From an uncultured Actinomycetes bacterium (lineage in GTDB: Bacteria; Actinomycetota; Thermoleophilia; Gaiellales; JAICJC01), in the NCBI GenBank assembly GCA_963723785.1, contig CAVRSB010000019.1, forward strand, positions 8,459 to 72,458: a stretch of 64,000 nt of DNA, in the 5' to 3' direction. Position numbers and translations under genes: made by a program. Shown here piece by piece: positions 1 through 64,000 of the stretch; positions within the stretch are counted from its first letter, which is position 1; every line of letters starts with the position of its first letter. Below the pieces are notes generated by a model. That model was not told the DNA's origin and searched no databases. It saw only the letters and a list, made by a program, of their open reading frames with translations.

Positions 1-430
1 CGTCCGACGACCCGAATCCGCGCTCTGCCCGCTCCGAGCCGGGAAGCGTGTCGGCCTCCCGCACCTCGAGCTGCGGCAACGCCAGCACGACCAGTTGCGC
101 GATCCGATCGCCGGCGGCCACCTCGAACGCGTGCTCGCGGTCGGTGTTCAGCAGCACGACCTTGAGCTCGCCGCGGTAGCCCGAATCGATCAGCCCCGGC
201 GTGTTCACGATCGAGATGCCGTGTTTGAATGCGAGTCCCGAGCGGGGCTGCACAAACCCGGCATGCCCGGGCGGGATCGCCACCGCCAACCCGGTCGAGA
301 TCACGCGCCGCTGCATCGGCTCGATCACCGCCGCCTCGATACTGGTCAGGTCAAGCCCGGCATCGCCGTCATACGCTCGCTCAGGCACCTGCGCCCGAGG
401 ATCCAACCGTTTGAACACCAGCTCCGTCAC
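1..430 (-). CDS. dut: dUTP diphosphatase (3' end runs off the window)
   Basis: Hand translation of the minus strand: ...AIPPGHAGFVQPRSGLAFKHGISIVNTPGLIDSGYRGELKV...GDRIAQLV...ERGFGSS (dUTPase motifs II-V). GTG at 430 overlaps the hflX stop. Confidence 0.93.
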   Translation of the reverse strand, partial: MTELVFKRLDPRAQVPERAYDGDAGLDLTSIEAAVIEPMQRRVISTGLAVAIPPGHAGFVQPRSGLAFKHGISIVNTPGLIDSGYRGELKVVLLNTDREHAFEVAAGDRIAQLVVLALPQLEVREADTLPGSERAERGFGSSD

Positions 431-1704
431 ACATCCACCCGGTAGTCGTCGTATCGCGACAACAGCTCGCGTGGCAGCCGCGCGCTGACCAGCACACCCT
501 CCTCGCTGTCCTCGCGGGAGGTGATCGGGGCGCCGCTGGCATACAGCGCCGACAGCTCGGCTCCCTGCTTGTGGGGCATCAGCAGCCGCACGTCCACAAA
601 CCGGTCCTGGAAGAACTCGGCGATTCGGTGCTTCAGCTCGTCCAGGTTCTCACCGGTCACGGCCGATACCTGGACAGCCCCTGAGAAGCGGTTTCGCAGC
701 CTCCGCCGTGCGACCTCGTCCAGCTGGTCGATCTTGTTCAGCACCATGATCTGGGGAAGATCATCGGCGCCGATATCCGACAGCACGTTGCGCACCTCGG
801 TGAGCTGATCGACCAGGTCGTCCTCGCCGCCCGACCCGTCGGCCACCAGCAGCACCAGGTCGGCTGCGAGCGTCTCTTCGAGCGTTGCCGCGAACGCCTC
901 CACCAAGCCGTGGGGAAGCTTTCTGATGAACCCGACAGTGTCGGTCACGAGATACGAGCGGCCGTCTTCGCGGAAGGCGCGGGTGGTCGGGTCGAGCGTC
1001 TCGAACAGCCGGTCGTTGACACTCACCTCGGCGCCCGTGAGGGCGTTCAGCAGCGTCGATTTGCCAACGTTGGTGTACCCCGCGAGTGCCACTGTCGGCA
1101 CGGCCCGCCGGGTGCGCTGGCTGCGCATCAACTCGCGGTGGCCGGCCACGTCCTTGAGCCGGGTGCGTAGCAGCACCACTCGCTGCCGAGCCAGCCGGCG
1201 GTCGGTTTCAAGCTGAGACTCACCCGGGCCGCGGGTGCCGACCCCGCCGCCGAGCCGCTCGAGATGCTTCCACATGCCCCGCATCCGCTGCAGGTTGTAT
1301 TGCAGCTGGGCCAACTCGACCTGGAGCTTGCCCTCCGCGGTGTGCGCATGCTGGGCGAAGATGTCGAGGATTACCGCGGTGCGGTCGACCACTCGCATCT
1401 CCAGCCGGTCCTCGAGATGGCGCTGCTGACGGGGAGTGAGCTCGTCGTCGCACACGATCACCTCGGCGCTGACGCGGTCGGCGTACTCCTTCAGCTCGTC
1501 CAGCTTGCCGCTGCCCAGATAGGTCGCGGCGTCGGGTCGGGCGCGGCGCTGCATCATCGTGCCGACCGTCTTCACCCTGGCGGTTCGCAGCAGCTCGCGC
1601 ATCTCGTCGAGATGGGCGTCGCTGGGCTCCGCCGAGGCCACCGTCGCGATCACCACCGCACGCTCGGGAGCGTTTTGGCTGCGATGGTCGATCGGATCTG
1701 CCAC
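427..1704 (-). CDS. hflX: GTPase HflX
   Basis: C-terminal part of ORF 427..2892: ILDIFAQHA, GKLQVELAQL, GPGESQLETDRR, GYTNVGKST, DTVG, NKID. GTG at 1704 lies 6 nt after a TATACT -10 element. Confidence 0.93.
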   Translation of the reverse strand: MADPIDHRSQNAPERAVVIATVASAEPSDAHLDEMRELLRTARVKTVGTMMQRRARPDAATYLGSGKLDELKEYADRVSAEVIVCDDELTPRQQRHLEDRLEMRVVDRTAVILDIFAQHAHTAEGKLQVELAQLQYNLQRMRGMWKHLERLGGGVGTRGPGESQLETDRRLARQRVVLLRTRLKDVAGHRELMRSQRTRRAVPTVALAGYTNVGKSTLLNALTGAEVSVNDRLFETLDPTTRAFREDGRSYLVTDTVGFIRKLPHGLVEAFAATLEETLAADLVLLVADGSGGEDDLVDQLTEVRNVLSDIGADDLPQIMVLNKIDQLDEVARRRLRNRFSGAVQVSAVTGENLDELKHRIAEFFQDRFVDVRLLMPHKQGAELSALYASGAPITSREDSEEGVLVSARLPRELLSRYDDYRVDV

Positions 1705-1724
1705 CGAGCAAGTATAGAGTCGGG

Positions 1725-2892
1725 TCAGCTGACCCGAAGGTGCTGCTCGATCCGCCCCACCGCTTCCCGCAAGCCGGTCATCGGGAAGCGTCAGCGACAA
1801 TCGCACGTAGCCCTCGCCGTTGGGTCCGTAGGCCGAGCCGGGAGAGACCACCACCGCTGCCTGGTCGAGCACCAGCTCCGCGAACGACACCGAGGTATGC
1901 CCCTCGGGCACCGGCACCCAGATGTAGATGGTGCCCTTGGGAGCGGGCACGTCGAGGCCGACCGCGGCCAGCGCCGCGATCACCAGGTCGCGCCGCCGCA
2001 GATACACCTCGCGCATGTCGGCGACGAAGTCCTGCGGCCCCTCCAGCATGGGCACCGCCGCCATCTGGATCGCGTCGAACATGCCGGAGTCGATGTTCGT
2101 CTTGAGCGTCCACAGACCGGCGATCATCTCGGCATTTCCAACCGCAGCACCGACTCGCCAGCCGGTCATGTTGTAGGCCTTTGACAGGGAGAACATCTCG
2201 ATGCCGGCGTCCTTCGCCCCCGGAGCCTCCAGAAAGCTGGGCGCGACGTACCCGTCGAAGGTCAGCTCCGAGTACGCGTTGTCGTGCACAATCGGCACTC
2301 CCCGATCGAGTCCGAACCGGGCCAGGCGCTCGAAGAAGTCGTCCTCGATCACCGCTCCAGTGGGATTGTTCGGGTAGTTGCAGAAGAGCAGATTGGCGCG
2401 ATCGGTGATATCCGGGCCAAACGACTCCAGGTCGGGCTGGAAGTGGTTCTCGGCACGCAGCGGCATCAGTACCGGCTCGGCGCCGGCCAGCGTGGTCGAG
2501 CCGGTATACACCGGATAGCCGGGATCGGCGGCCAGGCAGATGTCGCCAGGGTCGAGCATCGACCAGCACACGTGGGCGACGCCCTCCTTGCCGCCCAGCA
2601 ACGGCAGGATCTCGGTGTCGGGGTCGAGGGTGACGCCGAAGCGCCGCTGATAGAACGTCGCGACCGCTTCGCGAAACCGGGGCCGGCCGCGGTTGGACGG
2701 GTACTGATGGGTGTCGGGCAGCGCCACCTGGCGCTGGGCCTCTGCCACCACCACGTCAGGAGTGGGCAGATCCGGGTCGCCGATGCCGAGCGAGATCACG
2801 TCGATGCCTGCAGCCTTGCGTTCCGCGATCTTTCGCTCCAACTCGGCGAAGAGGTACGGCGGGAGATCCTGGACACGCTTGGCGAGCCGCAT
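1725..2892 (-). CDS. dapL: LL-diaminopimelate aminotransferase (class I/II PLP enzyme); 1-nt insertion near the 3' end
   Basis: PPYLFAE, SLGIGDPD, NYPNNPTG, HDNAY, FSLSKAYNMTGWRVG. Removing one base near 1771 gives ...RLREAVGRIEQHLRVS* with the stop at 1725. Confidence 0.85.
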
Positions 2893-3696
2893 CTAGAGCG
2901 CCTCCAACTGGCCCACGAACAGTGGGTCAAACGTGCCTGCGAGCACGGGCTCGACCGGGCCGGTCATGCGGATATTCAGCTCGTCGTCGATCTCGATCAC
3001 CAGCGTCCCTCCATCGGTGTGCACCGTTACCGGGGAGGCCACGTCGCCGGCCGTGAGGGCCGCGACCGCCGCGGCAGTCGACCCGCTCCCGGATGACAGC
3101 GTCTCCCCCGCCCCGCGCTCCCACACCCGCATCCGGATATCGTTTGGGCCCATGGGGCGGTAGAACTCGACATTCACGCGGTTGGGGAACCATGCATGGT
3201 GCTCAATGTCCGGCCCCAGCTGCGCCAGGTCGAGTTCGTCGACGTCGTCGGCATGGATCACACAGTGCGGATTGCCGACGTTCACAAACGTGTACGCCGG
3301 TGCCGGGGGCGGGCCGTCGCCGGGCGCATGGTCGTCGCCGGTAAGCGCCGCTCGGCCGGCGTCAATGGTGACCGACGTGCCGTCAACAGCACCGGTGACA
3401 ACGCCCTTGACTGTCTCGAGGGTGACCGTTTCGCGGCCGTCGCGGCGACATAGGTAGAAAACTGCAATGCGGCTGCCGTTGCCGGAGAACTCCGCCTGCC
3501 CGCCGTCGGGGTTGTAGATCCGCACGCGTGCATGGGCCTGCTGCGACGGCAGGATCTCGAGGATGCCGTCGGATCCCGCCCCGAAGTCCGGGTGGCAGAT
3601 GCGCCGGACATCGGCCTCGGGGATACCGCCGCTCGGCCCATCGCCTTCAATTACCAGGTAGGCGTTGCCGACGGCCTGGAACTTCTCAAATCGCAT
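2893..3696 (-). CDS. dapF: Diaminopimelate epimerase homologue with both catalytic Cys replaced by Ser
   Basis: MRFEKFQAVGNAY, GAGSDG, IYNPDGGQAEFSGNG, VGNPHCV, FPNRVNVEF, RVWERGAGETLSSGSG, MTGP; located between miaA and dapL. Confidence 0.88.
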   Translation of the reverse strand: MRFEKFQAVGNAYLVIEGDGPSGGIPEADVRRICHPDFGAGSDGILEILPSQQAHARVRIYNPDGGQAEFSGNGSRIAVFYLCRRDGRETVTLETVKGVVTGAVDGTSVTIDAGRAALTGDDHAPGDGPPPAPAYTFVNVGNPHCVIHADDVDELDLAQLGPDIEHHAWFPNRVNVEFYRPMGPNDIRMRVWERGAGETLSSGSGSTAAAVAALTAGDVASPVTVHTDGGTLVIEIDDELNIRMTGPVEPVLAGTFDPLFVGQLEAL

Positions 3697-3716
3697 GACG
3701 GCAGAGGATAGCCGCG

Positions 3717-4119
3717 TCAGCCCTGAAACAGGGATCCCAACACGATGATCGCCCCGAGAACTGCGCACACGATGGCGCAGCCGATGATGATCGGCCAGGT
3801 GGTCGGGACTCCCGCTACCAGCACCACACCGGCGATCAGCGAGCACGATGATCAGCGGCACCCGGTGCACGGGATGCGGTCGCAGCTGCAACACCCTGCG
3901 GCCGGCCCGGTCGGCCAGTACCAGACCGCAGGCCAGCGTGGCCAAAAGCAGCGCTGCCACGACTACCGGGGCGGTCACCCGTTGCTGCCACAGGATCACC
4001 TGATCGCCGGCGGTGCCGACCAGTGCCGAGATCACCAGGGCGATCGGCGCACAAGCAGCCACGATCACGAATGCGTCGCGAGCCTCTCGCACGGCGTCGC
4101 TCTCGCGGCGGTGGCTCAC
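3717..4119 (-). CDS. Hypothetical membrane protein (frameshifted)
   Basis: Several hydrophobic segments; an alternate frame ends ...IIVLGSLFQG* at 3717. Confidence 0.55.
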
Positions 4120-5019
4120 AACAGCTGCTCCACGGCGTCGGCCACGTCCCCGGGCGGGCGGTCGGCTTCCAGAAGGTGGATGTTCGCCACCCTGCGCATC
4201 CAGGTGCGCTGGCGTTTGGCGTAGCGGCGAGTGCGTGTGATCAGGCGGCGGACAGCCTCGTCCTGGTCGATCTCACCGTCCAGCAGCGCGGTCACGTCTT
4301 GCAGCCCGTGAATGCGCGAGGCGGTGTGGGAGAACACGTGGTCCGCTCGGGCCGTTCGCACCTCCTCAACCACTCGTCGCTCGAACATCGCCTGGGTGCG
4401 GGTGGCGATTCGCTGGTCACCGATCGACAGCGGCAGATCGAGGCCAACGATCACGGTGGGTAGGCGGGTGGGTGCGTCCCACAGGCTGTCGGATTCGGGA
4501 GCCAGGCTGGTACCAGCGGCGTGCAGCTCGAGACCGCGTACGACCCGGCGTCGGTCGTTGGGGTGAATCCCCGCAGCGGCAGCCGGATCGACCTGGCACA
4601 GCCGTTGGTAGGCGACCTGCGGGTCGGCGTCATAGAACGCGGCGAAGCGTTCCCGGTCACCCTTCGCCGGCTGGGGCTGGGGGTGGAGGTCGGCGACGGC
4701 GGCGCGCAGATAGAGGCCGCTGCCTCCGGCCATGACCGGCCGCCGTCCGCGCGCGATCACATCGTCTACGGCGGTGTGGGCCAGCCGGCCGAACTCGGCG
4801 ACCGACCCGGAGTGCTCCAGCGCCCACACCCCGACCAGGTGGTGCGGCACTGCGGCCAGTTCGGTCGGGCGACGGCTGGTTGGTCAGGATCGGAAGTCCG
4901 CGATAGGCCTGCATGGCGTCGCAGGAAACGATCTCACCGTCCAGGCGGGTGGCCAGCTCGAGCGCAACCGCACTCTTGCCCGACGCCGTTGGGCCGAAGA
5001 TCGCCACCGCCGGCAGCAT
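4116..5019 (-). CDS. miaA: tRNA dimethylallyltransferase (frameshift near 4860)
   Basis: [22 protein letters not shown] in ORF 4657..5019; [33 protein letters not shown] in ORF 4116..4850. Confidence 0.93.
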
Positions 5020-5021
5020 TG

Positions 5022-6341
5022 TCAGGCGGCGGCTGCGGAACGCCGGCGACCGGCCAGCGTCTGGCTGGTGGACGAGTCGATCACGACGTTCACCAACTCA
5101 CCCGGCGCTCCCGCACCGGTGAAGTTGACCGCCTTGTTCCCGCGGGAACGGCCCCGCAACACGGACGGGTCGGTGCGGCTGGGCCCCTCGATCAGTACTT
5201 CCTGGACACTGCCTTCGAGCTCATGGTTGCGCCGGGCGGCGTGCTGCTGAACCAGATCGACCAGCCGCTGGATCCGCTCCTTCTTGACGGTGTCGGGCAC
5301 CTGCTGTTCCATCTTGGCGGCTTCTGTGCCGCGCCGCGGCGAGAACACGAACGTGAACGCGTGGTCGTAGCCCACCTCGTCGTACAGCGACAACGTCTCT
5401 TCGAAGTCGGCGTCGGTCTCGCCGGGGAATCCGACGATGATATCGGTGGTCAGCGCGATCTCGGGGATGGCGGCACGCACATTTGCGACCACGGACAGGT
5501 ACCGCTCGCGGGAGTACGTGCGCCGCATCGCCTTGAGCACGCGGGTGGAGCCCGATTGCACCGGCAGGTGGAGCTGCTCGCAGACCGCGTCGCACTCGGC
5601 CATGGCGGCGATTACGTCGGCGCGCATGTCCTTGGGATGGGGGCTGGTGTACCGGATCCGGCCGATCCCGTCGACTGCGTCCAGATCGCGCAGCAGCTGG
5701 GCGAAACTGGTGTCCACCGCCGGTCGCAGATCCCTGCCGTAGGCGTTCACGTTCTGGCCCAGCAAGGTCAGCTCGATCACCCCGTCATCGGCCAGTGCGC
5801 GGGCCTCGGCGACCAGCTCAGCGGGCGGCCGGGAGCGCTCCCGGCCGCGCACACTGGGGACGATGCAGTAGGCGCAGTTGCAGTTACACCCGGTCGAGAT
5901 CTGAAGCCACGCCTGATGCTGTCGATCGCGCTTGAGCGGCAGCGATCCGGCGAAGTTGTCGAAGGTCGAGAAGTGCCCTCGGGGAATCGCTCCGCCGGCG
6001 GTGATGTACTCCCCCAGCCGATGGATGTTGCCGGGGCCGAAGGCGAAATCGACGAACGGAAACTCCTCGAACAGCGAGTCCTTCATCGATTCCGACCAGC
6101 ATCCGCCCACCACGATCAGCTTGTCGGGGTCGCGCTGCTTCGCGCCGCGGGCGTTCATCAGATGCTGAACCAGTCGCTCGTCGGCCTTTTCACGGATGGT
6201 GCAGGTGTTGAATACCAGCACGTCGGCCTCGTCGCTGTCGACCGCCTCCCCCAGTCCCGATGATTCCAGCAGACCCTTGATCCGCTCGGAGTCGTGCACG
6301 TTCATCTGGCAGCCGAAGGTCGTTACCGAGTACGTGCGCAT
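5022..6341 (-). CDS. miaB: tRNA-2-methylthio-N6-dimethylallyladenosine synthase (radical SAM methylthiotransferase)
   Basis: [21 protein letters not shown], radical SAM motif [15 protein letters not shown]-terminal TRAM domain. Confidence 0.96.
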
Positions 6342-6358
6342 CCCCGCACTCTAACCGA

Positions 6359-6390
6359 GTGAATAATTGGTGCCTGGCACCAATTACTTC
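6359..6390. repeat. AT-flanked palindromic repeat, copy 1 (TAATTGGTGCC-T-GGCACCAATTA)
   Basis: 11-bp perfect arms at 6364-6374 and 6376-6386; 28 nt (6359-6386) are identical to 54498-54525. Confidence 0.85.
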
Positions 6391-6643
6391 AGGCGCGGTG
6401 GGGGCGGGAGCGTCCGGCCAGGGCCTGCAGGGCCAGCAGCAGCACGACCGCGCCGATGATCGAGCCGATCAGGCCGGCCGAGCCGTGCCAGCCGACCACT
6501 CTGCCGAACAGGGTCGCGAGTTCCGAACCGGCGACGCCGATAACCACCGTCACCAGCACGCCGCGGGGGTGGTCGCCGGGAACGATCAGACGAGCGATCG
6601 CACCGACAATCAACCCCACCAGAGCTGCCCACACAATCCACAT
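6389..6643 (-). CDS. GlsB/YeaQ/YmgE (transglycosylase-associated) membrane protein
   Basis: GLIVGAIARLIVPG...TVVIGVAGS...IGSIIGAVVLL pattern; 84 aa with three hydrophobic helices. Confidence 0.88.
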   Translation of the reverse strand: MWIVWAALVGLIVGAIARLIVPGDHPRGVLVTVVIGVAGSELATLFGRVVGWHGSAGLIGSIIGAVVLLLALQALAGRSRPHRA

Positions 6644-6653
6644 GAGGTGGATT

Positions 6654-7808
6654 CTAGATCACGGCACCCGCAGAGACGCCGGCGGCATCCGCATCGATCA
6701 CGATCACCGAGCGAGCGCCCTCGCCCGTGCGCAGGCGGTCGAACGCCTCGTTTATCTGGTCGAGTTCGATCAGATGCGAAACGACATCGCCCATGTCGAG
6801 CCGCCCGTCCGCCGCCAGTCCGATCAGGGCCGGCATCTCGGCCGCCACGTTGGACGACCCGTAGTAACACCCCAGCAGGTTCTTCTCACTGAGCAGATCG
6901 AGCGCCGGCAGCGACACTTCGGTTCCCTTGGGGGCAAGCCCTACCACCACAGCTGACCCGCCCGGCCGGATCATGTCCCATGCCTGGCGGATGGTGGCCG
7001 GAAGCCCCACCACCTCGAAGGCGTAGTCGACACCGCCGGGCACCAGCCCCTTCACCGCATCGACCGCATCCATCACCGATCCGTCGACCGTGTCGGTGGC
7101 TCCCCGTCGCACCGCCCGTTCCAGCTTGTCCGCAGCTCGGTCGACGGCGATGATGCGACCGGCCCCGGCCAGCCTCGCGCCCGCGATCACCTGCAGGCCG
7201 ACTCCGCCGCAGCCGATCACACACACGCTCTCACCGACTCGCACACCGGCCGTGTTGCGCACCGCCCCCACGCCCGTCACCACTCCGCAGCCGAGCAGAG
7301 CCGCCTGCCACAGGGGCAGGGGCGCCGACAGCGGGATGGCGGCGGCGGAGGGCACCACGCACCGGTCGGCGAAGCACGACACGAAGTTGAAATGTTGCAC
7401 CGCGCGGCCGTCGCTGAGGCTCAGCCGAGACGTGCCGTCCAGCAATGTCCCCCGCCAGGCGTGGTCGGCGGCCTCGGTACACAGGTGAAACCGCCCGGCC
7501 CGACAGGCTGAGCAGGTTCGGCAGGGCGGCACGAAGCAGAAGACCACCGGATCGCCCGGCGCCACGTGGGTCACCCCCTCGCCGACCGCCTCCACCACCC
7601 CCGCCCCCTCGTGGCCCAGCACGATCGGCCAGCGACCGCTCCCCAGATGGCCGTCGGCCAGGTGGAGATCCGAGTGGCACACGCCGGCCGCCGCCACCCG
7701 CACAAGCACCTCACCGGCTTTGGGCGGCGCCAGCAACAGCTGCTCACACACGAGGGCGGTACCTGCCTCGTGCAACACGGCCGCGGTGATCGGAATCGAG
7801 TCGCTCAT
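6654..7808 (-). CDS. Zn-dependent alcohol dehydrogenase, class III/formaldehyde-dehydrogenase-like
   Basis: GVCHSD, GHEGAG, structural-Zn CRTCSAC...C, GCGVVTGVGA, GCGGVG; start MSDSIP overlaps the upstream stop. Confidence 0.92.
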   Translation of the reverse strand: MSDSIPITAAVLHEAGTALVCEQLLLAPPKAGEVLVRVAAAGVCHSDLHLADGHLGSGRWPIVLGHEGAGVVEAVGEGVTHVAPGDPVVFCFVPPCRTCSACRAGRFHLCTEAADHAWRGTLLDGTSRLSLSDGRAVQHFNFVSCFADRCVVPSAAAIPLSAPLPLWQAALLGCGVVTGVGAVRNTAGVRVGESVCVIGCGGVGLQVIAGARLAGAGRIIAVDRAADKLERAVRRGATDTVDGSVMDAVDAVKGLVPGGVDYAFEVVGLPATIRQAWDMIRPGGSAVVVGLAPKGTEVSLPALDLLSEKNLLGCYYGSSNVAAEMPALIGLAADGRLDMGDVVSHLIELDQINEAFDRLRTGEGARSVIVIDADAAGVSAGAVI

Positions 7809-8914
7809 GCCACCCGCCACTGCTCCAGCGCATCGAAGTCGGGTTCGATGCCGAGGCCCGGCCCCGGCGGCGGGGCGATGGTGCCGTCTGCGGCGATCTC
7901 GACCGGCGCCGGCAAAAGCCAATCGCGTGCCGCTGCACTCCACTCAGGCGGGTCGAAGGGCACTTCCAGGTAGCCGGCGGTCGAGAATCCCAGTGCGGCG
8001 TGCAGGTTGACGACCAGCCCATAGCCGTTCGACCAGGTATGCGGCGACCACGCTCGCCGGTGCAGATCGGCGAGGGCCGAGACGCGCCGGCACCCGCCGA
8101 TACCGCCCGCCAGCACCACGTCTGTCTGAATCACATCCACACCACCCTGGACGACCAGGTCACGTGCCTCGTGCGCCTGTCGCACCATCTCGCCGGCCGC
8201 GAGCCGCAGGTCGGTGCGGCGGCGAAGCGCGGCGTAGCCGTCGATGTCATCGCTGGCCAGTGGCTCCTCCAGCCAGTACACGTCCAGTGGCTCGAGCGCC
8301 CGGGCACACTGAGCGGCCTCGGCCACATCCCACCGCGGCCGCAGATCTCCAGGCATCCGCCAGCCTTGGTTGGCGTCCACCATGATGTCCATCCCCGGCC
8401 CCACGGCGTCGCGCACGTGAGCGACGGTGTCGATGTCCGCCCGCCAGTCGCCCAGCCCGAACCGCAGCTTGATCGCGCCCACACCGGCGTCGCGCAGGGC
8501 CACGGCCCGCCGCGCCCGCTCGTCCGCGTCCACCATGTGGGCGGCCGATGCGTAGGCAGCGATCCGCTCTCGCCGGCCTCCGAGCAGCTGCCACAACGGC
8601 CGGTCGAGCGCCCGCCCGACGAGATCCCACACCGCCGCCTCGAGTGTCCAGGGCCGGCTTCCGTGGAAGTCCACCGTCTCGCACAGCTCCCGCACCACCT
8701 CGGTGCGGAACGGGTCGACGCCCACCAGCAACTGCTCCAGCAGCTCCCGGTCGGGCAGGGCATCACCGCTGGCAGTGCCCGTCACCCCCTCGTCGGTCAC
8801 GACCGTCACCAGCGTGGCCTCCTGGAAGCGCCGAGGCTCTGGATCCCAGGCGGCGCTCAGGGGAGGATCGATCGGATGTCGGTACCGGCGCGTCTCGACT
8901 GCGGTGATGCGCAC
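7805..8914 (-). CDS. Mandelate racemase/muconate lactonizing enzyme (enolase superfamily) protein
   Basis: AVWDLVG, KLR, metal ligands MVDANQG / WLEEP / AGE, SPH, PPGPGLGI; GTG start at 8914. Confidence 0.9.
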   Translation of the reverse strand: MRITAVETRRYRHPIDPPLSAAWDPEPRRFQEATLVTVVTDEGVTGTASGDALPDRELLEQLLVGVDPFRTEVVRELCETVDFHGSRPWTLEAAVWDLVGRALDRPLWQLLGGRRERIAAYASAAHMVDADERARRAVALRDAGVGAIKLRFGLGDWRADIDTVAHVRDAVGPGMDIMVDANQGWRMPGDLRPRWDVAEAAQCARALEPLDVYWLEEPLASDDIDGYAALRRRTDLRLAAGEMVRQAHEARDLVVQGGVDVIQTDVVLAGGIGGCRRVSALADLHRRAWSPHTWSNGYGLVVNLHAALGFSTAGYLEVPFDPPEWSAAARDWLLPAPVEIAADGTIAPPPGPGLGIEPDFDALEQWRVA

Positions 8915-8918
8915 GCGG

Positions 8919-9446
8919 TCAGCCGGCGTCGTAGAAGGCGTTGGTGGCGCTGTCGCGCAGAGCAATCAGCTCGTCGATGCGCCGGTCGCGGTCGGCTTCC
9001 AGCGCGTCGATCAGCGCGCGCCGGGTGGCATCGCGGTTGGCCGCTCGCACTGCCGCTTTGTCGTCAGCGTTGGGGTCGACCCACACCGCCACCAGGAGCA
9101 CCAGCTCGTCGATCAGATCGCGCTCGATCCGCCCCTCGGCAACCGCGTCCATCACTCCGGCTCCGATCCCCAGCTGGGCAGCGCCCCAGGTGATCAGCTG
9201 GTGGGCCGGCTGAACGGCCGTGGCCTTGTTCAGGACGATCGTGGGCGGGCGCACCGCATATCCCGCTCCCAGGCAGCACAGCACCGGTGCGTGGCCGGGG
9301 CCGGGGACGGCAAAGCCGGCGGTGGCGGCTGCGGCAGTGGCCGAGCCACGGCGCGCGATCACCACGTTGATGTGGCTGCCGTTCGGCACCTCGCCCGACC
9401 AGGCTTCGCCGATGCGGCCGTCGATGTCGTCCAACCGGGTGCTCAT
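8919..9446 (-). CDS. fae: Formaldehyde-activating enzyme (Fae) family protein
   Basis: GEAWSG..NGSHINVVI..RGS, RPPTIVLNKAT, GAAQLGIG..V.DAV.EG.I, VLLVAVWVD...D...V...NRDAT align by eye with Fae (GEALVG..EVAHIDL, KPNTLMFNKVT, GPAQ, NYEAT). Confidence 0.85.
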   Translation of the reverse strand: MSTRLDDIDGRIGEAWSGEVPNGSHINVVIARRGSATAAAATAGFAVPGPGHAPVLCCLGAGYAVRPPTIVLNKATAVQPAHQLITWGAAQLGIGAGVMDAVAEGRIERDLIDELVLLVAVWVDPNADDKAAVRAANRDATRRALIDALEADRDRRIDELIALRDSATNAFYDAG

Positions 9447-9455
9447 AGCTGCAGG

Positions 9456-11511
9456 CTAGCCCTCGCCGCCCACCGCGGTCGGCGACGAGGGTGCAGCCTG
9501 CACCCGGCGCAGCTCCTCGAGTGGGATGTGACAGCGGATGGCGTGACCGGGCTCAGCCTCGGCCAACGGCGGCTCGGTGGTCTCGCAGATGTCACCGATC
9601 TTGCGCGGACAGCGAGTGTGGAACACGCATCCCGTCGGTGGGTCGGCGGGACTGGGCAGCTCCCCTTCCAACCGGATCCGATCCCCTTCGCTGCCGTCCA
9701 GGCTGGGTACAGCCGAAAGCAACGCTTCGGTGTAGGGATGGTGCGGCGCGGAGAACACCGCGTGGGCGTCGCCGAGCTCCATCACCCGTCCCAGATAGAG
9801 CACGCAGATCCGGTCGGACAGGTACCGCACCACGCCGAGGTCGTGGCTGATGAAGAGATAGGCCACGCCCTCCTTGCGCTGCAGCTCGTACAGCAGGTTC
9901 AGGATCGCAGCCTGCACCGACACGTCCAGCGCCGAGGTGGGCTCGTCGCACACCACCAGATTGGGATTCCCCGCGAACGCGCGTGCGATCGCCACCCGCT
10001 GCTTGAGCCCGCCAGACAGCTGCACCGGCCGCATGCCGAGGTATCGATCGGCCAACCGCACCGACCTGGTGAGCTCCACCAACCGGTCATCGCGGGCCTT
10101 GCCCCGCAGCCCGGCCAGCTTGGACAGCGACCGGCCCACCAGCCGGCGGACCGTGTGCCGCCGGTTCAGCGCAGAGTCGGGGTTTTGAAAGACGATCTGG
10201 ACCGCCTTGACCTGGTCGCTGGAACGCTTCTTGGTGGTGCCGGCAAGCGGCGCACCGGACAGCTCGAGGGTCGTACCCGAGTCCGGCTGGAGGATCCCCA
10301 GGAGTACCTTGGCCAGCGTCGTCTTGCCGCTGCCCGACTCACCCACCAGCCCCAGCGTCTCACCTGCGCGGATGCTCATGTCTACGCCGGCGAGGGCGTG
10401 GATGTCGGTGCCCGACACCCGGAACGTCTTGCTCAGATCCTTGGCGCTGAGCAGTGGCTCGAATGTGCGCTGGGCGACCGCGGTCAGGTCGCCACCTTCG
10501 ACATGCGGCAGCCTCGGTGCCTGCTCGTGGAAGTGGCAGCGGGACCCGCGCAGCGCGGTGACCGGGTACATCGGAGGCGGCTCGGTGCGGCAGCGATCCT
10601 CCACCAGCCCACAGCGGTCGGCGAAGATGCAGCCGGGGATGTCGGCTCCGGGTGAGGGCAGGAACCCGGGGATGGTGTCCAGCCAGCCCTCGTCCTTCAA
10701 TCGCCCCCGGCGGGGGATGCAGCGCAGGAGTCCAACCGTGTAGGGATGGCGGGGCTCTTCGAACACCTCGATCGCCGGCCCCTGCTCGACCATCTCGCCG
10801 GCATACAGCACGCCGACCCGGTCGCACATCTTGGCGATCACGCCCAGGTTGTGGCTGATGAAAAGCAACGACGTCGAGAGCTCCTCGCGGAGCGCCGAGA
10901 CGAGGTCCAGCACCTCGGCTTCGACGGTGGCGTCCAGGCCGGTGGTGGGCTCGTCCAGGATCAGCAGGGCCGGCTCGACCGCCAGCGCCATCGCGATCAC
11001 CACCCGCTGCTGCATGCCGCCGGAGAGCTGGTGCGGGTAGCGATCCATGACATTGCCCGGATCGGAGATACGCACCCGCTTGAGCGCGTCCTCAGCCCGC
11101 TCCTTGGCCTCCTTGGAGCCGGTCCCGCTGACCTCGAACACCTCGGCCACCTGCCGACCGATCCGCATTGAGGGGTTGAGTGCACGGGATGGATCCTGGT
11201 ACACCATCGACACGCTGTTCGAGCGCATCTGGCGCAGCTCGGAATCGCTCAGGTCGTAGGGATTGCGCCCGTCGATCAGGATCGAACCGCTGGTGACGCT
11301 GCCGTTTCGCGGCAGGTAGCGCACCAGCGCGAGTGCGACCGTCGATTTACCGCATCCGGATTCGCCCACCAGGCCGAACGATTCGCCTCTGCCGACTTCG
11401 AACGAGACTACCGCGAATTGCTGCCCGATCGCTGCCGCGGACGCGATAGGCGATCTCGAGCTGATCGACCGCCAATGCAGCGTTCTCGACTGGCAGCTCG
11501 GCTGCGCTCAT
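9456..11511 (-). CDS. Peptide/nickel-family ABC transporter ATP-binding protein with two fused ATPase domains (frameshift near 11410)
   Basis: Two Walker A motifs (GESGCGKS, GESGSGKT), two LSGG signatures, two DEPT, two HPYT oligopeptide C-terminal domains; N-terminus MSAAELP is in another frame. Confidence 0.93.
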
Positions 11512-12395
11512 TCGTCCACCACCTTCTCGATCGCGTCGGAGATGAGGTTGACCGAGATCACCAGCGACGCAATGGCGGCGGCCGCGAACAGCACCTCCCA
11601 CCAGTATCCGGCCTGCACGACGGAGATGTTGTTGGAGATGTCAACTCCCCAGTCCGGGGTCGGCGGCGGAATGCCGAATCCCAGAAACGAGAGTGTCGCC
11701 ACCGTGAATACCGCATATCCCAGCCGCACGGTGAACTCCACCAGCACGGGTGAGAGCACGTTGGGCAGCAGCTCGGAGATCATGATGTAGAAGCCGTTCT
11801 CGTTACGCAGCCGAGCGGCCGTGATGTAGTCCAGCTCGCGCTCCTGGATCACCGCCGTGCGCACCGTGCGCGCGATCAGGGGCGCGAAGATGAAGCCGAT
11901 GCAGATGGTGACGGTGATGTTGGACGGCCCCAGCGCAGAGATCACGACCACGGCGGTGATGACCAGCGGGAGCGCCAGCAACGCGTCCACGAACCGGCTG
12001 ATGCCCTCGTCCACCCATCCCCGCATGTAGCCGGTGATCAGTCCGATCAGCGTCCCCAGGATCGTGCCAAGCACGGTCGCGACGAAGGCCACGATCAACA
12101 CCGCGCGGACGCCCGTGATCGTCCGCGAGAAGATGTCGCGGCCGATCTGGTCGGTGCCGAACCAGTGGCTGCTCGACGGGCCGGCGTCGGTGTGCAGCAA
12201 GTCCGTTTCGAACGGTGTGTAGGGGACGATCCGATAGCCGATCACGGCGCACACGATCCAGAACCCCAGGATCGACGCGCCGATCAGGAAGGTCTTGGAC
12301 TTACGCAGTTCGCGCAGCTGCTCACGGCGCACCTGTTTGGCATCCGAGTCGGCGGCACCGGCGACGGCAGGCTCGTCGGCGCTGACCGCGCTCAC
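11508..12395 (-). CDS. ABC transporter permease (DppC/OppC-like)
   Basis: HWFGTDQIGRDIFSR, EAA-like loop DYITAAR, PPPTPDWG. Confidence 0.93.
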   Translation of the reverse strand: MSAVSADEPAVAGAADSDAKQVRREQLRELRKSKTFLIGASILGFWIVCAVIGYRIVPYTPFETDLLHTDAGPSSSHWFGTDQIGRDIFSRTITGVRAVLIVAFVATVLGTILGTLIGLITGYMRGWVDEGISRFVDALLALPLVITAVVVISALGPSNITVTICIGFIFAPLIARTVRTAVIQERELDYITAARLRNENGFYIMISELLPNVLSPVLVEFTVRLGYAVFTVATLSFLGFGIPPPTPDWGVDISNNISVVQAGYWWEVLFAAAAIASLVISVNLISDAIEKVVDE

Positions 12396-13345
12396 TTGTC
12401 ACCCCCGGCTCGCAGCCGCGGGTTCAGCAGCGTGTAGGCGATGTCGGCGCACAGCGTTCCGATCAGGTAGACGACGCCGATAGTGAGTACCGCCGCCTCG
12501 AGCATCGGGAAGTCGTGGTCGTGGGCGGCCTTGTACGTGAGTGAGCCGATGCCCTGATAGTGGAACAGGTATTCGACCACCAGCAGACCGCCGATCAGGT
12601 AGCCGACCTGGGTCGCGACCACAGTGATCGTGGGCAGAAGCGCGTTGCGAAGCACGTGCCTGCGTACCACAGTCTTGGTCGGCAGGCCTTTCAGCACCGC
12701 CGTGCGGGTGTAGTCGGAAGCGAGCGCCTCGATCGTTCCCGCCCGCGCCATCCGCATGATGTAGCCGAACAGCACGCACGCGATCGCGATCGCCGGCAGG
12801 ATCAGGTGGAAGATCTGGGTGAACGGGCCGGCGCCGTCAGGCGCGGTGGCGCTCACCGGCAGCACGTTCAGCCAGATGCCAAAGATCATGATCAGAAACA
12901 CTCCCGAGACGAACTCGGGCAAGCCCAGCAGTGACAGGCCGAACACGCTGATCGACCGATCCGCCCACCCACCCGACTTGAGCGCCGCGATCACCCCCGA
13001 AAGGATCGCCAGGGGGACGCAGATCAAAAACGCCACCAGCGCGAGCTTGAGCGAGTTTACGAGGGCGGTGGTGATCAACGGCCTGATCGGCTCGTGGTAG
13101 GAGTACGACGTGCCCATGTCGCCGTGGAGCAGGTTGGTGACCCAGTCGGTGTACTGCGTCACGATCGGGCGATCGACGCCCAGCTGGTGGTTGAGTTGGG
13201 CGACGCCCTGCGGCGATGCGAGATTTCCCAGGATTACCCGACCGGGATTTCCAGGCAGCTTCTGCCCGGCCAGAAACACGATCATCGACAGAATCCAGAG
13301 CGTGATCAGGGCCAGGCCCAAGCGCTTGAGGATGTAGACCGCCAT
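12392..13345 (-). CDS. ABC transporter permease (DppB/OppB-like)
   Basis: YILKRL, LPGNPG, GDMGTS, DYTRTAVLKGL, HVLRNALLP, D.PML, LNPRLR. Confidence 0.93.
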   Translation of the reverse strand: MAVYILKRLGLALITLWILSMIVFLAGQKLPGNPGRVILGNLASPQGVAQLNHQLGVDRPIVTQYTDWVTNLLHGDMGTSYSYHEPIRPLITTALVNSLKLALVAFLICVPLAILSGVIAALKSGGWADRSISVFGLSLLGLPEFVSGVFLIMIFGIWLNVLPVSATAPDGAGPFTQIFHLILPAIAIACVLFGYIMRMARAGTIEALASDYTRTAVLKGLPTKTVVRRHVLRNALLPTITVVATQVGYLIGGLLVVEYLFHYQGIGSLTYKAAHDHDFPMLEAAVLTIGVVYLIGTLCADIAYTLLNPRLRAGGDK

Positions 13346-13363
13346 CTCGTCCTCCGAGATCGA

Positions 13364-13390
13364 GCCGGTGGCGGGCGGGCCGCCACCGGC
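13364..13390 (-). other. Intergenic stem-loop between the substrate-binding protein and permease genes
   Basis: GCCGGTGGCGG (13364-13374) pairs with CCGCCACCGGC (13380-13390): 11-bp stem, no U tract; typical of an mRNA-stabilising hairpin. Confidence 0.65.
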
Positions 13391-13402
13391 ACGTCATGAT
13401 GC

Positions 13403-15100
13403 TTACGTTGCGGCGGGGCCCGCGCCGTTGAGGAAGATCTGCCCCATGCCGGTGGTGACGACTCCCCCAATGGCTGCCTTGGACACGCTGATCGCGTCGA
13501 ACCAGTAAGGCAGAATCAGCGGGGTCTCCTCCAGCAGCAGGGTTTGGATCTGCCCGGCCAGCGTGCGCTGAGTCGAGAGATCGAGTGCAGCCACGTACTG
13601 GTTGACGAGCTTGTCGTATTGAGAGTTCTTGAAGTGGGCCGCATTCCAGGTGCCGTCCGACTTGAGCGGCGCGTTCAAGAACACGTTGGGGACGCCTCGG
13701 TGTCCGTAGTCGACCAGGCTCATCGCTCCGTCCAGCCAGTCGGACTTCCCATACACGCTGTCGCCGTAGTAGTGGGTCTGATCCTCGATATGGAGGTTGA
13801 TGGTGATGTTGATCGCCGCTGCGGCCTCCTTGATGATCTGGGCCAGGTCGGGGATCTCCTGGTAGATCTCGGCGTACAGGTCGGTCGTGAACCCGTTGGG
13901 ATAGCCGGCGTCAGACAAAAGCTGCTTGGCCTTTTCGAGGTCCTGCACCCGCTGGGGCACGTTCGGGTCGGTCGAGCGGAAGATCGGCGCGAACGGGTTG
14001 TCATTTCCAAGCTGCGCGTAGCCCTTGAACAGTGCCTGTGAGATCTCCGGCCGGTTCAGCGACAGTGCCATCGCTACCCGCACGTTCTTGTCGTTCCACG
14101 GCTTCTGATCGTTGCGCATCGACAGCTCGCGGTGCTGCGAGGACTTGGTCACCCACAGCTTGTAGTCGGGGCTGTTGAGTACCGCCTCGGCACCCTGAGG
14201 CACGATCAGGTTGACGATATCGACGTCGCCGCCGGACAGCGCCAGGATCTGCGGCTGCTGCTTGTCGTAGAAGATGTGTTGCAGCTTGGCCGGCAGCACC
14301 TTGCCGCCCCACCAATTCGGGTTGGGGGCAAACGTCGCTCCCTGGCCGGTCTGGTAGGAGGTCATCTTGAACGGTCCGGTTCCGGGGAAGGTCTTGACCC
14401 ACTTGGTGTAGTCGGACCCGTTGGGCACGATGATCATGTTGTAGTTGTCGGACGAGATCAGGTAGGGGAAGTTCCCGACAGGCCCCTCGAGGTTGAACTC
14501 CACGGTCTGATCGTCGATCTTCTTGACGCCGTCCTTGACGAGCACGTTGGTGAAGGCCGACGCGGCGTTCACATACACGTCCGGGTCGGTGTTCGATTGG
14601 AACGAGTAGACGACGTCATCGGCGGTCATCGGCGTGCCGTCGTTGAAGGTCACGCCCGGGCGGAGGTTGTACGTCCACACCGACGCATCGGCGTTGGGCT
14701 TGAAGCTGGTGGCCAGCATCGGCTTGAGGATGTTGGTTTTGGGATCGTTGAAGCTGAGGAACTCGCCGGTCTGCTGGATCATCGTCAGACCGCCCTCGTC
14801 GGCGATGCTGAGCGGGTTGATGTCGCCGGCCGGGACGACACCCGCGATCCGCAGCGTCGCGCCGGCGGCGGGTTTGACCGCGGCGGCGGAGCTGGAGGGT
14901 GCGGTGGAACCGCTGGAGTTGGCGCCGCCGCAAGCGGTCACGATCGCTCCCAGAAGCGGGATCGAGATGCCGATGATCGACCCTCGCTTGAGGAACTCGC
15001 GGCGGTTGATGTGGCCGGCCACGTACTCGTCGATTACGTGGTTTTCGAGTTCGCTTCGGTTCTGGCGCAACTCGTCGAGCTTTTGGGGGTTCCGCTCCAT
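13403..15100 (-). CDS. ABC transporter substrate-binding protein, family 5, Tat lipoprotein
   Basis: Twin-arginine INRREFLK, lipobox VTAC, LRPGVTFNDGTPMTADDVVYS, GTGPF. Confidence 0.93.
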   Translation of the reverse strand: MERNPQKLDELRQNRSELENHVIDEYVAGHINRREFLKRGSIIGISIPLLGAIVTACGGANSSGSTAPSSSAAAVKPAAGATLRIAGVVPAGDINPLSIADEGGLTMIQQTGEFLSFNDPKTNILKPMLATSFKPNADASVWTYNLRPGVTFNDGTPMTADDVVYSFQSNTDPDVYVNAASAFTNVLVKDGVKKIDDQTVEFNLEGPVGNFPYLISSDNYNMIIVPNGSDYTKWVKTFPGTGPFKMTSYQTGQGATFAPNPNWWGGKVLPAKLQHIFYDKQQPQILALSGGDVDIVNLIVPQGAEAVLNSPDYKLWVTKSSQHRELSMRNDQKPWNDKNVRVAMALSLNRPEISQALFKGYAQLGNDNPFAPIFRSTDPNVPQRVQDLEKAKQLLSDAGYPNGFTTDLYAEIYQEIPDLAQIIKEAAAAINITINLHIEDQTHYYGDSVYGKSDWLDGAMSLVDYGHRGVPNVFLNAPLKSDGTWNAAHFKNSQYDKLVNQYVAALDLSTQRTLAGQIQTLLLEETPLILPYWFDAISVSKAAIGGVVTTGMGQIFLNGAGPAAT

Positions 15101-15243
15101 GGTCACCTGCTTCTTTTGGGGACGACGCGGGTCAATGTACGGTCGCGATCGTCTCGTCGACTACAGCCCACATCCGAAATCTCTTTCATACTGCCGAACT
15201 CGTGTCAAGGGTTGAATCTCGCACGCTGGCAACGCTGGACGTG

Positions 15244-16345
15244 CTAGCCGAGTTCGATCAGCGTGCGAGCGCCGTGGCCGGCCAGCATATCGCCAAACGC
15301 CTCGTTGATCCGTCGCAGCGGGTAGGTCGATCCCTTGAGACGGTCGAGATCGAGTCGCCCATCCATGTACAGGTCGAGCACCATCGGCATGTCCAGGTGG
15401 GGCCGGCACGAGCCGTACAGGCTCCCGGTCACGATCTTTTCGTCGCGAACCAGCTCGGCCCCGGGAAGCTCCACGATTGCTCCCAGCGGCGGGATACCGA
15501 TGCACACCAGCGTGCCACCCCGGCAGACAGCGTGCCAGGCGGTTGCGGCCACTCCCCGCGCCCCTGAGGCTTCGAAACCGTAGTTCGGCGCCCCTGCCTG
15601 CGGTCAGGTCACGCACGGCCTCCACCGGGTCGCAGTCGGTGGGGTCGAGCGCGTGTGTGGCTCCCAGATCGATCGCGAGCCGGCGGCGCTCCTCGGCCGG
15701 ATCGACGGCGATCACGATGGAAGCCCCGACGAGCCCGCAGGCTTGAATCGCAGACAGGCCCACGCCGCCTGCCCCGAACACCACCACCGAACTCCCTGTG
15801 CGCACCATCGCGCGGTTGAGCACCGCGCCGATCCCGGTCATGACCGCGCAGCCCACCAGGGCTGCGATATCGAACGGCGCGTCGGGCCGGATCGGGACGC
15901 AGCTTGCCTCGGGTACCACGGTGGACTCGGCGAACGTCGAGAGAAAGGAGTAGTGGTGGATCGGCTTGCCGTCCAGCGACAGCCGGGTGGTGCCGTCCAG
16001 CAGCGTCCCGGCCAGCAGCGCAGGCGATGCGCTCTCGCACAGGCTCGGCCGGCCGCCCACGCACGGTCCGCAGCGGCCGCAGGCGGGCAGCCACGAGAGC
16101 ACCACGTGATCACCCGGAGCGACCGTGGTGACGCCTTCTCCGACGCTCTCCACCACGCCCGCGCCTTCGTGGCCGAGCACGGCCGGCAGCGGGCTGGGCG
16201 TATCGCCGGTGACCGTATTCCAGTCGCTGTGGCAAACGCCGCTGCGGTGCAGCCGCACACACACCTCGCCGGGTGCGGGCGGGGCGAGGTCGACCTCGAC
16301 CACGTCAAAACCTGAGTTCGGCTCTCGCAATACCGCCGCTAGCAT
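15244..16345 (-). CDS. Second Zn-dependent alcohol dehydrogenase, class III-like (frameshift near 15580)
   Basis: GVCHSD, GHEGAG, CGRCGPC...C, GCAVMTGIGA, GAGGVG; C-terminus TGSLYGS...INEAF in ORF 15244..15552. Confidence 0.9.
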
Positions 16346-16356
16346 CGGGCGGGAGA

Positions 16357-16888
16357 CTAGCGGCCGGCGCCGAGCTCTTCCACATAGGTGGCCGATCGCC
16401 GCGCCAGCGCCCCGTCCTCGGCCACTTCGTAGTAGCCCATCCGCCACAGCGGCGGCGAGTAGAGATGCAGCGACGTGGCTGCCTCGGCCCCGGCATGGCG
16501 GACGTTGTGGATGCGTGACGCATCAAAACGGAAGCCCTGCGCCGGCCCGGTACTCGGTCACGGCCAAATCGGGCTGCCCGATCACCAGTCGCTCTTCGGC
16601 GATCCTGCCCCGCACCACCCGCACCGCTCCCGACGAGAGATCGTGGTCGTGCAGGCCGGTGTCCTGGGACGGCATCCAGCAGATCAGCCACGCCTCCAGG
16701 TGATGATCGCGGCGCAGCCGCACGTAGTGGCGCTCGTCGGCGCGTGTGCTGTCTCCAGGTCGCGCCACAGCTCGGGGCGTGCGGCCAGCGCATCGGCCAG
16801 CGCCTCGAGCTCGTCGTGGCTCGAGATCGCGATCGGCGGTCTCGCGCTCGGCCAGCCAGTGATCGATGCCGGCGCTGGGCTCAGTCAT
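16357..16888 (-). CDS. Cysteine/thiol dioxygenase family cupin (frameshifted)
   Basis: Across frames: EAWLICWMPSQDTGLHDH...RIHNV...TSLHLYSPPL (3-His triad plus S-H-Y motif); stop at 16357. Confidence 0.82.
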
Positions 16889-17852
16889 CGGGCACCTCCG
16901 TTGGGGTTGAGCAGCACGGGCGGGGTTCTGCTCGAGGATCAGATCGGCCGCGCCCGAGCCGAGTGCCTCCACCGCCCTGCGGGTCGGCTCCCATGCGATC
17001 ACCGGGTGATCGCTGCCATACACCACCTGTTCGGCGCCGTAGGTCGAGAGCGTGAGCTCGAGCGCCTCACGGCCCGAGCTGGCGGTGTCGAGAAACAGGT
17101 TGGGATCGATCGAGCCCTGCTCACCGCTGAAGACCCGCCAGCGGTGCTCCAGCAGCGGCGCGCCGCCGGCCAGGATCGCCCACACGGTACGCAGCTGCGG
17201 GTGGAGCCCGCGCCCCACCGCGCGCCAGGTGAAGAATGCGCGCTGCGACCAGGCCGGATACTGGCCCACGCGACGTCCACCACCCCGGGAGCGACGTCGG
17301 GGGCGGGCTGCTGGAGGCGTCCATGGTGCCGGCCCGGGATGGACGAAGCAGCGGCCGGTCGCGGCCCTCGCACCAGGTCGAGCAACGGGCTCCACCGGTC
17401 CGACCGCCTCGGGGGTGGCCAGTGTCTCCGACGGCACGGTCACTCCGGCGAAGCCGCGATCGAGCAGCGTCAGACGACCGGTGCGAGCGACGCCTCGATG
17501 TCGTCGAGCACGACTGCCGCCATCGCCTGCAGGCGGCCTCCCGGACTCGCCGCGCGACCTGCTCGATGCCGGTGTTGTAGGCGTCCACCAGCGGGTGGGC
17601 CTGCTCGGCGGGGAGCGCCTCGCAGCCCACCGGGGTGGAGATCGAGATCACCGCCGAGTCGATCTCCTGGCGATCGAGTTCGGTGATCCGCCGCTGCGGG
17701 GTCGTGGTTTCGCAGGTCGATGTGACAACTCGGGCTCCCATCCCAGTTCCAAGAACATCCGTCGGCCCGCGCCGCGCAGGCAGGGGGGCGCTGTGCGGCG
17801 TTGAGAGCGCCGAGATGAACGCTTCCGGCCACAGGTGCTGATGGATATCCAC
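16885..17852 (-). CDS. Amidohydrolase_2 family protein (multiple frameshifts)
   Basis: DIHQH, SISTPVG, FVHP, AILAGG, FLDTAS, VYGSDHP, ILEQN spread over three frames. Confidence 0.78.
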
Positions 17853-17880
17853 GCGCGGAATGTTGCGCCTCCGAGAGTCT

Positions 17881-17896
17881 TGTGAAACGATTCACA
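17881..17896. promoter_or_regulatory. LacI-type operator TGTGAAACGATTCACA
   Basis: Near-perfect palindrome with a central CG, matching the LacI/GalR pattern TGWAANCGNTTWCA, between the divergent regulator and amidohydrolase genes. Confidence 0.75.
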
Positions 17897-18863
17897 GATT
17901 GTGCCCGATACGTCCTCCAACGCAAGCGACCGACGCTCAAGGATCTCGCCCAGCTGACGGGGCTGTCTCCCGCCGGCGCCCACTACGCGCTGCGCGGCGA
18001 GCGGGTCTCGGCCGACACCGCCGATCGGGTGCGAGCCGAAGCCGATCGGATCGGGTTTCGACTGGATCCCGTGGCCCGGGCGCTGCGTGGCGGCTCCAGC
18101 GGGTTGGTGGGGGTCGTGGGCGGAAGCCTGCACGACTACTGGCACCAGCACTTTGTCTCGGAGCTCGGCCGGGAGCTCGGCGGCGACGGTCGCCAGATGG
18201 TGCTGGTGGACGCCGGCGGCAGCCATCACACCCAGATCGAGATCGCTGCCGATCTGCTCGACCACCGGGTCGACGGTCTGGTGGTGTTGCCGGTCGAGAC
18301 CCACTCGCGGCGACTGGCGCGACGTGGTTGGGCGGGTGCCCACCGTGGCCGTGGGCGCGTCGCTGCCCCACCCTGCGAGCACCGTGCGGTTTGGGGCTGC
18401 CGCGGGTATCCGGCTGATGCTGGAGCATCTCCGCGGGCTCGGCCACGAGCAGGTGCTGGTGTTGACGCCCGGCGTGCACACGCTGCCGGCGGTCGGAGTC
18501 GGTCACCTTCCTGGAGATGCGGCTTTTCGGCGGCCGACGCCGCCCGGGTGGCGACGCCAGGCGCTGTCCCAGAGCGCCACGCCGACCGCCGTTTTCGCCC
18601 TCACTGACACGATTGCGTGCGGGGTGTACGCCGCCTGCCGGGATCTGGGCTTGCGCGTGCCGGGCGACGTGAGTGTCGCCGGGTTTGACGACCATCCGCT
18701 CTCGGCACTGCTCAACCCCGCGCTGACGACCGTCGGCTGGGATACCCCCAGGGCGGCTGCGACGGCCGCGCGGATCCTCAATCGTGCGTTTGAGGGCGGT
18801 CGCCCGGCGTCGGTCGAGTTTCCGCCCACGCTGGTGGTTCGTGACTCCACCGGCCCGGCCTGA
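17882..18863 (+). CDS. LacI family transcriptional regulator (frameshifted; exact start uncertain)
   Basis: RPTLKDLAQLTGLS..., ARALRGG, VDGLVV; C-terminal PTAVFA, GLRVPGDVSVAGFDD, PALTTV, LVVRDST. Confidence 0.9.
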
Positions 18864-18875
18864 TACACCTTCGCG

Positions 18876-19405
18876 ATGCAGCTGGAATTCGTGCGCGGCG
18901 ACATCACCACCGAGCCGGTGGACGCCATCGTGAATGCCGCCAACTCGGCCCTGGCCGGTGGCGGCGGTGTCGACGGGGCGATCCAGCGGGCCGGCGGGCC
19001 CGAGATCCTGGCGGAGTGCCGGACGATCGGTGGTTGTCCCACCGGCGAGGCGGTGGCACACCGGCCGGGCGCGCTCCCCGCGCGGTACGTGATCCACGCG
19101 GTCGGCCCGGTGTGGCGGGGCGGCACAGTCGGGCGAGCCGGAGCTGCTGGCCTCGGCACACCGGCGGATCGATCGAGATCGCCGCGCGAGCTCGGGTGCC
19201 GATCGGTGGCCTTCCCTGCGATCTCCACCGGCATCTACGGCTATCCCGCGTGGCCCGGGCTGCTCCGGTCGCTGTGGCGGCGGCCTGGGCGGCGGCACAG
19301 CGCGCGCCGAGGCTCGAGCGCGTCCGGTTCGTGCTCTTCAGCGAAGCCGATCTCGGCCGCTACCGGGCGCCGCGGACACGCTGGGGGTGCGGCTCAACGC
19401 AGTAG
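18876..19405 (+). CDS. Macro domain protein (YmdB-like O-acetyl-ADP-ribose deacetylase; frameshifted 3' part)
   Basis: [48 protein letters not shown]. Confidence 0.9.
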
Positions 19406-20812
19406 CCGTCGCCGCTTGCGCGGCAGCGACAGCGTGAACGTCGATCCCTCGCCCGGCTCGCTGGTGACCGTCAGCCGGCCGCCCAGGGCCGAGGCCAGCT
19501 CGCGCGCGATCGAGAGCCCCAGGCCGGTGCCGCCCTCGCCCCGGCGGCTGTAGAACGGGTGGAACACCGCCTCGTGGTCGGCGGGTGCGATGCCGGGGCC
19601 GGTGTCGGTGACCGTGATCGCGGCCACGCCGCTGGAGGTGAGGCACGCCAGCTTGACCGTGCCGCCCCGAGGCGTCCAGCGAAACGCGTTGTCGAGCAGG
19701 TTGTTGACGATCTGGAGCACCCGGTCGCCGTCGGTGATGACGGTGGGAGCCGCGGCGGTGGTGGTGTCGAACTCGACCTCGTTGGCCCGGGAGATCTCGC
19801 GGAAGCCGGCGGCGGCCTGCTCCAGCAGCGCCTCCAGCCCGACCTCTTCCTGCACCACTCGGAACTGGTGGGCTTCCAGCCGGGTGAGGTCGAGCAGGTC
19901 GTTGACCAGCCGTTCCAGCCGCCGCACCTCCTCGTTGACTGCCGCCAGCGAGTCGTCCATGTCCTCGGGTTCCACCACTCCCTCGGAAACCGCCTGGACG
20001 TGGCCGGAGATCGCCGTCAGCGGCGTGCGCAGTTCGTGGGTCACGCGCATCAGGAAGTTCCGTTCCAGCTCGTCGATCTCACGCAGCCGGTCGACCATCC
20101 CCTGGAACCGTGTGGCCAGCGCCCCCAGCTCGTCGTCGGAGGTGTTCTCGGTAACGACGTTCACGTCCAGGTCGCCGCGGGCCACCCTGTCGGCCGCGGT
20201 GCCGATCACGGTCAGCGGGCGGGTGATCCGGCGCGACACGAAGGTGGCCAGCACGAAGGCCACCACCAGACCGATGATCGTCCCGATCGTGACCAGGCCG
20301 ATCACGTTCTTCCAGGCGTTGTTCACGTCGGTCAGGGGCTTTGCCAGCACGACGATGCCAAAGTTGCGGCCGTCGACGTACACCGGTGCCGCCACCCCGA
20401 TCAACCGTTGCTTCGAGTTCTCGGTGGTGAACTCCACAACCTTGCGCTGGTTCTTCAGCAGCGTGGTGACGATGGGCGGGGGGATCTCGCCCTTAGTTGG
20501 ATTCGGATCCAGCCCTTGGTCGTTGGCAAACATCGGCGGGCCGGCGTAGTAGAGGTGGGCAGCGGTCGCGTTCTCGAAGTCGCTGGGAGAGACCAGTACC
20601 AGGTGCGTGTTGCCCTTCGGGCCGTAGTACACGTTGATGGCGCGGTTGTAGTACTGGGCCACCCCGTTGACCTGCTGCTGCAGCGTGTTGACCGTCTGGT
20701 CGCGGCTGTAGGACTGGTACAGGCTGACGACGACCACGCCGGCCAGCACGGTGGCCAGCAGCAGCGTTCCCACAAAGAGAAATGCGAGTCGAGCTCTAAG
20801 TGACCGCAGCAT
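19394..20812 (-). CDS. Two-component sensor histidine kinase (HAMP-HisKA-HATPase)
   Basis: Two TM helices, HAMP DELGALA, H-box [11 protein letters not shown]-box [20 protein letters not shown]. Confidence 0.95.
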
Positions 20813-21485
20813 CGTCAGCGACCTTGTATCCGACGCCCCAGACGGTGGCAACCGGACAATCGTCGCCGAGCTTGCGCCGCAACTGGCGCACGTGCACATC
20901 CACCGTGCGGGTATCACCGGCAAACGTGTAGCCCCACACCCGCTCCAGCAGCTGGTCGCGGGTCAGCACCAATCCGCGGTGGTCGAGCAGCTCCCACAGC
21001 AGGTCGAACTCCTTGGGCGCCAGCTGCACCTGCTCGCCGCGCACCGTCACCTCGCGCCGGCCCGCGTCGATGCGCACGTTGCCGTGCTCCATGGCGGCTT
21101 CCTGGGGCCTTCTGGCGGTGGTGGCCGACCGTCGCAGGATCGTCTTGATGCGGGCCACCAGCTCGCGCGGATTGAACGGCTTGGTGAGGTAGTCGTCGGC
21201 CCCCACCTCGAGTCCGACGATCTTGTCGACATCGTCGTCGCGGGCGGTCAGCATCAGGATGGGGACGTCTGAGCTGGAGCGGATCTGGCGGCAGATCTCG
21301 AGGCCGTCCATATCCGGCAGCATCAGGTCGAGCACCATCAGGTCAGGCTTGGTGCTCTCAAACTTGGCCAGCGCTTCTGCCCCGTCACGGGCGATGTCGA
21401 CGGTGTACCGCTCTTTTTTCAGATACATCGAGACGAACGAGGCAATATTCCGCTCGTCCTCGACGATCAGAATCTTTTCCGCCAA
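20796..21485 (-). CDS. OmpR/PhoB family response regulator
   Basis: [23 protein letters not shown], winged helix [21 protein letters not shown]. Confidence 0.95.
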
Positions 21486-21488
21486 GGG

Positions 21489-21938
21489 TTACCACCGGAT
21501 CGAAAGCGGGTGAGACGACGAAGACCATTTCTTCTTTGGCCCGTTGTTCACAGTGTAGTCGCCCGATCCGTTGAGGGTCACGCTGGCCCGCGCCGTCGAG
21601 CTGAAGTTGGAGACGGTGCCGGTGATCTTGACCCAGAAGTCCCCGCTGGCCTTGAGGCACATCGTGTTCCCCTTGTACACGGTGGCCTTGAGCTTCGAGT
21701 CCCAGTGGTGGCTGGAGGCGCCGCTGACGGTGGTGTTGCCGCCGCGCACGGCGATCGAGCCGGTCTTCACGCTGGCGACACTCGCGCCGCTGGCGGAGTC
21801 CTCGGTGACGGTGCCGGTTCCCTTCGCCCAGACGTAGCCGCAGTGGCTGCAGGACGGTTTGGCGGTGGCGGCGGATGCGACAGTGGCCGCCGTGCCGAAC
21901 GCGACCATACACACCACCCCGCAGAGAACCCTTTTCAT
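21489..21938 (-). CDS. Secreted hypothetical protein, first gene of the two-component operon
   Basis: Signal peptide MKRVL...ASAA, CSHC motif, beta-rich; ends 3 nt before the regulator start. Confidence 0.7.
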   Translation of the reverse strand: MKRVLCGVVCMVAFGTAATVASAATAKPSCSHCGYVWAKGTGTVTEDSASGASVASVKTGSIAVRGGNTTVSGASSHHWDSKLKATVYKGNTMCLKASGDFWVKITGTVSNFSSTARASVTLNGSGDYTVNNGPKKKWSSSSHPLSIRW

Positions 21939-21944
21939 ACTCTC

Positions 21945-21999
21945 ATCATGTGGAAGGGCTGCGGAGACGTCTACAGCGCGTCTGTAAGGCTTCTGTAAA
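21945..21999 (-). promoter_or_regulatory. Tandem direct repeat (11-bp period) plus leaderless -10 upstream of the two-component operon
   Basis: TCTGTAAG 21981-21988 and TCTGTAAA 21992-21999 (minus strand TTTACAGA-N3-CTTACAGA); CATGAT at 21945-21950, 6 nt before the ATG. Confidence 0.6.
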
Positions 22000-22014
22000 G
22001 TCGGGTTTTGCCGG

Positions 22015-23544
22015 TCAGGTGGCGATATCGACGGCTCGCGACTCCCGGATCACGGTCACCTTGATCTGTCCGGGGTATTCGAGGTTGTCCTCGATCTCAC
22101 GGGCGATCTCCTGGCTCATCAGCGCGGCGGTGTCGTCGTCGATCTCCTCGGGCTTGACCATCACGCGGATCTCGCGGCCGGCCTGCATGGCGTAGCAGCG
22201 TTCCACGCCCCGCTTCGAAGTGGCGATCTCCTCCAGCGCCTCCAGCCGCTGAATGTAGCCCTCGAGGCTCTCGCCGCGGCCACCGGGACGGGACGCCGAC
22301 ACGGCATCGGCGGCGATCACCAGCACCGCTTCGACCGTCTGGGGCTCCACGTCGTAGTGGTGTGCCTCGATCGCGTGGCAGACGCTGGGGCTCTCACGGT
22401 AGCGCTTGGCCAGCTGGGCGGAGATGACCGCGTGCGGCCCCTCGACCTCGTGGGTGACCGCCTTGCCCAGATCGTGCAGCAACGCGGCCCGCCGGGCGGT
22501 CTTCTGACTGGCTCCCAGCTCGGCGGCCATGATCGCCGCCAGGTGCGCGCACTCGACCGAGTGCTTCAGCACGTTCTGACCGTAGGAGGTGCGGTAGTGC
22601 AGCCGGCCGAGCACCTTGATCAACTCGGGATGCAGGCCGTGGACGTTGGCCTCCAGCGATGCCTGTTCCCCCGCCTCGATCATCTTCTGCTCGATCTCGG
22701 CTTTGGCCTGGAGGTACATCTCTTCGATCCGGGACGGATGGATGCGACCGTCGGCGATCAGGCTCTGGATGGTCAGCCGGGCGATCTCACGACGGACGCC
22801 GTCGAAGGCCGACAGCACCACCGCCTGGGGCGTGTCGTCGATGATGATGTCGACGCCGGTGAGATTCTCCAGGGCGCGGATGTTTCGGCCTTCGCGACCG
22901 ATGATGCGGCCTTTGAGATCGTCCGAAGGAAGTTGCACCACCGAGACGGTCGTCTCTGCTGTGTGCCCCGAGGCGGTGCGCTGGATCGCGACCGACAAGA
23001 TGTTTCGCGCGCGCCGGTCGGCCTCCAGCTTGGCCTCCTCTTCGACGGCCCGCACCAGCTTGGCCATCTGCTTACGGCTGGTCTCCTCAGTGCGTTCCAG
23101 CAGCAGGTCGCGGGCCTGGGCGGCGGTCATGCTCGACACCCGCTCTAGCTCTGCCAGCTCGGCGTCGCGGGCGATCTTGAGCTCCTCCTGGAGCTGTTTG
23201 GCGTGCACGTCGCGGTCGGTGATCGACTGCTCGCGCCGGGCCAGTTCCTCGGCCTTGGACTCGGAGGCGGTCTCGCGCGCAGCCAGCCGCTCCTCGAGCT
23301 TGGCCACCTCGGCTCGTCGGTCGGAGATTTCGCGCTCGCTTTCGGAGCGCTGGGCGAGGAGTTCCTCGCGTGCGGTGACGCGAGCCTCCTTCATTTGGGC
23401 CTCGGCTTCGCGGCCGGCATCTTGGAGGATTCGATCGGCCTCGCGTTGGGCATCGGCCAGCCGGCCGGCACCCATGCGAGCGTGGGCAAAGTAGCCCACG
23501 ACGATCCCCGCGGCCAGCGCAAGGAGGATGAGAAGAGCGTCCAC
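22015..23544 (-). CDS. rny: Ribonuclease Y
   Basis: N-terminal TM, coiled coil, KH domain KGRIIGREGRNIR, HD domain RTSYGQN...LHDLGK, YPGQIKVTVIRE. Confidence 0.97.
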   Translation of the reverse strand: MDALLILLALAAGIVVGYFAHARMGAGRLADAQREADRILQDAGREAEAQMKEARVTAREELLAQRSESEREISDRRAEVAKLEERLAARETASESKAEELARREQSITDRDVHAKQLQEELKIARDAELAELERVSSMTAAQARDLLLERTEETSRKQMAKLVRAVEEEAKLEADRRARNILSVAIQRTASGHTAETTVSVVQLPSDDLKGRIIGREGRNIRALENLTGVDIIIDDTPQAVVLSAFDGVRREIARLTIQSLIADGRIHPSRIEEMYLQAKAEIEQKMIEAGEQASLEANVHGLHPELIKVLGRLHYRTSYGQNVLKHSVECAHLAAIMAAELGASQKTARRAALLHDLGKAVTHEVEGPHAVISAQLAKRYRESPSVCHAIEAHHYDVEPQTVEAVLVIAADAVSASRPGGRGESLEGYIQRLEALEEIATSKRGVERCYAMQAGREIRVMVKPEEIDDDTAALMSQEIAREIEDNLEYPGQIKVTVIRESRAVDIAT

Positions 23545-23593
23545 CGCGTCTCCTTCGAGTTGTGTGCCCCCATGTGGGCGGGCTGGAAGTCAG

Positions 23594-23751
23594 AAAAACG
23601 CGTGTAAACCCCGGCTGTCGCCCGAATTCACCGGTCACAACTCGCATCGGCTCCGCGCGAACGAAGCTGGGACGCGAACCGCGACGAGTGAAGCCGGGAT
23701 AGCGTCCGGGCCTCGACCCGGCAGCGTCCAACTCACCGATGTTCACACTCA
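23594..23751 (-). ncRNA. Candidate structured small RNA (6S-like rod) between recX and rny
   Basis: The 5' GUGUGAAC pairs with the 3' GUUUACAC; long internal stem UUCACUCGUCGCGGUUCGC / GCGAGUUGUGACCGGUGAA rich in G-U pairs; followed by U5; preceded by a promoter. Confidence 0.55.
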
Positions 23752-23757
23752 CGAACC

Positions 23758-23787
23758 ATGGTACCCGTCTACTGGGTCTGGGTGCAA
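23758..23787 (-). promoter_or_regulatory. Sigma70-type promoter TTGCAC-N18-TACCAT
   Basis: -35 at 23782-23787 and -10 at 23758-23763 on the minus strand, directly upstream of the predicted RNA 5' end. Confidence 0.6.
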
Positions 23788-23817
23788 TCTCGTGATGGCC
23801 GGCCCAGACTCGCGAGC

Positions 23818-24426
23818 TCAGTCGAGGTCGAGCCGCAGTACCGTCGCCACCGTGTCGGCGTCGTAGCCCCGACGGCAAAGGAACGCGGAGGCTCGGGCCA
23901 GATCGCGCGGGTCGGTTGGAATCGTTCCAAACCGTTTGACCACCACCGCGTGTGCCCGCTCCCGCTCCCGGTCGGGTTGCTCGGCCAGTGCCTCGGCCGA
24001 CGAGCCGGGATCGACCTGGAGTCGCTGCAGGTCGTGCTCGACGCGGAGGTGGCCGTGACCGCGATCCCTGGTGCGCTCCGCCACGCTGACGGCCAGGGCC
24101 TGATCGTCGACCAAACCCACACGCCGGAGGCGCTCAACCGTCTCCTGTGCCGCCGAGCTGTCGAGACCGAGCGTCTGCAGCCGTGTGAGCAGCTCGGCCT
24201 GCGATCGCGTGCGGCGGGCGATCAGCCGCAACATCCGCTGCTCGGCCGCGTCGACCTGCGCATGCCGGCCGAGCAGGGTGCGGGTGTCGTCCTCGATCCT
24301 GGTGCCCACCGTCAGCCCAAGTTCCAGCACCCGGCGCTCGTGCACCCGGCAGCGGTCTCCGTCCGAGGTACAGACGTCAACCATCGCCGGATGCGATCGA
24401 GCGCGCCGGAGTGCCGTGACCTCCAC
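23818..24426 (-). CDS. recX: Regulatory protein RecX
   Basis: [33 protein letters not shown]; immediately downstream of recA. Confidence 0.88.
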
Positions 24427-25558
24427 GGGCTAGCGCTAATTGCGAGTTCTGAGAACTCAGAGCATCCTCGGGCGAACTTAGCGCGTCCTCGGGCAGCTCA
24501 GCTGACTCGGCTGTCTCGGCAGGCATTTCCAACGGCGGGTTGTTGTTGACGCGTGGCTCTCTAATCGGCACCACCGTGTCGGGCATGGCCGCCTGGATGC
24601 CCTCCAGTACCTGGATGGTGACGTCGGGATGCTCGACCATGAAGGCCTTGACGTTGGTGCGTCCCTGGCCCAGCCGCTCGTCGCCGAACGAGAAGTACGA
24701 GCCGGCCTTGGTAATCACCTTCTTCTCGAGGGCGACGTCGAGCACCGAGCCTTCCCAGGAGATGCCTTCGCCGTAGGCGATGTCGAACTCCGCCTGCTTG
24801 AACGGCGGGGACACCTTGTTCTTGACGACCTTCACCCGGCAGCGGTTTCCGACCGCCTCGGTGCCTTCCTTGAGCGTCTCGATGCGACGGATGTCCAGCC
24901 TGACCGACGAGTAGAACTTGAGAGCGCGACCACCGGTCGTGGTCTCGGGCGAACCGAACATCACCCCGATCTTCTCGCGCAGCTGGTTGGTGAAGATGCA
25001 GATCGTGCCGGTGCGGTTGAGGTTACCGGCGATCTTGCGCAGGGCCTGGCTCATCAGCCGGGCCTGCAGGCCGACGTGGGAGTCGCCCATCTCGCCCTCG
25101 ATCTCGGCTCGCGGCACCAGCGCGGCAACCGAGTCGATCACCAGCACGTCCAGGGCTCCTGAGCGGATCAGCATCTCGGAGATCTCCAGCGCCTGCTCGC
25201 CGTTGTCTGGCTGTGACAGCAGCAGATCGTCCACATTGACGCCGATACGCCGGGCATAGCTCGGGTCCATCGCATGCTCGGCATCGATGAACGCGGCCAG
25301 GCCACCCCTCCGCTGTGCTTCTGCGATCACGTGGTAGCAGAGCGTGGTCTTGCCTGATGACTCGGGGCCGAACACCTCGACCACGCGGCCACGTGGAAGA
25401 CCGCCGATTCCGAGTGCGAGGTCGAGTGACAGCGCTCCGGTGGAAACGACATCGATGTCGACCGGTGAGGCATCGCCCATCTTCATGATCGCGCCCTTGC
25501 CGAACTGCCGCTCGATCTGGCTTACCGCCGCATCCAAAGCTTCTTCTTTTTTCTCCAT
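24377..25558 (-). CDS. recA: Recombinase RecA (true stop uncertain, between ~24377 and 24480)
   Basis: [57 protein letters not shown]; ATG at 25558 after an AGGAAGG-like RBS. Confidence 0.97.
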
Positions 25559-25646
25559 AGTGATCACCTTCCTGGGCCGCACTGTGCGCCGAGACGCAGG
25601 GGGACGAAGTGTACGAGCCGCGTCCGACGGATCCACCGTGCGGACA

Positions 25647-25660
25647 CGAACACGCGTTCG
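25647..25660. promoter_or_regulatory. LexA SOS box upstream of recA
   Basis: CGAAC-ACGC-GTTCG matches the Gram-positive GAAC-N4-GTTC box; a TAGGAT -10 lies at 25669-25674 on the minus strand. Confidence 0.85.
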
Positions 25661-25693
25661 ATGGGAGAATCCTAGACGCCCCACCGGACGCAC

Positions 25694-26985
25694 TCAAGCG
25701 TCGAGGTGTTTCGGCCCTGTGCCGAGATGCGCCACGATCAGATGCAGAGCGGCCGTGGTGGCCCGTTCTCGCACGATGTGCGCGGTCGCCGGTGAACTCG
25801 TGCCGTGCGCCGACCTCGCCCAGCGGTGAGCTGAGGTGCAGGTAGACGAGACCCACCGGCTTGTCGGGGCTGCCGCCTCCCGGGCCGGCGATACCGGTCA
25901 CGGAGACGGCCACGTCGGCGCCCAGTGAGGCCCGCGCTCCGGCCGCCATTGCCGCAGCCGTCTCGGCGCTGACAGCGCCATGTGCTTCCAGCACTGCCTC
26001 CGGCACATTCAGCAGGTCGTGTTTGACGTCGTCGGAGTAGCTCACGATCGCCCCCAGGAACACCTTCGAGCTACCGGGGATATCGGTGATCAGCCGGGCG
26101 ATCGCACCGCCCGTGCACGACTCCGCGGTGGCCAGCGTCCAGCCGCGGTCTGCGATCGCATCGGCAACGATCTCGGCCACCGGGGCCTCGTCGGTGGCAA
26201 ACACGTAGTCGCCCAGCTCGCGGCGCATGGCGGCGGCGAACTCGGTGCCCCGCTGCTCGGCGCCCTGGTCGGCGCGGATGTCGATCTCGACCTCGAACCT
26301 GCGCGCGCAGATCGATGTCTCCACGCCTGCGGGGTCGCCGCCCAGGTCGGCGAAGATATCGGCCACGTGCGACTCGCCCATCCCATAGGTGCGAAGCAGC
26401 CGTGCGCGCCCGCGGCCGGGCGCGGGCGAACAGCCCTGCCAGCCGCGGATGCTGCGGCGCCAGCTCCCATAGGCGGCGCAGCTCTGAGGGAACGCCGGGC
26501 AGCACCACAACTGCCGCCGAGCCGACGTTGAGCACCAGCCCCGGCGCGGTGCCGGCCAGGCCCAGCACCTCGGACCCGGCAGGGATGTGCGCCTGCTTGA
26601 GGTTGCCGGCGTCAAATCGGTCGGGATCGAAACCGTTGCGGGCCGCCACTTCGGCAGTCCAACGGTTGACCCGGTCGAGTACGTCCTGATCGATCACCAA
26701 CTCGACCCCGGCGAGCCCGGCGATGGCCTCCACGGTGCGATCGTCGTGGGTCGGCCCCAGGCCTCCCGAGGTCACCACCAGGTCGTGCCCTGCGACCAGC
26801 TCCCCCAGCCCGCGGGCGATCGGATCGAGGCCGTCGCCGACGGTCATCGAGCGTTCCACCGAGAACCCATGCAGCTCGAGGCTGCGGGCCAGGTGCGAAG
26901 CATTGAGGTCTGAGATCACGCCGCGCAGGAGCTCGTTGCCCGTAAGCAGGATCGCAGCGGTTGGGCGGGCGGTGCTCTCGGTCAA
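25694..26985 (-). CDS. cinA: CinA family competence/damage-inducible protein (NMN deamidase; frameshifted)
   Basis: GNELL.G, SGGLGPTHDD, GTAPG, LPGVPSE in ORF 26071..26985; AESCTGG, GAVS, VTGIAGPGG...KPVG in another frame. Confidence 0.92.
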
Positions 26986-27788
26986 GCCGGTGAGAGGCCG
27001 GTGCGGGAGACGCGGATCGGGGTTCCGGCGGCCGCACCAGAGGGCAGCGGGGTTGTCTTGCCGTTAATCGACACCTGGAGGCTGCCCGGAGCACCCACGC
27101 TCATGTACACGGGCGCCTTGGACTTGAAGGTGACCGTCGCGTCCACCGCCGGATCGATGGGATAGCCGGACAGGTCGGTGCCGTGCGTGGACATCACCGG
27201 GTCGCCGCCCGAAGGCGCCGTGGTGATCGCCACCCAGCAGCGCTCAGACGCCGTCAGAGTGACCGTGAACTGCTTGTGAGCAGCCTTGTGCGATCCCTTG
27301 GTGTCGGCCTTCTTGGTGGTGCTGGGCTCGGTCGTGAGCCCGTTACCGGTGCTGGAGGTCGTATGGGTGCTGGGAGTCGTCAGCAGCGGAGCGCGGTTGG
27401 ACGGCTGCTTCAGCGCCACCAGAAAAATCACCGACGTGACCGCCACGATCGCTGCCAGCACGATCATCACCAGGTGCGACTCCCGGCGGCGGCGGTGCTG
27501 GTGAGGACGCGACCGCGGGTGGGATGCGATTGGCTGGTCGAACTCTCGACGGGGATCGTGGTGGCGAGAGTTGAACTCGTCCACGAACAGCTCGCCGTCC
27601 AGCCCCAGGTACTCGGCATACGACCGCAGGAAGCCCTTGGTGTACGTCGGGCCGGGGAGAATGTCGAACTCCTCCTCCTCGAGCGCACGGATGTACCGCG
27701 AACGGATCGCGGTATCGGCCTCGACCTGGCTGTACGCCAAGCCGCGGCGCTCGCGTGCCTCTCGAAGTGAAGGACCAATCTCAAACAT
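26982..27788 (-). CDS. RodZ-like helix-turn-helix membrane protein
   Basis: IG..LREARE.RGL, YIRALEEE.FD.LPG..Y.KGFLR.YAEYLGLD, one TM helix, C-terminal CWV...GAPG...ING domain. Confidence 0.88.
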   Translation of the reverse strand: MFEIGPSLREARERRGLAYSQVEADTAIRSRYIRALEEEEFDILPGPTYTKGFLRSYAEYLGLDGELFVDEFNSRHHDPRREFDQPIASHPRSRPHQHRRRRESHLVMIVLAAIVAVTSVIFLVALKQPSNRAPLLTTPSTHTTSSTGNGLTTEPSTTKKADTKGSHKAAHKQFTVTLTASERCWVAITTAPSGGDPVMSTHGTDLSGYPIDPAVDATVTFKSKAPVYMSVGAPGSLQVSINGKTTPLPSGAAAGTPIRVSRTGLSPA

Positions 27789-27827
27789 GACCGTGCTCGC
27801 CCCAGCCGGTGGTAGACGGCCCTGAGT

Positions 27828-28715
27828 CTATCGTGCCGGGCCGGCCGGGGTGTCGAACGGCCGGTAGCGGTCTCGCAGCGCGCCCACCAGGCCGGCGGCG
27901 CTCGCCACCAGCACCAGCACGAACACGTATCCGGCGATCGTCTCGCCGCAGTCAGGTCCGCATCCGCCGGTGCTTCCCAGTCCAATCGGCGCCAGCAGCC
28001 ACACCCCGATCGCCACCAGCGGGGTCAGCGCCGCCACCAATCCCATGCGGGCGCCGAACAGAAACCCCAGCAGGGACGCCTGGAGCAAAAGCATCAGCCC
28101 GGTGTACTGCTGGGAGCCGCGGGCAGCGCCGGCCAGGACGATCAGCAGATCGGCGGTGATACCGATGGTGATCGGAAGGACGTACGCGGCCCACGGGATG
28201 CGAGGGCCCTTGATGCCCATCACCTGCCGCACCAGCGAGGGGTTTGCCGTCGACAGCGATTCCAACGCGGCGCGGGTGAGATCGAACTGCTCCATGGCGG
28301 CGTCGAGCCAGTCCTGGCCGTTGGCCACCCTGCCCCGCAGGCGGTTGCGGGCGAGCTCGCCGGACTCGTTCAGCACATGATCGATTCCCAACGTGGCCCG
28401 CCCCAGGCGCTGGTGCACGTGCTCGGGCTGGGCCGCAACCTCGACCGCCATGCCGTTCAGGGAGAACTCCGCAAACACGGCGTTCTCGTAGTCCAGGGAG
28501 CCGCCGTGCAGCACAAATCCTTCCCGATCGCCGTGACTGCGTTCGAGCGTGCGCGCAAACGCCGGCAGGTCGACCGCCCGGCAGACGATCTCGACCGGAT
28601 CATCGGGGCCGGCGATCTGCAGCGGGTAGCTGCCGACGATCACCGGCGAATAGGGCGCGAGCGCGTCCATCAGCCCATCGTCCTGCAGCCGCTGATACCA
28701 GTCCTCGATCACCAC
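27828..28715 (-). CDS. DUF4269-like N-terminal domain fused to a ~4-TM membrane domain
   Basis: LAPYSPVIVGSYPLQI....VEIVC...F...L, FSLNGMAVEV.AQ resemble DUF4269; the C-terminal ~120 aa are hydrophobic. Confidence 0.55.
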   Translation of the reverse strand: MVIEDWYQRLQDDGLMDALAPYSPVIVGSYPLQIAGPDDPVEIVCRAVDLPAFARTLERSHGDREGFVLHGGSLDYENAVFAEFSLNGMAVEVAAQPEHVHQRLGRATLGIDHVLNESGELARNRLRGRVANGQDWLDAAMEQFDLTRAALESLSTANPSLVRQVMGIKGPRIPWAAYVLPITIGITADLLIVLAGAARGSQQYTGLMLLLQASLLGFLFGARMGLVAALTPLVAIGVWLLAPIGLGSTGGCGPDCGETIAGYVFVLVLVASAAGLVGALRDRYRPFDTPAGPAR

Positions 28716-28739
28716 CGGACTGTAACCCGGCGGCGGGGA

Positions 28740-31098
28740 TCAGAAGGTTGCTTGGGTGTCCTCGCCCGGTTCCGGGGCGGGGCGTGATTCTCCCAGGATG
28801 CGCGGCAGATCGGCCTCGGTGATCAGCACCTTACGGGCCTTGGAGCCCTCGTACCCCGAGACGATTCCGCGCCGCTCCAGCATGTCGATCAGACGGCCGG
28901 CACGGGTGTACCCCACCCGCAGCCGCCGCTGCATCAGCGACACCGACGCGGTCTGGTGTTGTGCCACCAGCCGGATCGCGTCTTCGAGTACGGGATCCTC
29001 GTCGGCTTCCATGCGCTCGGGCTCGACGTCTGACGGCAGCTCCAGCAACTCCTCCTCGAACTCGGGCTGGGCCTGGCCGCGGCAGGCCTCCACGATCAGG
29101 CGCGTCTCCTCCTCGGAGATGTACGCGCCCTGAACACGGTTGAGCTTGGACGTGCCCAGCGGCTTGTACAGCATGTCGCCCTGCCCCAGCAGCGCCTCGG
29201 CACCGTTGACGTCCAGGATCACGCGTGAATCGGTCTGAGACGACACGGCAAACGCGATCCGGGACGGCACGTTGGCCTTGATCATTCCGGTGATCACGTC
29301 CACCCGCGGGCTCTGGGTCGCCAAAACCAGGTGAATGCCGACGGCGCGAGACTTCTGGGCGAGCCGGATGATGGCGTCCTCGACCTCTGCCGGGGCGACC
29401 ATCATCAGGTCGGCCAGCTCATCGATCACCACCAGGATGTAGGGCAGCGTGTCCTCGCCGCGCTTCAGCCGGCCGCGATTCATCTCGACCAGGTTGCGGG
29501 CTTTGGCTGCGCCCATCAGCTCGTATCGGCTCTCCATCTCGCGCACCACGTTTTGCAGCACCAGCGACGCGTTCTTCATGTTCGTCACGACCGGCGTGAG
29601 CAGGTGCGGGATCGACTCGTAGTGGTTGAGTTCGACCCGCTTGGGGTCGACCAGAATCATGCGCACCTCGTCGGGGGTGGCCCGCAGCAGGATCGAGGAG
29701 AGAATGGCGTTGATGCATCCCGACTTGCCGGCGCCGGTGGTGCCGGCGATCAGCAGGTGCGGCATGCGGGCGAGATCGCAGGCCACCCCAGCGCCGGTGA
29801 TGTCTTTGCCCAGCCATGCTGTGAGCGGGCTCGAACCTTCCGGTGGTGTCGGCGTAGATATCGCCCAAGGTGACCATGTTGGACGACGTGTTGGGCACCT
29901 CCACGCCCACCGCTTGCTTCCCCGGGATCGGCGCCAGGATGCGGATCTCGGTGGTGGCCAGGGCATAGGCCAGATCGTCGCGGAGAGCCGATACCCGGCT
30001 GACCTTGGTGCCCGGCGCCAGCTGCAGCTCGAAGCGAGTTACCCGGGGGCCGTTGACCATGCCGACCAGCCGGGCATCCACACCGAAGCTGGAGAGCGCC
30101 TCCACCAACTGTCGCGCCACCGGGGCGTGATCGACCTTGGCGCCGGTGGTCTTGCTCTTCTGCAGGATCGATTGGGAAGGTAGCCGGTAGGGAGCGCGAT
30201 CGGCGGCCAGCGTGACCCCCAGTGCAGCGGTGATGTCATCCTCGGCGGCGTCGATCGGCAGCGACTGCTGCTCTGGCTCAATCTCAGGCTCGGGAGTAAG
30301 CTCGTCCAGCGACGGCTGAGGGATGGCGGGCTCCTCTGCCGGCTGCTCCTCGATGGGAGCGAAGATGTCGGAGAAGGCCGCCTCGCCGTCCAGTGGCTTG
30401 GCCTTCTTTGGAGTCTTGGCGGTGGGTACCGCGCGCAACGACGGCCGCGACACCGGCCGGTCACGGTACATCCGCACGACCTCTTCGGACAGCCGGGCGC
30501 CGGCACCGGCAGCGCGCGCCACCCCCCGGCCCGAGGAACGCATGGCCAGGCCGATCGAGCCGCCGGTGATCAGGATTACCGCTGCCACCAGGCACAGCAC
30601 CACCAGGATGGTCACTCCCACCGGGCCGATCAGTCCCTGGAGGATCGAGCGGGCATAGGCGCCGGTGAGACCACCGTGGCGCTCAGCCGTGGTGGTGTCG
30701 GTGGTCGAGAAGGCCAGGATCGCGCCGAACAGCAGCAGCGCCACCCCGGTGCGCAACGGGCGCACGTGCAGCAGGCGCGACCGCAGGAATACCGACGCTC
30801 CAGCGATCACCAACAGCACCGGCGCCACCGCAGCCACACGGCCGGCTGTCAGGTGCAGCGCGCCGTCGATCTTTGCCCCGATCACTCCGCCGTCCCAACC
30901 CATGTACTCGACAAAGCCCAGGAAGACTCCAAGCGCGAGTAGTGAAGCGCCGATCAGATCCGGGCGATGCTGGAAAGAGTTTCGGCTCGGCGTCCGTTTC
31001 CGCTGGGGGGTCGTTGAGCGGAGGGGGGTCTTGCGCGGACGCCGAGCCGTCTTTGTACCAGCGGCGCGATGGGGTCTTCGCGTCGTTGTTCTGGCCAT
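28740..31098 (-). CDS. ftsK: DNA translocase FtsK (frameshift near 29840)
   Basis: 4-TM N-terminus, GPRVTRFE, APIPGK..VGVEVPN; MPHLLIAGTTGAGKS, VIDELADLM, gamma domain MQRRLRVGYTRAGRLID. Confidence 0.96.
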
Positions 31099-31159
31099 CG
31101 ACGGTGCAATTCGCCTTCGCGTTACCGATTCCTTCAACGCTTGCGGCAGGTTCCCGCGG

Positions 31160-32420
31160 TCAGATCACGGAGTCCACCGCCATGGCGGCGAACAGCAGCG
31201 CGAGGTACAGCAGCGAGTAGTGAAACAGCACCTTGGCGGCGTGTTTGGAGACCGTCCGGCGAAGGGCCAGTGCCATCCACAAAAAGACGGCTCCCAGCAG
31301 CACGGCGGAGACGGCGTACTCCCAGCCCAGCGAACCGGTGGCAACGGGCAGCAGCGTCACCGCGATCATCAACACGGTGTAGCGCACGATCTGGCGGGTG
31401 GTCTCGGTATCGCCGCGCACGACCGGCAGCATCGGGATCCCGGCGGCCGCGTAGTCCCCTTTGATCAGCATCGCCAGCGCCCAGAAGTGTGGCGGTGTCC
31501 ACACGAACACGATCAGGAACAGCAGCGCCGCGGTGACGGTCACGTGCCCGGACACGGCCGCATATCCCACCACCGGGGGGACCGCGCCGGCGGCTCCGCC
31601 GATCACGATGTTCTGCGCCGTGCGCCGCTTCAGGTAGCCGGTGTAGACGACCACGTAGAACAGGTCGCCCACGATCGCCAGCGCTGCGGTCAGAAGGTTG
31701 GTGGTGCAGGCCAGCAGCACGAACGACAGCGCCGACAGCGTCAGCCCGAACTCGAGTGCCCGCTCAGGGCTCACCCGGCCGGTGGCCACCGGCCGGCCGT
31801 CGGTGCGGCTCATATGCACGTCGATGTCGCGATCCATGTAGTGGTTGAGCGCGCTGGCGCCACCACAGGCAAGCGCCAGTCCCGCCATGGTGGCGACCAT
31901 CAACCCCAGCGGCGGCACCCCCTGGGCGGCGACGAACATGCCGCACAGCGCGGTCAGAAGCAGCAGCGACATGATCCGCGGCTTGGTCAGGGTGATGTAG
32001 TCGCGGGGGCGGCTGGGCTGCGGCGTGTGATCCCAGCGCACCCGCACCGCCACCGTCAGGGTGGCGGCGAACGCCACCGCGGCCAAGGCGATGTGAGCCA
32101 CGTGCAGCGCCGCGTTCGACCCGGTCAGCGGCGATCACACCGCCGAGCGCGATCTGGGCCAGCATCGCGGCCAACGCCACAGCCACAGGAGTCTTCAGGG
32201 TCGGATAGGAGATCACTGCGGCGATCGCCACCGCCGTCAGGAACGCCAGCGCGATCAGGCTGAGCAGATCGTGCGAGCCACCCATACCCAGCGCAGCGGT
32301 CGCGATCACCAGCGCGGTCGAGGTGGCCGCGCCGATCGCCGACAGCCGCAGCCATGGCCCCGGAAGGGGGCGCGGTGAGGTGCTCTCGGTCGGCGCGCGG
32401 CCCATGGATGCGGTGCGCAT
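31160..32420 (-). CDS. ctaB: Protoheme IX farnesyltransferase (heme o synthase) with an N-terminal 4-TM CtaA-like extension (frameshift near 32125)
   Basis: LTKPRI, NHYMDRDID..M.RT..RP, YTGYLKRRT.QNIVIGG, WTPPHFWALA, DY..AGIPMLP. Confidence 0.9.
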
Positions 32421-32465
32421 GGCGATGCCGCCAATCATACCGGCGGCGACCACGGGCATCGGCAG

Positions 32466-32501
32466 GCCAATTGGCACTCAACATCACCGCCAATTGGCAC
32501 T
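32466..32501. promoter_or_regulatory. Two copies of GCCAATTGGCACT, 23 bp apart, in the divergent promoter region
   Basis: Identical 13-mers at 32466-32478 and 32489-32501, each containing the palindrome GCCAATTGGC. Confidence 0.55.
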
Positions 32502-32547
32502 GGCCCTGCGTTTGGCGGCGACCGCGCCGGGGTATCCTTGCCCGCGA

Positions 32548-33801
32548 ATGCTCCGAACGTTCGTGGTGACGATGGTCGCGCTGGGCGCGATCGTGGGACT
32601 CAGTGCCGCTCCGGCGCTCGCCCAGAACCCACCCCATCAGTCGTGGCAGACCAACGGCACGGTGCGCACGGTGGTGATCTCACACGGAGTCGTCTATCTG
32701 GGTGGCCAGTTCACAACCATGCGTCCCGCCAACGCTCCCCTGGGCTCGACCCGGGCGGTCGTTCGCCGAAACGCTGCGGCGATCAACGCCACCACCGGCC
32801 GGCTGTTGCCGTGGAACCCGAACGTGGCCGGCCGCGTCGACGCTCTGCGGGTGATCGGAAACCGCGTGTACCTGGGTGGGCTGTTCACGGCCGTGGGCGG
32901 CAAGGCCCATGCCAACGTGGCCGCGGTGGGGCCGGACGCCGGCAAGCCCACGGCGTGGCATGCCAACACCAATGGGTCGGTGCGCGCGCTCGAAGCCACA
33001 CCGGGTGGCAACGTGCTGCTGGGCGGAGACTTCTCCCGCGTGGCCGGCGTCGCCCGCACCCGCCTGGCCGAGGTCACCCCCGCGTCCAAGGTGACTGCCT
33101 GGGCACCGAGGGTCGGACAGGTCACCGGCTTTGCCTGTCCCCCACGCTGCCACCCGAGCGTCTTCACGATCCGGATGTCGGCCAGCGGCAAGACCGTCTA
33201 CTTCGGCGGGCACTTCGGGCTCGTCAACGACGTGTCGCGGAACGAGGCTGCCGCTGTGCCGCTGGCAAACGGCGGCACCACGCTGGCGTTCAACCCGAAC
33301 ATCTATGCCGACGCCAACTGCCCCCTCTGCACCACGCCCGAGACCAGCCGCGTCTACAACATCATCCCCACCGCCACCCGGATCTACACCTGCGGCGGCT
33401 ACTGGAAGGTGAACGGCTCGTTGCGGTCGTTCAACGTCTCGGCGTTCAACCCGACCAGTGGCGCGCTGATCACCGGCTTTCGGGGGCAGGATGACGGCGA
33501 CACTCCCGGCTGCGCTTTGCGCGCCGGGGTCCTCTACATCGGAGGGCATTTCAACGTGGCCGGATTCAACTGCCAGCCGAACCAGCTGCAGTTCTGCACC
33601 ACCCGCCATCACGTGGCGGCGCTGGATGCGACCACGGGGTCGGTGATCAGCTCGTGGAACCCCGGGGCCAACTCCGTCCACGGCCTGCTGGCGATCGCAA
33701 ATGCCCCCGGCGCGGTCGCCTTCGGCGGCTACTTCACCCGCATCGGTGCCACCAACCGCCAGGGAATCGCCCTGTATCGCTCGCTGCCGCCGGCTCCCTG
33801 A
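32548..33801 (+). CDS. Secreted beta-propeller-like repeat protein
   Basis: Signal peptide ...AAPALA; about seven repeats of V.....VYLGG.FT...R...AA; several Cys pairs. Confidence 0.75.
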   Translation: MLRTFVVTMVALGAIVGLSAAPALAQNPPHQSWQTNGTVRTVVISHGVVYLGGQFTTMRPANAPLGSTRAVVRRNAAAINATTGRLLPWNPNVAGRVDALRVIGNRVYLGGLFTAVGGKAHANVAAVGPDAGKPTAWHANTNGSVRALEATPGGNVLLGGDFSRVAGVARTRLAEVTPASKVTAWAPRVGQVTGFACPPRCHPSVFTIRMSASGKTVYFGGHFGLVNDVSRNEAAAVPLANGGTTLAFNPNIYADANCPLCTTPETSRVYNIIPTATRIYTCGGYWKVNGSLRSFNVSAFNPTSGALITGFRGQDDGDTPGCALRAGVLYIGGHFNVAGFNCQPNQLQFCTTRHHVAALDATTGSVISSWNPGANSVHGLLAIANAPGAVAFGGYFTRIGATNRQGIALYRSLPPAP

Positions 33802-33811
33802 GCACGGTGCC

Positions 33812-35143
33812 TCACGTTGATCGCCCGGAAAAAGTCCAGGCCGTTCCAGTTGAAGCGCTGCATGCGGCCTTCGACCTCGAGGTCGAAGTTGAAGTACTCC
33901 GGGATCGGCCCGAGCGCATCTCGCCCACGGAACCGGTGCTGCCCGATCTCGTCGAGCCGTTCGATGCCGATGTCGAGCAGCCGGGGAGCGAGTGCGCCGT
34001 CCACCTGCACGATCTTCGCAGCCGGCGACCATGGGTTGTGCGATCGGTAGAGCCCGCAGTAAGGGTCGGCGGCATCATCGCCCGAGGGTGGCGGGGTGGT
34101 CGGCTTGATCGGAGCGGGCTCAGGCAGCGCCCGCCCGTCGTGACGGGCCCGCAGCAGCGCCATGGCGAACTCGCAGATCGGGATGGCGCCCTCCGGCCCG
34201 TTGACCAGCACGAACGCGCCCACGCCCACGTCCGACGTCGGCAATCATCATCGCGTGCTGCCCCACCATCCCTCCGGAGTGCGACAGCTCGCGGGTGCCT
34301 TCGGCAACCTCGACGCCGAGGCCGTAGCCGTACGGCTGCCCCTCCTCGTCCAGCTCGGTGCGCTCCACCATCAGCGCGAACGCCTCGCTCGACACCACCC
34401 CGTCGGCCTCTCCGGCCAGCAGCAGCCGGATGAACCGGGTCATCTCCTCGGCGGTCGCCACCACCGACCCGTCGGCGGATTCACTCACGATGAACGGTGC
34501 CGGAGCAAGCGGATCGCCCGATACCCACAGCCGGTTGGCGTCGAGCTGCAGGTGGCCGTCCGGCAGAGACGGGCGCAGCGCATGGGAGATCACCGCCGAG
34601 GCGGAGGTCATGCCCAGCGGCCGCAGCACGCGCTGCTCGACCGCCTCAGCCACCGTCTGGCCGGTGACCGCCTCGATCACGAGCCCGAGCGTGCAGTAGC
34701 CGTTGTTCGAGTACCACATCCGCTCACCCGGCTTCCAGCACGGCTCCATGCCGGCGAGCAGGGCGATCGGTGCGCGCGAGGGCGGGCCGGGCTCGGTGCC
34801 GATGGGAAGACCGGCGGTGTGGGTCAGCAGGTGGTGCAGAGTGATCGCACCGGGCCGGCCGAACCGAAACCACGGCAGATAGCGCTCAACCGGGGCGTCC
34901 AGCTCGAGCAGCCCCTCCTCCACCAGCCCCACCAGGCAGACCGCGGTGATCGATTTGTGGATCGACCCGATCTGGCCGCGGATGTCGGGTGTCCACGGCT
35001 GCCCGACGCGGGCCTCGCCGTAGGCTCGCACCAAAATCGGCCCGGTACGGTCGGTCAGCGCCAGTGACACGCCGGGGGTGTCGCCGGCGGCGATTCGCTG
35101 CCAGTGCGTAGGCCTCGAGAGCGTGCTCGAGCGGGTCGCTCAC
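33812..35143 (-). CDS. Serine hydrolase, beta-lactamase/AmpC family (frameshifted)
   Basis: SxxK (GSIHK), LLTHTAGL, YxN (WYSN), PLGM, HSGG. Confidence 0.85.
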
Positions 35144-36813
35144 ACTTCCACGACGATGGGCAGCACCATCGGCCGCTTGCCCGTCAGCCGCGAGACCATC
35201 TCGGCCAGGGCGTCGTGCAGCTGCTGCTGGACGAGATGCACCTCGGTGGTGCGATGCTCCTGGCATTCCTGCAACACCCGGTCGACCGCCAGCCTGGCCT
35301 GCTCCACCAGCAGCTCGTCGTCCTCATCGGGAGCGGCCAGACCGCGCAGGATCACCTCGGGTGGGGCCAGGATCTCGGCGTCCTCGGCCGAGATGGTCGC
35401 GACCACGATCACCACCCCATCGCTGGCCAGATGGCGGCGGTCGCGCAGCACCACATCCTGCGGGTCGCCCATGTTGAACCCGTCCACCAGCACGATCCCG
35501 GTCTCGACCTGACCCTCGAGCGACAACCCGTCGGCGTCCAGTTCCAGCACCGAGCCGTTGTCGGCGATCCGCACCGCGTGCGCCGGCACCCCCGCCTCCT
35601 CGGCGATCCGGGCGTGGGCCTGCAACATGCGGTACTCGCCGTGCACCGGCATGAAGCTGCGCGGCTTGACCGTCTCGATCATGGTGCGCAGATCCGCGGC
35701 GGAGGCGTGACCGGAGACGTTCACGTAGTCGGAGCTGTCGGTCAGCACCCGGGCGCCCTGACGGCACAACCGGTTGATCGTCTCGTTGACCTTGCCCTCG
35801 TTCCCGGGGATCGCCCGGGCCGAGATCACCACCGTGTCGGTGGAGTGCACCTGAACCGACTGGTGGGTGCCTCCGGCGATCCGGGTCAACGCCGACATCG
35901 GCTCGCCCTGGCTGCCGGTGCAGATGATCACGATCTGGTGATGCATGAACTCGTCCAGGCGGCGGGGCTTGATGATCACATCGTCGGCAACCTCGGTGTA
36001 GCCCAGGTTGCGGGCGATGTTGAAGTTTCGGTTCATCGAACGGCCGACGATTGCGACCACTCTGCCGTTTGCGGTGGCGGCGTCCACCACCTGCTGCAGG
36101 CGGTGGATGTGTGACGAGAAGGTGGTGATGATCACGCGCCCGGGCGCATGTCGGATGATCTCGCGCAGCGACGCGCCCACGGTGCGCTCGGATGCGGTCG
36201 ACCCCGGCACCTCGGCGTTGGTGGAGTCGGCCATCAGCAGTGCGACGCCGGCGTCACCGAGCGCACCCAGCCGTCCCAGCTCGGTCGGCCGATCGTCGAT
36301 CGGGGTCGGGTCGAGCTTGAAGTCGCCGGTGTGCACGATCGCGCCGAACTCGGTGTGGAACGCCACCGCGACCGCGTCGGGCACCGAGTGGGTGACCCGC
36401 ATGAACTCCATCGTGAACGGGCCTACCTGCACGGTTCCGCCGTCAGGCTTGATCTCGACCAGGTCGACGTGTGGCGACAGGCCGTGCTCGTCCAGCTTCG
36501 ATTTCACCAGGCCCAGGGTCAGGCGCGTGCCCCACACCTCGGCGGCGGTGCCGATCTCACGCAGCAGGTATGGCAGCGCCCCGATGTGATCCTCGTGCCC
36601 GTGGGTGAGCACGATCGCGTCAAGCTTGTCGACGCGCTCGGCCACGTAGCTGAAATCGGGCAGCACGATGTCGATCCCGAGCATGTCGTCGCGGGGAAAG
36701 GTCAGGCCGGTGTCCAGCAGCACCATCCGGTCGCGGTACTCGAACACCGTCATGTTCTTGCCAACCTCGCCCAACCCGCCCAGCGGGATGATCCGCACCG
36801 GATCTGGCGCCAT
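35140..36813 (-). CDS. rnj: Ribonuclease J
   Basis: IIPLGGLGEVGKNM, THGHEDHIG, HTGDFK, DSTN, TGSQGEP, VSGHA, PVHGE. Confidence 0.96.
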   Translation of the reverse strand: MAPDPVRIIPLGGLGEVGKNMTVFEYRDRMVLLDTGLTFPRDDMLGIDIVLPDFSYVAERVDKLDAIVLTHGHEDHIGALPYLLREIGTAAEVWGTRLTLGLVKSKLDEHGLSPHVDLVEIKPDGGTVQVGPFTMEFMRVTHSVPDAVAVAFHTEFGAIVHTGDFKLDPTPIDDRPTELGRLGALGDAGVALLMADSTNAEVPGSTASERTVGASLREIIRHAPGRVIITTFSSHIHRLQQVVDAATANGRVVAIVGRSMNRNFNIARNLGYTEVADDVIIKPRRLDEFMHHQIVIICTGSQGEPMSALTRIAGGTHQSVQVHSTDTVVISARAIPGNEGKVNETINRLCRQGARVLTDSSDYVNVSGHASAADLRTMIETVKPRSFMPVHGEYRMLQAHARIAEEAGVPAHAVRIADNGSVLELDADGLSLEGQVETGIVLVDGFNMGDPQDVVLRDRRHLASDGVVIVVATISAEDAEILAPPEVILRGLAAPDEDDELLVEQARLAVDRVLQECQEHRTTEVHLVQQQLHDALAEMVSRLTGKRPMVLPIVVEV

Positions 36814-37710
36814 CAGGTGGTGGCCGCCGGTAGCAAGCCCATGCTCTCGAGCGCGCGGCTGACTTCGGCGGCTTCGTTCTCGGACACCTCGATCAGCGGC
36901 AGCCTGAGCCCGCCGACGTCGTGGCCGAGCAGATTCAGCGCGTACTTGAGGGGGATCGGATTGGTGGTCACGGCGAGCGCATCGTAGAGCGGTCGCAGCG
37001 ATCGGTCGACCACACGTGCGCCGTCGAGGTCGCCGGAGTGGACCAGCTCGATCATCCGGCGGATCTGGGGACCGGCGAGATGGGAGGCCACGCAGATGCC
37101 ACCGACCGCGCCGATCTCGGTGAACGGCAGCACCAGGTCGTCGTTTCCGGCGTACAGGGCAAGGTCGGTCTCGTCCACGATCCGCTGGGCTTGATCGAGA
37201 TCGGGCGTGGCCTGCTTGACCGCCGTCACATTCGGAATCCGGGCGATTTCGATCAAGCAGGTCGGGCTCGAGATTCACCACCACCCGCTGCGGGATGTTG
37301 TAGATGATCACCGGCCGTCCGTCGGCGGCCTCGGCGATCGCCGTGAAATGCGCCAGGATGCCCGCCGGCGGTGGCTTGGAGTAGTACGGCGTGACCGCCA
37401 TCACCGCGTCCACGCCGGTGGCCAGCGCAGACCGTGTCAGTGCGACCGAGTGGTGCGTGTCGTAGCTGCCGGTGTTGGCGACCACCGTCGCCGCCCCGCC
37501 GATCTCGCTCACGATCGTCTCCAACAGGTCGAGCTTCTCCCGGTCGGAGACGGTCGGCCCTTCGCCGGTGGTGCCGCACACCACCACACCGTCGGAGCCG
37601 TTGTCCACCAGGAACCGAGCCAACCGGCGGGCGCTTCCGTGATCGACCGATCCGTCGCTGCCAAACGGCGTGACCATCGCGGTCAGCAGTGCTCCCAGGC
37701 CCGTACTCAC
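36813..37710 (-). CDS. dapA: 4-hydroxy-tetrahydrodipicolinate synthase (frameshift near 37255)
   Basis: TAMVTPF, GTTGE, TPYYSKP, YNIP.R; Schiff-base AVKQA and TNPIPLK in ORF 36813..37256. Confidence 0.94.
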
Positions 37711-37757
37711 GCGGTCATTCTAGTTCGTCGATCGGCGACGCCGTCGCCACAGTGCCA

Positions 37758-38424
37758 TCAGAGCACTGCGTCCAGGCCGATGGTGAGTCCCGGTTCGAGT
37801 TTGGCGATGCCGCGCACCGCCAGCAGCACCCCGGGCACGAATGCCCCTCGAGAGCGTGGTGTCGTGACGGATCGTGAGCGTCTCCCCCATTCCGCCGAAG
37901 ATCACCTCTTGGTGGGCGATCAAGCCCGGCAGCCGGACGCTGGAGATGGGAACGTCACCGCCCATGCGCGCGGCGGTGGCAAGCGCCGTGCCGGACGGGG
38001 CGTCGCGTTTGCCACTGCCGTGAAGCTCGACGATGTGGGCGTCGGGCAGAAGCTCGTGCGCCTGCTCCGCCATCCGCATCATCAGCACCGCCCCGATCGC
38101 GAAGTTGGGGGCATACAGGATCCGCACTCCGGCCGCGCGCGCGGCGGCGTCGGCGTTGGCCTGGGCGGAGGCCGAAAGCCCAGTGGTGCCGAGCACCAGC
38201 GAGACGCCGGCGGCTGTGGCCAGCGCGCAGGCCTCGGCGGCAGCCTCCGGCACCGTGAAGTCGATCACCACATCACAGTCGGCGGCCGCCAGTGCGTCGG
38301 CCAGCGTGACGCCCAGCGTCGGGGAGCTCGTGGCCACCAGCTCCAGATCCGGTGCTGCCTCGATGGCCGGCTGCAGCGCCTTTCCCACTTGACCGGTCGC
38401 CCCCGAGAGGAGTATGCGGATCAT
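37758..38424 (-). CDS. dapB: 4-hydroxy-tetrahydrodipicolinate reductase (frameshift near 37850)
   Basis: GATGQVG, IDFT, GTTG, APNFAIG, E.H...KRDAPSGTA, SVRLPG..AHQEV, IRHD. Confidence 0.93.
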
Positions 38425-38805
38425 GGTGCACTCCCGAGCTGGGAGATCGAAAGGACGTTGCCCGAAGGATCCTGAAACCACGCCACCCGGGCGCCACTGG
38501 GGGCGTCCCAAACACCCGACTCGTCCTGCCTCATACCGGGATAGCGGAGCGGTTCCACGCCCGCTTGCGAAAGCTGGGACACGGCGGCGGTCGGCGTCGG
38601 CGACGTTCCATCCAAGCACCGTGTGGGGCGCCGGTTGGAGCCGCTCGACCAGCGTCACCCGCAGCTGCGTGCCGTTGGCGTCGAACACTCGCGCAATCGG
38701 CGACTGTTCGACCACGGGCAGACCCAGCGTAGCTCCGTAGAAGTCTTCGGCCAGTTCGAGGTCGGTTGTCGCGACGAATGCGACCAGCGGTGTGTGTGCC
38801 AGCAT
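38421..38805 (-). CDS. VOC family (glyoxalase/bleomycin resistance) protein (frameshifted)
   Basis: DLELAEDFYGATLGL, TVLGWNV, RVAWFQDPSGNVLSI. Confidence 0.85.
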
Positions 38806-38831
38806 CGCCGGAGAGCCTATCGGCTCGCGGC

Positions 38832-40121
38832 TCAGGTGACGAACTCGAGGTCGAGCGCAGCCACGGCTTCGTCGAACCGCTCGCGGCTGGGCCCGATACC
38901 GGCGATCGAGAGCCGGGACGGGTCGAACAGCTGCCGAGCCAGCGCCGCGATCGCGTCCGGCTCGACGGCATCGATCTCGGCGCACACCCGATCCAGCGAC
39001 AGCAGCTCGGTGTCGGTCAGCACCGACTTTCCCAGCCTGCCGGCGCGATTCGAGGTCGATTCCATGCCCAGCATGATGCGGCCCTTGAGGTTCTCCTTGG
39101 CGCGGGTCAGCTCGACCGGGCCGATGTCGCCGCTGCCGACGCGCCGCAGCTGGTCGTCGATCACCCGCAGGCACTCGGCCAGGTTGTCCTCGCGGGTGCC
39201 CACGTAGATCCCCACCATGCCGGTGTCGGCGTACTGGGAGGTGAACGAGTACACCGAGTAGGCCATCCCGCGCTGCTCGCGAATCTGCTGGAACAGCCGC
39301 GACGACGCCGATCCACCCAGGATCGAGTCGAGCAGCGACTCGACAAACCGGCGGCGATCGGATCGCGGCAGGCCGACACCACCCAGGCAGACGTGGAACT
39401 GCTCCTGCTCGCGCTGTTGAAATACCAGTCGCGGCTTGGTATCGGCGATCCACGGAGAGCGCACTCCAACGGTCGGATCGGGCATCCGCGAGAGCGGCGC
39501 AAACCGCGTCTGGATGGCGTGCACGAGCGGTTCGTGCTCGAGGTTGCCGGCGGCGGCCACGACGATGTTGGGGCCGACGTAGCGAGACTCGTGGTAGGCG
39601 CGAACCGCGGCCGGTGGGACGCTCGACACCACATCGGCGGCGCCGATCACCGGCAGGCCCAGTGGGTGGTCGGCGAACACGGCCCGCGCGATCAGGTCGT
39701 GCACCATGTCCTGCGCAGCGTCCTCGTACATCGCGATCTCCTCCAGCACCACCTCGCGCTCGGAGGCCATGTCGGCGGGATCGAACCTGGGCGCCAGCAG
39801 CATGTCGCACATTACGTCCAGCGCCCGCTCCAGATGCGCGTCGAGGATGCGGGCGTGCAGTACCGTGAATTCCTTGCCGGTGGCTGCGTTCAGCTCCGCT
39901 CCGAGGCCGTCGAAGATCTCAGCGATCTCGACCGCCGAGTACCGGGACGAGCCCTTGAACAGCATGTGCTCGATGAAGTGCGAGATTCCGGCTTGGTTGG
40001 CGGTCTCATCTCGCGACCCTGCGCCGATCCAGATGCCGATGGAAATCGATCGGACGCTGGCCACACGCTCGGAAACGATGCGCTCGCCGCCGTCGAGCGT
40101 TGTGACTGTATAGCGCTGCAT
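38832..40121 (-). CDS. M16 family zinc peptidase
   Basis: GSRDE, inverted zinc motif HFIEHMLFKG, EREVVLEE, SSRLFQ.IRE.RG.AY. Confidence 0.95.
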   Translation of the reverse strand: MQRYTVTTLDGGERIVSERVASVRSISIGIWIGAGSRDETANQAGISHFIEHMLFKGSSRYSAVEIAEIFDGLGAELNAATGKEFTVLHARILDAHLERALDVMCDMLLAPRFDPADMASEREVVLEEIAMYEDAAQDMVHDLIARAVFADHPLGLPVIGAADVVSSVPPAAVRAYHESRYVGPNIVVAAAGNLEHEPLVHAIQTRFAPLSRMPDPTVGVRSPWIADTKPRLVFQQREQEQFHVCLGGVGLPRSDRRRFVESLLDSILGGSASSRLFQQIREQRGMAYSVYSFTSQYADTGMVGIYVGTREDNLAECLRVIDDQLRRVGSGDIGPVELTRAKENLKGRIMLGMESTSNRAGRLGKSVLTDTELLSLDRVCAEIDAVEPDAIAALARQLFDPSRLSIAGIGPSRERFDEAVAALDLEFVT

Positions 40122-40190
40122 GCCCGGCGCATGCTACCAACGAAGGGTGGGGATCTCGTCCCCCAGAAGGGGTAGAGGCGGCGGGGGCGG

Positions 40191-41130
40191 CTAGCGGTGT
40201 TTGCTGAGAGCCAGCGACCGCTCGAACCGCTGGGTGGCACCCTCGTCCAGGTGCATCACCACCGGGCCGTGCATGATCAAGTTGGCCGGTGCCCGCTCCT
40301 TCAAGCAGGTCGGGCATGAACTGCTCGGCCAGCCATTCGCGGCCATAGGCCACGGATGCGCGTACCCGCATCCGCACCAGGCCGTCGTCCAGCTTCTCGG
40401 TCTCCTCGACCCATGGTGCGATCACGAACTGGGTGGCGCCCTTGGGCACGATCGAGGCCACATCCTCGATCAGCGCCCGGCCCTTGTCGGCATCGGAGAC
40501 GTACATCTCCAGCGCCAGCTCACGCGCCCCGGTGGGGCGGACGCGGGTGGCGTAGATGGCCGAGTTGTTGACCCGGATCACCTCGCCGGTAACGGTGCGT
40601 AAACGGGTTGAGCGCAGTCCCACCTCCTCCACAATTCCCTCCAGCGACCACGGTTCGATGGTGATGTTGTCGCCCACCGCAAACCAGCCTTCGAAGAACA
40701 TGAAGCATCCTGCCAGGATGTCGGTCAGGAACCGCTGGCCGGAGAAGGCGATCAAGAGCACGATCAGCGATGCGCCGGCGACCGTGGTGACCCGTCCAGC
40801 ACCGGGTATCTGCGCCAGCGCGTAGAACAGTGCGATCCCGAACACCGTGTAGCGAAGCGTGGTTCGCAGCAGCGAGATCGTGGTCTCGCGTCGCTGCAGG
40901 CCCCGGAAGACGCCGGTGTCGGCCTCGTCGCGGTTGAGGTGCTTGCGTTCGTTGCGGCGAACGATCCAGGTGGCGAGCCGGTTCGACCATCGCGCGACCA
41001 GCCACGCCAGCAGGAACGCGAGCACCACCAAAAGCAGCGTCTTCCACGGATCCGAGATCAGATTGTGGGGAAGGTCGTTCCCTTTGTCGGCCCAGATCGC
41101 CACGATCGACAGTATCGCCGCTGCGTGCAT
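40191..41130 (-). CDS. MscS family mechanosensitive channel domain protein (frameshift near 40305)
   Basis: IAFSGQ..LTDILAG, FAVGD.I, EG.VEEVGLRSTRLRT..GE....N. Confidence 0.82.
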
Positions 41131-41156
41131 AAAAGGTGCCAGGCACCTCTTATGCA
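41126..41156. repeat. GGTGCC-N-GGCACC palindromic repeat, divergent copy
   Basis: TGCATAAAAGGTGCC-A-GGCACCTCTTATGCA: 15-bp arms with one mismatch, same core as 6364 and 54498. Confidence 0.7.
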
Positions 41157-41186
41157 TGGGGGGGCGGCTGGGCCGCCCCCCATGCA
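41153..41186 (-). terminator. Strong hairpin downstream of pnp
   Basis: TGCATGGGGGGGCGGC / GCCGCCCCCCATGCA inverted repeat about 10 nt after the pnp stop; no clear U tract. Confidence 0.55.
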
Positions 41187-41196
41187 GAGACGACTG

Positions 41197-43677
41197 TTAG
41201 CGGCGACCGCCGCGGTCGCGACCTCGGTCACGGCCGCCACCACCACCGCGGGGCCGCTCCTCACGCGGCTCCGGAGCGGGCGTGGATGCCGCCACCTCGA
41301 TCAACTGCTCCGGCGTGATCTCACTCTCGCCGTCCAGCTTGGCGACCAGCGTCAGGCCGATGCGGCCACGGTCCTTGTCGACCTCGACCACCTGGACACG
41401 CACCACGTCTCCGCGGTCCATCACCTGGGCGGCCGACTGCAGCCGATTGCCCTTGGGCAGGATGCGGCTGACATGCAGCAGGCCGTCGACACCCTTGCGT
41501 AGCTCGATGAAGGCACCGAAGTCGGCGATCTTCACCACCTTGCCGGTGTACTCATCCCCCACTTCGACGTCCTTGCACATCGCGTCGATGGTGTTGCGGG
41601 CCTCCTCGGCCAGCTCACCGTTGGCACCGTAGATGCGAATCGTGCCGTCTTCCTCGATGTCGATCTGTACCTCGTAGTCGGCCTCGAGCCCGCGAATCGT
41701 CTCGCCGCCCTTGCCGATCACCATGCCGATGTAGTCCGGCGGCACCTTGGTCGAGATGATCCGCGGTGCGTGCGCGGCAACCTGCTCGCGCGGAGCCGAC
41801 AGCGCCTCGCTCATCTTGCCGAGGATCACCAGCCGGGCCTCTCGCGCCTGGGTCAGCGCGTTTCGCAGGATCTCGGTGGTGACACCGGTGATCTTGATGT
41901 CCATCTGCAGCGCGGTGACGCCCTGCTCGGTGCCTGCGACCTTAAAGTCCATGTCACCGAGATGATCCTCGGCGCCCTGGATGTCGGTCAGGATGACGTA
42001 GTCGTCACCCTCCTTGATCAGCCCCATGGCGATACCCGCCACCGGCGCCTTGATCGGCACGCCGGCGTCCATCAGCGACAGCGTCGAACCGCACACCGAC
42101 GCCATCGACGACGATCCGTTCGACTCGAGAATCTCCGACACCAGTCGCAGCGTGTACGGGAAGTCCTCCTGGCTGGGGATGACCGGCACCAGGGCGCGCT
42201 CGGCGAGCGCTCCGTGGCCGATGTCGCGGCGCTTGGGGCCGCGCATGAACCCAGTCTCCCCCACCGAGTACGGCGGGAAGTTGTAGTGGTGGATGTAGCG
42301 CTTGGTGTCGTCCAACGACAGATCGTCGATGCGCTGCTCCTCCTTGCCCGTGCCCAGCGTGCAGAGCGTCAGCGCCTGCGTCTGGCCGCGGGTGAAGAGC
42401 CCTGAGCCGTGCGTTCGAGGCATCACTCCGACCGAGGCATGGATCGCCCGCAGCTCCGTCTCGGAACGTCCATCGGGGCGGCGCTTGTCGACGGCGATCT
42501 TGGTGCGGACGGTCTCCTTGTAGAGCTTGTCCACAGCCCCTGCAACCGCGGCCCTGGCGGCCGGGTCGAGCGTGGTGGCGCCGGAGGCGTCAGGCTCGGT
42601 GCGTGCCGGGAACGGCAGGTCGATGCCGGCGACGATGTCGTCCAGCAGCGCGGCCCGCTTGGCCGACTTGAGCTCCTTCGAGTCCTGCTCGGCATCGGTG
42701 AGCGCCTTCACGGCTTCGCCGTATTGCGCCTTGACAGCCGGATACACCGCCTGCTCCCTGGCTTCGACGACCAGCTCGGCAAACGCGAACTGGGCGCGCT
42801 GGCGCTGCAGCAGGTCGGTCTCGGTCGAGCTGCCGCTGACCGCGGGCGTCTCGTCCTTCAGGATCGCATCGGCAGTCGGCTGCAGCGCCGCCAGCCCGCC
42901 ACCGGTGATGGCGGCCTGAAGCGCCTGGCCATGCGTCTGGCGAAGCGACTCGGTCACGGCGCCGTCGGCCCACTTGGGCTGGCCGGCTTTCGACGCGAGG
43001 TCGATCTGCACCTGGCACAGCTTCTTGATCTCGGTGTGCGCGATCTCCAGCGCGGTGATCAGATCCTCCTCACCGATCTCCTGCGCACCCGCTTCGACCA
43101 TGGTGATCGCCTCGGGCGTGCCGCACACGATCAGGTCGAGGCTGGACTGCTTCAGCTCGGGCAGGGTCGGGTTGACCACCAGCTCGCCGTCCAGACGGCC
43201 GATCCGCACCGCGCCGACTGGGCCCAGGAAGGGCATCGGCGAGAGCATCAGCGCGGCCGAGGCGCCGTTGATGGCGAGCAGGTCGTGTCCGTTCACCATG
43301 TCGGTCGAGAACGTGGTGATGATCAGCTGCACCTCGTTCTTGTAGCCCTTCGGCCACAGCGGCCGGATGGGCCGGTCGACCATGCGTGCATTCAGGATCG
43401 CCTTCTCGCCGGCGCGTCCCTCACGCTTGAAAAACCCGCCGGGAATCTTGCCGGCGGCATACATCTTCTCTTCGACGTCGACCGTCAGCGGGAAGAAATC
43501 GGCTCCCTCACGTCCCTCGGTGCGTCCCACCGCGGTGGCGAGTACCACCGTATCTCCCTGCTGTACGAGCACCGCGCCATGCGCCTGCTTGGCGACGGCC
43601 CCGGTCTCGAAGCTGATCTCCTTGTCGCCAATGGTGGCGGCAACACGGGTCGCTCCCGGTTCGACTGCAATACTCAT
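41197..43677 (-). CDS. pnp: Polyribonucleotide nucleotidyltransferase (826 aa, enlarged helical domain)
   Basis: [54 protein letters not shown] and S1 domains. Confidence 0.98.
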
Positions 43678-43737
43678 TCTCTGTCTCCTCCGGCCCCTCC
43701 ATCTCGGGGGCCATCCTCCGTGAATCGGTGCTGCGCC

Positions 43738-44007
43738 CTATCGGCGCAGACCGAGTTCCTTGATGAGGGCGCGATAGCCCTCCAGGTCGTGCCTCTGCAT
43801 ATATGTCAGAAGCCTGCGGCGACGGCCGACCATCTTGAGCAGGCCGCGTCGCGAGTGATGATCGTGCGGGTGAGTCTGCATGTGCTCGGTCAGCTCGGTA
43901 ATCCGCTGAGTGAGCAATGCCACCTGCACCTTGGTTGAGCCGGTGTCCTGCTGACTTGCCCCATACTTGGCAATCAGCTCGCTCTTCTGTTCCTGGGTAA
44001 GCGGCAT
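43738..44007 (-). CDS. rpsO: 30S ribosomal protein S15
   Basis: [39 protein letters not shown]. Confidence 0.98.
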
Positions 44008-44011
44008 CGCC

Positions 44012-44096
44012 TACCACCTCCTTGCCGGTTGTCATCAAGTCGCCGACATCCCAGAACCGCGCCGGCAAGAGGCGCAAATCCGCGATGTGGCCGCTC
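44012..44096 (-). promoter_or_regulatory. Structured rpsO leader sequestering the Shine-Dalgarno
   Basis: CCUCUUGCCGG (44062-44072) can pair with CCGGCAAGGAGG (44017-44028), which contains the SD; a TGcTACCCT extended -10 lies just upstream. Confidence 0.55.
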
Positions 44097-44169
44097 AGCA
44101 GGGTAGCAGGGGCTTGCGTCCACCGCCGCAACGGATACGCTTTTGAGGTTCCCTAGCGAGGGTGTGAAC

Positions 44170-45115
44170 GTGAGCATTGCAGTCGTGACCGGCGGCGCCG
44201 GCTTTCTCGGGTCGCATTTCTGTGAATATCTCCTGGAGCGCGATTGGCGGGTGCTCTGCCTGGACAATCTCGACACCGGGACACTCGAGAACATCGAGGA
44301 TCTGCGCGGCGAGAACTTCGAGTTCCGCTACCACAACTGCGTCGACCACATCTCGGTGGACGGCCCGGTGGACGCGGTGTTCCACCTCGCCAGCCCGGCC
44401 AGCCCGGTGGATTACCTGCGACTTCCGCTGGCAACGCTCAAGGTCGGGTCATACGGCACCCACAACGCGCTGGGACTGGCGAAATTCAAGCGTGCCCGGT
44501 TCCTTTTGACCTCCACCTCGGAGGTCTACGGCGACCCCGAGATCCATCCTCAGCGGGAGGAGTACTGGGGCAACGTCAACCCGGTGGGGCCGCGCGGCGT
44601 GTACGACGAGGCCAAGCGCTACGCCGAGGCGCTGACGATGGCCTATCACCGGCAGCAGGGCGTGGATACGCACATCGCCAGGATCTTCAACACCTACGGC
44701 CCCCGCATGCGCGCCAACGACGGTCGCGCGATTCCCACCTTCCTGCGCCAGGCGATGGAGGGCAAGCCGCTGACGGTGTTCGGCGACGGCAGCCAGACGC
44801 GCTCGTTCTGCTACGTGGACGATCTGATCGAGGGCCTGTTCCGGCTGACCATGAGTAGCGAGCATATGCCGGTGAACATCGGCAAACCCGAACGAGATGA
44901 CGCTGCTGGAGCTGGCCGAGCGCGTGATTGCGCTGACCGGCGCCGACTCCAAGGTGGTCTTCGAGGGCCTCCCGGTCGACGACCCCAAGGTGCGGCAACC
45001 CGATATCGCCAAGGCCAGGCAGCTGCTGGACTGGGAGCCTCGGGTGACGCTGGATGACGGCCTGCGCCGCACGATCGAGAGCCTGGGTCACACTCCCGCC
45101 CCGGTATCCGGCTAG
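44170..45115 (+). CDS. UDP-glucuronate decarboxylase-like NAD-dependent epimerase/dehydratase (frameshift near 44885)
   Basis: [70 protein letters not shown]. Confidence 0.92.
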
Positions 45116-45123
45116 CCGGACGG

Positions 45124-46050
45124 TCACCCGAGCAGCGACCGCGTCTGCTCGACGTCGCGTCCGAGCTGGTCGATCAGCGCCTCCACTCGCTCGAACCGTT
45201 CCTCGTCGCGCAGCCGGTGGACGAACTCCAGGTTGATCGGCGAGCCGTACACCTCGCTGTCGAAATCGAGCAGATATGCCTCCACCCGCACCGCATCACG
45301 GGCGTCGGTGAACGTCGGGTTGTAGCCAACGCTGATGGCGGCAACGTGAGATCCGTCCAACAGATGCGCCCGTCCGGCGTAGATCCCCCGGCCGGGAATC
45401 ACCGACTGCGGCGCCGACATCACGTTGGCGGTCGGAAACCCGATCTCGCGCCCCCGCTTGTCACCGTGGACAACCTCACCGTCGAGCCACGGCGGGCGCC
45501 CCAGCAGGCGCTCAGCGCCGTGCACGTCGCCGGCCTCCACCAGCCGGCGGATGCGGGACGACGAGACCGGCTCGCCGTCGATTTCGAGCAGTGGCATCAC
45601 CGTGACATCGAAGCCCAGCTCTGCACCGGAGGCGGCCAGCTGTTCGGTGGTACCGGCTGCGCGATGGCCGTAGCGGAAATTCGCTCCGACCGTGACCGTC
45701 TCGGCTCCAAGTCGCCGGTGCAGAACGTCGCGGGCGAACGAGTCGGCGGAGACCCGCGACAGTTCGGCGGTGAACGGCACCACGATCACCTCATCCGGCC
45801 GGATCTCGCCGGCGAGCTCGATCCTGCGGGCCAGCGTGGCCAGCTCGGGCGGTGCCAGCTCGGGGCGAATCACCGCCATGGGGTGCGGATGGAAGGTCAC
45901 GACCGCCGATCGCAGATCGCGGGACTCGGCAGCGCAGATGGCGGCTTCGATCACCGCCCGATGGCCGAGATGCACGCCGTCAAACGTGCCGATCGCCAGC
46001 GAACGACGCGCCGGTGGCGCCAGGTCGTGGCTCATATAGACGTCGGTCAT
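45124..46050 (-). CDS. ribF: Bifunctional riboflavin kinase/FAD synthetase
   Basis: IGTFDGVHLGH, TFHPHP, VSSSRIR, GREIGFPTAN, NPTF, LRDE.RF. Confidence 0.96.
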   Translation of the reverse strand: MTDVYMSHDLAPPARRSLAIGTFDGVHLGHRAVIEAAICAAESRDLRSAVVTFHPHPMAVIRPELAPPELATLARRIELAGEIRPDEVIVVPFTAELSRVSADSFARDVLHRRLGAETVTVGANFRYGHRAAGTTEQLAASGAELGFDVTVMPLLEIDGEPVSSSRIRRLVEAGDVHGAERLLGRPPWLDGEVVHGDKRGREIGFPTANVMSAPQSVIPGRGIYAGRAHLLDGSHVAAISVGYNPTFTDARDAVRVEAYLLDFDSEVYGSPINLEFVHRLRDEERFERVEALIDQLGRDVEQTRSLLG

Positions 46051-46910
46051 GCCAGCACCACGACCGGGTGAAGCTGTCCGGCGCGGGGCTCGGCCACGGC
46101 CACCAGCTGGCCGTCGTGTGACAGCCGGGTGAGCTCTGACGCCGCTCCCGCAGGCTGTTCGATGGTGCGGCCGTGGACGACCAGCTCACGCTCGTCTGCC
46201 GACATGCGGTGATCGGGCAGATGCGAGAGCGTCTCCAGTGGCGTGCGAAACCATGGCCCCATGGGGTCTGCGCTGATCTGGTCGGTCGTACCGGCGTCCG
46301 CCACCTGCCAGGGGCCGATCGCGACCCGGCGGAGTGTGAGGCAATACCCGCCGGCCCCGGCGGCCTCGCCGATGTCGGCAGCGATCTGGCGCACATACGT
46401 GCCCTTGGAGCAGGTCACGTCGATCTCCGCGCGTTGCAGCTGTGGGTCAAAGCCGGTCACGTCCAGGCGGGAAACGCGGACCGCGCGCGGCGGTGCCACG
46501 ACGGTCTCACCGCGGCGCATGCGGGCGTACGAGCGTTGTCCGTCGATCTTGACGGCCGATGCCGCCGGCACCTGCTGAAGGATGTCGCCAACCAGCGCTG
46601 CCGCCGCCACTCTCACGGGATCGGCGTCGGTGGTCTCGCCCGTGTGCTCGATAGATCCCTCAGGGTCGAGCGTGGTCGACCGCGCGCCGAACTGGATCAC
46701 CGCCCGGTAGCGCTTGTCCATGTCGGTCAGAAACCGCGCCAGCCGGGTGGCACGGCCCGTCACCACCATCAAAAGGCCCGTCGCGAACGGGTCGAGGGTG
46801 CCGGTGTGGCCGGTCTTTGAGCCGAGTGCAGGACGGAGCTGGCGGAGCACTGCAAAGGACGAAGGCCCTGCGGGCTTGTCCACGAGGAACATGCCGCTGG
46901 GGCTGCTCAT
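46047..46910 (-). CDS. truB: tRNA pseudouridine(55) synthase
   Basis: DKPAG.SS, GHTGTLDPFATG, SAVKIDG, CSKGTYVR. Confidence 0.96.
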   Translation of the reverse strand: MSSPSGMFLVDKPAGPSSFAVLRQLRPALGSKTGHTGTLDPFATGLLMVVTGRATRLARFLTDMDKRYRAVIQFGARSTTLDPEGSIEHTGETTDADPVRVAAAALVGDILQQVPAASAVKIDGQRSYARMRRGETVVAPPRAVRVSRLDVTGFDPQLQRAEIDVTCSKGTYVRQIAADIGEAAGAGGYCLTLRRVAIGPWQVADAGTTDQISADPMGPWFRTPLETLSHLPDHRMSADERELVVHGRTIEQPAGAASELTRLSHDGQLVAVAEPRAGQLHPVVVLA

Positions 46911-46912
46911 GC

Positions 46913-47932
46913 TCAGGCTGCTGGTGCTGCCAGCTGGTCCGACACCTCGGCCACGATGAATGCGCGGATCTCATCGACGGTACCGTCGTGCGAGAAGCCG
47001 GCAGCCTGCTTGTGGCCGCCGCCGCGGGACTTGCGCGCGATCACCGACACGTCGATGCCGCCCCGGGATCGCAGCGAGACGCGGTTGGCGGTCACGGATC
47101 CGTCGGCCAGCGGCACCTGCTCGCGGATCACCGCCGCCACCTCGACGCCTTCGATCGCTCGCAGGGTGTCGATCAGCCCCTCGGTGGTGGCCTCGTCTCC
47201 GGCCACCGAGGCCAGTTCCTCTCGGGTGACGTGCGAGATCACAAGTTGGCCGTTCTGGTACATCTCGGCGTTGGCGATCACGCAACCGAGCAGCATCAGC
47301 TTGCCGAACGGCACCCGCTCGAACACGAGCTCGAACACCTTGTGCACGTCGGCGCCGGCCTCCACCAGGCGCGCAGCCAGTCGCAACGCGGTGGGACTGG
47401 TGGTGCGGTACTGGAACCGCCCGGTGTCGGTCACCAGGCCGACGTACAGCGCCTCGGCGATCTTGGGGGTGAGCTCGACACCCATGCCGTCGAACACCCG
47501 GGCCAGCAGCTCGGCCGTGGACGATGCACTGCCATCCACCAGGTTGACGTTCCCAAAGCGGCTGTTGTCGTGGTGATGGTCGACGTCGATGACCAGCTCG
47601 GCCGCTTCCAGAATCTCGGCGTAGTCGGGGCCGATGCGGCGCTCGTTGCCACAGTCGACCGCCAGCACCGTCCAGCCCTCCACCGAGGCCGGGTCGATCT
47701 CGCGCTCGAGGCCCTTGGTCTCGAGGAAGCTGACCTCGTGCGGAATCGTCGAGTCGGCGTGGATGTAGGTGCGCACCTGGGTGCCGCGGTTGCGCAGCGC
47801 CGAGGCGGCCGCCGACATCGACCCGATGGCGTCGCCGTCAGGGTTCTCGTGGGTCGCGATCAACACGCGGTCAGCCGCCGCGAGTGCGGCGACCACTTGA
47901 TCGAGGTCGTTCTGGAGACTGGGATCCGTCAT
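46913..47932 (-). CDS. nrnA: DHH family phosphoesterase (NrnA-like oligoribonuclease/PAP phosphatase)
   Basis: HENPDGDAIGS, DVDHH, TDTGRF, SLRS, GGGH..AAG. Confidence 0.9.
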   Translation of the reverse strand: MTDPSLQNDLDQVVAALAAADRVLIATHENPDGDAIGSMSAAASALRNRGTQVRTYIHADSTIPHEVSFLETKGLEREIDPASVEGWTVLAVDCGNERRIGPDYAEILEAAELVIDVDHHHDNSRFGNVNLVDGSASSTAELLARVFDGMGVELTPKIAEALYVGLVTDTGRFQYRTTSPTALRLAARLVEAGADVHKVFELVFERVPFGKLMLLGCVIANAEMYQNGQLVISHVTREELASVAGDEATTEGLIDTLRAIEGVEVAAVIREQVPLADGSVTANRVSLRSRGGIDVSVIARKSRGGGHKQAAGFSHDGTVDEIRAFIVAEVSDQLAAPAA

Positions 47933-48294
47933 TGAAGGTCTTCGGCCGCGGGACGCTCCTGCTCCAGGAGGTCGTTCAGTCGCAACGCGCGGTCGAGGGT
48001 CTCATCATAGTGGAAGGTCAGCAACGGAGTGCGCCTGAGCCGGAGCTCGCGGGCGATGCGCGATTGCAGCACGCCGTGGGCTCGCTCCAGCGACCGCAGC
48101 GAACGCTCACGCTTGCGGTCGTTACCCAACACGCTGACGTAGACGGCGGCTTCTGCGAAGTCGGAGGTCGCTCGCACCCCGGTCACGGTGACGAATCCGA
48201 TCCCCGGGTCGCCGAGCGCTTCGATCCCGTCTGCCAGCACTTCTCGGAGAGCCTCGTTGACTCGTCGCATCCGTTCAGTTGGCGGTCGGCTCAC
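47929..48294 (-). CDS. rbfA: Ribosome-binding factor A
   Basis: RMRRVNE, DP.IGFVTVT.V, A.VYVS, LRRTP.L.F.YD. Confidence 0.93.
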   Translation of the reverse strand: MSRPPTERMRRVNEALREVLADGIEALGDPGIGFVTVTGVRATSDFAEAAVYVSVLGNDRKRERSLRSLERAHGVLQSRIARELRLRRTPLLTFHYDETLDRALRLNDLLEQERPAAEDLQ

Positions 48295-48596
48295 AAATCC
48301 TCCTCGACCGACAGCAGGCTGCGAGTGCAACCGATCAGGTCGTAGTCCTGACCTGAAAGGTACCGCTCGGCCTCGTCCAAGGCGCGCACCGTCTCACTCG
48401 ACTCGCGCCGCACGACCACCAGGGTCAGCCGAGCGCGCTGCCACAGATCGTGAAAGTCGACCTCGGCGATGGAGGCGCCCAGCTGACGTTCGAGCTGGGC
48501 CTTGGTATGCCGCAGATGGCTGCGTTTGCCTTTCAGCGAGTGGGATTCGGGGAAGTGAAGATCGAACGTCAACACGCCGAGATACCCGCTGGCCAT
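48291..48596 (-). CDS. DUF503 (YlxP-like) protein
   Basis: G.L..DL.FPESHSLKGKR, SIAEV..HDLWQRA.L. Confidence 0.88.
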   Translation of the reverse strand: MASGYLGVLTFDLHFPESHSLKGKRSHLRHTKAQLERQLGASIAEVDFHDLWQRARLTLVVVRRESSETVRALDEAERYLSGQDYDLIGCTRSLLSVEEDL

Positions 48597-48646
48597 ACGA
48601 TAAAGCCTACCGGCGACCACGGGACGCCACGACGAAAGGCAGCGGA

Positions 48647-49858
48647 GTGAGTGAGGTGTCCGACTTCGGCGAGTTGGTGCTGGTCGTGTCGGTGGCGTTG
48701 CTTTTGGCGCTGCTCTGCAGCCGCCTCTCCAGCGGGCTGCGGGTACCCGCCGCGGCGTTGCTTTTGCTCGGCGCGGCGGTCGCGTCGGACATCGCTCCCC
48801 GACTGGGAACGATCGTGTCGATCCACGACGTGACCCGGATCGGGGTGGTTGCCCTGATCGTGATCCTGTTCGACGGTGGCATGGATCTCGGCTGGCGATC
48901 GGTGCGCCGCTCGATCGGCCCGGTGCTCGGTCTCGGGATCGTGGGCACATTCGCCACGGCGGGAATGATGGCCGCCGCCGCTCACTACCTGCTGGGGCTC
49001 GACTGGGTGCCGGCGGCGGTGATCGGAACCGCGCTCTCGCCCACCGACCCGGCGGTGATGTTCTCGGTGCTCGGAGACAACGCTCCCAGGGGCCGTGTTA
49101 CCACCATCCTGGCGGCGGAGTCGGGCGCCAACGACCCGGTCGGGATCGCGCTCATGATCGGCGTGTTGAGTGCCGTCTCGCATCCCGACCACTCCCATTG
49201 GAACGTCGCCGCGGACGTCGGCTGGCAAATGCTGGTCGGAGTGGTCGTGGGAGGCCTGGGCGCAGTGCTCACCACGAGAGTGCTGACGCGTCTCGTCCGG
49301 CCTGCGGGGGCGCTGGATCCGATCACCGCGCTGGCCGCTGCGGGAGTGATCTACGGCGTGGCCGCGGTGCTGGACGGGTCGGGGTTTCTGGCGGTGTTCG
49401 TGGCCGGGCTACTGATCGGCGACACCACCGTGGACGAGGACGGCTCGGTGCGGGCGTTCCATTCCCAGCTGGCATCGGTGGCCGAGTTGGTGGTGTTCGT
49501 CGGGCTGGGGCTGACCGTCTCGCTGGGGACGCTCGACCTCGCAACGGTGCTCACCGACGGCCTGGTGCTGGCGGCGATCCTGATCCTGGTGGCGCGGCCG
49601 GCGGCGGTGGCGGCGCTGCTGTGGCCGGCCAAGCTCAGGCGGGGTGAGAAGGTCTTCATCGGCTGGTTGGGGCTCCGCGGTGCCGTTCCGATCCTGCTGG
49701 CGGCGTTCGCTGTCGACGAGCACGTACAGCAGGCGCACACCGTCTACGGCATCGTGTTCATCGTCGTGACGGTGTCAGTGCTGATCCAGGGATCGCTGAT
49801 CCGCGCAGTCGCCCGGCGGGTGGGAGTCGACCTCGGCCCAACCGCCGATCACGCCTGA
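48647..49858 (+). CDS. CPA1 cation:proton antiporter (NhaP/CvrA-like, membrane domain only)
   Basis: ILFDGG, SPTDPAVMFS, AESGANDPVG, SGFLAVF, GLRGAVPI; about 12 TM segments. Confidence 0.92.
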   Translation: MSEVSDFGELVLVVSVALLLALLCSRLSSGLRVPAAALLLLGAAVASDIAPRLGTIVSIHDVTRIGVVALIVILFDGGMDLGWRSVRRSIGPVLGLGIVGTFATAGMMAAAAHYLLGLDWVPAAVIGTALSPTDPAVMFSVLGDNAPRGRVTTILAAESGANDPVGIALMIGVLSAVSHPDHSHWNVAADVGWQMLVGVVVGGLGAVLTTRVLTRLVRPAGALDPITALAAAGVIYGVAAVLDGSGFLAVFVAGLLIGDTTVDEDGSVRAFHSQLASVAELVVFVGLGLTVSLGTLDLATVLTDGLVLAAILILVARPAAVAALLWPAKLRRGEKVFIGWLGLRGAVPILLAAFAVDEHVQQAHTVYGIVFIVVTVSVLIQGSLIRAVARRVGVDLGPTADHA

Positions 49859-51909
49859 CGCGCAACCTCTTTGATCGAGTAGGCCTCGAGCACGTCGCCC
49901 TCTTTGATGTCGTCGAAGTTCTCGAGTGTGAGTCCGCATTCGAATCCCTGAGCGACCTCACGGGCATCATCGGAGAAGCGTTTGAGGGTCTCGATACGTC
50001 CGTCGTGGACGATCGCACCGTCGCGCACGATCCGCACCTGCGCGCCTCGCTGGATCACGCCCTGGGTGACCATGCAGCCGGCGATGGTGCCGACCTTCGA
50101 GGCCTTGAACGTCTGCCGCACCTCGGCCTCGCCCATGACCTCTTCCACCTTTTCGGGCGAGAGCATCCCGATCAGCGCCTGCTGAATGTCCTCGGTCAGC
50201 TTGTAGATCACGCGGTAGGTGCGGATATCGACACCCTCGCGCTCGGCCAGAGCCTTGGCGTCGGCGTTGGGGCGGACGTTGAATCCGATCACGATCGCGT
50301 TCGAGGCCGCTGCCAAGTTCACATCCGACGCCACGATGCCGCCGACGCCGGAGTGGATCACGTTGACCGTGACCTCGTCGTGCTGGATCTTGCCCAGCTC
50401 GTCGATGGCGGCCTCCACCGAGCCCTGCACGTCGGCCTTGATCACCAGGTTGAGCTCTTGCACCGCGCCCTCCTGGACGGCGCTGAAGAGATCCTCGAGG
50501 CTGACGGACTTGGAGCGCCGGGCCAGCATCTCGGTGCGCAGCCGTTGCGCCCGCTGCTGCGCCATCTGGCGCGCGACCCGCTCGTTGTCGACCACGTGGC
50601 AGAACTCTCCTGCAGGCGGCGGACGATCGAAGCCAAGGATCTCGACCGGAGTTCCCGGGCCGGCGTCTCGGACGCGCTTGCCGCTGTGATCGTTGAGCGC
50701 CTTGACCTTGCCCCAGGCGTCGCCGGCGACCACCGCATCTCCGACCCGCAGTGTGCCGCGTGACACCAGCAGCGTTGCCACCGGGCCGCGGCCGACGTCG
50801 AGCCGCGACTCAATGATCACGCCGGACGCTTCGGCCTTGGCGTTTGCGTGCAGGTCGAGCACGTCGGCCTGCAGCAGGATCGAATCCAGCAGCTTGTCGA
50901 GGTTGGTGCCGTTCTTGGCTGAGACGTCCTCAAAAATCGTGTCGCCGCCCCACTCGGAGGGCTGCAGACCGTGGGTCGTCAGCTCCTGGCGGGCGCGGTC
51001 GGGGTTGGCTCCGGCCTTGTCGATCTTGTTGACCGCAACCACGATCGGGACATCCGCCGCGCGGGCATGGTCGATCGCCTCCACCGTCTGGGGCATGACG
51101 CCGTCGTCGGCTGCGACCACCAGCACGGCCACGTCGGTGACCTTGGCACCGCGGGCACGCATCGCGGTGAACGCTTCGTGACCGGGGGTGTCGAGGAAGG
51201 TGACCTTGCGCCCGTCGGGGACGTCCACCTGGTAGGCGCCGATGTGCTGGGTGATGCCTCCCGCCTCGGTGGAGACCACCGAAGCCTCGCGAATCGAGTC
51301 CAGCAGCGTCGTCTTGCCGTGGTCGACGTGACCCATGATCGTGACCACCGGGGGCCGAGGGACAAGATCGGCGGGATCGTCGTCGTAGGTGATCTCCTCG
51401 TCGTCCTCGTCGGCGGCGTGCTGGATCGTGATCTCCCGCTCCAGCTCTCCCGCCAGCAGCTCCACGGCGTCGTCGGACAGCGACACGGTCAGCGTCACCA
51501 TCTCCCCCAGCCCCATCATCACCGTGATGATGCGGGCAGGCGAGATGCCGAGGGCCTCGGCCAGATCCTTGACGGTGATCCCGGACGGGACCTTGACCGG
51601 CCCGGTCGGGACCTCGACCTCTTTCTTGGGCTCGGGGCGAGCGCTGCGCTCCCGCCGCTGCGGCGGTTTGCGACCGGCTTGCGCGTCGATCACGACCCGG
51701 CGCTTGCCCTTCGGGGACGCGCCCCGCTGCGGGCGGGGATGGCGGGCCGGCTGACCCGGCTGCTGGGCCGGTGCGGCGCCGGCAGTGGCGTCGGCGGCGG
51801 CGTCGGCCGGCGGGGTGGCAGGAGCCTCTGCCGCCGCCGCCTCGGGCGCCTTGGCTGCAGGCGCCTTCTTGGCGGGCGCCTTCTCCTTTGTCGGTGGTCG
51901 CTTGGCCAT
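49849..51909 (-). CDS. infB: Translation initiation factor IF-2
   Basis: [47 protein letters not shown]. Confidence 0.98.
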
Positions 51910-52193
51910 TACCTCAATCCTTCCATTCCAGGAGCTCCGCGCTCAACCTCGAGCAGGCGTTCCAGCCCCCCGTAATCCTTGATCGTTTGCCGCAATCGCC
52001 GCCCCAGAGAGCCCTTTCCACGGGCGCGATCGGCACATTCCTGTCCGGGGCAGAGATAGGTGCCCCGCCCTTCCAAACGTCGATCCACGTCGATCACCAC
52101 CGAGCCTGCATCGGCTGTCACGCGCCACAACTCGGCCTGGGGCCGGCGGGCACCGCAGCCTGCGCATTGCCGGGTGGGAATGTGTGCGGTCAC
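51909..52193 (-). CDS. ylxR: YlxR/DUF448 RNA-binding protein
   Basis: P.RQCAGC, L.R, GRG.YLC...EC; conserved position between nusA and infB. Confidence 0.88.
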
Positions 52194-53470
52194 GACGCCG
52201 CCGGCTCTCCCTCCTCCATTGCCGCAAGCTCCCGGTGGGCCGGGATGCCGCAGTAACGGCTTCCTTCGATCGCCTGGTTGGGACAGCGCTTGCCCGATGA
52301 CGTCACCGCGACGCAGCGGCCGGGGAACTCGTCCTCCTCGCCCTCCGCGCCGGTGTAGGGCGTGTCGCTCTCGTCGGAGTAGTAATCGGTCTCCGACACG
52401 ATGTCGATCCGCCAGCCGGTGAGCCGGTGGGCCAGTCGGGCATTGAGCCCTTCCTTGCCGATCGCGAGCGACAGCTGGTCGTCGGGCACCACCACGGTGG
52501 CCTGACGTCCGTCATCGTCGACGTAGACCTCACGCACCTTGGCCGGTGACAGCGCCTTGGCGACGAACCGGGCGGGCTCGTCGTTCCAGGGGATGATGTC
52601 GATCTTCTCTCCGCGGAGCTCCGACACCACCATGCGCACGCGCGATCCTCGTGGGCCTACGCAGGCACCGACAGGATCGACGCCCTGGACCTTGGACTCG
52701 ACAGCGATCTTTGCTCGGTAGCCCGGTTCCCGGGCAACCGCGCGGATGGTCACGAGATTGTCGGCGATCTCCGGCACCTCCAGCTCGAACAGCTGGCGGA
52801 TGAGATCGTCGGAGCGGCGTGACAGCACCACCTGAGGGCCCTTGCCTTCGCTTCTCACCTCGATGATCACGGCCTTGATCCGGCTGCCCTGCTCGTACCG
52901 TTCGCCCGGAACCTTCTCCGAGCCGGGCAGGATCGCCTCCATCCGGCCGAGATCGACGAACGCGTAGCGGGAGTCGTCCTGCTGGACGATGCCGGTCACG
53001 ATCTCGCCCACACGGTCGTGGTACTCGTCGTACATCATCGAGCGCTCGGCCTCGTTGATCCGCTGCTTCAACACCTGCTTGGCGGTCTGGCCCGCGATCC
53101 GGCTGAAGTTCGCCGGGGTCACGTCCACCATCACGTCGGGGCTGAAGAACGTCCACTCGATCTCTGGCTCTGGTTCGGCGTGCTCGTCGCCCTGGTGACC
53201 GTCGGTGGTGACCACGTCGGCGGGCGCCAGCGCGAACTCGCGGTGATGCGGATGGGCTTCGAGGTAGGCCTCCCAGGCGTCGGGCTGCACCGACCACACC
53301 GTGTAGTCGCCGGAATCGCGATCGATGTCGACGCGCACCGGGTGGCGGGCGTCGGGCATCTTGCGATACGCCGCCTGCAAGGCGTCCTCGATCGCGGGCA
53401 GCAGCGTGCCCGGCTCGATGCCCTTTTCCTTTTCCACCAACTTGACGCCCTCAAGAATCTCTTTGTTCAC
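52190..53470 (-). CDS. nusA: Transcription termination/antitermination factor NusA with a C-terminal Cys3His finger
   Basis: [13 protein letters not shown]1 domain, [42 protein letters not shown]; tail [27 protein letters not shown]. Confidence 0.97.
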
Positions 53471-53919
53471 CGTCGACCTCCCACTGGGTCGAACACCAGG
53501 TGGCTTCGATCGATTTCGGTGTACGCGATGCGTACCGCCGCGCCGTCCTGGTCAAGCTCAATATGCGTGTCGTCAGCAGCCAGCAGGCGGCCCTTGAACC
53601 GGCGCCGGCCCTCCGTCGCCTCCACCAGTTCGATTGCAACCGTCTGACCCTGCACTCGCTGGAAGTGCGCCGGCCTGGTCAGTGGCCGGTCGAGCCCCGG
53701 TGACGAGACCTCGAGTGCGAACTTTTCGCGCACCGTGGCCAGTTCACGACTCACGCGCTGGCACAACTCGAGGTCGACCCCGCCCTGCTCGCGGTCGATG
53801 TACACCCGCACCACACCCGACGACGGGCCCTCTGTGTGCACGACTTCGACCTCCGGCATCTGAGCCGAGAGGGTTCGTTCGATCTCGCGCTGAAGCTGTT
53901 CTGCGCTGGTTGCTGCCAC
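53467..53919 (-). CDS. rimP: Ribosome maturation factor RimP
   Basis: RVYID..GGV.LE.C..VSR, LEVSSPGLDRPL, F.G.L. Confidence 0.93.
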   Translation of the reverse strand: MAATSAEQLQREIERTLSAQMPEVEVVHTEGPSSGVVRVYIDREQGGVDLELCQRVSRELATVREKFALEVSSPGLDRPLTRPAHFQRVQGQTVAIELVEATEGRRRFKGRLLAADDTHIELDQDGAAVRIAYTEIDRSHLVFDPVGGRR

Positions 53920-53945
53920 TACCCACCACCATCGAGTCGTGGGCG

Positions 53946-53973
53946 AAAAAAGAGGCGGGTTCACACCCACCTC
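53946..53973 (-). terminator. rimP-leader intrinsic terminator/attenuator
   Basis: GAGGUGGGU-GUGA-ACCCGCCUC-UUUUUU upstream of rimP, with a TAGAGT -10 at 54008-54013. Confidence 0.75.
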
Positions 53974-54049
53974 GTTCACCGCCTCGAAATCTTCTGACGA
54001 AACCCGTACTCTAGCAGGCGATGTATGGACACGACACCGGCCGAACCGC

Positions 54050-54505
54050 GTGCGCGCGCTGATTCAGCGGGTCACCAACGCCGCTGTGGATGCGGGCGGA
54101 GAACGGCTCGGGGCGATCGATTGCGGGCTGCTGGTGCTGGTCGCGGCCGGGCCCGAGCGACGGGCCCAAGGAGGCCGCCTGGATGGCCGGCAAGGTCGCC
54201 CGCCTGCGCGTGTTCTCCGATGCCGCCGGGAAGATGAACCTGGCGCTGGCCGACGTCGGCGGGTCGGTCTTGTGCGTGTCGCAGTTCACGCTCTACGGCG
54301 ATACCTCCCGGGGCAACCGGCCGAGCTTCATCGGCGCGGCCCCTCCCGACCTCGGAGAGCAGCTGGTGGACGCATTCGTGCGCGAGCTGCGGGCGCTGGG
54401 AGTCGACGGTGGAGATGCGGGCGGTTCGGCGCCGACATGCAGGTCACGCTGACCAACGACGGCCCGGTCACGATCTGGATCGACTCCGCCGCCCGGGGTG
54501 AATAA
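54050..54505 (+). CDS. dtd: D-aminoacyl-tRNA deacylase (frameshifted)
   Basis: [46 protein letters not shown]. Confidence 0.92.
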
Positions 54506-54530
54506 TTGGTGCCTGGCACCAATTATTCAC
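54498..54530. repeat. Perfect 33-bp palindrome GTGAATAATTGGTGCC-T-GGCACCAATTATTCAC between convergent genes
   Basis: 16-bp perfect arms; contains the TAA stops of both dtd (54503-54505) and the TPR gene (54523-54525). Confidence 0.88.
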
Positions 54531-54878
54531 TCAGCTTGTCGACGGCTTGTTGGTAGTAGTCGACAGAGGGCCGCAGCAACACCGCCAGCTTGTAGTGGCC
54601 CAGCGCGGTCGAGGTGTCACCCAGCCGCTCGAGGCAGCGGCCCAGGCAGTAGTGGGCATAGTCGTTGGCCGGCGCCGACTCGAGGATGAACTCGAACTCG
54701 GCGGCGGCCTCGTGGTAGCGGCGGATGCGAATGTAGGCAACTCCCAGGGCCTCGCGGATCGAGGCCTTGTCGGGCTCACGTCGCCGGGCCTTCTCCAGCG
54801 GCACGGTGGCCTGCGCCGGATGGCCGTCCGAGAGGAGTTGACGACCTTGCTGAAACAGCTCGTAGGTGTCGCTCCAAC
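54523..54878 (-). CDS. Tetratricopeptide repeat protein (start uncertain)
   Basis: SDTYELFQQGRQLL..GHPAQA...LEKA...EPD.ASIREALG.AY, P.NDYAHY.LGR.L. Confidence 0.82.
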
Positions 54879-54880
54879 GG

Positions 54881-57198
54881 CTAGTCCAGGCTTGTGATCT
54901 GGGCGAGTGCGGAGCGCAGCCGCAAGGCGCCGGTGAACCGGTCGCGCAGTGACAGCTGCTTGCGGATCCGGCGCTTGATCGCCCGCAGCTCCCCGCGCAG
55001 CTCCCGGCCGGCCGGCTCGGCCTCCCGCACAGGTGCGTAGCGGGCACGGCTGGCATTGGCGGCAAACTCCGAGGCATCCACCCCGAACACGTTCTTGATC
55101 TCACCCGAGAGATCCTCGAACGTGCGCTCGGGCGAGTCCTTGATGCCCTGGTCGCCGACGAAGGTCGCCAGATCGCGGTAGGCGGCCGCAGCCTGCGCCC
55201 GCGGACCGCGGCGCAGATACCGCCAGCGCACCGCGCCGAACTTGACCAGCGCCATCAGCACGATCACCGCGAGTGCCAGTGCCGCCGCTGCGGTGATGAA
55301 GCCGAAACTGTGCCCCGAGGAGGTCGTCACCGTGCCCTTGCCGGCCGAACCTCCGGAGTCTTGGTGACCGGCACGGTGGGTTTCAGTTTGCCGGTGGTCG
55401 CCACGCCGTTCTTCAGGATCGCCTTGGGAAGCGGCGTCAAGTGCGACCTCCGGGGCCTGCCGTTCCCGCCTTCTGCAGCGCCGCCAGGAACCTTGCGTTG
55501 GAGCTGGAAGCACCGTCCGGCAGGTGCCGGGTGGGTGTGGGCTCGAACGGCTGCCATCCATAGCCGGGGAAATACACCTCGACCCACGAGTGGGCGTTAC
55601 GATCGGTGATCACGTAGGGGTCGGTGACGCCGGGGCCCTTGACCCCGGTGGTGAAGCCGACTGGGACGCGCACGGGGATGCCATGCAGGCGGAGCACCAG
55701 CGCCATCGCGCCGGAGAACATCTGGCAGTAGCCGTGATACCCCGTCAGCATGAACTGCGCCAGCACCGGCGATTTGTCCGAGAACTTGGGGTCGAGGTCA
55801 TACACGAACGGCTTGGCTCGGAAGTACGCCTCAACATCGAACGCAGCCGACCACACGTTGGTCTCGGTGTCGGCCTGGGAGCGCGTCCACACCTGATTGG
55901 CAGCCTTGATCAGCGCCGGGTCGATCCCCGCGTTGGCATCGGCTCCCGGGCTCTGCGGCCACGGATCCATCACGCGCCCGCTGATGGAGAGATCGCGCTG
56001 AATCAGCCGCGGGTAGGCGGTGCCGGCGTCCTGCAGCGCCTTGCGCGACGGGTTGGAGACGTACACCAGCGACGAGTAGGTCGTGTTTCTGGCCAGGTCG
56101 TGATCGGCCTCGGCGGTGGTATCGGTGTTGAGCGTGAACGGCGTGTCCGCCGGCCCCGACCACTGCAGCGGCTGGGTGGCGCTGACCAGATGGCTGTCGG
56201 CCAACGCCAGCACCTTCACGCGCACCGCCATGCTGTGATGACCGGGATCCTGGGTGGCTTTCAGCGGCAGCGCAGCCGGCGGCACCGCGGCCGTTCCGTC
56301 GTGGACAGACGCAACCCCCTGGGTAATCGGATAGGAGCTCTCGATCCAGGCGCCATGGCTGAACGTCTCCAGCGTGGCGACCTTCCAGTACGTCGGATGC
56401 GCGGCCCAGACGTTCAGCACAGCCGTCGGCTTGCCTCGCCAGTGGAGAGGCTTGTAGGTCTGATTCCAGACGTAGCTGAGATCCCGCGGCGGCGCCGACG
56501 AGGCCAGCGGATCCCATGTATGCCAGCTCATGAACGCTGCCTTGTTGACCCCGGGCAGCGCCGAGACGATCAGGCCGAGTACGACCACCGCGGTGCCCAC
56601 CGCCCAGGCTTGGCTCGACCCACCGCCGCTCAGCGGTCGCCGCGGCACCAGTCGCAGCGTGATCAGTGCTGCGGCCAGGAACCAGGCCGCCCGCACCAGC
56701 GAGTGCTCCAGGTTGAGCACCGTGGAGGGAAACGCGAACAGCACCAGCGCAAGCGCGATCGAGATCAGTGTCAGCCGGCGCAGCACCACCGTCCAGGCGA
56801 GCGTGGCCACCAGTGCCATGAACAGCAGCCGGGCGTCACTGTCGACCGCGCGGAACCGCCCGTAATCGAACGGCGTGGTTGCGTTGAACCAGTCGTGGGC
56901 GCCGTGGTTGATCCAGATCACAACCGCCGCCGGGTAGCGGTGGGGGCCGGAATCGCCGGGCCAGAGACTGGTCGTCACGCCGACTGCCGCGACCAGACAG
57001 ACCGCCAGCGTGAGCAGCCCCGCCAGCCGACCGAACAGCTGCGCAACCACCGTCGGGGCGACGGCGATGGCGATCATTGCCAGCATCTTCGAGCAGCGGA
57101 ATCTGCGGCGTCTCGATCCGCGCCCAGTGCCACGCCCCCACCGATACCAGTGCGGCCAGCGCGAGCCACGGGCCGTATGCCGGAGTCCGGTCACGCAT
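54881..57198 (-). CDS. Transglutaminase-like (TgpA) membrane protein (frameshifted)
   Basis: Multi-TM N-terminus; GYCQMFS, GIP.R.PVGF, HSWVEVYFPGYGW..FEPTP (Cys-His-Glu); DUF4129-like tail. Confidence 0.9.
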
Positions 57199-58418
57199 GC
57201 GCGACCGCCCGCTGGTGCGATGCGGAGAGTGCCTGGCCGAGATCGTCGCCCGCGCGGACGCGGATCACCGCCACCCCGGACGAGCTCAGCCGCAGTGCCG
57301 CCGACTCGGCCGATGTGACCATGCCCCCGGCGCCGAACGTGGCCGCATCGACCCACACCACCGCCACGTCGCGCCGCGCCCCGGCGAGCTGCAGCAGCCG
57401 CTCCGCCAAGGCCGGTGACATCACCGACGTGACCACGTACACGCGGGCAGCGTCCACCGCGTCGCCCCCGCTGATGGCGTCTCCCAGGGTGACGTGCATC
57501 GGCCGGGTGGCGCTGGCCGTGACCACGGCCAGCGCCGCCATGGCGGTGCCGAGGTCGTCAGATCCCGTGCCCAGCCGTGACTCTCAATCTGTCGCTGCCC
57601 TGGATCACCAGGGAGCAGCGCTGACCGCCCTCGGCCAGCCGGTTCAGCACCGATGCGGCGGCCCGCACCTGGACGTCGAAGCTGGTGTTGCCACGCGGGC
57701 CGACCTGGCCGGACGCGTCGGCGTCGAGCAGCACCGCCGCCTCGTCGCGGGGAGAGTCCTCGAGCTCCTTGACCATCAGCCTGCGGCGACGCGCGGTCGA
57801 CCGCCAGTGCACTCGTCGCAGGCTTTCGCCGTGCTGATAGTCACGGATCGAGTGCAGGTCATAGCCAGATGTCCGGTGCAGCAGCATCCGGGCGGCATCT
57901 CCCCCACCCGCACCGGCGTCGGTAAACAGGCTGTCGAGTTGGTACACGCGGGGATACACCAGCACTGCGTCGGTGCGGTCGACGGGAATCGCCGCGCGTG
58001 CCAGGCCGAACGGGTCGGACAACACCAGCTGTGCCTTGTGCAGCCGGTAGCGACCGCGCGGCGCGGCCTCCAGCCGGTGGTTGCCGCGCAGCCGGTGGCC
58101 GACGCGCACCAGCTCCGCGGTCAGTTCGAGATCATCGCCGAGATGGTCGATCAGCGTTGCCCGGGCCGGTAGCGGGCCGGCTTCGGGGCGGACCTCCAGG
58201 CCGATCACCACGGTCGTGCCCTCGACCAACTCATGCTGCGCAAGCGTGCGCCGCATACGCACGGGGCGGGTGAACGTGCGCACCCACACCATTGCCACCA
58301 GCGGCGCCACCATCAACCCGACCGCGATCGGGAACATCACGTCCGTACCAAACCCCCAGGCGGCGAAGTACAGCCCGATGGCCGCCACCAGGGTGCGCTT
58401 GCCGGTGCGGGTCAGCAC
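57191..58418 (-). CDS. DUF58 domain protein (frameshift near 57555)
   Basis: RGRY, DPFGL, VYP, SIRDY.HGE.LRRVHWRSTAR...LMVKE.E. Confidence 0.9.
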
Positions 58419-58428
58419 AGCGAGATGC

Positions 58429-59407
58429 TCATACCGGCACCGGTGTACGGTCGACGGCTTCCAAGATGATGTCGGCCGACACCACCCCGGCGGTGCGCGA
58501 CTCGGCCGCCAGAATCACACGGTGGGAGAGCACGTCCACGGCCACATCCTTGACGTCAGAGGGGATCACGTAGTCGCGTCCCCGCAGCGCGGCGTAGGCC
58601 TTCGCCACCCGCAGCAGCGAGATGCCGGCGCGCGGGCTGGCGCCCAGCGCGAGCCGGGCGTCGCCGCGGGTGTGGCGCAGGATGGCGACCACGTAGCGGT
58701 GCAGGCTGTCCTCCACGAAGACATCCTTGACGGCGGCGATGGCGGCTTCGATCTCGGGGGCGGTGGTGACCGCCTCCAGCGCCTCCAACGGCTCACCGGC
58801 AGCGTGCTCCGAGAGCATCGTGGCCTCCTCCGAGGGGCCGGGATACCCGAGCGTCAGGAGCATGGTGAAGCGGTCGAGCTGGGCTTCCGGCAGCGGGAAG
58901 GTGCCCTCGTACTCGATCGGGTTCTGGGTCGCGATCACCATGAACGGACGCGCCAGCGGATGGGTGTGGCCGTCGACCGTCACCTGCGCCTCCTGCATGC
59001 ACTCCAGAGAGCGCCGACTGGGTCTTGGGCGAGGCGCGGTTGATCTCGTCGACCAGCACCAGGTTCGCGAACACCGGGCCGGGCTTGAACTCGAACTCAT
59101 CGCCCTGGAGGTTGAACACGCTCACGCCGGTGATGTCCGACGGCAGCAGATCGGGCGTGGCCTGGACGCGGGCAAACTCGCAGTCGAGCGAGCGGGCGAT
59201 CGACTTGGCCAGCATCGTCTTGCCGACCCCCGGGAAGTCTTCGATGATGATGTGGCCCTCGCATAGCAGCGCCAGCACGCATCGTTCCAGCAGCGCTGCG
59301 GGAGCGTGGATGACCTGCGAGACGTTCTCGATCACGCGCCGAGCTGTCTCGCCGGCGGCTGTGATCGCCGCCGCCGAGCCCTCGCGATTGACTTCCGGTG
59401 CATCCAC
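58429..59407 (-). CDS. MoxR family AAA+ ATPase (frameshift near 59007)
   Basis: GH...ED.PGVGKT, TPDLLPSDITG, DEINRASPKTQSAL, ATQNPIE.EGT.PLPEAQLDRF, GASPRA. Confidence 0.95.
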
Positions 59408-59436
59408 GATTCGTCCTTCCTGGAAGGTGTCGTCGG

Positions 59437-60621
59437 TTATACGGCTGCACCCGTGCTTCTGGATCGCACGAGCGCATCCCAGATTGCACAAGCACATGCC
59501 TGCTTCGAGCGCCGGCTGACATGCTGCTCGCCGTCGGCGGTGACCAGTGTGACCTCGTTGGTGTCCACGTCAAAGCCGATGTCGCTGCGGCTGACGTCGT
59601 TCATGACGATCATGTCGGCGCCCTTGCGGTCGAGCTTGGCGCGCGCCCGATCCGCCCCTCCGGGGCCGTGTTCGGCCGCGAACCCGATCACCAATTGACC
59701 AGGCCGGCGGGCCTCGCCCAGCCGCGCCAGGATGTCGGTGGTGGGTTCCAGCTCGACCGTCCACCGCTCCCCGTCCTTGGTGCGTTTCCCGTCCGCCGGA
59801 GCCACCAGCCGGTAGTCAGCCACGGCTGCGGCCATCACCACGATATCGGCCGACGCCGCCTCGGCGAGTGTCGTTTGCTCCAGTTCTGCCGCCGACTCGG
59901 CGTGCAGCAGGCGCATCGGTGCTGCTGGTGTAACCGCACCGCCGCTGCGGATCAGCGTGACGTCCGCACCGCGGCGGGCAGCCTCATCCGCGACCGCCGC
60001 GCCCATCCGCCCGCTGGAGCGGTTGCCCAGGTAGCGAACCGCATCGAGCGCCTCGCGCGTGCCGCCGGCGGTGACCAGCACCCGCACGCCGGAAAGACTC
60101 GAACCTGCCTCCAGCCGGTTCTGTACCGCCATCGCGATCCGGTCGGGCTCGGCCATGCGGCCGACTCCGATCTCGCCCTCGGCGGTATCTCCATGCTCTG
60201 GCCCGACGAACTCCACCCCACGCTGCATCAGCGTCGTGAGATTCTGCTGGGTGGCGTCCGCCGTCCACATTCGCGGGTTCATTGCGGGGGCTGCCACCAC
60301 CGCACCCGGGAAGGCGAGCGCGGTCGCGGCGAGGACGTTGGAGGCCTCGCCGTGGGCGAGCCGGGCCATTGTGGTGGCCGTCAGCGGGGCGATGCAGAGC
60401 AGCTCGGCCTCGGCGGACGCGTCCAGATGCGGGAACACCGCGTCGGCGTCATCCGTCAGCACCGGCCGCCGAGACAGGGCCGCAAACGTGGTCGGTCCGA
60501 CGAACCGCCGCGATTCCGGCGTCTGAATCACCTGCACCTCGTGACCGGCCCCCACCAGTAGCCGCACCAGCTCACAGGTCTTATAGGCCGCGATGCCGCC
60601 GCACACCCCCACGATGATCAT
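59437..60621 (-). CDS. coaBC: Phosphopantothenoylcysteine decarboxylase/synthase CoaBC
   Basis: GGIAAYK, APAMN..MW, G.GRM.EP, TAGGTRE.LD.VRY.GN.SSG.MG, AAAVADY, GFAAE. Confidence 0.95.
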   Translation of the reverse strand: MIIVGVCGGIAAYKTCELVRLLVGAGHEVQVIQTPESRRFVGPTTFAALSRRPVLTDDADAVFPHLDASAEAELLCIAPLTATTMARLAHGEASNVLAATALAFPGAVVAAPAMNPRMWTADATQQNLTTLMQRGVEFVGPEHGDTAEGEIGVGRMAEPDRIAMAVQNRLEAGSSLSGVRVLVTAGGTREALDAVRYLGNRSSGRMGAAVADEAARRGADVTLIRSGGAVTPAAPMRLLHAESAAELEQTTLAEAASADIVVMAAAVADYRLVAPADGKRTKDGERWTVELEPTTDILARLGEARRPGQLVIGFAAEHGPGGADRARAKLDRKGADMIVMNDVSRSDIGFDVDTNEVTLVTADGEQHVSRRSKQACACAIWDALVRSRSTGAAV

Positions 60622-60696
60622 GCACGTAGTGTGCATCAACCCGCCGCCCGGCGCGAGTCAGATCACAGGGTGCGCCGGCTGCGCTAGCGTGCGCCG

Positions 60697-61458
60697 ATGC
60701 TGATCGCCCAGCTCACCGACCTGCACATCGCCGACGGCCCTCAGGGCGAGCTGGCGGCTTGGGGAGCAGCCCGCGCGGTCGAACGGGTAAACGCGCTGCG
60801 GCCGGCGCCGGCGGCGGTGGTGATCACGGGCGATGTTACGGATGACGGCTCTCCGGAGTCCTACCGGCTGGCGGCGGCCATCCTGGCCGAGCTAACCGCG
60901 CCGGTGTACGTGATCCCCGGAAATCATGACGACCGCGCGGGTCTGCGCACCGCCTTCGGCGCAAACGGCGGCGGGATCTACTGCCAGCAGGTGGTCGACC
61001 TGGGAGCGGTGGCCGTGGTGATGTGTGACTCGGTGCTTCTGGGCACCGACGCCGGAGCACTTGACGACGGCCGGCTGGAGTGGATCGACGAGCGGCTGAC
61101 AGAGCTCGGCCAGACTCCCACCGTGGTTGCGATCCACCATCCCCCGATCGTGACCGGAATCGCGCTGATGGACGAGATCGGCCTGGCGGATATCCCCAGC
61201 TTTGCTGAGATGGTGGCGCGACATGCGCACGTGCGTGGCGTGATCGCCGGCCATGTCCACAGGAGCATCACCGGACGGGTGGCCCACGTGCCGGTGGTGG
61301 TGTGTCCCAGCACGCTGGCACAGCTACGGCTGGATCTCAACGGCCGCGACACGCTGGCGTTCGTGGACGAGCCGCAGGCGATCGCGATTCATCGCATCGA
61401 CGCCGACGGCGGGCTGGTGTCCCACACCCAGCCGACCGCGCCCTCACACGTGATCTAG
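60697..61458 (+). CDS. Calcineurin-like metallophosphoesterase (CpdA/GpdQ-like phosphodiesterase)
   Basis: TDLH, TGD, PGNHD, HHPP, GHVH. Confidence 0.9.
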   Translation: MLIAQLTDLHIADGPQGELAAWGAARAVERVNALRPAPAAVVITGDVTDDGSPESYRLAAAILAELTAPVYVIPGNHDDRAGLRTAFGANGGGIYCQQVVDLGAVAVVMCDSVLLGTDAGALDDGRLEWIDERLTELGQTPTVVAIHHPPIVTGIALMDEIGLADIPSFAEMVARHAHVRGVIAGHVHRSITGRVAHVPVVVCPSTLAQLRLDLNGRDTLAFVDEPQAIAIHRIDADGGLVSHTQPTAPSHVI

Positions 61459-61688
61459 ATCTGGGACTTGCCGACGATCAGCTTGCCCTCGGCGATCTCC
61501 TCGAGTGCCATCGTCAGGAAGTTCTTGGAGCGCGACTCGACCAGCGGCGGCGGGAAGTTCTCGAAGCTGCCTTCGCCCAGCTGGTGGTGGTAGTCATTGA
61601 TCTGGCGGGTGCGCTTGGCCGCGGCGATCACGAGCGCATACTTCGAGTCGGCGTGCTCGAGCAGGGTGTCAATCTTGGGGTAGATCAT
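61455..61688 (-). CDS. rpoZ: RNA polymerase omega subunit
   Basis: ID.LL...DSKYALVI.AAKR.RQINDY, ALEEI..G. Confidence 0.93.
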   Translation of the reverse strand: MIYPKIDTLLEHADSKYALVIAAAKRTRQINDYHHQLGEGSFENFPPPLVESRSKNFLTMALEEIAEGKLIVGKSQI

Positions 61689-62263
61689 GTGTGGGGCTCC
61701 TCGGTTGCAATCTCTGTCCGCATGATGGAGGCAAGCTCCTGTGCGGCGGTGTCAGCGTCGCTGTTCACGATCACGTGGTCGAACATCGGTTGTGATTCAA
61801 GTTCGTGCCGCGCGATCTCAAGCCTTGATCGGATCGTCTCCGGCGAGTCGGTGTTGCGACCGGCCAGACGGCGTTCGAGCTCCTCCATGCTCGGCGGTGC
61901 AACAAAGACGGTGACCGCGTCCGGCATCTGGCGTTTGATCTCCCGCGCGCCCACGACCTCGATCTCGAGCACAACGCTCTGACCGTTCGCGAGACGCCGT
62001 TCGACCTCGCTGCGCAGCGTGCCATAACGGTTCCCCACGTAGGTTACATGCTCGAGGAACTCACCCGCGTCGACCCGGGCCTGAAACTCGGAGTCGGACA
62101 GGAAGTGGTACTCCACTCCATCGCGTTCCGACGCTCGCCGACGGCGCGTGGTGGCGGAGGTGGCCACGGCGAGCTCGGGCAGCTGCTGGAGCGCCCGTGA
62201 GATCAGCGTGCCCTTGCCGACGCCGGACGGGCCGGCGATCACGAACAGCCGAGAACTCACCAT
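61685..62263 (-). CDS. gmk: Guanylate kinase
   Basis: GPSGVGKGT, SATTR, E.DGVEYHF, YGT, PPS.EEL..RL..R.TD. Confidence 0.97.
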   Translation of the reverse strand: MVSSRLFVIAGPSGVGKGTLISRALQQLPELAVATSATTRRRRASERDGVEYHFLSDSEFQARVDAGEFLEHVTYVGNRYGTLRSEVERRLANGQSVVLEIEVVGAREIKRQMPDAVTVFVAPPSMEELERRLAGRNTDSPETIRSRLEIARHELESQPMFDHVIVNSDADTAAQELASIMRTEIATEEPHT

Positions 62264-62279
62264 CCCACCGCGACGTCGG

Positions 62280-62611
62280 TCAGTTCTGCTGGAACATGTC
62301 CAGCAGCTCGGTGCGCTGACGCTCCGAGAGACCGCCCACGGTCTTTGACTGGCTGATGCGGCATTGCGTCAGCAGACGACCGACTTTGACCCGGCCCAGT
62401 CGGGGCACCGCGACCAGCATGTCGTACACCTTGGCGGTCAGCACGTAGTCGGGTGGATCTGCGATCACTTGCTCGATGCGGATGCGGCGTTCCTTGAGAT
62501 CGCGCTTCGAAATTGTGCGCGGGCAACGCGGATCTCGTTGGCCCGGGTGAGTGCCTCCATCCGTTGATCGAGCGAGCGGGAGGGGGCCTGGGTCAGAGTT
62601 TCGAGCATCAT
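62280..62611 (-). CDS. mihF: Actinobacterial integration host factor (mIHF; frameshift near 62510)
   Basis: QRMEALTRANEIRVARA / KRDLK...AKV..ML.AVP.LGRVK...L..CRIS.SKTVGGLS.RQR; conserved position upstream of gmk. Confidence 0.85.
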
Positions 62612-62622
62612 GGTGAAGAGCG

Positions 62623-62650
62623 ATTATACAGCGCTTCGCGCCCCGTGCAA
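62623..62650 (-). promoter_or_regulatory. Promoter TTGCAC-N16-TATAAT for mIHF-gmk-rpoZ
   Basis: Consensus -10 at 62623-62628 and -35 at 62645-62650. Confidence 0.65.
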
Positions 62651-62688
62651 CCGGGTGCAAACGGCTTGAATACGCCAAATCTCGGTTG

Positions 62689-63639
62689 CTAACGCTCAAT
62701 CTCTAGTAGAGCTTTAGATTCCGGATTATGGGCTCTTCCAACAAGCTCTGACACGGTTGTCAGTTTGCGTCGTGCCAGCTCGAGGGTCATCTGCCCCAGG
62801 ATCTCGACTGGCAGGAAGGGGTTTCCAAACAGTGCTGTGCCGACGCCCACAATGGCCGCGCCTGCAGCGAGATATTCGACCACGTCGGCGGCTGACGCCA
62901 CGCCTCCCATGCCCGCCACCGGGAGTCCGGTGCACTCGAAAACGCGGTGAACCGCGTGCAGACCGACGGGTTTGATCGCCGGTCCGGACAACCCTCCCCC
63001 GCCGCCGCCGAGCAGTGGCTGCAAGGTCTCGCGGTCGAGGGCGATTCCCCGCAACGTGTTCACGACCACCAAACCCGCTGCTCCGCCGTCGGCAGCCGCC
63101 TCGGCAATGGCGCCGATGTCGGCCACGTTCGGGGAGAGCTTGACGAGCACCGGCAGGTCGGTCTCGCCGCGGCAGCGTTCGACCAGTGCCCGGGTCTCTG
63201 CGGCGTCCGTCCCGATCGAGATGCATCCACTCTCAACGTTGGGACAGGAGACGTTCAGCTCGATCGCGCGCACGCTCGCGTTCGCCGCGATGCGGGCGAC
63301 CACCACTGCATACTCGTGCGGCGACCATCCGCCCACGCTGACGATCAAGGGCACTCCCAGCTCCGCCAGGCGCGGCAGGGCGTGGTCACAGAACCTGTCA
63401 ACTCCGGGATTCGCCAGGCCGATCGAGTTGATCATGCCGCTGGGAGTCTCGGCGATCCGCGGCGGCGGGTTGCCCTCACGCGGGTTGAGCGTGACCGTCT
63501 TGCTGACAAACGCGCCCAGGCCGAGCGTGCCGGCGATCAACGCGTCCAGGGTGCCCGAGCCGTTGATCAAGGGGTTGTCGAGCTCGATACCGCAGAACTC
63601 GGTCGCGAGCGTGGCCGCCGAGGTGTCAGGCGAGGACAC
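62689..63639 (-). CDS. pyrD: Dihydroorotate dehydrogenase B catalytic subunit
   Basis: NPLINGSGT, KTVT..PREGNPPPRI.E, NSIGLANPG, ELNVSCPN, VKLSPN, GGLSGPAIKP. Confidence 0.94.
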   Translation of the reverse strand: MSSPDTSAATLATEFCGIELDNPLINGSGTLDALIAGTLGLGAFVSKTVTLNPREGNPPPRIAETPSGMINSIGLANPGVDRFCDHALPRLAELGVPLIVSVGGWSPHEYAVVVARIAANASVRAIELNVSCPNVESGCISIGTDAAETRALVERCRGETDLPVLVKLSPNVADIGAIAEAAADGGAAGLVVVNTLRGIALDRETLQPLLGGGGGGLSGPAIKPVGLHAVHRVFECTGLPVAGMGGVASAADVVEYLAAGAAIVGVGTALFGNPFLPVEILGQMTLELARRKLTTVSELVGRAHNPESKALLEIER

Positions 63640-64000
63640 GGCCGGCCTCCAGCACGGGACCTTCGACGCACAGCCGCTTGAGTTCGCCGTCGATTCGTAC
63701 GGCACACCCGTAGCAGGCCCCGAACCCACACGCCATGGGAGCCTCCATGGCCAGTCGGCAGTTGACCCTGTGCTCGGCGCACATGCGCGCCACCGCGTGC
63801 AGCATCGGGTCGGGGCCGCAGGCGTACACGGTTGCCGTTGGATCAAGCACGGCGGCCAGTGGCTCGGTTACCGGCGTGGGATCCAGCACCACCGTCGCAC
63901 CCGGGTCGACCAAGGGGGCGCAGACCGCGTGTGCCTCTGAACGGAACCCCAGAACCGTGGTCACCGAGCGGTCAACTCCCAAGCGGAGGCGCAGGTAGGG
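63626..64000 (-). CDS. pyrK: Dihydroorotate dehydrogenase electron transfer subunit (5' end outside the window)
   Basis: YACGP..ML, [2Fe-2S] motif EAPMACGFGACYGC...RLC.EGPV. Confidence 0.92.
   Translation of the reverse strand, partial: PYLRLRLGVDRSVTTVLGFRSEAHAVCAPLVDPGATVVLDPTPVTEPLAAVLDPTATVYACGPDPMLHAVARMCAEHRVNCRLAMEAPMACGFGACYGCAVRIDGELKRLCVEGPVLEAGRVLA

Follow-up and report, generated by a model that had tools for sequence, protein, structure and literature searches.

The enzyme diaminopimelate epimerase (DapF) acts between the LL and meso forms of diaminopimelate (DAP) and, in textbook accounts, requires a thiol/thiolate pair. A dapF homologue from a Gaiellales-type (Thermoleophilia) actinobacterium has serine at both of the positions that the catalytic cysteines normally occupy, and the question raised by this locus is whether its product is a working epimerase, a related protein put to another use, or the outcome of an error in the sequence. 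The gene lies in a stretch of 64,000 nucleotides (hereafter the window) that belongs to contig 19 of a genome bin of 1.78 Mb, which is 54% complete.

Identity of the gene and its catalytic dyad

The gene and its two diagnostic codons are located as follows:

2893..3696, minus strand: dapF coding sequence of the Ser/Ser type, 267 amino acids plus stop, matched by TIGR00652 and, in two stretches, by PF01678
3484-3486, minus strand: codon 71, TCC (serine), at the first catalytic cysteine position (AEFSGNG), placed by HMMER alignment and the minus-strand sequence
3091-3093, minus strand: codon 202, TCC (serine), at the second catalytic cysteine position (ETLSSGSG), placed in the same way

Translated from a GTG at 4119, the minus-strand open reading frame (ORF) that ends at 2893 would give 408 amino acids. 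Its DapF-matching part begins at the ATG at 3696, which is residue 1 in relatives, and the open frames of some relatives comprise only 275 amino acids. The 267-residue translation of 2893-3696 is designated P0001. It scores 207.3 bits against TIGR00652, the NCBIfam equivalog model for DapF (cut-off 114.65), and 161.2 bits against PF01678, the Pfam DAP_epimerase model (cut-off 34.7). With both cut-offs passed and two DAP_epimerase domains present, P0001 belongs to the DapF family as the models define it.

In HMMER alignments, Ser71 and Ser202 stand opposite both catalytic cysteines of 2otn, 9mro, and 3ejx, within the cGNG and aCGtG motifs. P0001 therefore lacks the canonical Cys/Cys dyad and has the hallmark of the natural Ser/Ser DapFs, namely, a DapF sequence intact in other respects whose two catalytic positions are serine. 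Translation and alignment bear out the original prediction, which had read TCC at codons 71 and 202 and QAVGNAY as the N-terminal motif (residues 7-13 of P0001). Protein Atlas look-ups returned generic "diaminopimelate epimerase" clusters only.

Gene neighborhood and pathway context

The genes around dapF and the further DAP pathway genes of the window are the following:

5022..6341, minus strand: miaB (TIGR01574, 452 bits, cut-off 355)
4116..5019, minus strand: miaA, split into overlapping ORFs at 4116-4850 and 4657-5019 (TIGR00174, 139.5 bits, profile positions 49-286)
3697..4119, minus strand: small upstream ORF that looks hydrophobic by eye and shares its frame with dapF, with no stop between them
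1768..2892, minus strand: dapL, LL-diaminopimelate aminotransferase, residues 1-375 of a fused ORF of 821 amino acids (NF006756, 538.5 bits, cut-off 507)
427..1659, minus strand: hflX GTPase (TIGR03156, 426 bits over residues 412-759 of the 821-residue ORF)
37252..37689, minus strand: N-terminal half of dapA, in frame with RNase J, probably by an indel (TIGR00674, 143 bits, positions 2-146 of 286)
37972..38424, minus strand: dapB, with the first 176 or so of 270 profile positions in frame (TIGR00036, 145 bits, cut-off 122)

The ATG of dapL overlaps the stop codon of dapF. The dapL product passes the cut-off of NF006756 and scores 531.5 bits against TIGR03540, below the cut-off of 593 for that model. 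In the window, dapL and hflX make up the single 821-residue ORF (427-2892, minus strand); in the relatives G002, G005, and G013, they are two genes in separate frames, those of G002 being 97-99% identical to their counterparts in the window. The fusion probably reflects an indel of one base close to codon 375, be it in the assembly or in the organism itself. All three relatives examined (G002, G005, and G013) share the conserved block miaB-miaA-small ORF-dapF-dapL-hflX-dut, and in them residues 1-92 of the small ORF between miaA and dapF are conserved at 55-97%.

The window is rich in indel-type frame breaks, none of which falls within dapF. The frame-broken regions lie at 4116-5019, 17819-18860, 25026-27063, 28743-31164, 35143-37719, and 37723-39918. 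The miaA, cinA, and ftsK genes and a LacI-type regulator gene are split, RNase J is joined to the N-terminal half of dapA, and dapB has an in-frame truncation. These splits and fusions fit an indel-prone (long-read) assembly, and the fused dapL/hflX together with the split miaA, cinA, and ftsK agree with the earlier view that the errors of this sequence are indels. The window also contains a peptide/nickel-type ABC transporter operon (9459-15160), bordered on either side by a Zn-dependent alcohol dehydrogenase of the NDMA-dependent/class III type (6657-7943 and 15164-16522, minus strand); the two dehydrogenases are paralogues of each other.

G002, G005, G013, and G007 are 93-100% complete, and in these four relatives PF01678 has no match above the cut-off other than the domain pair of this gene; two extra matches in G002, at E values of 0.39 and 0.55, are regarded as noise. 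All four near-complete relatives thus have a single DapF-type gene. The genome of the window is only 54% complete, so its single-copy status rests on these relatives. LysA, which requires meso-DAP, scores above its cut-off in four of the five genomes searched, including that of the window, and the LysA candidate of G007 falls below the cut-off and appears to be split. The meso-DAP dehydrogenase Ddh exceeds its cut-off in none of the five. Further afield, TIGR00652 matches one gene only, the Ser/Ser one, in five of five Ser/Ser-bearing genomes of other lineages (Patulibacter, a closed Solirubrobacteraceae chromosome, Bacteroidales, Sulfurihydrogenibium, and Rokubacteria), for which completeness figures are not given. 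The gene thus has the pathway context of a DapF, with dapL adjoining, dapA and dapB in the window, LysA present, and Ddh found in none of the five genomes. The placement of dapL directly downstream and the presence of dapA and dapB, the latter two as fragments, are as originally described, and the proposed search for a Cys-type dapF or a ddh gene yielded neither a second DapF in the four near-complete relatives nor a Ddh in the five genomes.

Predicted structure and substrate site

The AlphaFold2 model of P0001 (built on 52 Ser/Ser sequences; pLDDT 95.3, pTM 0.93) predicts the pseudo-symmetric architecture of DapF, in which there are two domains and each acid/base residue stands at the N-terminus of a helix. 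Ser71 directly precedes helix 72-86 of the model and Ser202 directly precedes helix 203-215; the catalytic cysteines of DapF are likewise located at helix N-termini. The best PDB matches of the model are DapFs (9mro_A, TM 0.90, and 3ejx_A, TM 0.89), and O-ureidoserine racemase (7vdy), PhzF, and proline racemases rank below them.

The residues surrounding the dyad were compared between 85 Cys/Cys and 80 Ser/Ser DapFs. Columns that are at least 90% conserved in the Cys/Cys proteins have the same majority residue in the Ser/Ser proteins, except for the dyad itself and positions 58, 177, 205, and 206. P0001 departs from the conserved columns only at positions 58, 201, and 206 and at variable sites of the 95-98 type. 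It contains N11, D43, N62, D64, G72, N73, R76, N142, P143, H144, N175, E193, R194, T199, and G203, all of which except H144 are kept in 98-100% of the Ser/Ser proteins; position 144 is His in 67 of the 80 rows and Gln in 13. In the 85 Cys/Cys rows, conservation likewise reaches 98-100% at N11, N62, D64, G72, N73, R76, N142, P143, N175, E193, R194, and T199. The motifs of the substrate site (GN near the N-terminus, NxDG, GNG-R, GNPH, the N of the NxEF strand, and ERG-G-T) are all present in the sequence of P0001, which suggests that the DapF substrate site is retained. The conserved residues around the dyad presumably include those that contact DAP.

These observations bear on the possibility that P0001 is a repurposed DapF-fold enzyme acting on another substrate or catalyzing another reaction, such as a different amino-acid epimerization or an elimination, with meso-DAP supplied by an unrecognized non-homologous enzyme. 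The DapF fold does host other chemistries, as the O-ureidoserine racemase, PhzF, and proline racemase-like structures among the matches attest, and the residues at positions 58, 70, 77, and 177 set Ser/Ser proteins systematically apart from Cys/Cys ones. Against this, P0001 scores as a DapF equivalog rather than as a mere relative, retains all of the canonical conserved residues around the dyad, is encoded beside dapL in a conserved block, and is the only DapF-type protein of near-complete relatives in which LysA is present and Ddh absent; the single TIGR00652 match in each of the five other-lineage genomes points the same way. DAP epimerase activity has, moreover, been published for Ser/Ser DapFs, as reported in PMC13728532. 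Repurposing is therefore unlikely, and the paralogue variant of it raised by the original prediction finds no support, with no second DapF in the near-complete relatives and every substrate-site residue kept.

Conservation of the serines and selection on the gene

A dapF homologue was found in 40 of 40 relatives searched, and both dyad sites could be read in each:

f1 (the family of the query, seven genera): Ser/Ser in 24 of 24 genomes
f3: Ser/Ser in four of four genomes
f4: Ser/Cys in four of four genomes
f2: Cys/Cys in four of four genomes
f5: Cys/Cys in four of four genomes

Ser/Ser is thus the state of 28 of the 40 order-level relatives. The proposed alignment with relatives accordingly finds the dyad to be lineage-wide in the family of the query, and the argument that two substitutions at exactly the catalytic codons would not arise by chance proves right.

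Public named genomes were scanned with a pattern that demanded serine at site 1 only, and at least 599 stretches matched. Site 2 is also serine in all 80 of the best 80 of these loci. Among the matches listed, the closest are Gaiellales metagenome-assembled genomes (MAGs; 59-89% identity), followed at 39-46% identity by Solirubrobacterales, Conexibacter, Thermoleophilaceae, and the cultured Patulibacter americanus DSM 16676; further Ser-type matches listed come from Bacteroidales, Prolixibacteraceae, Sulfurihydrogenibium, and Rokubacteria MAGs. Across all loci, the serine codons are TCG (54), TCC (51), TCT (2), TCA (2), AGT (2), and AGC (1) at site 1 and TCC (47), TCG (46), AGC (9), TCT (4), TCA (2), and AGT (1) at site 2, such that all six serine codons are used at the dyad.

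Pairwise dN/dS of dapF, calculated against five same-genus loci, ranges from 0.087 to 0.153. The gene is under purifying selection, and the pseudogene reading is rejected on the basis of these values and of the conservation of the dyad in relatives. A genome of the same genus (G004) carries, beside an intact Ser/Ser copy, a second, broken dapF copy (locus L044, G004:C24:158132-158851) that contains an in-frame TGA and is frameshifted across the first catalytic motif. The G004 bin has approximately 5% contamination, and the origin of the broken copy is uncertain.

An intact but catalytically dead protein, retained for a non-catalytic role such as that of a protein partner, is even less probable than repurposing. 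Such a role has a precedent in E. coli DapF, which activates RppH (PMC13728532; the PDB entries 6d13 and 6vck are among the structural matches), and single Cys-to-Ser changes are reported to hinder catalysis in canonical DapF (PMC12039745). However, S71, S202, N11, N62, N73, N142, N175, E193, and R194 are kept in 80 of 80 Ser/Ser rows, which would be unexpected of a dead enzyme, dN/dS is about 0.1, and the genomes would be left with no source of meso-DAP for LysA.

The notion that the serines are a sequencing or assembly artifact and the true codons TGC can safely be dismissed, since, despite the many indel-type frame breaks in the window and the single substitution that separates each TCC from TGC, the same two serines occur in all 24 genomes of the family and in all 80 of the independently assembled public loci chosen for serine at site 1 only (the best 80 of at least 599), where TCN and AGY codons alike encode them, a recurrence that leaves base-calling error untenable as an explanation.

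A probable working epimerase with two serines

The Ser/Ser protein is most likely a working LL/meso-DAP epimerase, as judged from genome content and residue conservation, because it is the only DapF of near-complete relatives, occurs with LysA and without Ddh, is encoded in a conserved block, and keeps the DapF residues outside of the dyad. More specifically, we infer with considerable confidence that the dapF product serves this Gaiellales-type actinobacterium as its single housekeeping LL-/meso-DAP epimerase and uses a Ser/Ser pair to do so. The thiol-free epimerase offered as one option by the original prediction thus gains support from the lineage-wide Ser/Ser dyad, purifying selection, the sole DapF in genomes with LysA and without Ddh, and the active Ser/Ser DapFs in print (as cited in PMC13728532).

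In the pathway envisaged here, DapL, encoded by the neighboring gene, would supply LL-DAP, which the Ser/Ser DapF would convert to meso-DAP for LysA and hence lysine; the meso-DAP probably also feeds peptidoglycan. Within a normal DapF fold and pocket, Ser71 and Ser202 would act as the acid/base residues, facing the α-carbon from opposite sides. The chemistry may be a two-base 1,1-proton transfer as in the Cys/Cys enzymes, with a serine alkoxide/hydroxyl pair operating in a closed, water-excluding site. Given that a single Cys-to-Ser change hinders canonical DapF, the activity of a Ser/Ser enzyme would depend on other tuning.

Distribution and evolution of the dyad

A survey of the best 150 representatives at 50% identity, drawn from 17,300 hits at E values up to 0.001, found Cys/Cys in 83, Ser/Ser in 57 (58 with the query), Ser/Cys in four, and Cys/Ser in one; five of the 150 are partial or frame-broken. 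Two trees, a FastTree built from 173 rows and an IQ-TREE quick tree built from 73 rows without the two catalytic columns, concur on three Ser/Ser groups. The first is a Thermoleophilia clade (support 95) that contains the Cys/Cys proteins of f2 and the Ser/Cys proteins of f4 as sisters (98-99). The second is a large multi-phylum clade (support 98-100) of the AEKSGNGLR/GYTLASGSSS type, and the third is a small clade nested among Cys/Cys enzymes (support 99).

The Ser/Ser label requires four changes on either tree, and supported branches force at least two of these changes on the FastTree and at least three on the IQ-TREE quick tree. Forcing the 32 Ser/Ser rows of the quick tree together lowers lnL by 51.6 (AU p = 0.041). 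A single origin of the Ser/Ser dyad is thus rejected marginally, on a quick tree and for a group that was defined once an earlier tree had been inspected; no number of origins and no direction of change is claimed.

The Gaiellales in the wide sense encompass Cys/Cys DapFs in two families (8/8 genomes), Ser/Cys in one (4/4), and Ser/Ser in two (28/28), and these three states fall into one well-supported clade together with the Ser/Ser enzymes of Solirubrobacterales and Thermoleophilaceae. The mixed dyad, with serine at site 1 and cysteine at site 2 (AEVSGNG/ETQACGSG), occurs in all four f4 genomes (G027, G031, G035, and G039), each of which has one match to the query (loci L029, L030, L035, and L033). 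It is conceivable, though we hold it only tentatively, that the single-copy DapF of this order passes through a natural stepwise series between thiol and hydroxyl dyads while remaining essential, a series that would include a working mixed Ser/Cys epimerase.

Second-shell residues

The raw residue frequencies of Ser/Ser and Cys/Cys proteins differ strongly at positions 58, 70, 77, 177, and 13 of the query. Tyr13 is not specific to Ser/Ser proteins, as Tyr is also found in 34 of the 85 Cys/Cys proteins. Three of the other positions read as follows:

Position 58: Met in 78 of 85 Cys/Cys proteins, Leu or Val in 72 of 80 Ser/Ser proteins, Val in the query
Position 70: Met in 69 of 85 Cys/Cys proteins, Lys, Leu, or Phe in Ser/Ser proteins, Phe in the query
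Position 77: Cys in 59 of 85 Cys/Cys proteins, Ile in 64 of 80 Ser/Ser proteins, Ile in the query

The median number of methionines is 4 in Ser/Ser proteins vs 8 in Cys/Cys proteins, and that of cysteines is 4 vs 6. Fewer oxidizable residues would fit the idea that the Ser/Ser enzymes resist oxidation. This loss is a lead and not a result, because sign tests for co-variation of residue and dyad (p of 0.5 or more) have no power with two independent contrasts on supported branches and four on all branches.

Significance

Natural Ser/Ser enzymes indicate that the DapF fold can drive α-proton abstraction with hydroxyl groups, a point published in 2025 (as cited in PMC13728532). In Thermoleophilia, the Ser/Ser form would be the sole housekeeping epimerase rather than a spare for times of stress. 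Automated annotation by TIGR00652 names the Ser/Ser protein DapF and does not flag the different dyad. Inhibitors directed at the cysteines of DapF, such as aziridino-DAP (described in PMC12039745), would not be expected to alkylate Ser/Ser enzymes. The mixture of Cys/Cys, Ser/Cys, and Ser/Ser dyads at the level of one order also constitutes a convenient natural set for finding the second-shell residues that retune the site.

Comparison with known systems

The canonical Cys/Cys DapFs (EC 5.1.1.7), including those of Anabaena (9MRO), B. anthracis (2OTN), A. thaliana (3EJX), and H. influenzae (1GQZ), share with P0001 the family model, the domain pair, the fold (TM 0.80-0.90), the conserved site residues around the dyad, and the pathway role. 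They differ in having cysteine at both acid/base positions, where P0001 has serine, and P0001 has V58, F70, and I77 at positions where Met or Cys is found in 92%, 81%, and 81% of the 85 Cys/Cys proteins, respectively. The Anabaena Cys/Cys enzyme is described in PMC12039745.

The C73S and C217S laboratory mutants of H. influenzae DapF (PDB 2Q9H and 2Q9J, both among the structural matches of the P0001 model) resemble P0001 in bearing serine at a catalytic position of the DapF scaffold. They are, however, single substitutions in a thiol-tuned enzyme, in which catalysis is hindered according to PMC12039745, whereas P0001 is a natural double replacement maintained by selection.

A precedent for a hydroxyl base exists outside of the family in the aspartate/glutamate racemase EcL-DER, which has a Thr/Cys pair (reviewed in PMC8142540). 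Like P0001, EcL-DER is of the cofactor-independent amino-acid racemase/epimerase type and has a hydroxyl residue in place of a catalytic cysteine; unlike P0001, it belongs to another fold family, has only one of the two residues replaced, and is effectively unidirectional, as that review describes it.

The closest counterparts are the active DapFs with two catalytic serines and the same fold reported by Lamer et al. (Lamer T, van Belkum MJ, Chen P, et al., J Mol Biol 437(21):169375, 2025, as cited in PMC13728532), which share with P0001 the DapF fold and serine at both catalytic positions. Searches of the PDB with P0001 and with a Ser/Ser member of the large clade matched 17 sequences, none of which is a natural Ser/Ser DapF chain. 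According to PMC13728532 (Proteins, 2026), the genome of Anabaena sp. YBS01 carries a Cys/Cys DapF alongside a Ser/Ser one, and replacement of serine by cysteine inactivates the latter; the same source suggests that the pair may help in coping with oxidative stress, the physiological relevance of which awaits validation. The arrangement described here differs, as the Ser/Ser gene is the only DapF of the near-complete relatives and the only one seen in the genome of the window.

Ser/Ser DapFs are thus a known kind, in print since 2025, and the gene described here is a further member; the novelty implied by the original prediction is for this reason unsupported. The passages on Ser/Ser DapFs in PMC13728532 make no mention of a mixed Ser/Cys epimerase. 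Two points may go beyond the print record, namely, that Ser/Ser DapF occurs as the sole copy across Thermoleophilia and that one order harbors single-copy DapFs of the Cys/Cys, Ser/Cys, and Ser/Ser types side by side.

Follow-up and report, generated by a model that had tools for sequence, protein, structure and literature searches.

Ergothioneine is the betaine of 2-thio-histidine, and hercynine is trimethylhistidine. Actinobacteria reportedly degrade ergothioneine with an ergothioneine dioxygenase (ETDO) and an ergothioneine-sulfinate desulfinase, a system said to have been described by Nalivaiko, Vasseur and Seebeck in Angew. Chem. in 2024. The ergothionase route instead comprises ergothionase, thiourocanate hydratase, a desulfhydrase and a hydantoinase-type hydrolase. 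Further systems with partial resemblance to the locus described here are the glutathione-dependent formaldehyde system Gfa/FlhA and the catabolism of hydroxyproline-betaine and proline-betaine (PMC3950512), which is said to involve the enolase-superfamily epimerase HpbD and demethylation that yields C1 units. A two-enzyme ergothioneine degradation system is mentioned in print (bioRxiv 10.64898/2026.05.19.726356).

Here we analysed a gene cluster within a 64-kb stretch of DNA from a soil actinomycete (the window), which we read, with a probability of about 0.6, as a locus of two joined modules through which the cell scavenges and degrades ergothioneine or a very closely related 2-thioimidazole betaine. 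ORF order and Pfam matches confirmed a co-oriented minus-strand run encoding, in transcription order, an Amidohydrolase_2 protein, a CDO-type cupin, a zinc alcohol dehydrogenase (ADH2), a family-5 substrate-binding protein (SBP_bac_5), two permeases, an ABC ATPase, a Fae-family protein, an MR_MLE enzyme and a second zinc alcohol dehydrogenase (ADH1), with a LacI-type gene divergent from the run. The left flank is the housekeeping gene miaB (5022-6341), and a macro-domain gene and a two-component system follow on the right from 18841. The original prediction of an island inserted among housekeeping genes was correct about the flanks but not about insertion, because the window is collinear over its full length with the sister genome G002 (92% identity) and all six congeners fetched have the cluster in the same place, flanked by miaB and the two-component genes. 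As a whole, the earlier observation was partly confirmed and its interpretation is partly supported.

The gene order and operator first described are real, but six genes (those for the ABC ATPase, ADH2, dioxygenase, amidohydrolase, LacI and macro-domain protein) are not open frames in the window, and these breaks had been overlooked. The ABC ATPase gene is disrupted by a 1-base insertion (11409) that lies shortly before Walker A and, as judged from translation and sequence, leaves the N-terminal 35 residues of the protein in another frame. Another at 15585 breaks ADH2, whose ADH_zinc_N match in the window stops at profile position 62 of 129. Frame-breaking indels number 4 in the cupin gene (all insertions), 18 in the amidohydrolase, 5 in LacI and 11 in the macro gene, and a GC3 frame plot that is clean across 6650-15100 switches from frame to frame across 15150-18860. 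These breaks are assembly (sequencing) errors and not gene decay, because the window's insertions are absent from all five congeners aligned (the one at 11409 also from G002) and from public reads, every cluster gene is intact in G002 (e.g. ADH2, 366 aa; LacI, 319 aa), and the window projected on G002 codons has no in-frame stops, with dN/dS values of 0.08-0.20 for cluster genes (ADH2 0.076; LacI 0.122), similar to the 0.115-0.138 of intact neighbours. Four public read contigs, with 0 mismatches to the window over 14990-16456, each show one gap across 15585, and read contigs over the indel hot spot omit single bases at 11 of the window's insertion sites. The concentration of ∼40 indels in 16.4-19.4 kb could suggest genuine pseudogenes on the right-hand side, in a lineage losing the pathway. 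However, nearly all of these changes insert 1 base outside homopolymers; the indels are spread across the entire window and affect 23 of the 72 genes called on the syntenic stretch of G002, including, by window position, ftsK-type and IPP-transferase (miaA-type) genes. Together with the projected codons and the read contigs, this makes decay extremely unlikely.

The dioxygenase gene (16361..16888, minus strand) encodes a 3-His cupin, for which the intact G002 copy was analysed. In phmmer searches this protein matched PDB entries 8QFL-8QFR, titled 'Ergothioneine dioxygenase from Thermocatellispora tengchongensis', with an E-value of 7e-36, compared with 1.6e-5 for cysteine dioxygenases (CDOs). 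In agreement, an AF2 model (pLDDT 90.3) gave Z-scores of 22-24 (rmsd 1.2-1.4, 44-46% identity) against ETDO structures and 16-18 (17-20% identity) against CDO structures. Residues H79, H81, H126, H140 and Y142 are invariant, covering the metal histidines and the His/Tyr pair called H147 and Y149 in PDB variant titles. A cysteine-type thiol dioxygenase was rejected despite the Pfam family name CDO_I, since the protein resembles ETDO far more closely than CDO. The dioxygenase is an ETDO homologue by sequence and model, and is predicted to act on ergothioneine, which fits the earlier proposal that a small sulfur-containing molecule is taken up and broken down. ETDO-like genes occur in 33 of 401 sampled Actinomycetota genomes (one, G160, flagged as unpublished and used for no other result), compared with 12 of 401 for the Fae-like gene.

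The neighbouring Amidohydrolase_2 protein (16881..17852, minus strand) is a probable ergothioneine-sulfinate desulfinase, an assignment that rests on adjacency, fold family and the desulfinase reported in 2024. The intact G002 copy matches PF04909 (E 5.3e-11), its closest solved relatives (the non-oxidative decarboxylases ACMSD, LigW and IDCase) are weak matches (E 1e-5), and its metal ligands (H-x-H, H168 and D277) are conserved; public records name the family only as 'amidohydrolase' or '6-methylsalicylate decarboxylase'. Among the best 80 of 341 related loci, 30 have both this gene and the ETDO-like gene, and the two are neighbours in 29. They are also adjacent in nine of ten extra Actinomycetota loci, none of which has the Fae module, and in most other Actinomycetota examined the pair is solitary and flanked by unrelated genes. 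A 3-His cupin with a His/Tyr pair adjoining an Amidohydrolase_2 protein is the arrangement of the actinobacterial ETDO-desulfinase system; here, in contrast, the pair is part of an extended co-oriented run that also encodes an ABC importer and four more enzymes. Because the dioxygenase is closest to ETDO and its partner fits the desulfinase, part of the locus so appears to be an already characterised pathway, from ergothioneine to hercynine and SO2, where the original prediction knew of none with this combination. The Fe(II) dioxygenase would convert ergothioneine to ergothioneine sulfinic acid, from which the metal-dependent amidohydrolase-fold enzyme would expel SO2 to leave hercynine.

This predicted oxidative route, together with LacI and its operator, would form the first module. 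The LacI-family repressor gene (17901..18863, plus strand; Peripla_BP_3) and the amidohydrolase gene start on either side of a LacI-type operator, TGTGAAACGATTCACA (17881..17896), which is centred on CG with 14/16 self-complementary positions and, allowing up to 3 mismatches, occurs nowhere else in the window (0.13 matches expected). A LacI homologue is also divergent from the amidohydrolase-dioxygenase pair in three other loci (L116, L126 and L134); to our knowledge, LacI regulators have not been described as ergothioneine sensors. The clear operator beside a divergent LacI gene was thus as predicted, but the proposal that LacI controls the entire run is not supported, as the single operator lies at the LacI/amidohydrolase junction. 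A 137-bp gap between the binding protein and ADH2 genes (15107-15243) was confirmed and contains no sigma-70-like promoter or terminator-like site. The LacI/amidohydrolase/dioxygenase unit occurs alone elsewhere in Actinomycetota, which fits the alternative, raised earlier, of two joined modules.

The second module would begin with the importer. It comprises a fused double ABC ATPase of the Dpp/Opp type (9456..11511; two ABC_tran and two oligo_HPY domains), two intact, overlapping permeases (11508-12395 and 12392-13345; BPD_transp_1, OppC_N and BPD_transp_1_N) and an intact family-5 binding protein with an N-terminal twin-arginine-like stretch (13403..15106; SBP_bac_5, E 1.3e-72), all on the minus strand. 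The closest NCBIfam models to the binding protein, NikA/Opp5A and CntA, all score far below cut-off. In locus L022, a 76% identical orthologue lies with its ABC genes after genes for IclR, a HalD-like protein, a urocanase paralogue, an amidohydrolase and a lyase, and this lyase-route and ABC array is divergent from Fae-enolase-ADH1. Among the best 80 of 341 loci, the binding protein gene is directly preceded by a dioxygenase, amidohydrolase or lyase gene in 7 of 40 cases and by ADH2 in a further 4; in the genus of the window, the gene preceding ADH2 is that for the dioxygenase. An EgtD match above the cut-off was present in eight of the 41 relatives and in none of the seven genomes of this genus, three of which are 86-95% complete. 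Since the genus shows no EgtD, we infer that the importer takes up the betaine, and scavenging is likelier here than the management of self-made ergothioneine. The binding protein is, from its sequence and context, a candidate ergothioneine/hercynine receptor, although we know of no family-5 protein that binds ergothioneine.

Relatives of the cluster also suggest a link to the ergothionase route. The associated lyases belong to the HAL family and are closest to solved ergothionase (6S7J, E 2.4e-53, versus 5.9e-45 for histidine ammonia-lyases; the route is represented by 6S7J/6S7Q). The G-x-x-G-A-S-G-D-L type MIO motif pattern is absent from all 23 members, 19 of which lack the ASG triplet entirely. 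As in that route, Fae-module arrays of relatives include urocanase paralogues and amidohydrolases, which also occur at a second locus in the window's genus. In contrast, the window's cluster has no lyase gene; the same genome carries one elsewhere (G000:C3:37200-38612).

The remaining four enzymes of the second module are ADH2 (15244..16345), a Fae-like protein from an orphan branch of the Fae family (8919..9446; PF08714, E 7e-33), an enolase-superfamily enzyme with a mandelate racemase-type barrel (7805..8917; MR_MLE_C, E 2.4e-57) and ADH1 (6654..7808; ADH_N and ADH_zinc_N), all minus-strand and, except for ADH2, intact. ADH1 is a class-I/III-like MDR protein whose start overlaps the enolase stop, and ADH2 is ∼45% identical to it. 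The Fae-like gene is present in 37 of 41 relatives. Its product shares with Methylorubrum extorquens Fae the Pfam family and the His of the H-I-D motif (1Y5Y, E 1.1e-16; also 1Y60), but scores 97 bits against the TIGR03126 equivalog cut-off of 118 and has H-I-N instead, with N27 invariant in 13 sequences; an enolase-type neighbour in 69 of 77 loci (best 80 of 341) is a further difference. Both ADHs are nearest to class III-type models, yet fall below every curated cut-off (ADH1 bits, with cut-offs in brackets: TIGR03989 311 (440), TIGR02818 295 (544), TIGR03451 276.5 (513)). The H4MPT marker Mch was found in 0/41 relatives and MshC exceeded the cut-off in 0/41; therefore, the canonical H4MPT Fae and the mycothiol-dependent aldehyde dehydrogenase were rejected, and with them the earlier ideas of C1 handling by a true Fae and of a thiol-dependent aldehyde dehydrogenase. 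The pairing of a Fae-like gene with class-III-like Zn-ADHs still resembles Fae or Gfa/FlhA systems, as an adduct-former with an adduct dehydrogenase.

The enolase-type enzyme (AF2 model pLDDT 90.6) best matches acid-sugar dehydratases and cycloisomerases in a flat list (Z 38-42.5, 24-31% identity), with invariant K150, R152, D181, E217/E218, E243, D266 and H293. The catabolism of hydroxyproline-betaine and proline-betaine offers a likeness in outline: a betaine importer, an enolase-superfamily enzyme at the alpha-carbon and N-methyl removal to C1. The window enzyme differs in its K-x-R motif and conserved Asp/His pair, its closest relatives are not betaine racemases, and no HpbD entry was among its best 60 PDB matches. 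Nor does the window cluster contain a Rieske or flavin demethylase, or any obvious formaldehyde source in the form of an oxygenase or oxidase able to demethylate.

The importer and tetrad are conserved across Gaiellales and also in one distant family of actinomycetes. The counts of linkage to Fae come from the best 80 of 341 related loci, and they overstate the number of events, as the relatives are not independent samples. On this basis, the enolase gene is directly downstream of Fae at the frequency given above, and an ADH gene is upstream of Fae in 51/75 loci and after the enolase gene in 47/69. Of the 53 full loci, 43 carry an ABC ATPase gene within 10 kb. One or more of the dioxygenase, amidohydrolase, ergothionase-like lyase and urocanase paralogue genes are present within the same distance in 40 of the 53; the other 13 have none of these within 10 kb of Fae. 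Arrangements include an 11-gene array (lyase, amidohydrolase, dioxygenase, SBP, two permeases, ATPase, ADH2, Fae, enolase, ADH1) and ADH2-Fae-enolase-lyase; in L043-L045, L047, L048, L059, L068 and L082, the lyase gene immediately follows the enolase gene in the same orientation. L116, from an actinomycete of the other family, has the whole gene set with a lyase gene beside it, and its dioxygenase matches solved ETDO with an E-value of 6.5e-72. Homologues thus do co-occur in other genomes, the absence of which had been named as grounds for refuting the original prediction.

The two modules might nevertheless be functionally independent, with ETDO, desulfinase and LacI managing cellular ergothioneine while the importer and tetrad take up and oxidise an unrelated nutrient, for example an acid-sugar or peptide-like compound broken down via an aldehyde. 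The nine of ten other loci with an ETDO pair and no Fae module, the 13 full loci without a nearby ergothioneine-type gene, the acid-sugar affinities of the enolase-type enzyme, the gap with its single operator, and more distant Fae-likes adjoining ALDH, Fe-ADH and amine-catabolic genes are all consistent with this. We consider it unlikely, however, given co-location in 40 of the 53 full loci in varied gene orders and in a distant family, the eight same-strand lyase genes downstream of the enolase gene, and the orthologous ABC system inside the lyase-route array of L022.

Ergothioneine could also be a cofactor and not food: by analogy with Gfa/FlhA and glutathione, the Fae-like protein would condense ergothioneine with formaldehyde or a different aldehyde, the class-III-like ADHs would oxidise the adduct, the importer would supply the thiol, and ETDO and desulfinase would clear surplus or damaged cofactor. 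The results for MshC and H4MPT markers, the class III-type affinity of the ADHs and an importer in a genus where EgtD was not found would suit such a role. It gives the enolase-type enzyme nothing to do, though, the ergothionase-like lyase association points to catabolism, and ergothioneine exists mainly in the thione form and is a weak nucleophile, so we regard this as quite improbable. A cysteine-type thiol dioxygenase acting with a true H4MPT Fae and a mycothiol-type formaldehyde dehydrogenase on C1 from a sulfur compound would agree with the Pfam names CDO_I and Fae and with the closest ADH models, but is largely refuted by the ETDO-like dioxygenase, the Fae and ADH scores below their cut-offs and the missing Mch and MshC, and is very improbable.

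Under our preferred reading of ergothioneine scavenging and degradation, the tetrad would act on a product common to both ergothioneine routes, at best guess its trimethylammonium/C1 part or the betaine alpha-carbon. The enolase-type enzyme might abstract the proton beside the carboxylate, and the Fae-like protein might capture an aldehyde on an acceptor other than H4MPT, giving adducts that the two ADHs might oxidise. If this reading is true, the locus ties four uncharacterised enzymes, one of them a Fae relative, to the ergothioneine pathway.

The originally predicted run of co-oriented minus-strand genes, divergent from a LacI-type gene, is real and was recovered by gene and domain calls, with housekeeping genes on both flanks. 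Between the start of the LacI-type gene (17901-18863, plus strand) and that of an Amidohydrolase_2 gene (~17852-16881, minus strand) lies a near-palindromic operator, TGTGAAACGATTCACA (17881-17896). The minus-strand genes continue with a CDO-type cupin (the dioxygenase; 16888-16361) and a zinc alcohol dehydrogenase (ADH2; 16345-15244). Beyond a 137-bp gap (15107-15243), they resume with a family-5 solute-binding protein (SBP; 15106-13403), two permeases (13345-12392 and 12395-11508), a fused double ABC ATPase (11511-9456), a Fae-family protein (9446-8919), an enolase-superfamily protein (8917-7805) and a second zinc ADH (ADH1; 7808-6654). Below, the regulator, operator, amidohydrolase and dioxygenase are called module 1, and the importer together with the tetrad of ADH2, Fae-like protein, enolase-type enzyme and ADH1 is called module 2. 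On the plus strand, a macro-domain gene (18841-19405) lies 3′ of the LacI gene and overlaps its end; the window copy has 11 indels that break its frame, and its intact copy in G002, a sister genome, passes the model NF001664 (O-acetyl-ADP-ribose deacetylase).

In the window, the ATPase, ADH2, cupin, amidohydrolase, LacI and adjacent macro-domain genes are split over at least two frames and, by position, ftsK-type and IPP-transferase (miaA-type) genes are also frame-broken. The window is collinear over its full length with the congener G002 at 92% identity and differs from it by 98 indel events, mostly single-base insertions outside homopolymers. Their density is ∼0-5 per 2 kb across the window, rising to 20 insertions and 4 deletions at 16-18 kb and 11 insertions and 4 deletions at 18-20 kb. 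Frames are broken by 89 events, of which 67 fall inside genes called on G002 and hit 23 of 72 genes. The G002 copies are all intact (macro-domain protein 186 aa, LacI 319, amidohydrolase ∼318, cupin 174 and ADH2 366), and the extra window bases are absent from all five aligned congeners. When projected on G002 codons, the window copies had zero in-frame stops and dN/dS values of 0.076-0.203, compared with 0.138 for the histidine kinase and 0.115 for the binding protein, both intact genes.

Read contigs from four public runs (two studies) had 0 other letters relative to the window over 14990-16456, and every one showed a single gap spanning the site of the ADH2 insertion. Contigs over the hot spot lacked one base at 16534, 16742, 16750, 17270, 17296, 17309, 17799, 18308, 18494, 18517 and 18556 and carried an extra C behind 17919, which are the sites of the window-specific indels; this comparison covers the parts of the hot spot with contig cover. 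The contigs also showed 2-5% substitutions there, and therefore the window consensus in the hot spot is of low quality. The runs with the best match may represent the source sample, which has no bearing on this test of consensus accuracy. The frame breaks are assembly artefacts, not biology: true pseudogenisation is ruled out by congeners without the insertions, the lack of stops on projection, low dN/dS and read contigs without the bases. The functional analysis therefore used the intact sister-genome copies. A caution follows for users of the record, since half the genes are frame-broken by consensus errors in the assembly and its automatic annotation is therefore unreliable and would yield pseudogenes or fragments. 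Housekeeping ORFs distorted by single-base insertions include those at 427-2892, 28740-29966, 35140-37710 and 58429-59100. An aminotransferase and an HflX-type GTPase are merged into one window ORF, as are DHDPS and RNase J, and the FtsK-type gene and an AAA_3 ATPase are shortened by insertion errors. At window position 61456, G002 has 44 extra bases without counterpart in the window; they include a perfect hairpin (AAAAGGTGCC...GGCACCTTTT) flanked by A/T-rich sequence, which looks like a terminator.

The original prediction had described the cupin as a thiol dioxygenase. The CDO-type fold was confirmed, yet the protein is nearer to ergothioneine dioxygenase (ETDO) than to cysteine dioxygenases: the intact G002 copy, which has 87% amino-acid identity to the projected window copy, matched PDB 8QFL-8QFR at E 7e-36 and true cysteine dioxygenases at 1.6e-5. 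The 8QFL-8QFR entries are titled 'Ergothioneine dioxygenase from Thermocatellispora tengchongensis'. In agreement, an AF2 model of the cupin (pLDDT 90.3) superimposed on these structures with Z 22-24, rmsd 1.2-1.4 and 44-46% identity, compared with Z 15-18 and 16-20% identity for the more distant cysteine, 3-mercaptopropionate and mercaptosuccinate dioxygenases. Across 17 homologues, residues H79, H81, H126, H140 and Y142 never vary; they correspond to a three-His metal site and a His/Tyr pair. This pair is H147 and Y149 in the PDB variant titles, and the segment S-I-H-L-Y aligns with S-I-H-A-Y of 8QFL. The homologue from a distant actinomycete (locus L116) matched the solved ETDO at E 6.5e-72. 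The cupin is a putative ETDO, clearly closer to the solved enzyme than to other thiol dioxygenases, and would use O2 to turn ergothioneine into its sulfinic acid. Outside the cluster, most Gaiellales genomes searched encode one more ETDO-like paralogue, which is more divergent (e.g. G002:C19:136674-137162). ETDO has been reported in print (bioRxiv 10.64898/2026.05.19.726356).

Of the best 80 among 341 related loci, 30 have both the amidohydrolase and the dioxygenase gene, and in 29 of these the two are neighbours; the pair is also adjacent in 9/10 further loci across the phylum, in unrelated surroundings. Reportedly, Nalivaiko, Vasseur and Seebeck described in 2024 that ETDO acts with a metal-dependent ergothioneine-sulfinate desulfinase to give trimethylhistidine and SO2. 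Public names for the amidohydrolase family are generic only. Its metal ligands (H-x-H, H168 and D277) are kept, and the PDB search gave ACMSD, LigW and IDCase, all non-oxidative decarboxylases, as its nearest solved relatives, with weak matches of ∼E 1e-5. The release of SO2 from an imidazole-2-sulfinate would be chemically analogous to the decarboxylations of these enzymes. ETDO adjacency, the metal ligands and the decarboxylase kinship thus fit a candidate ergothioneine-sulfinate desulfinase. A sugar-lactonase and acid-sugar pathway reading of the amidohydrolase and the enolase-type enzyme was abandoned for the amidohydrolase on appearance of the ETDO link and was retained solely within a rival of two functionally independent modules.

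The LacI protein has a Peripla_BP_3 effector domain and matched several LacI-family NCBIfam models below cut-off; no Pfam HTH match was listed for the gene. Its operator, recognised by eye, has a central CG and two central mismatches and is unique within the window (0.13 matches expected). An automated inverted-repeat search found none at the LacI junction, because of the two central mismatches in the palindrome. The pattern TGNAANCGNTTNCA had no match in any locus or genome searched, nor to the window's own operator. Locus L126, in another genome, has a LacI homologue with the amidohydrolase–dioxygenase pair alone and no Fae module seen, and L134 has a LacI homologue and the pair with fragmentary ABC and ADH2 matches. 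LacI accompanies the pair even without a visible Fae module and is therefore the predicted regulator of module 1. The proposal of a LacI-controlled island with a clear operator was thus upheld for the palindrome in the LacI promoter region; LacI could govern the importer and tetrad only if transcription ran on through the 137-bp gap, where no second operator, promoter-like or terminator-like site was found.

In the tetrad, the Fae-like protein matches the Pfam family, as had been predicted, but is not a canonical tetrahydromethanopterin (H4MPT) Fae: it scored 97 bits against TIGR03126 (cut-off 118), and the H4MPT-pathway marker Mch (PF02289) was found in 0/41 relatives, including 0/20 high-quality genomes, with positive controls. 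It also has an invariant Asn at the position of Fae's Asp, and its ESM Atlas matches were to 'Fae domain protein' clusters only. The window's own genome (G000) is 54% complete in 29 contigs. The two predicted class III-like ADHs are indeed zinc ADHs but fall far under the class III, mycothiol-dependent and NDMA-type cut-offs; ADH1 scored 295 (TIGR02818) and 276.5 bits (TIGR03451) and ADH2 290 and 271 bits, against cut-offs of 544 and 513. The mycothiol marker MshC (TIGR03447) was above cut-off in 0/41 relatives, with sub-threshold matches of ∼260 bits that occurred likewise in all 14 control genomes. A possible ADH2–Fae fusion (open frames of 550-680 aa) was ruled out, because ADH2 in locus L024 has its own stop and Fae is in another frame. 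Single enolase–ADH1 ORFs of 745-748 aa occur in L076, L084 and L085 (∼10510-12760) and may be natural fusions or else the product of single-base errors where the two genes overlap by 4 bases; since such errors could make these ORFs, they were set aside.

The enolase-type enzyme has the Pfam two-domain fold, and its structure model matched known structures at Z 38-42.5. Residues D181, E217/E218, E243, D266 and H293 are invariant, and K150-x-R152 replaces K-x-K. Catalytic roles were assigned to these residues by mandelate-racemase family motifs, by which the enzyme is predicted to be of mandelate-racemase type, with three carboxylate ligands for the metal and, at the end of the barrel, an Asp/His pair. 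Structure comparison placed it near acid-sugar dehydratases and cycloisomerases at 24-31% identity, none of which stood out, and neither the best 60 of 127 sequence matches in the PDB nor the 50 listed structural matches included a characterised betaine epimerase (HpbD-like).

The Fae-like gene was present in 37/41 relatives and in all 20 high-quality ones, compared with 12 of a sample of 401 Actinomycetota genomes. In the six congeners fetched, the cluster site is always between miaB and two-component genes. Among the best 80 of 341 related loci, the enolase gene is directly 3′ of Fae in 69 of the 77 with enough DNA, an ADH is directly 5′ in 51/75 and the other ADH follows the enolase gene in 47/69. 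Within 10 kb of Fae, 43 of the 53 full-length loci in this set have an ABC ATPase and 40 have at least one ergothioneine-type gene. Two loci of one family outside the class (L116 and L117) carry SBP, permeases, ATPase, ADH2, Fae, enolase and ADH1, then LacI, amidohydrolase and dioxygenase. In a further arrangement, the dioxygenase–amidohydrolase pair is divergent from LacI and the Fae module lies behind LacI. Recurrent methylated-amine-linked neighbours within 10 kb of Fae (L044, L046 and others) include MttB-family methyltransferase (6 loci), FAD_binding_4 oxidase (13), DDAH/ADI-like (5), homocysteine S-methyltransferase (5), MetE-like (10) and M20 peptidase (12) genes.

A HAL-family lyase gene lies near Fae in 27/80 loci (best 80 of 341). 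A representative lyase matched 6S7J (ergothionase) at E 2.4e-53 and histidine ammonia-lyases at 5.9e-45, with an aligned segment G-Q-A-D versus G-E-G-D in ergothionase. The MIO motif pattern, with its Ala-Ser-Gly triad, was absent from 23/23 lyase members examined. The lyases of relatives and of a second locus are thus predicted to be MIO-less and ergothionase-like, an assignment that excludes the window cluster itself. In four loci (L066, L085, L097 and L115), 11 genes share one strand in a single array: lyase, amidohydrolase, dioxygenase, SBP, two permeases, ATPase, ADH2, Fae, enolase and ADH1. The order ADH2–Fae–enolase–lyase occurs in L043-L045, L047 and L048, alone or inside longer arrays. 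In L022, an array of IclR, HalD-like, urocanase paralogue, amidohydrolase and lyase genes, then an SBP gene (76% identical to that of the window) and ABC genes, is divergent from Fae–enolase–ADH1; in L025, Fae is beside an amidohydrolase, a urocanase paralogue and a Rieske oxygenase. The second lyase-route locus in the genus (L137; G002:C9:42000-60000) comprises IclR, a divergent HalD-like/urocanase-paralogue gene, two amidohydrolases and the ergothionase-like lyase, and the window's own genome has a lyase at G000:C3:37200-38612. The ergothioneine-synthesis marker EgtD was above cut-off in 8/41 relatives and in 0/7 genomes of the window's genus, and scavenging of external ergothioneine is therefore favoured.

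The predicted small-molecule catabolic island is accordingly a real gene cluster that can be sharpened to a probable ergothioneine locus, one half of which, the ETDO/desulfinase half, is already known. What is new, judging from gene content, is the order-wide coupling of the Fae-like/enolase-type/two-ADH tetrad and family-5 importer to predicted ergothioneine catabolism. We tentatively propose, at a probability of about 35%, that the tetrad is an undescribed route dismantling the leftovers of the known ergothioneine enzymes, hercynine or its trimethylammonium/C1 part, in which a Fae-family protein would work without H4MPT, the enolase-superfamily enzyme would act on a histidine betaine and the family-5 ABC system would be a new importer type. 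The tetrad would handle the betaine alpha-carbon and the C1 or aldehyde products of the trimethylammonium group. The main weakness of this model is that the window cluster is without an obvious formaldehyde-producing enzyme. Distant actinobacterial Fae-like genes adjoin aldehyde dehydrogenases, amine-catabolic genes, or HalD-type and 2OG oxygenases, consistent with a general aldehyde-handling role. In two such distant loci (L123:10026-11356 and L124:8991-11393), the Fae-like gene (29-37% identity) overlaps a HalD-type (PF23169) gene, with a 2OG-Fe(II) oxygenase beside the pair in L124; these may represent another oxygenase and Fae-like pairing. No supporting evidence was found for thiazolidine-carboxylate, djenkolate or mycothiol-scavenging ideas. 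A literature search, with most subscription journals outside it, found no paper linking the Fae-like, enolase-type or ADH set with ergothioneine.

Ergothioneine is a widespread antioxidant produced by fungi and actinobacteria and, to our knowledge, its environmental turnover is poorly mapped. The locus places an orphan Fae-family branch of non-methylotrophs in a functional context and offers candidate genes for the fate of hercynine after oxidative desulfurisation. It also supplies a candidate ergothioneine importer, which, if the proposed role of the tetrad is true, would add a new type to the bacterial systems that take up ergothioneine/hercynine, and a candidate LacI-type ergothioneine sensor. 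Together, these genes hint that the Gaiellales, an abundant uncultured soil order, may scavenge ergothioneine, possibly for sulfur, nitrogen or carbon.
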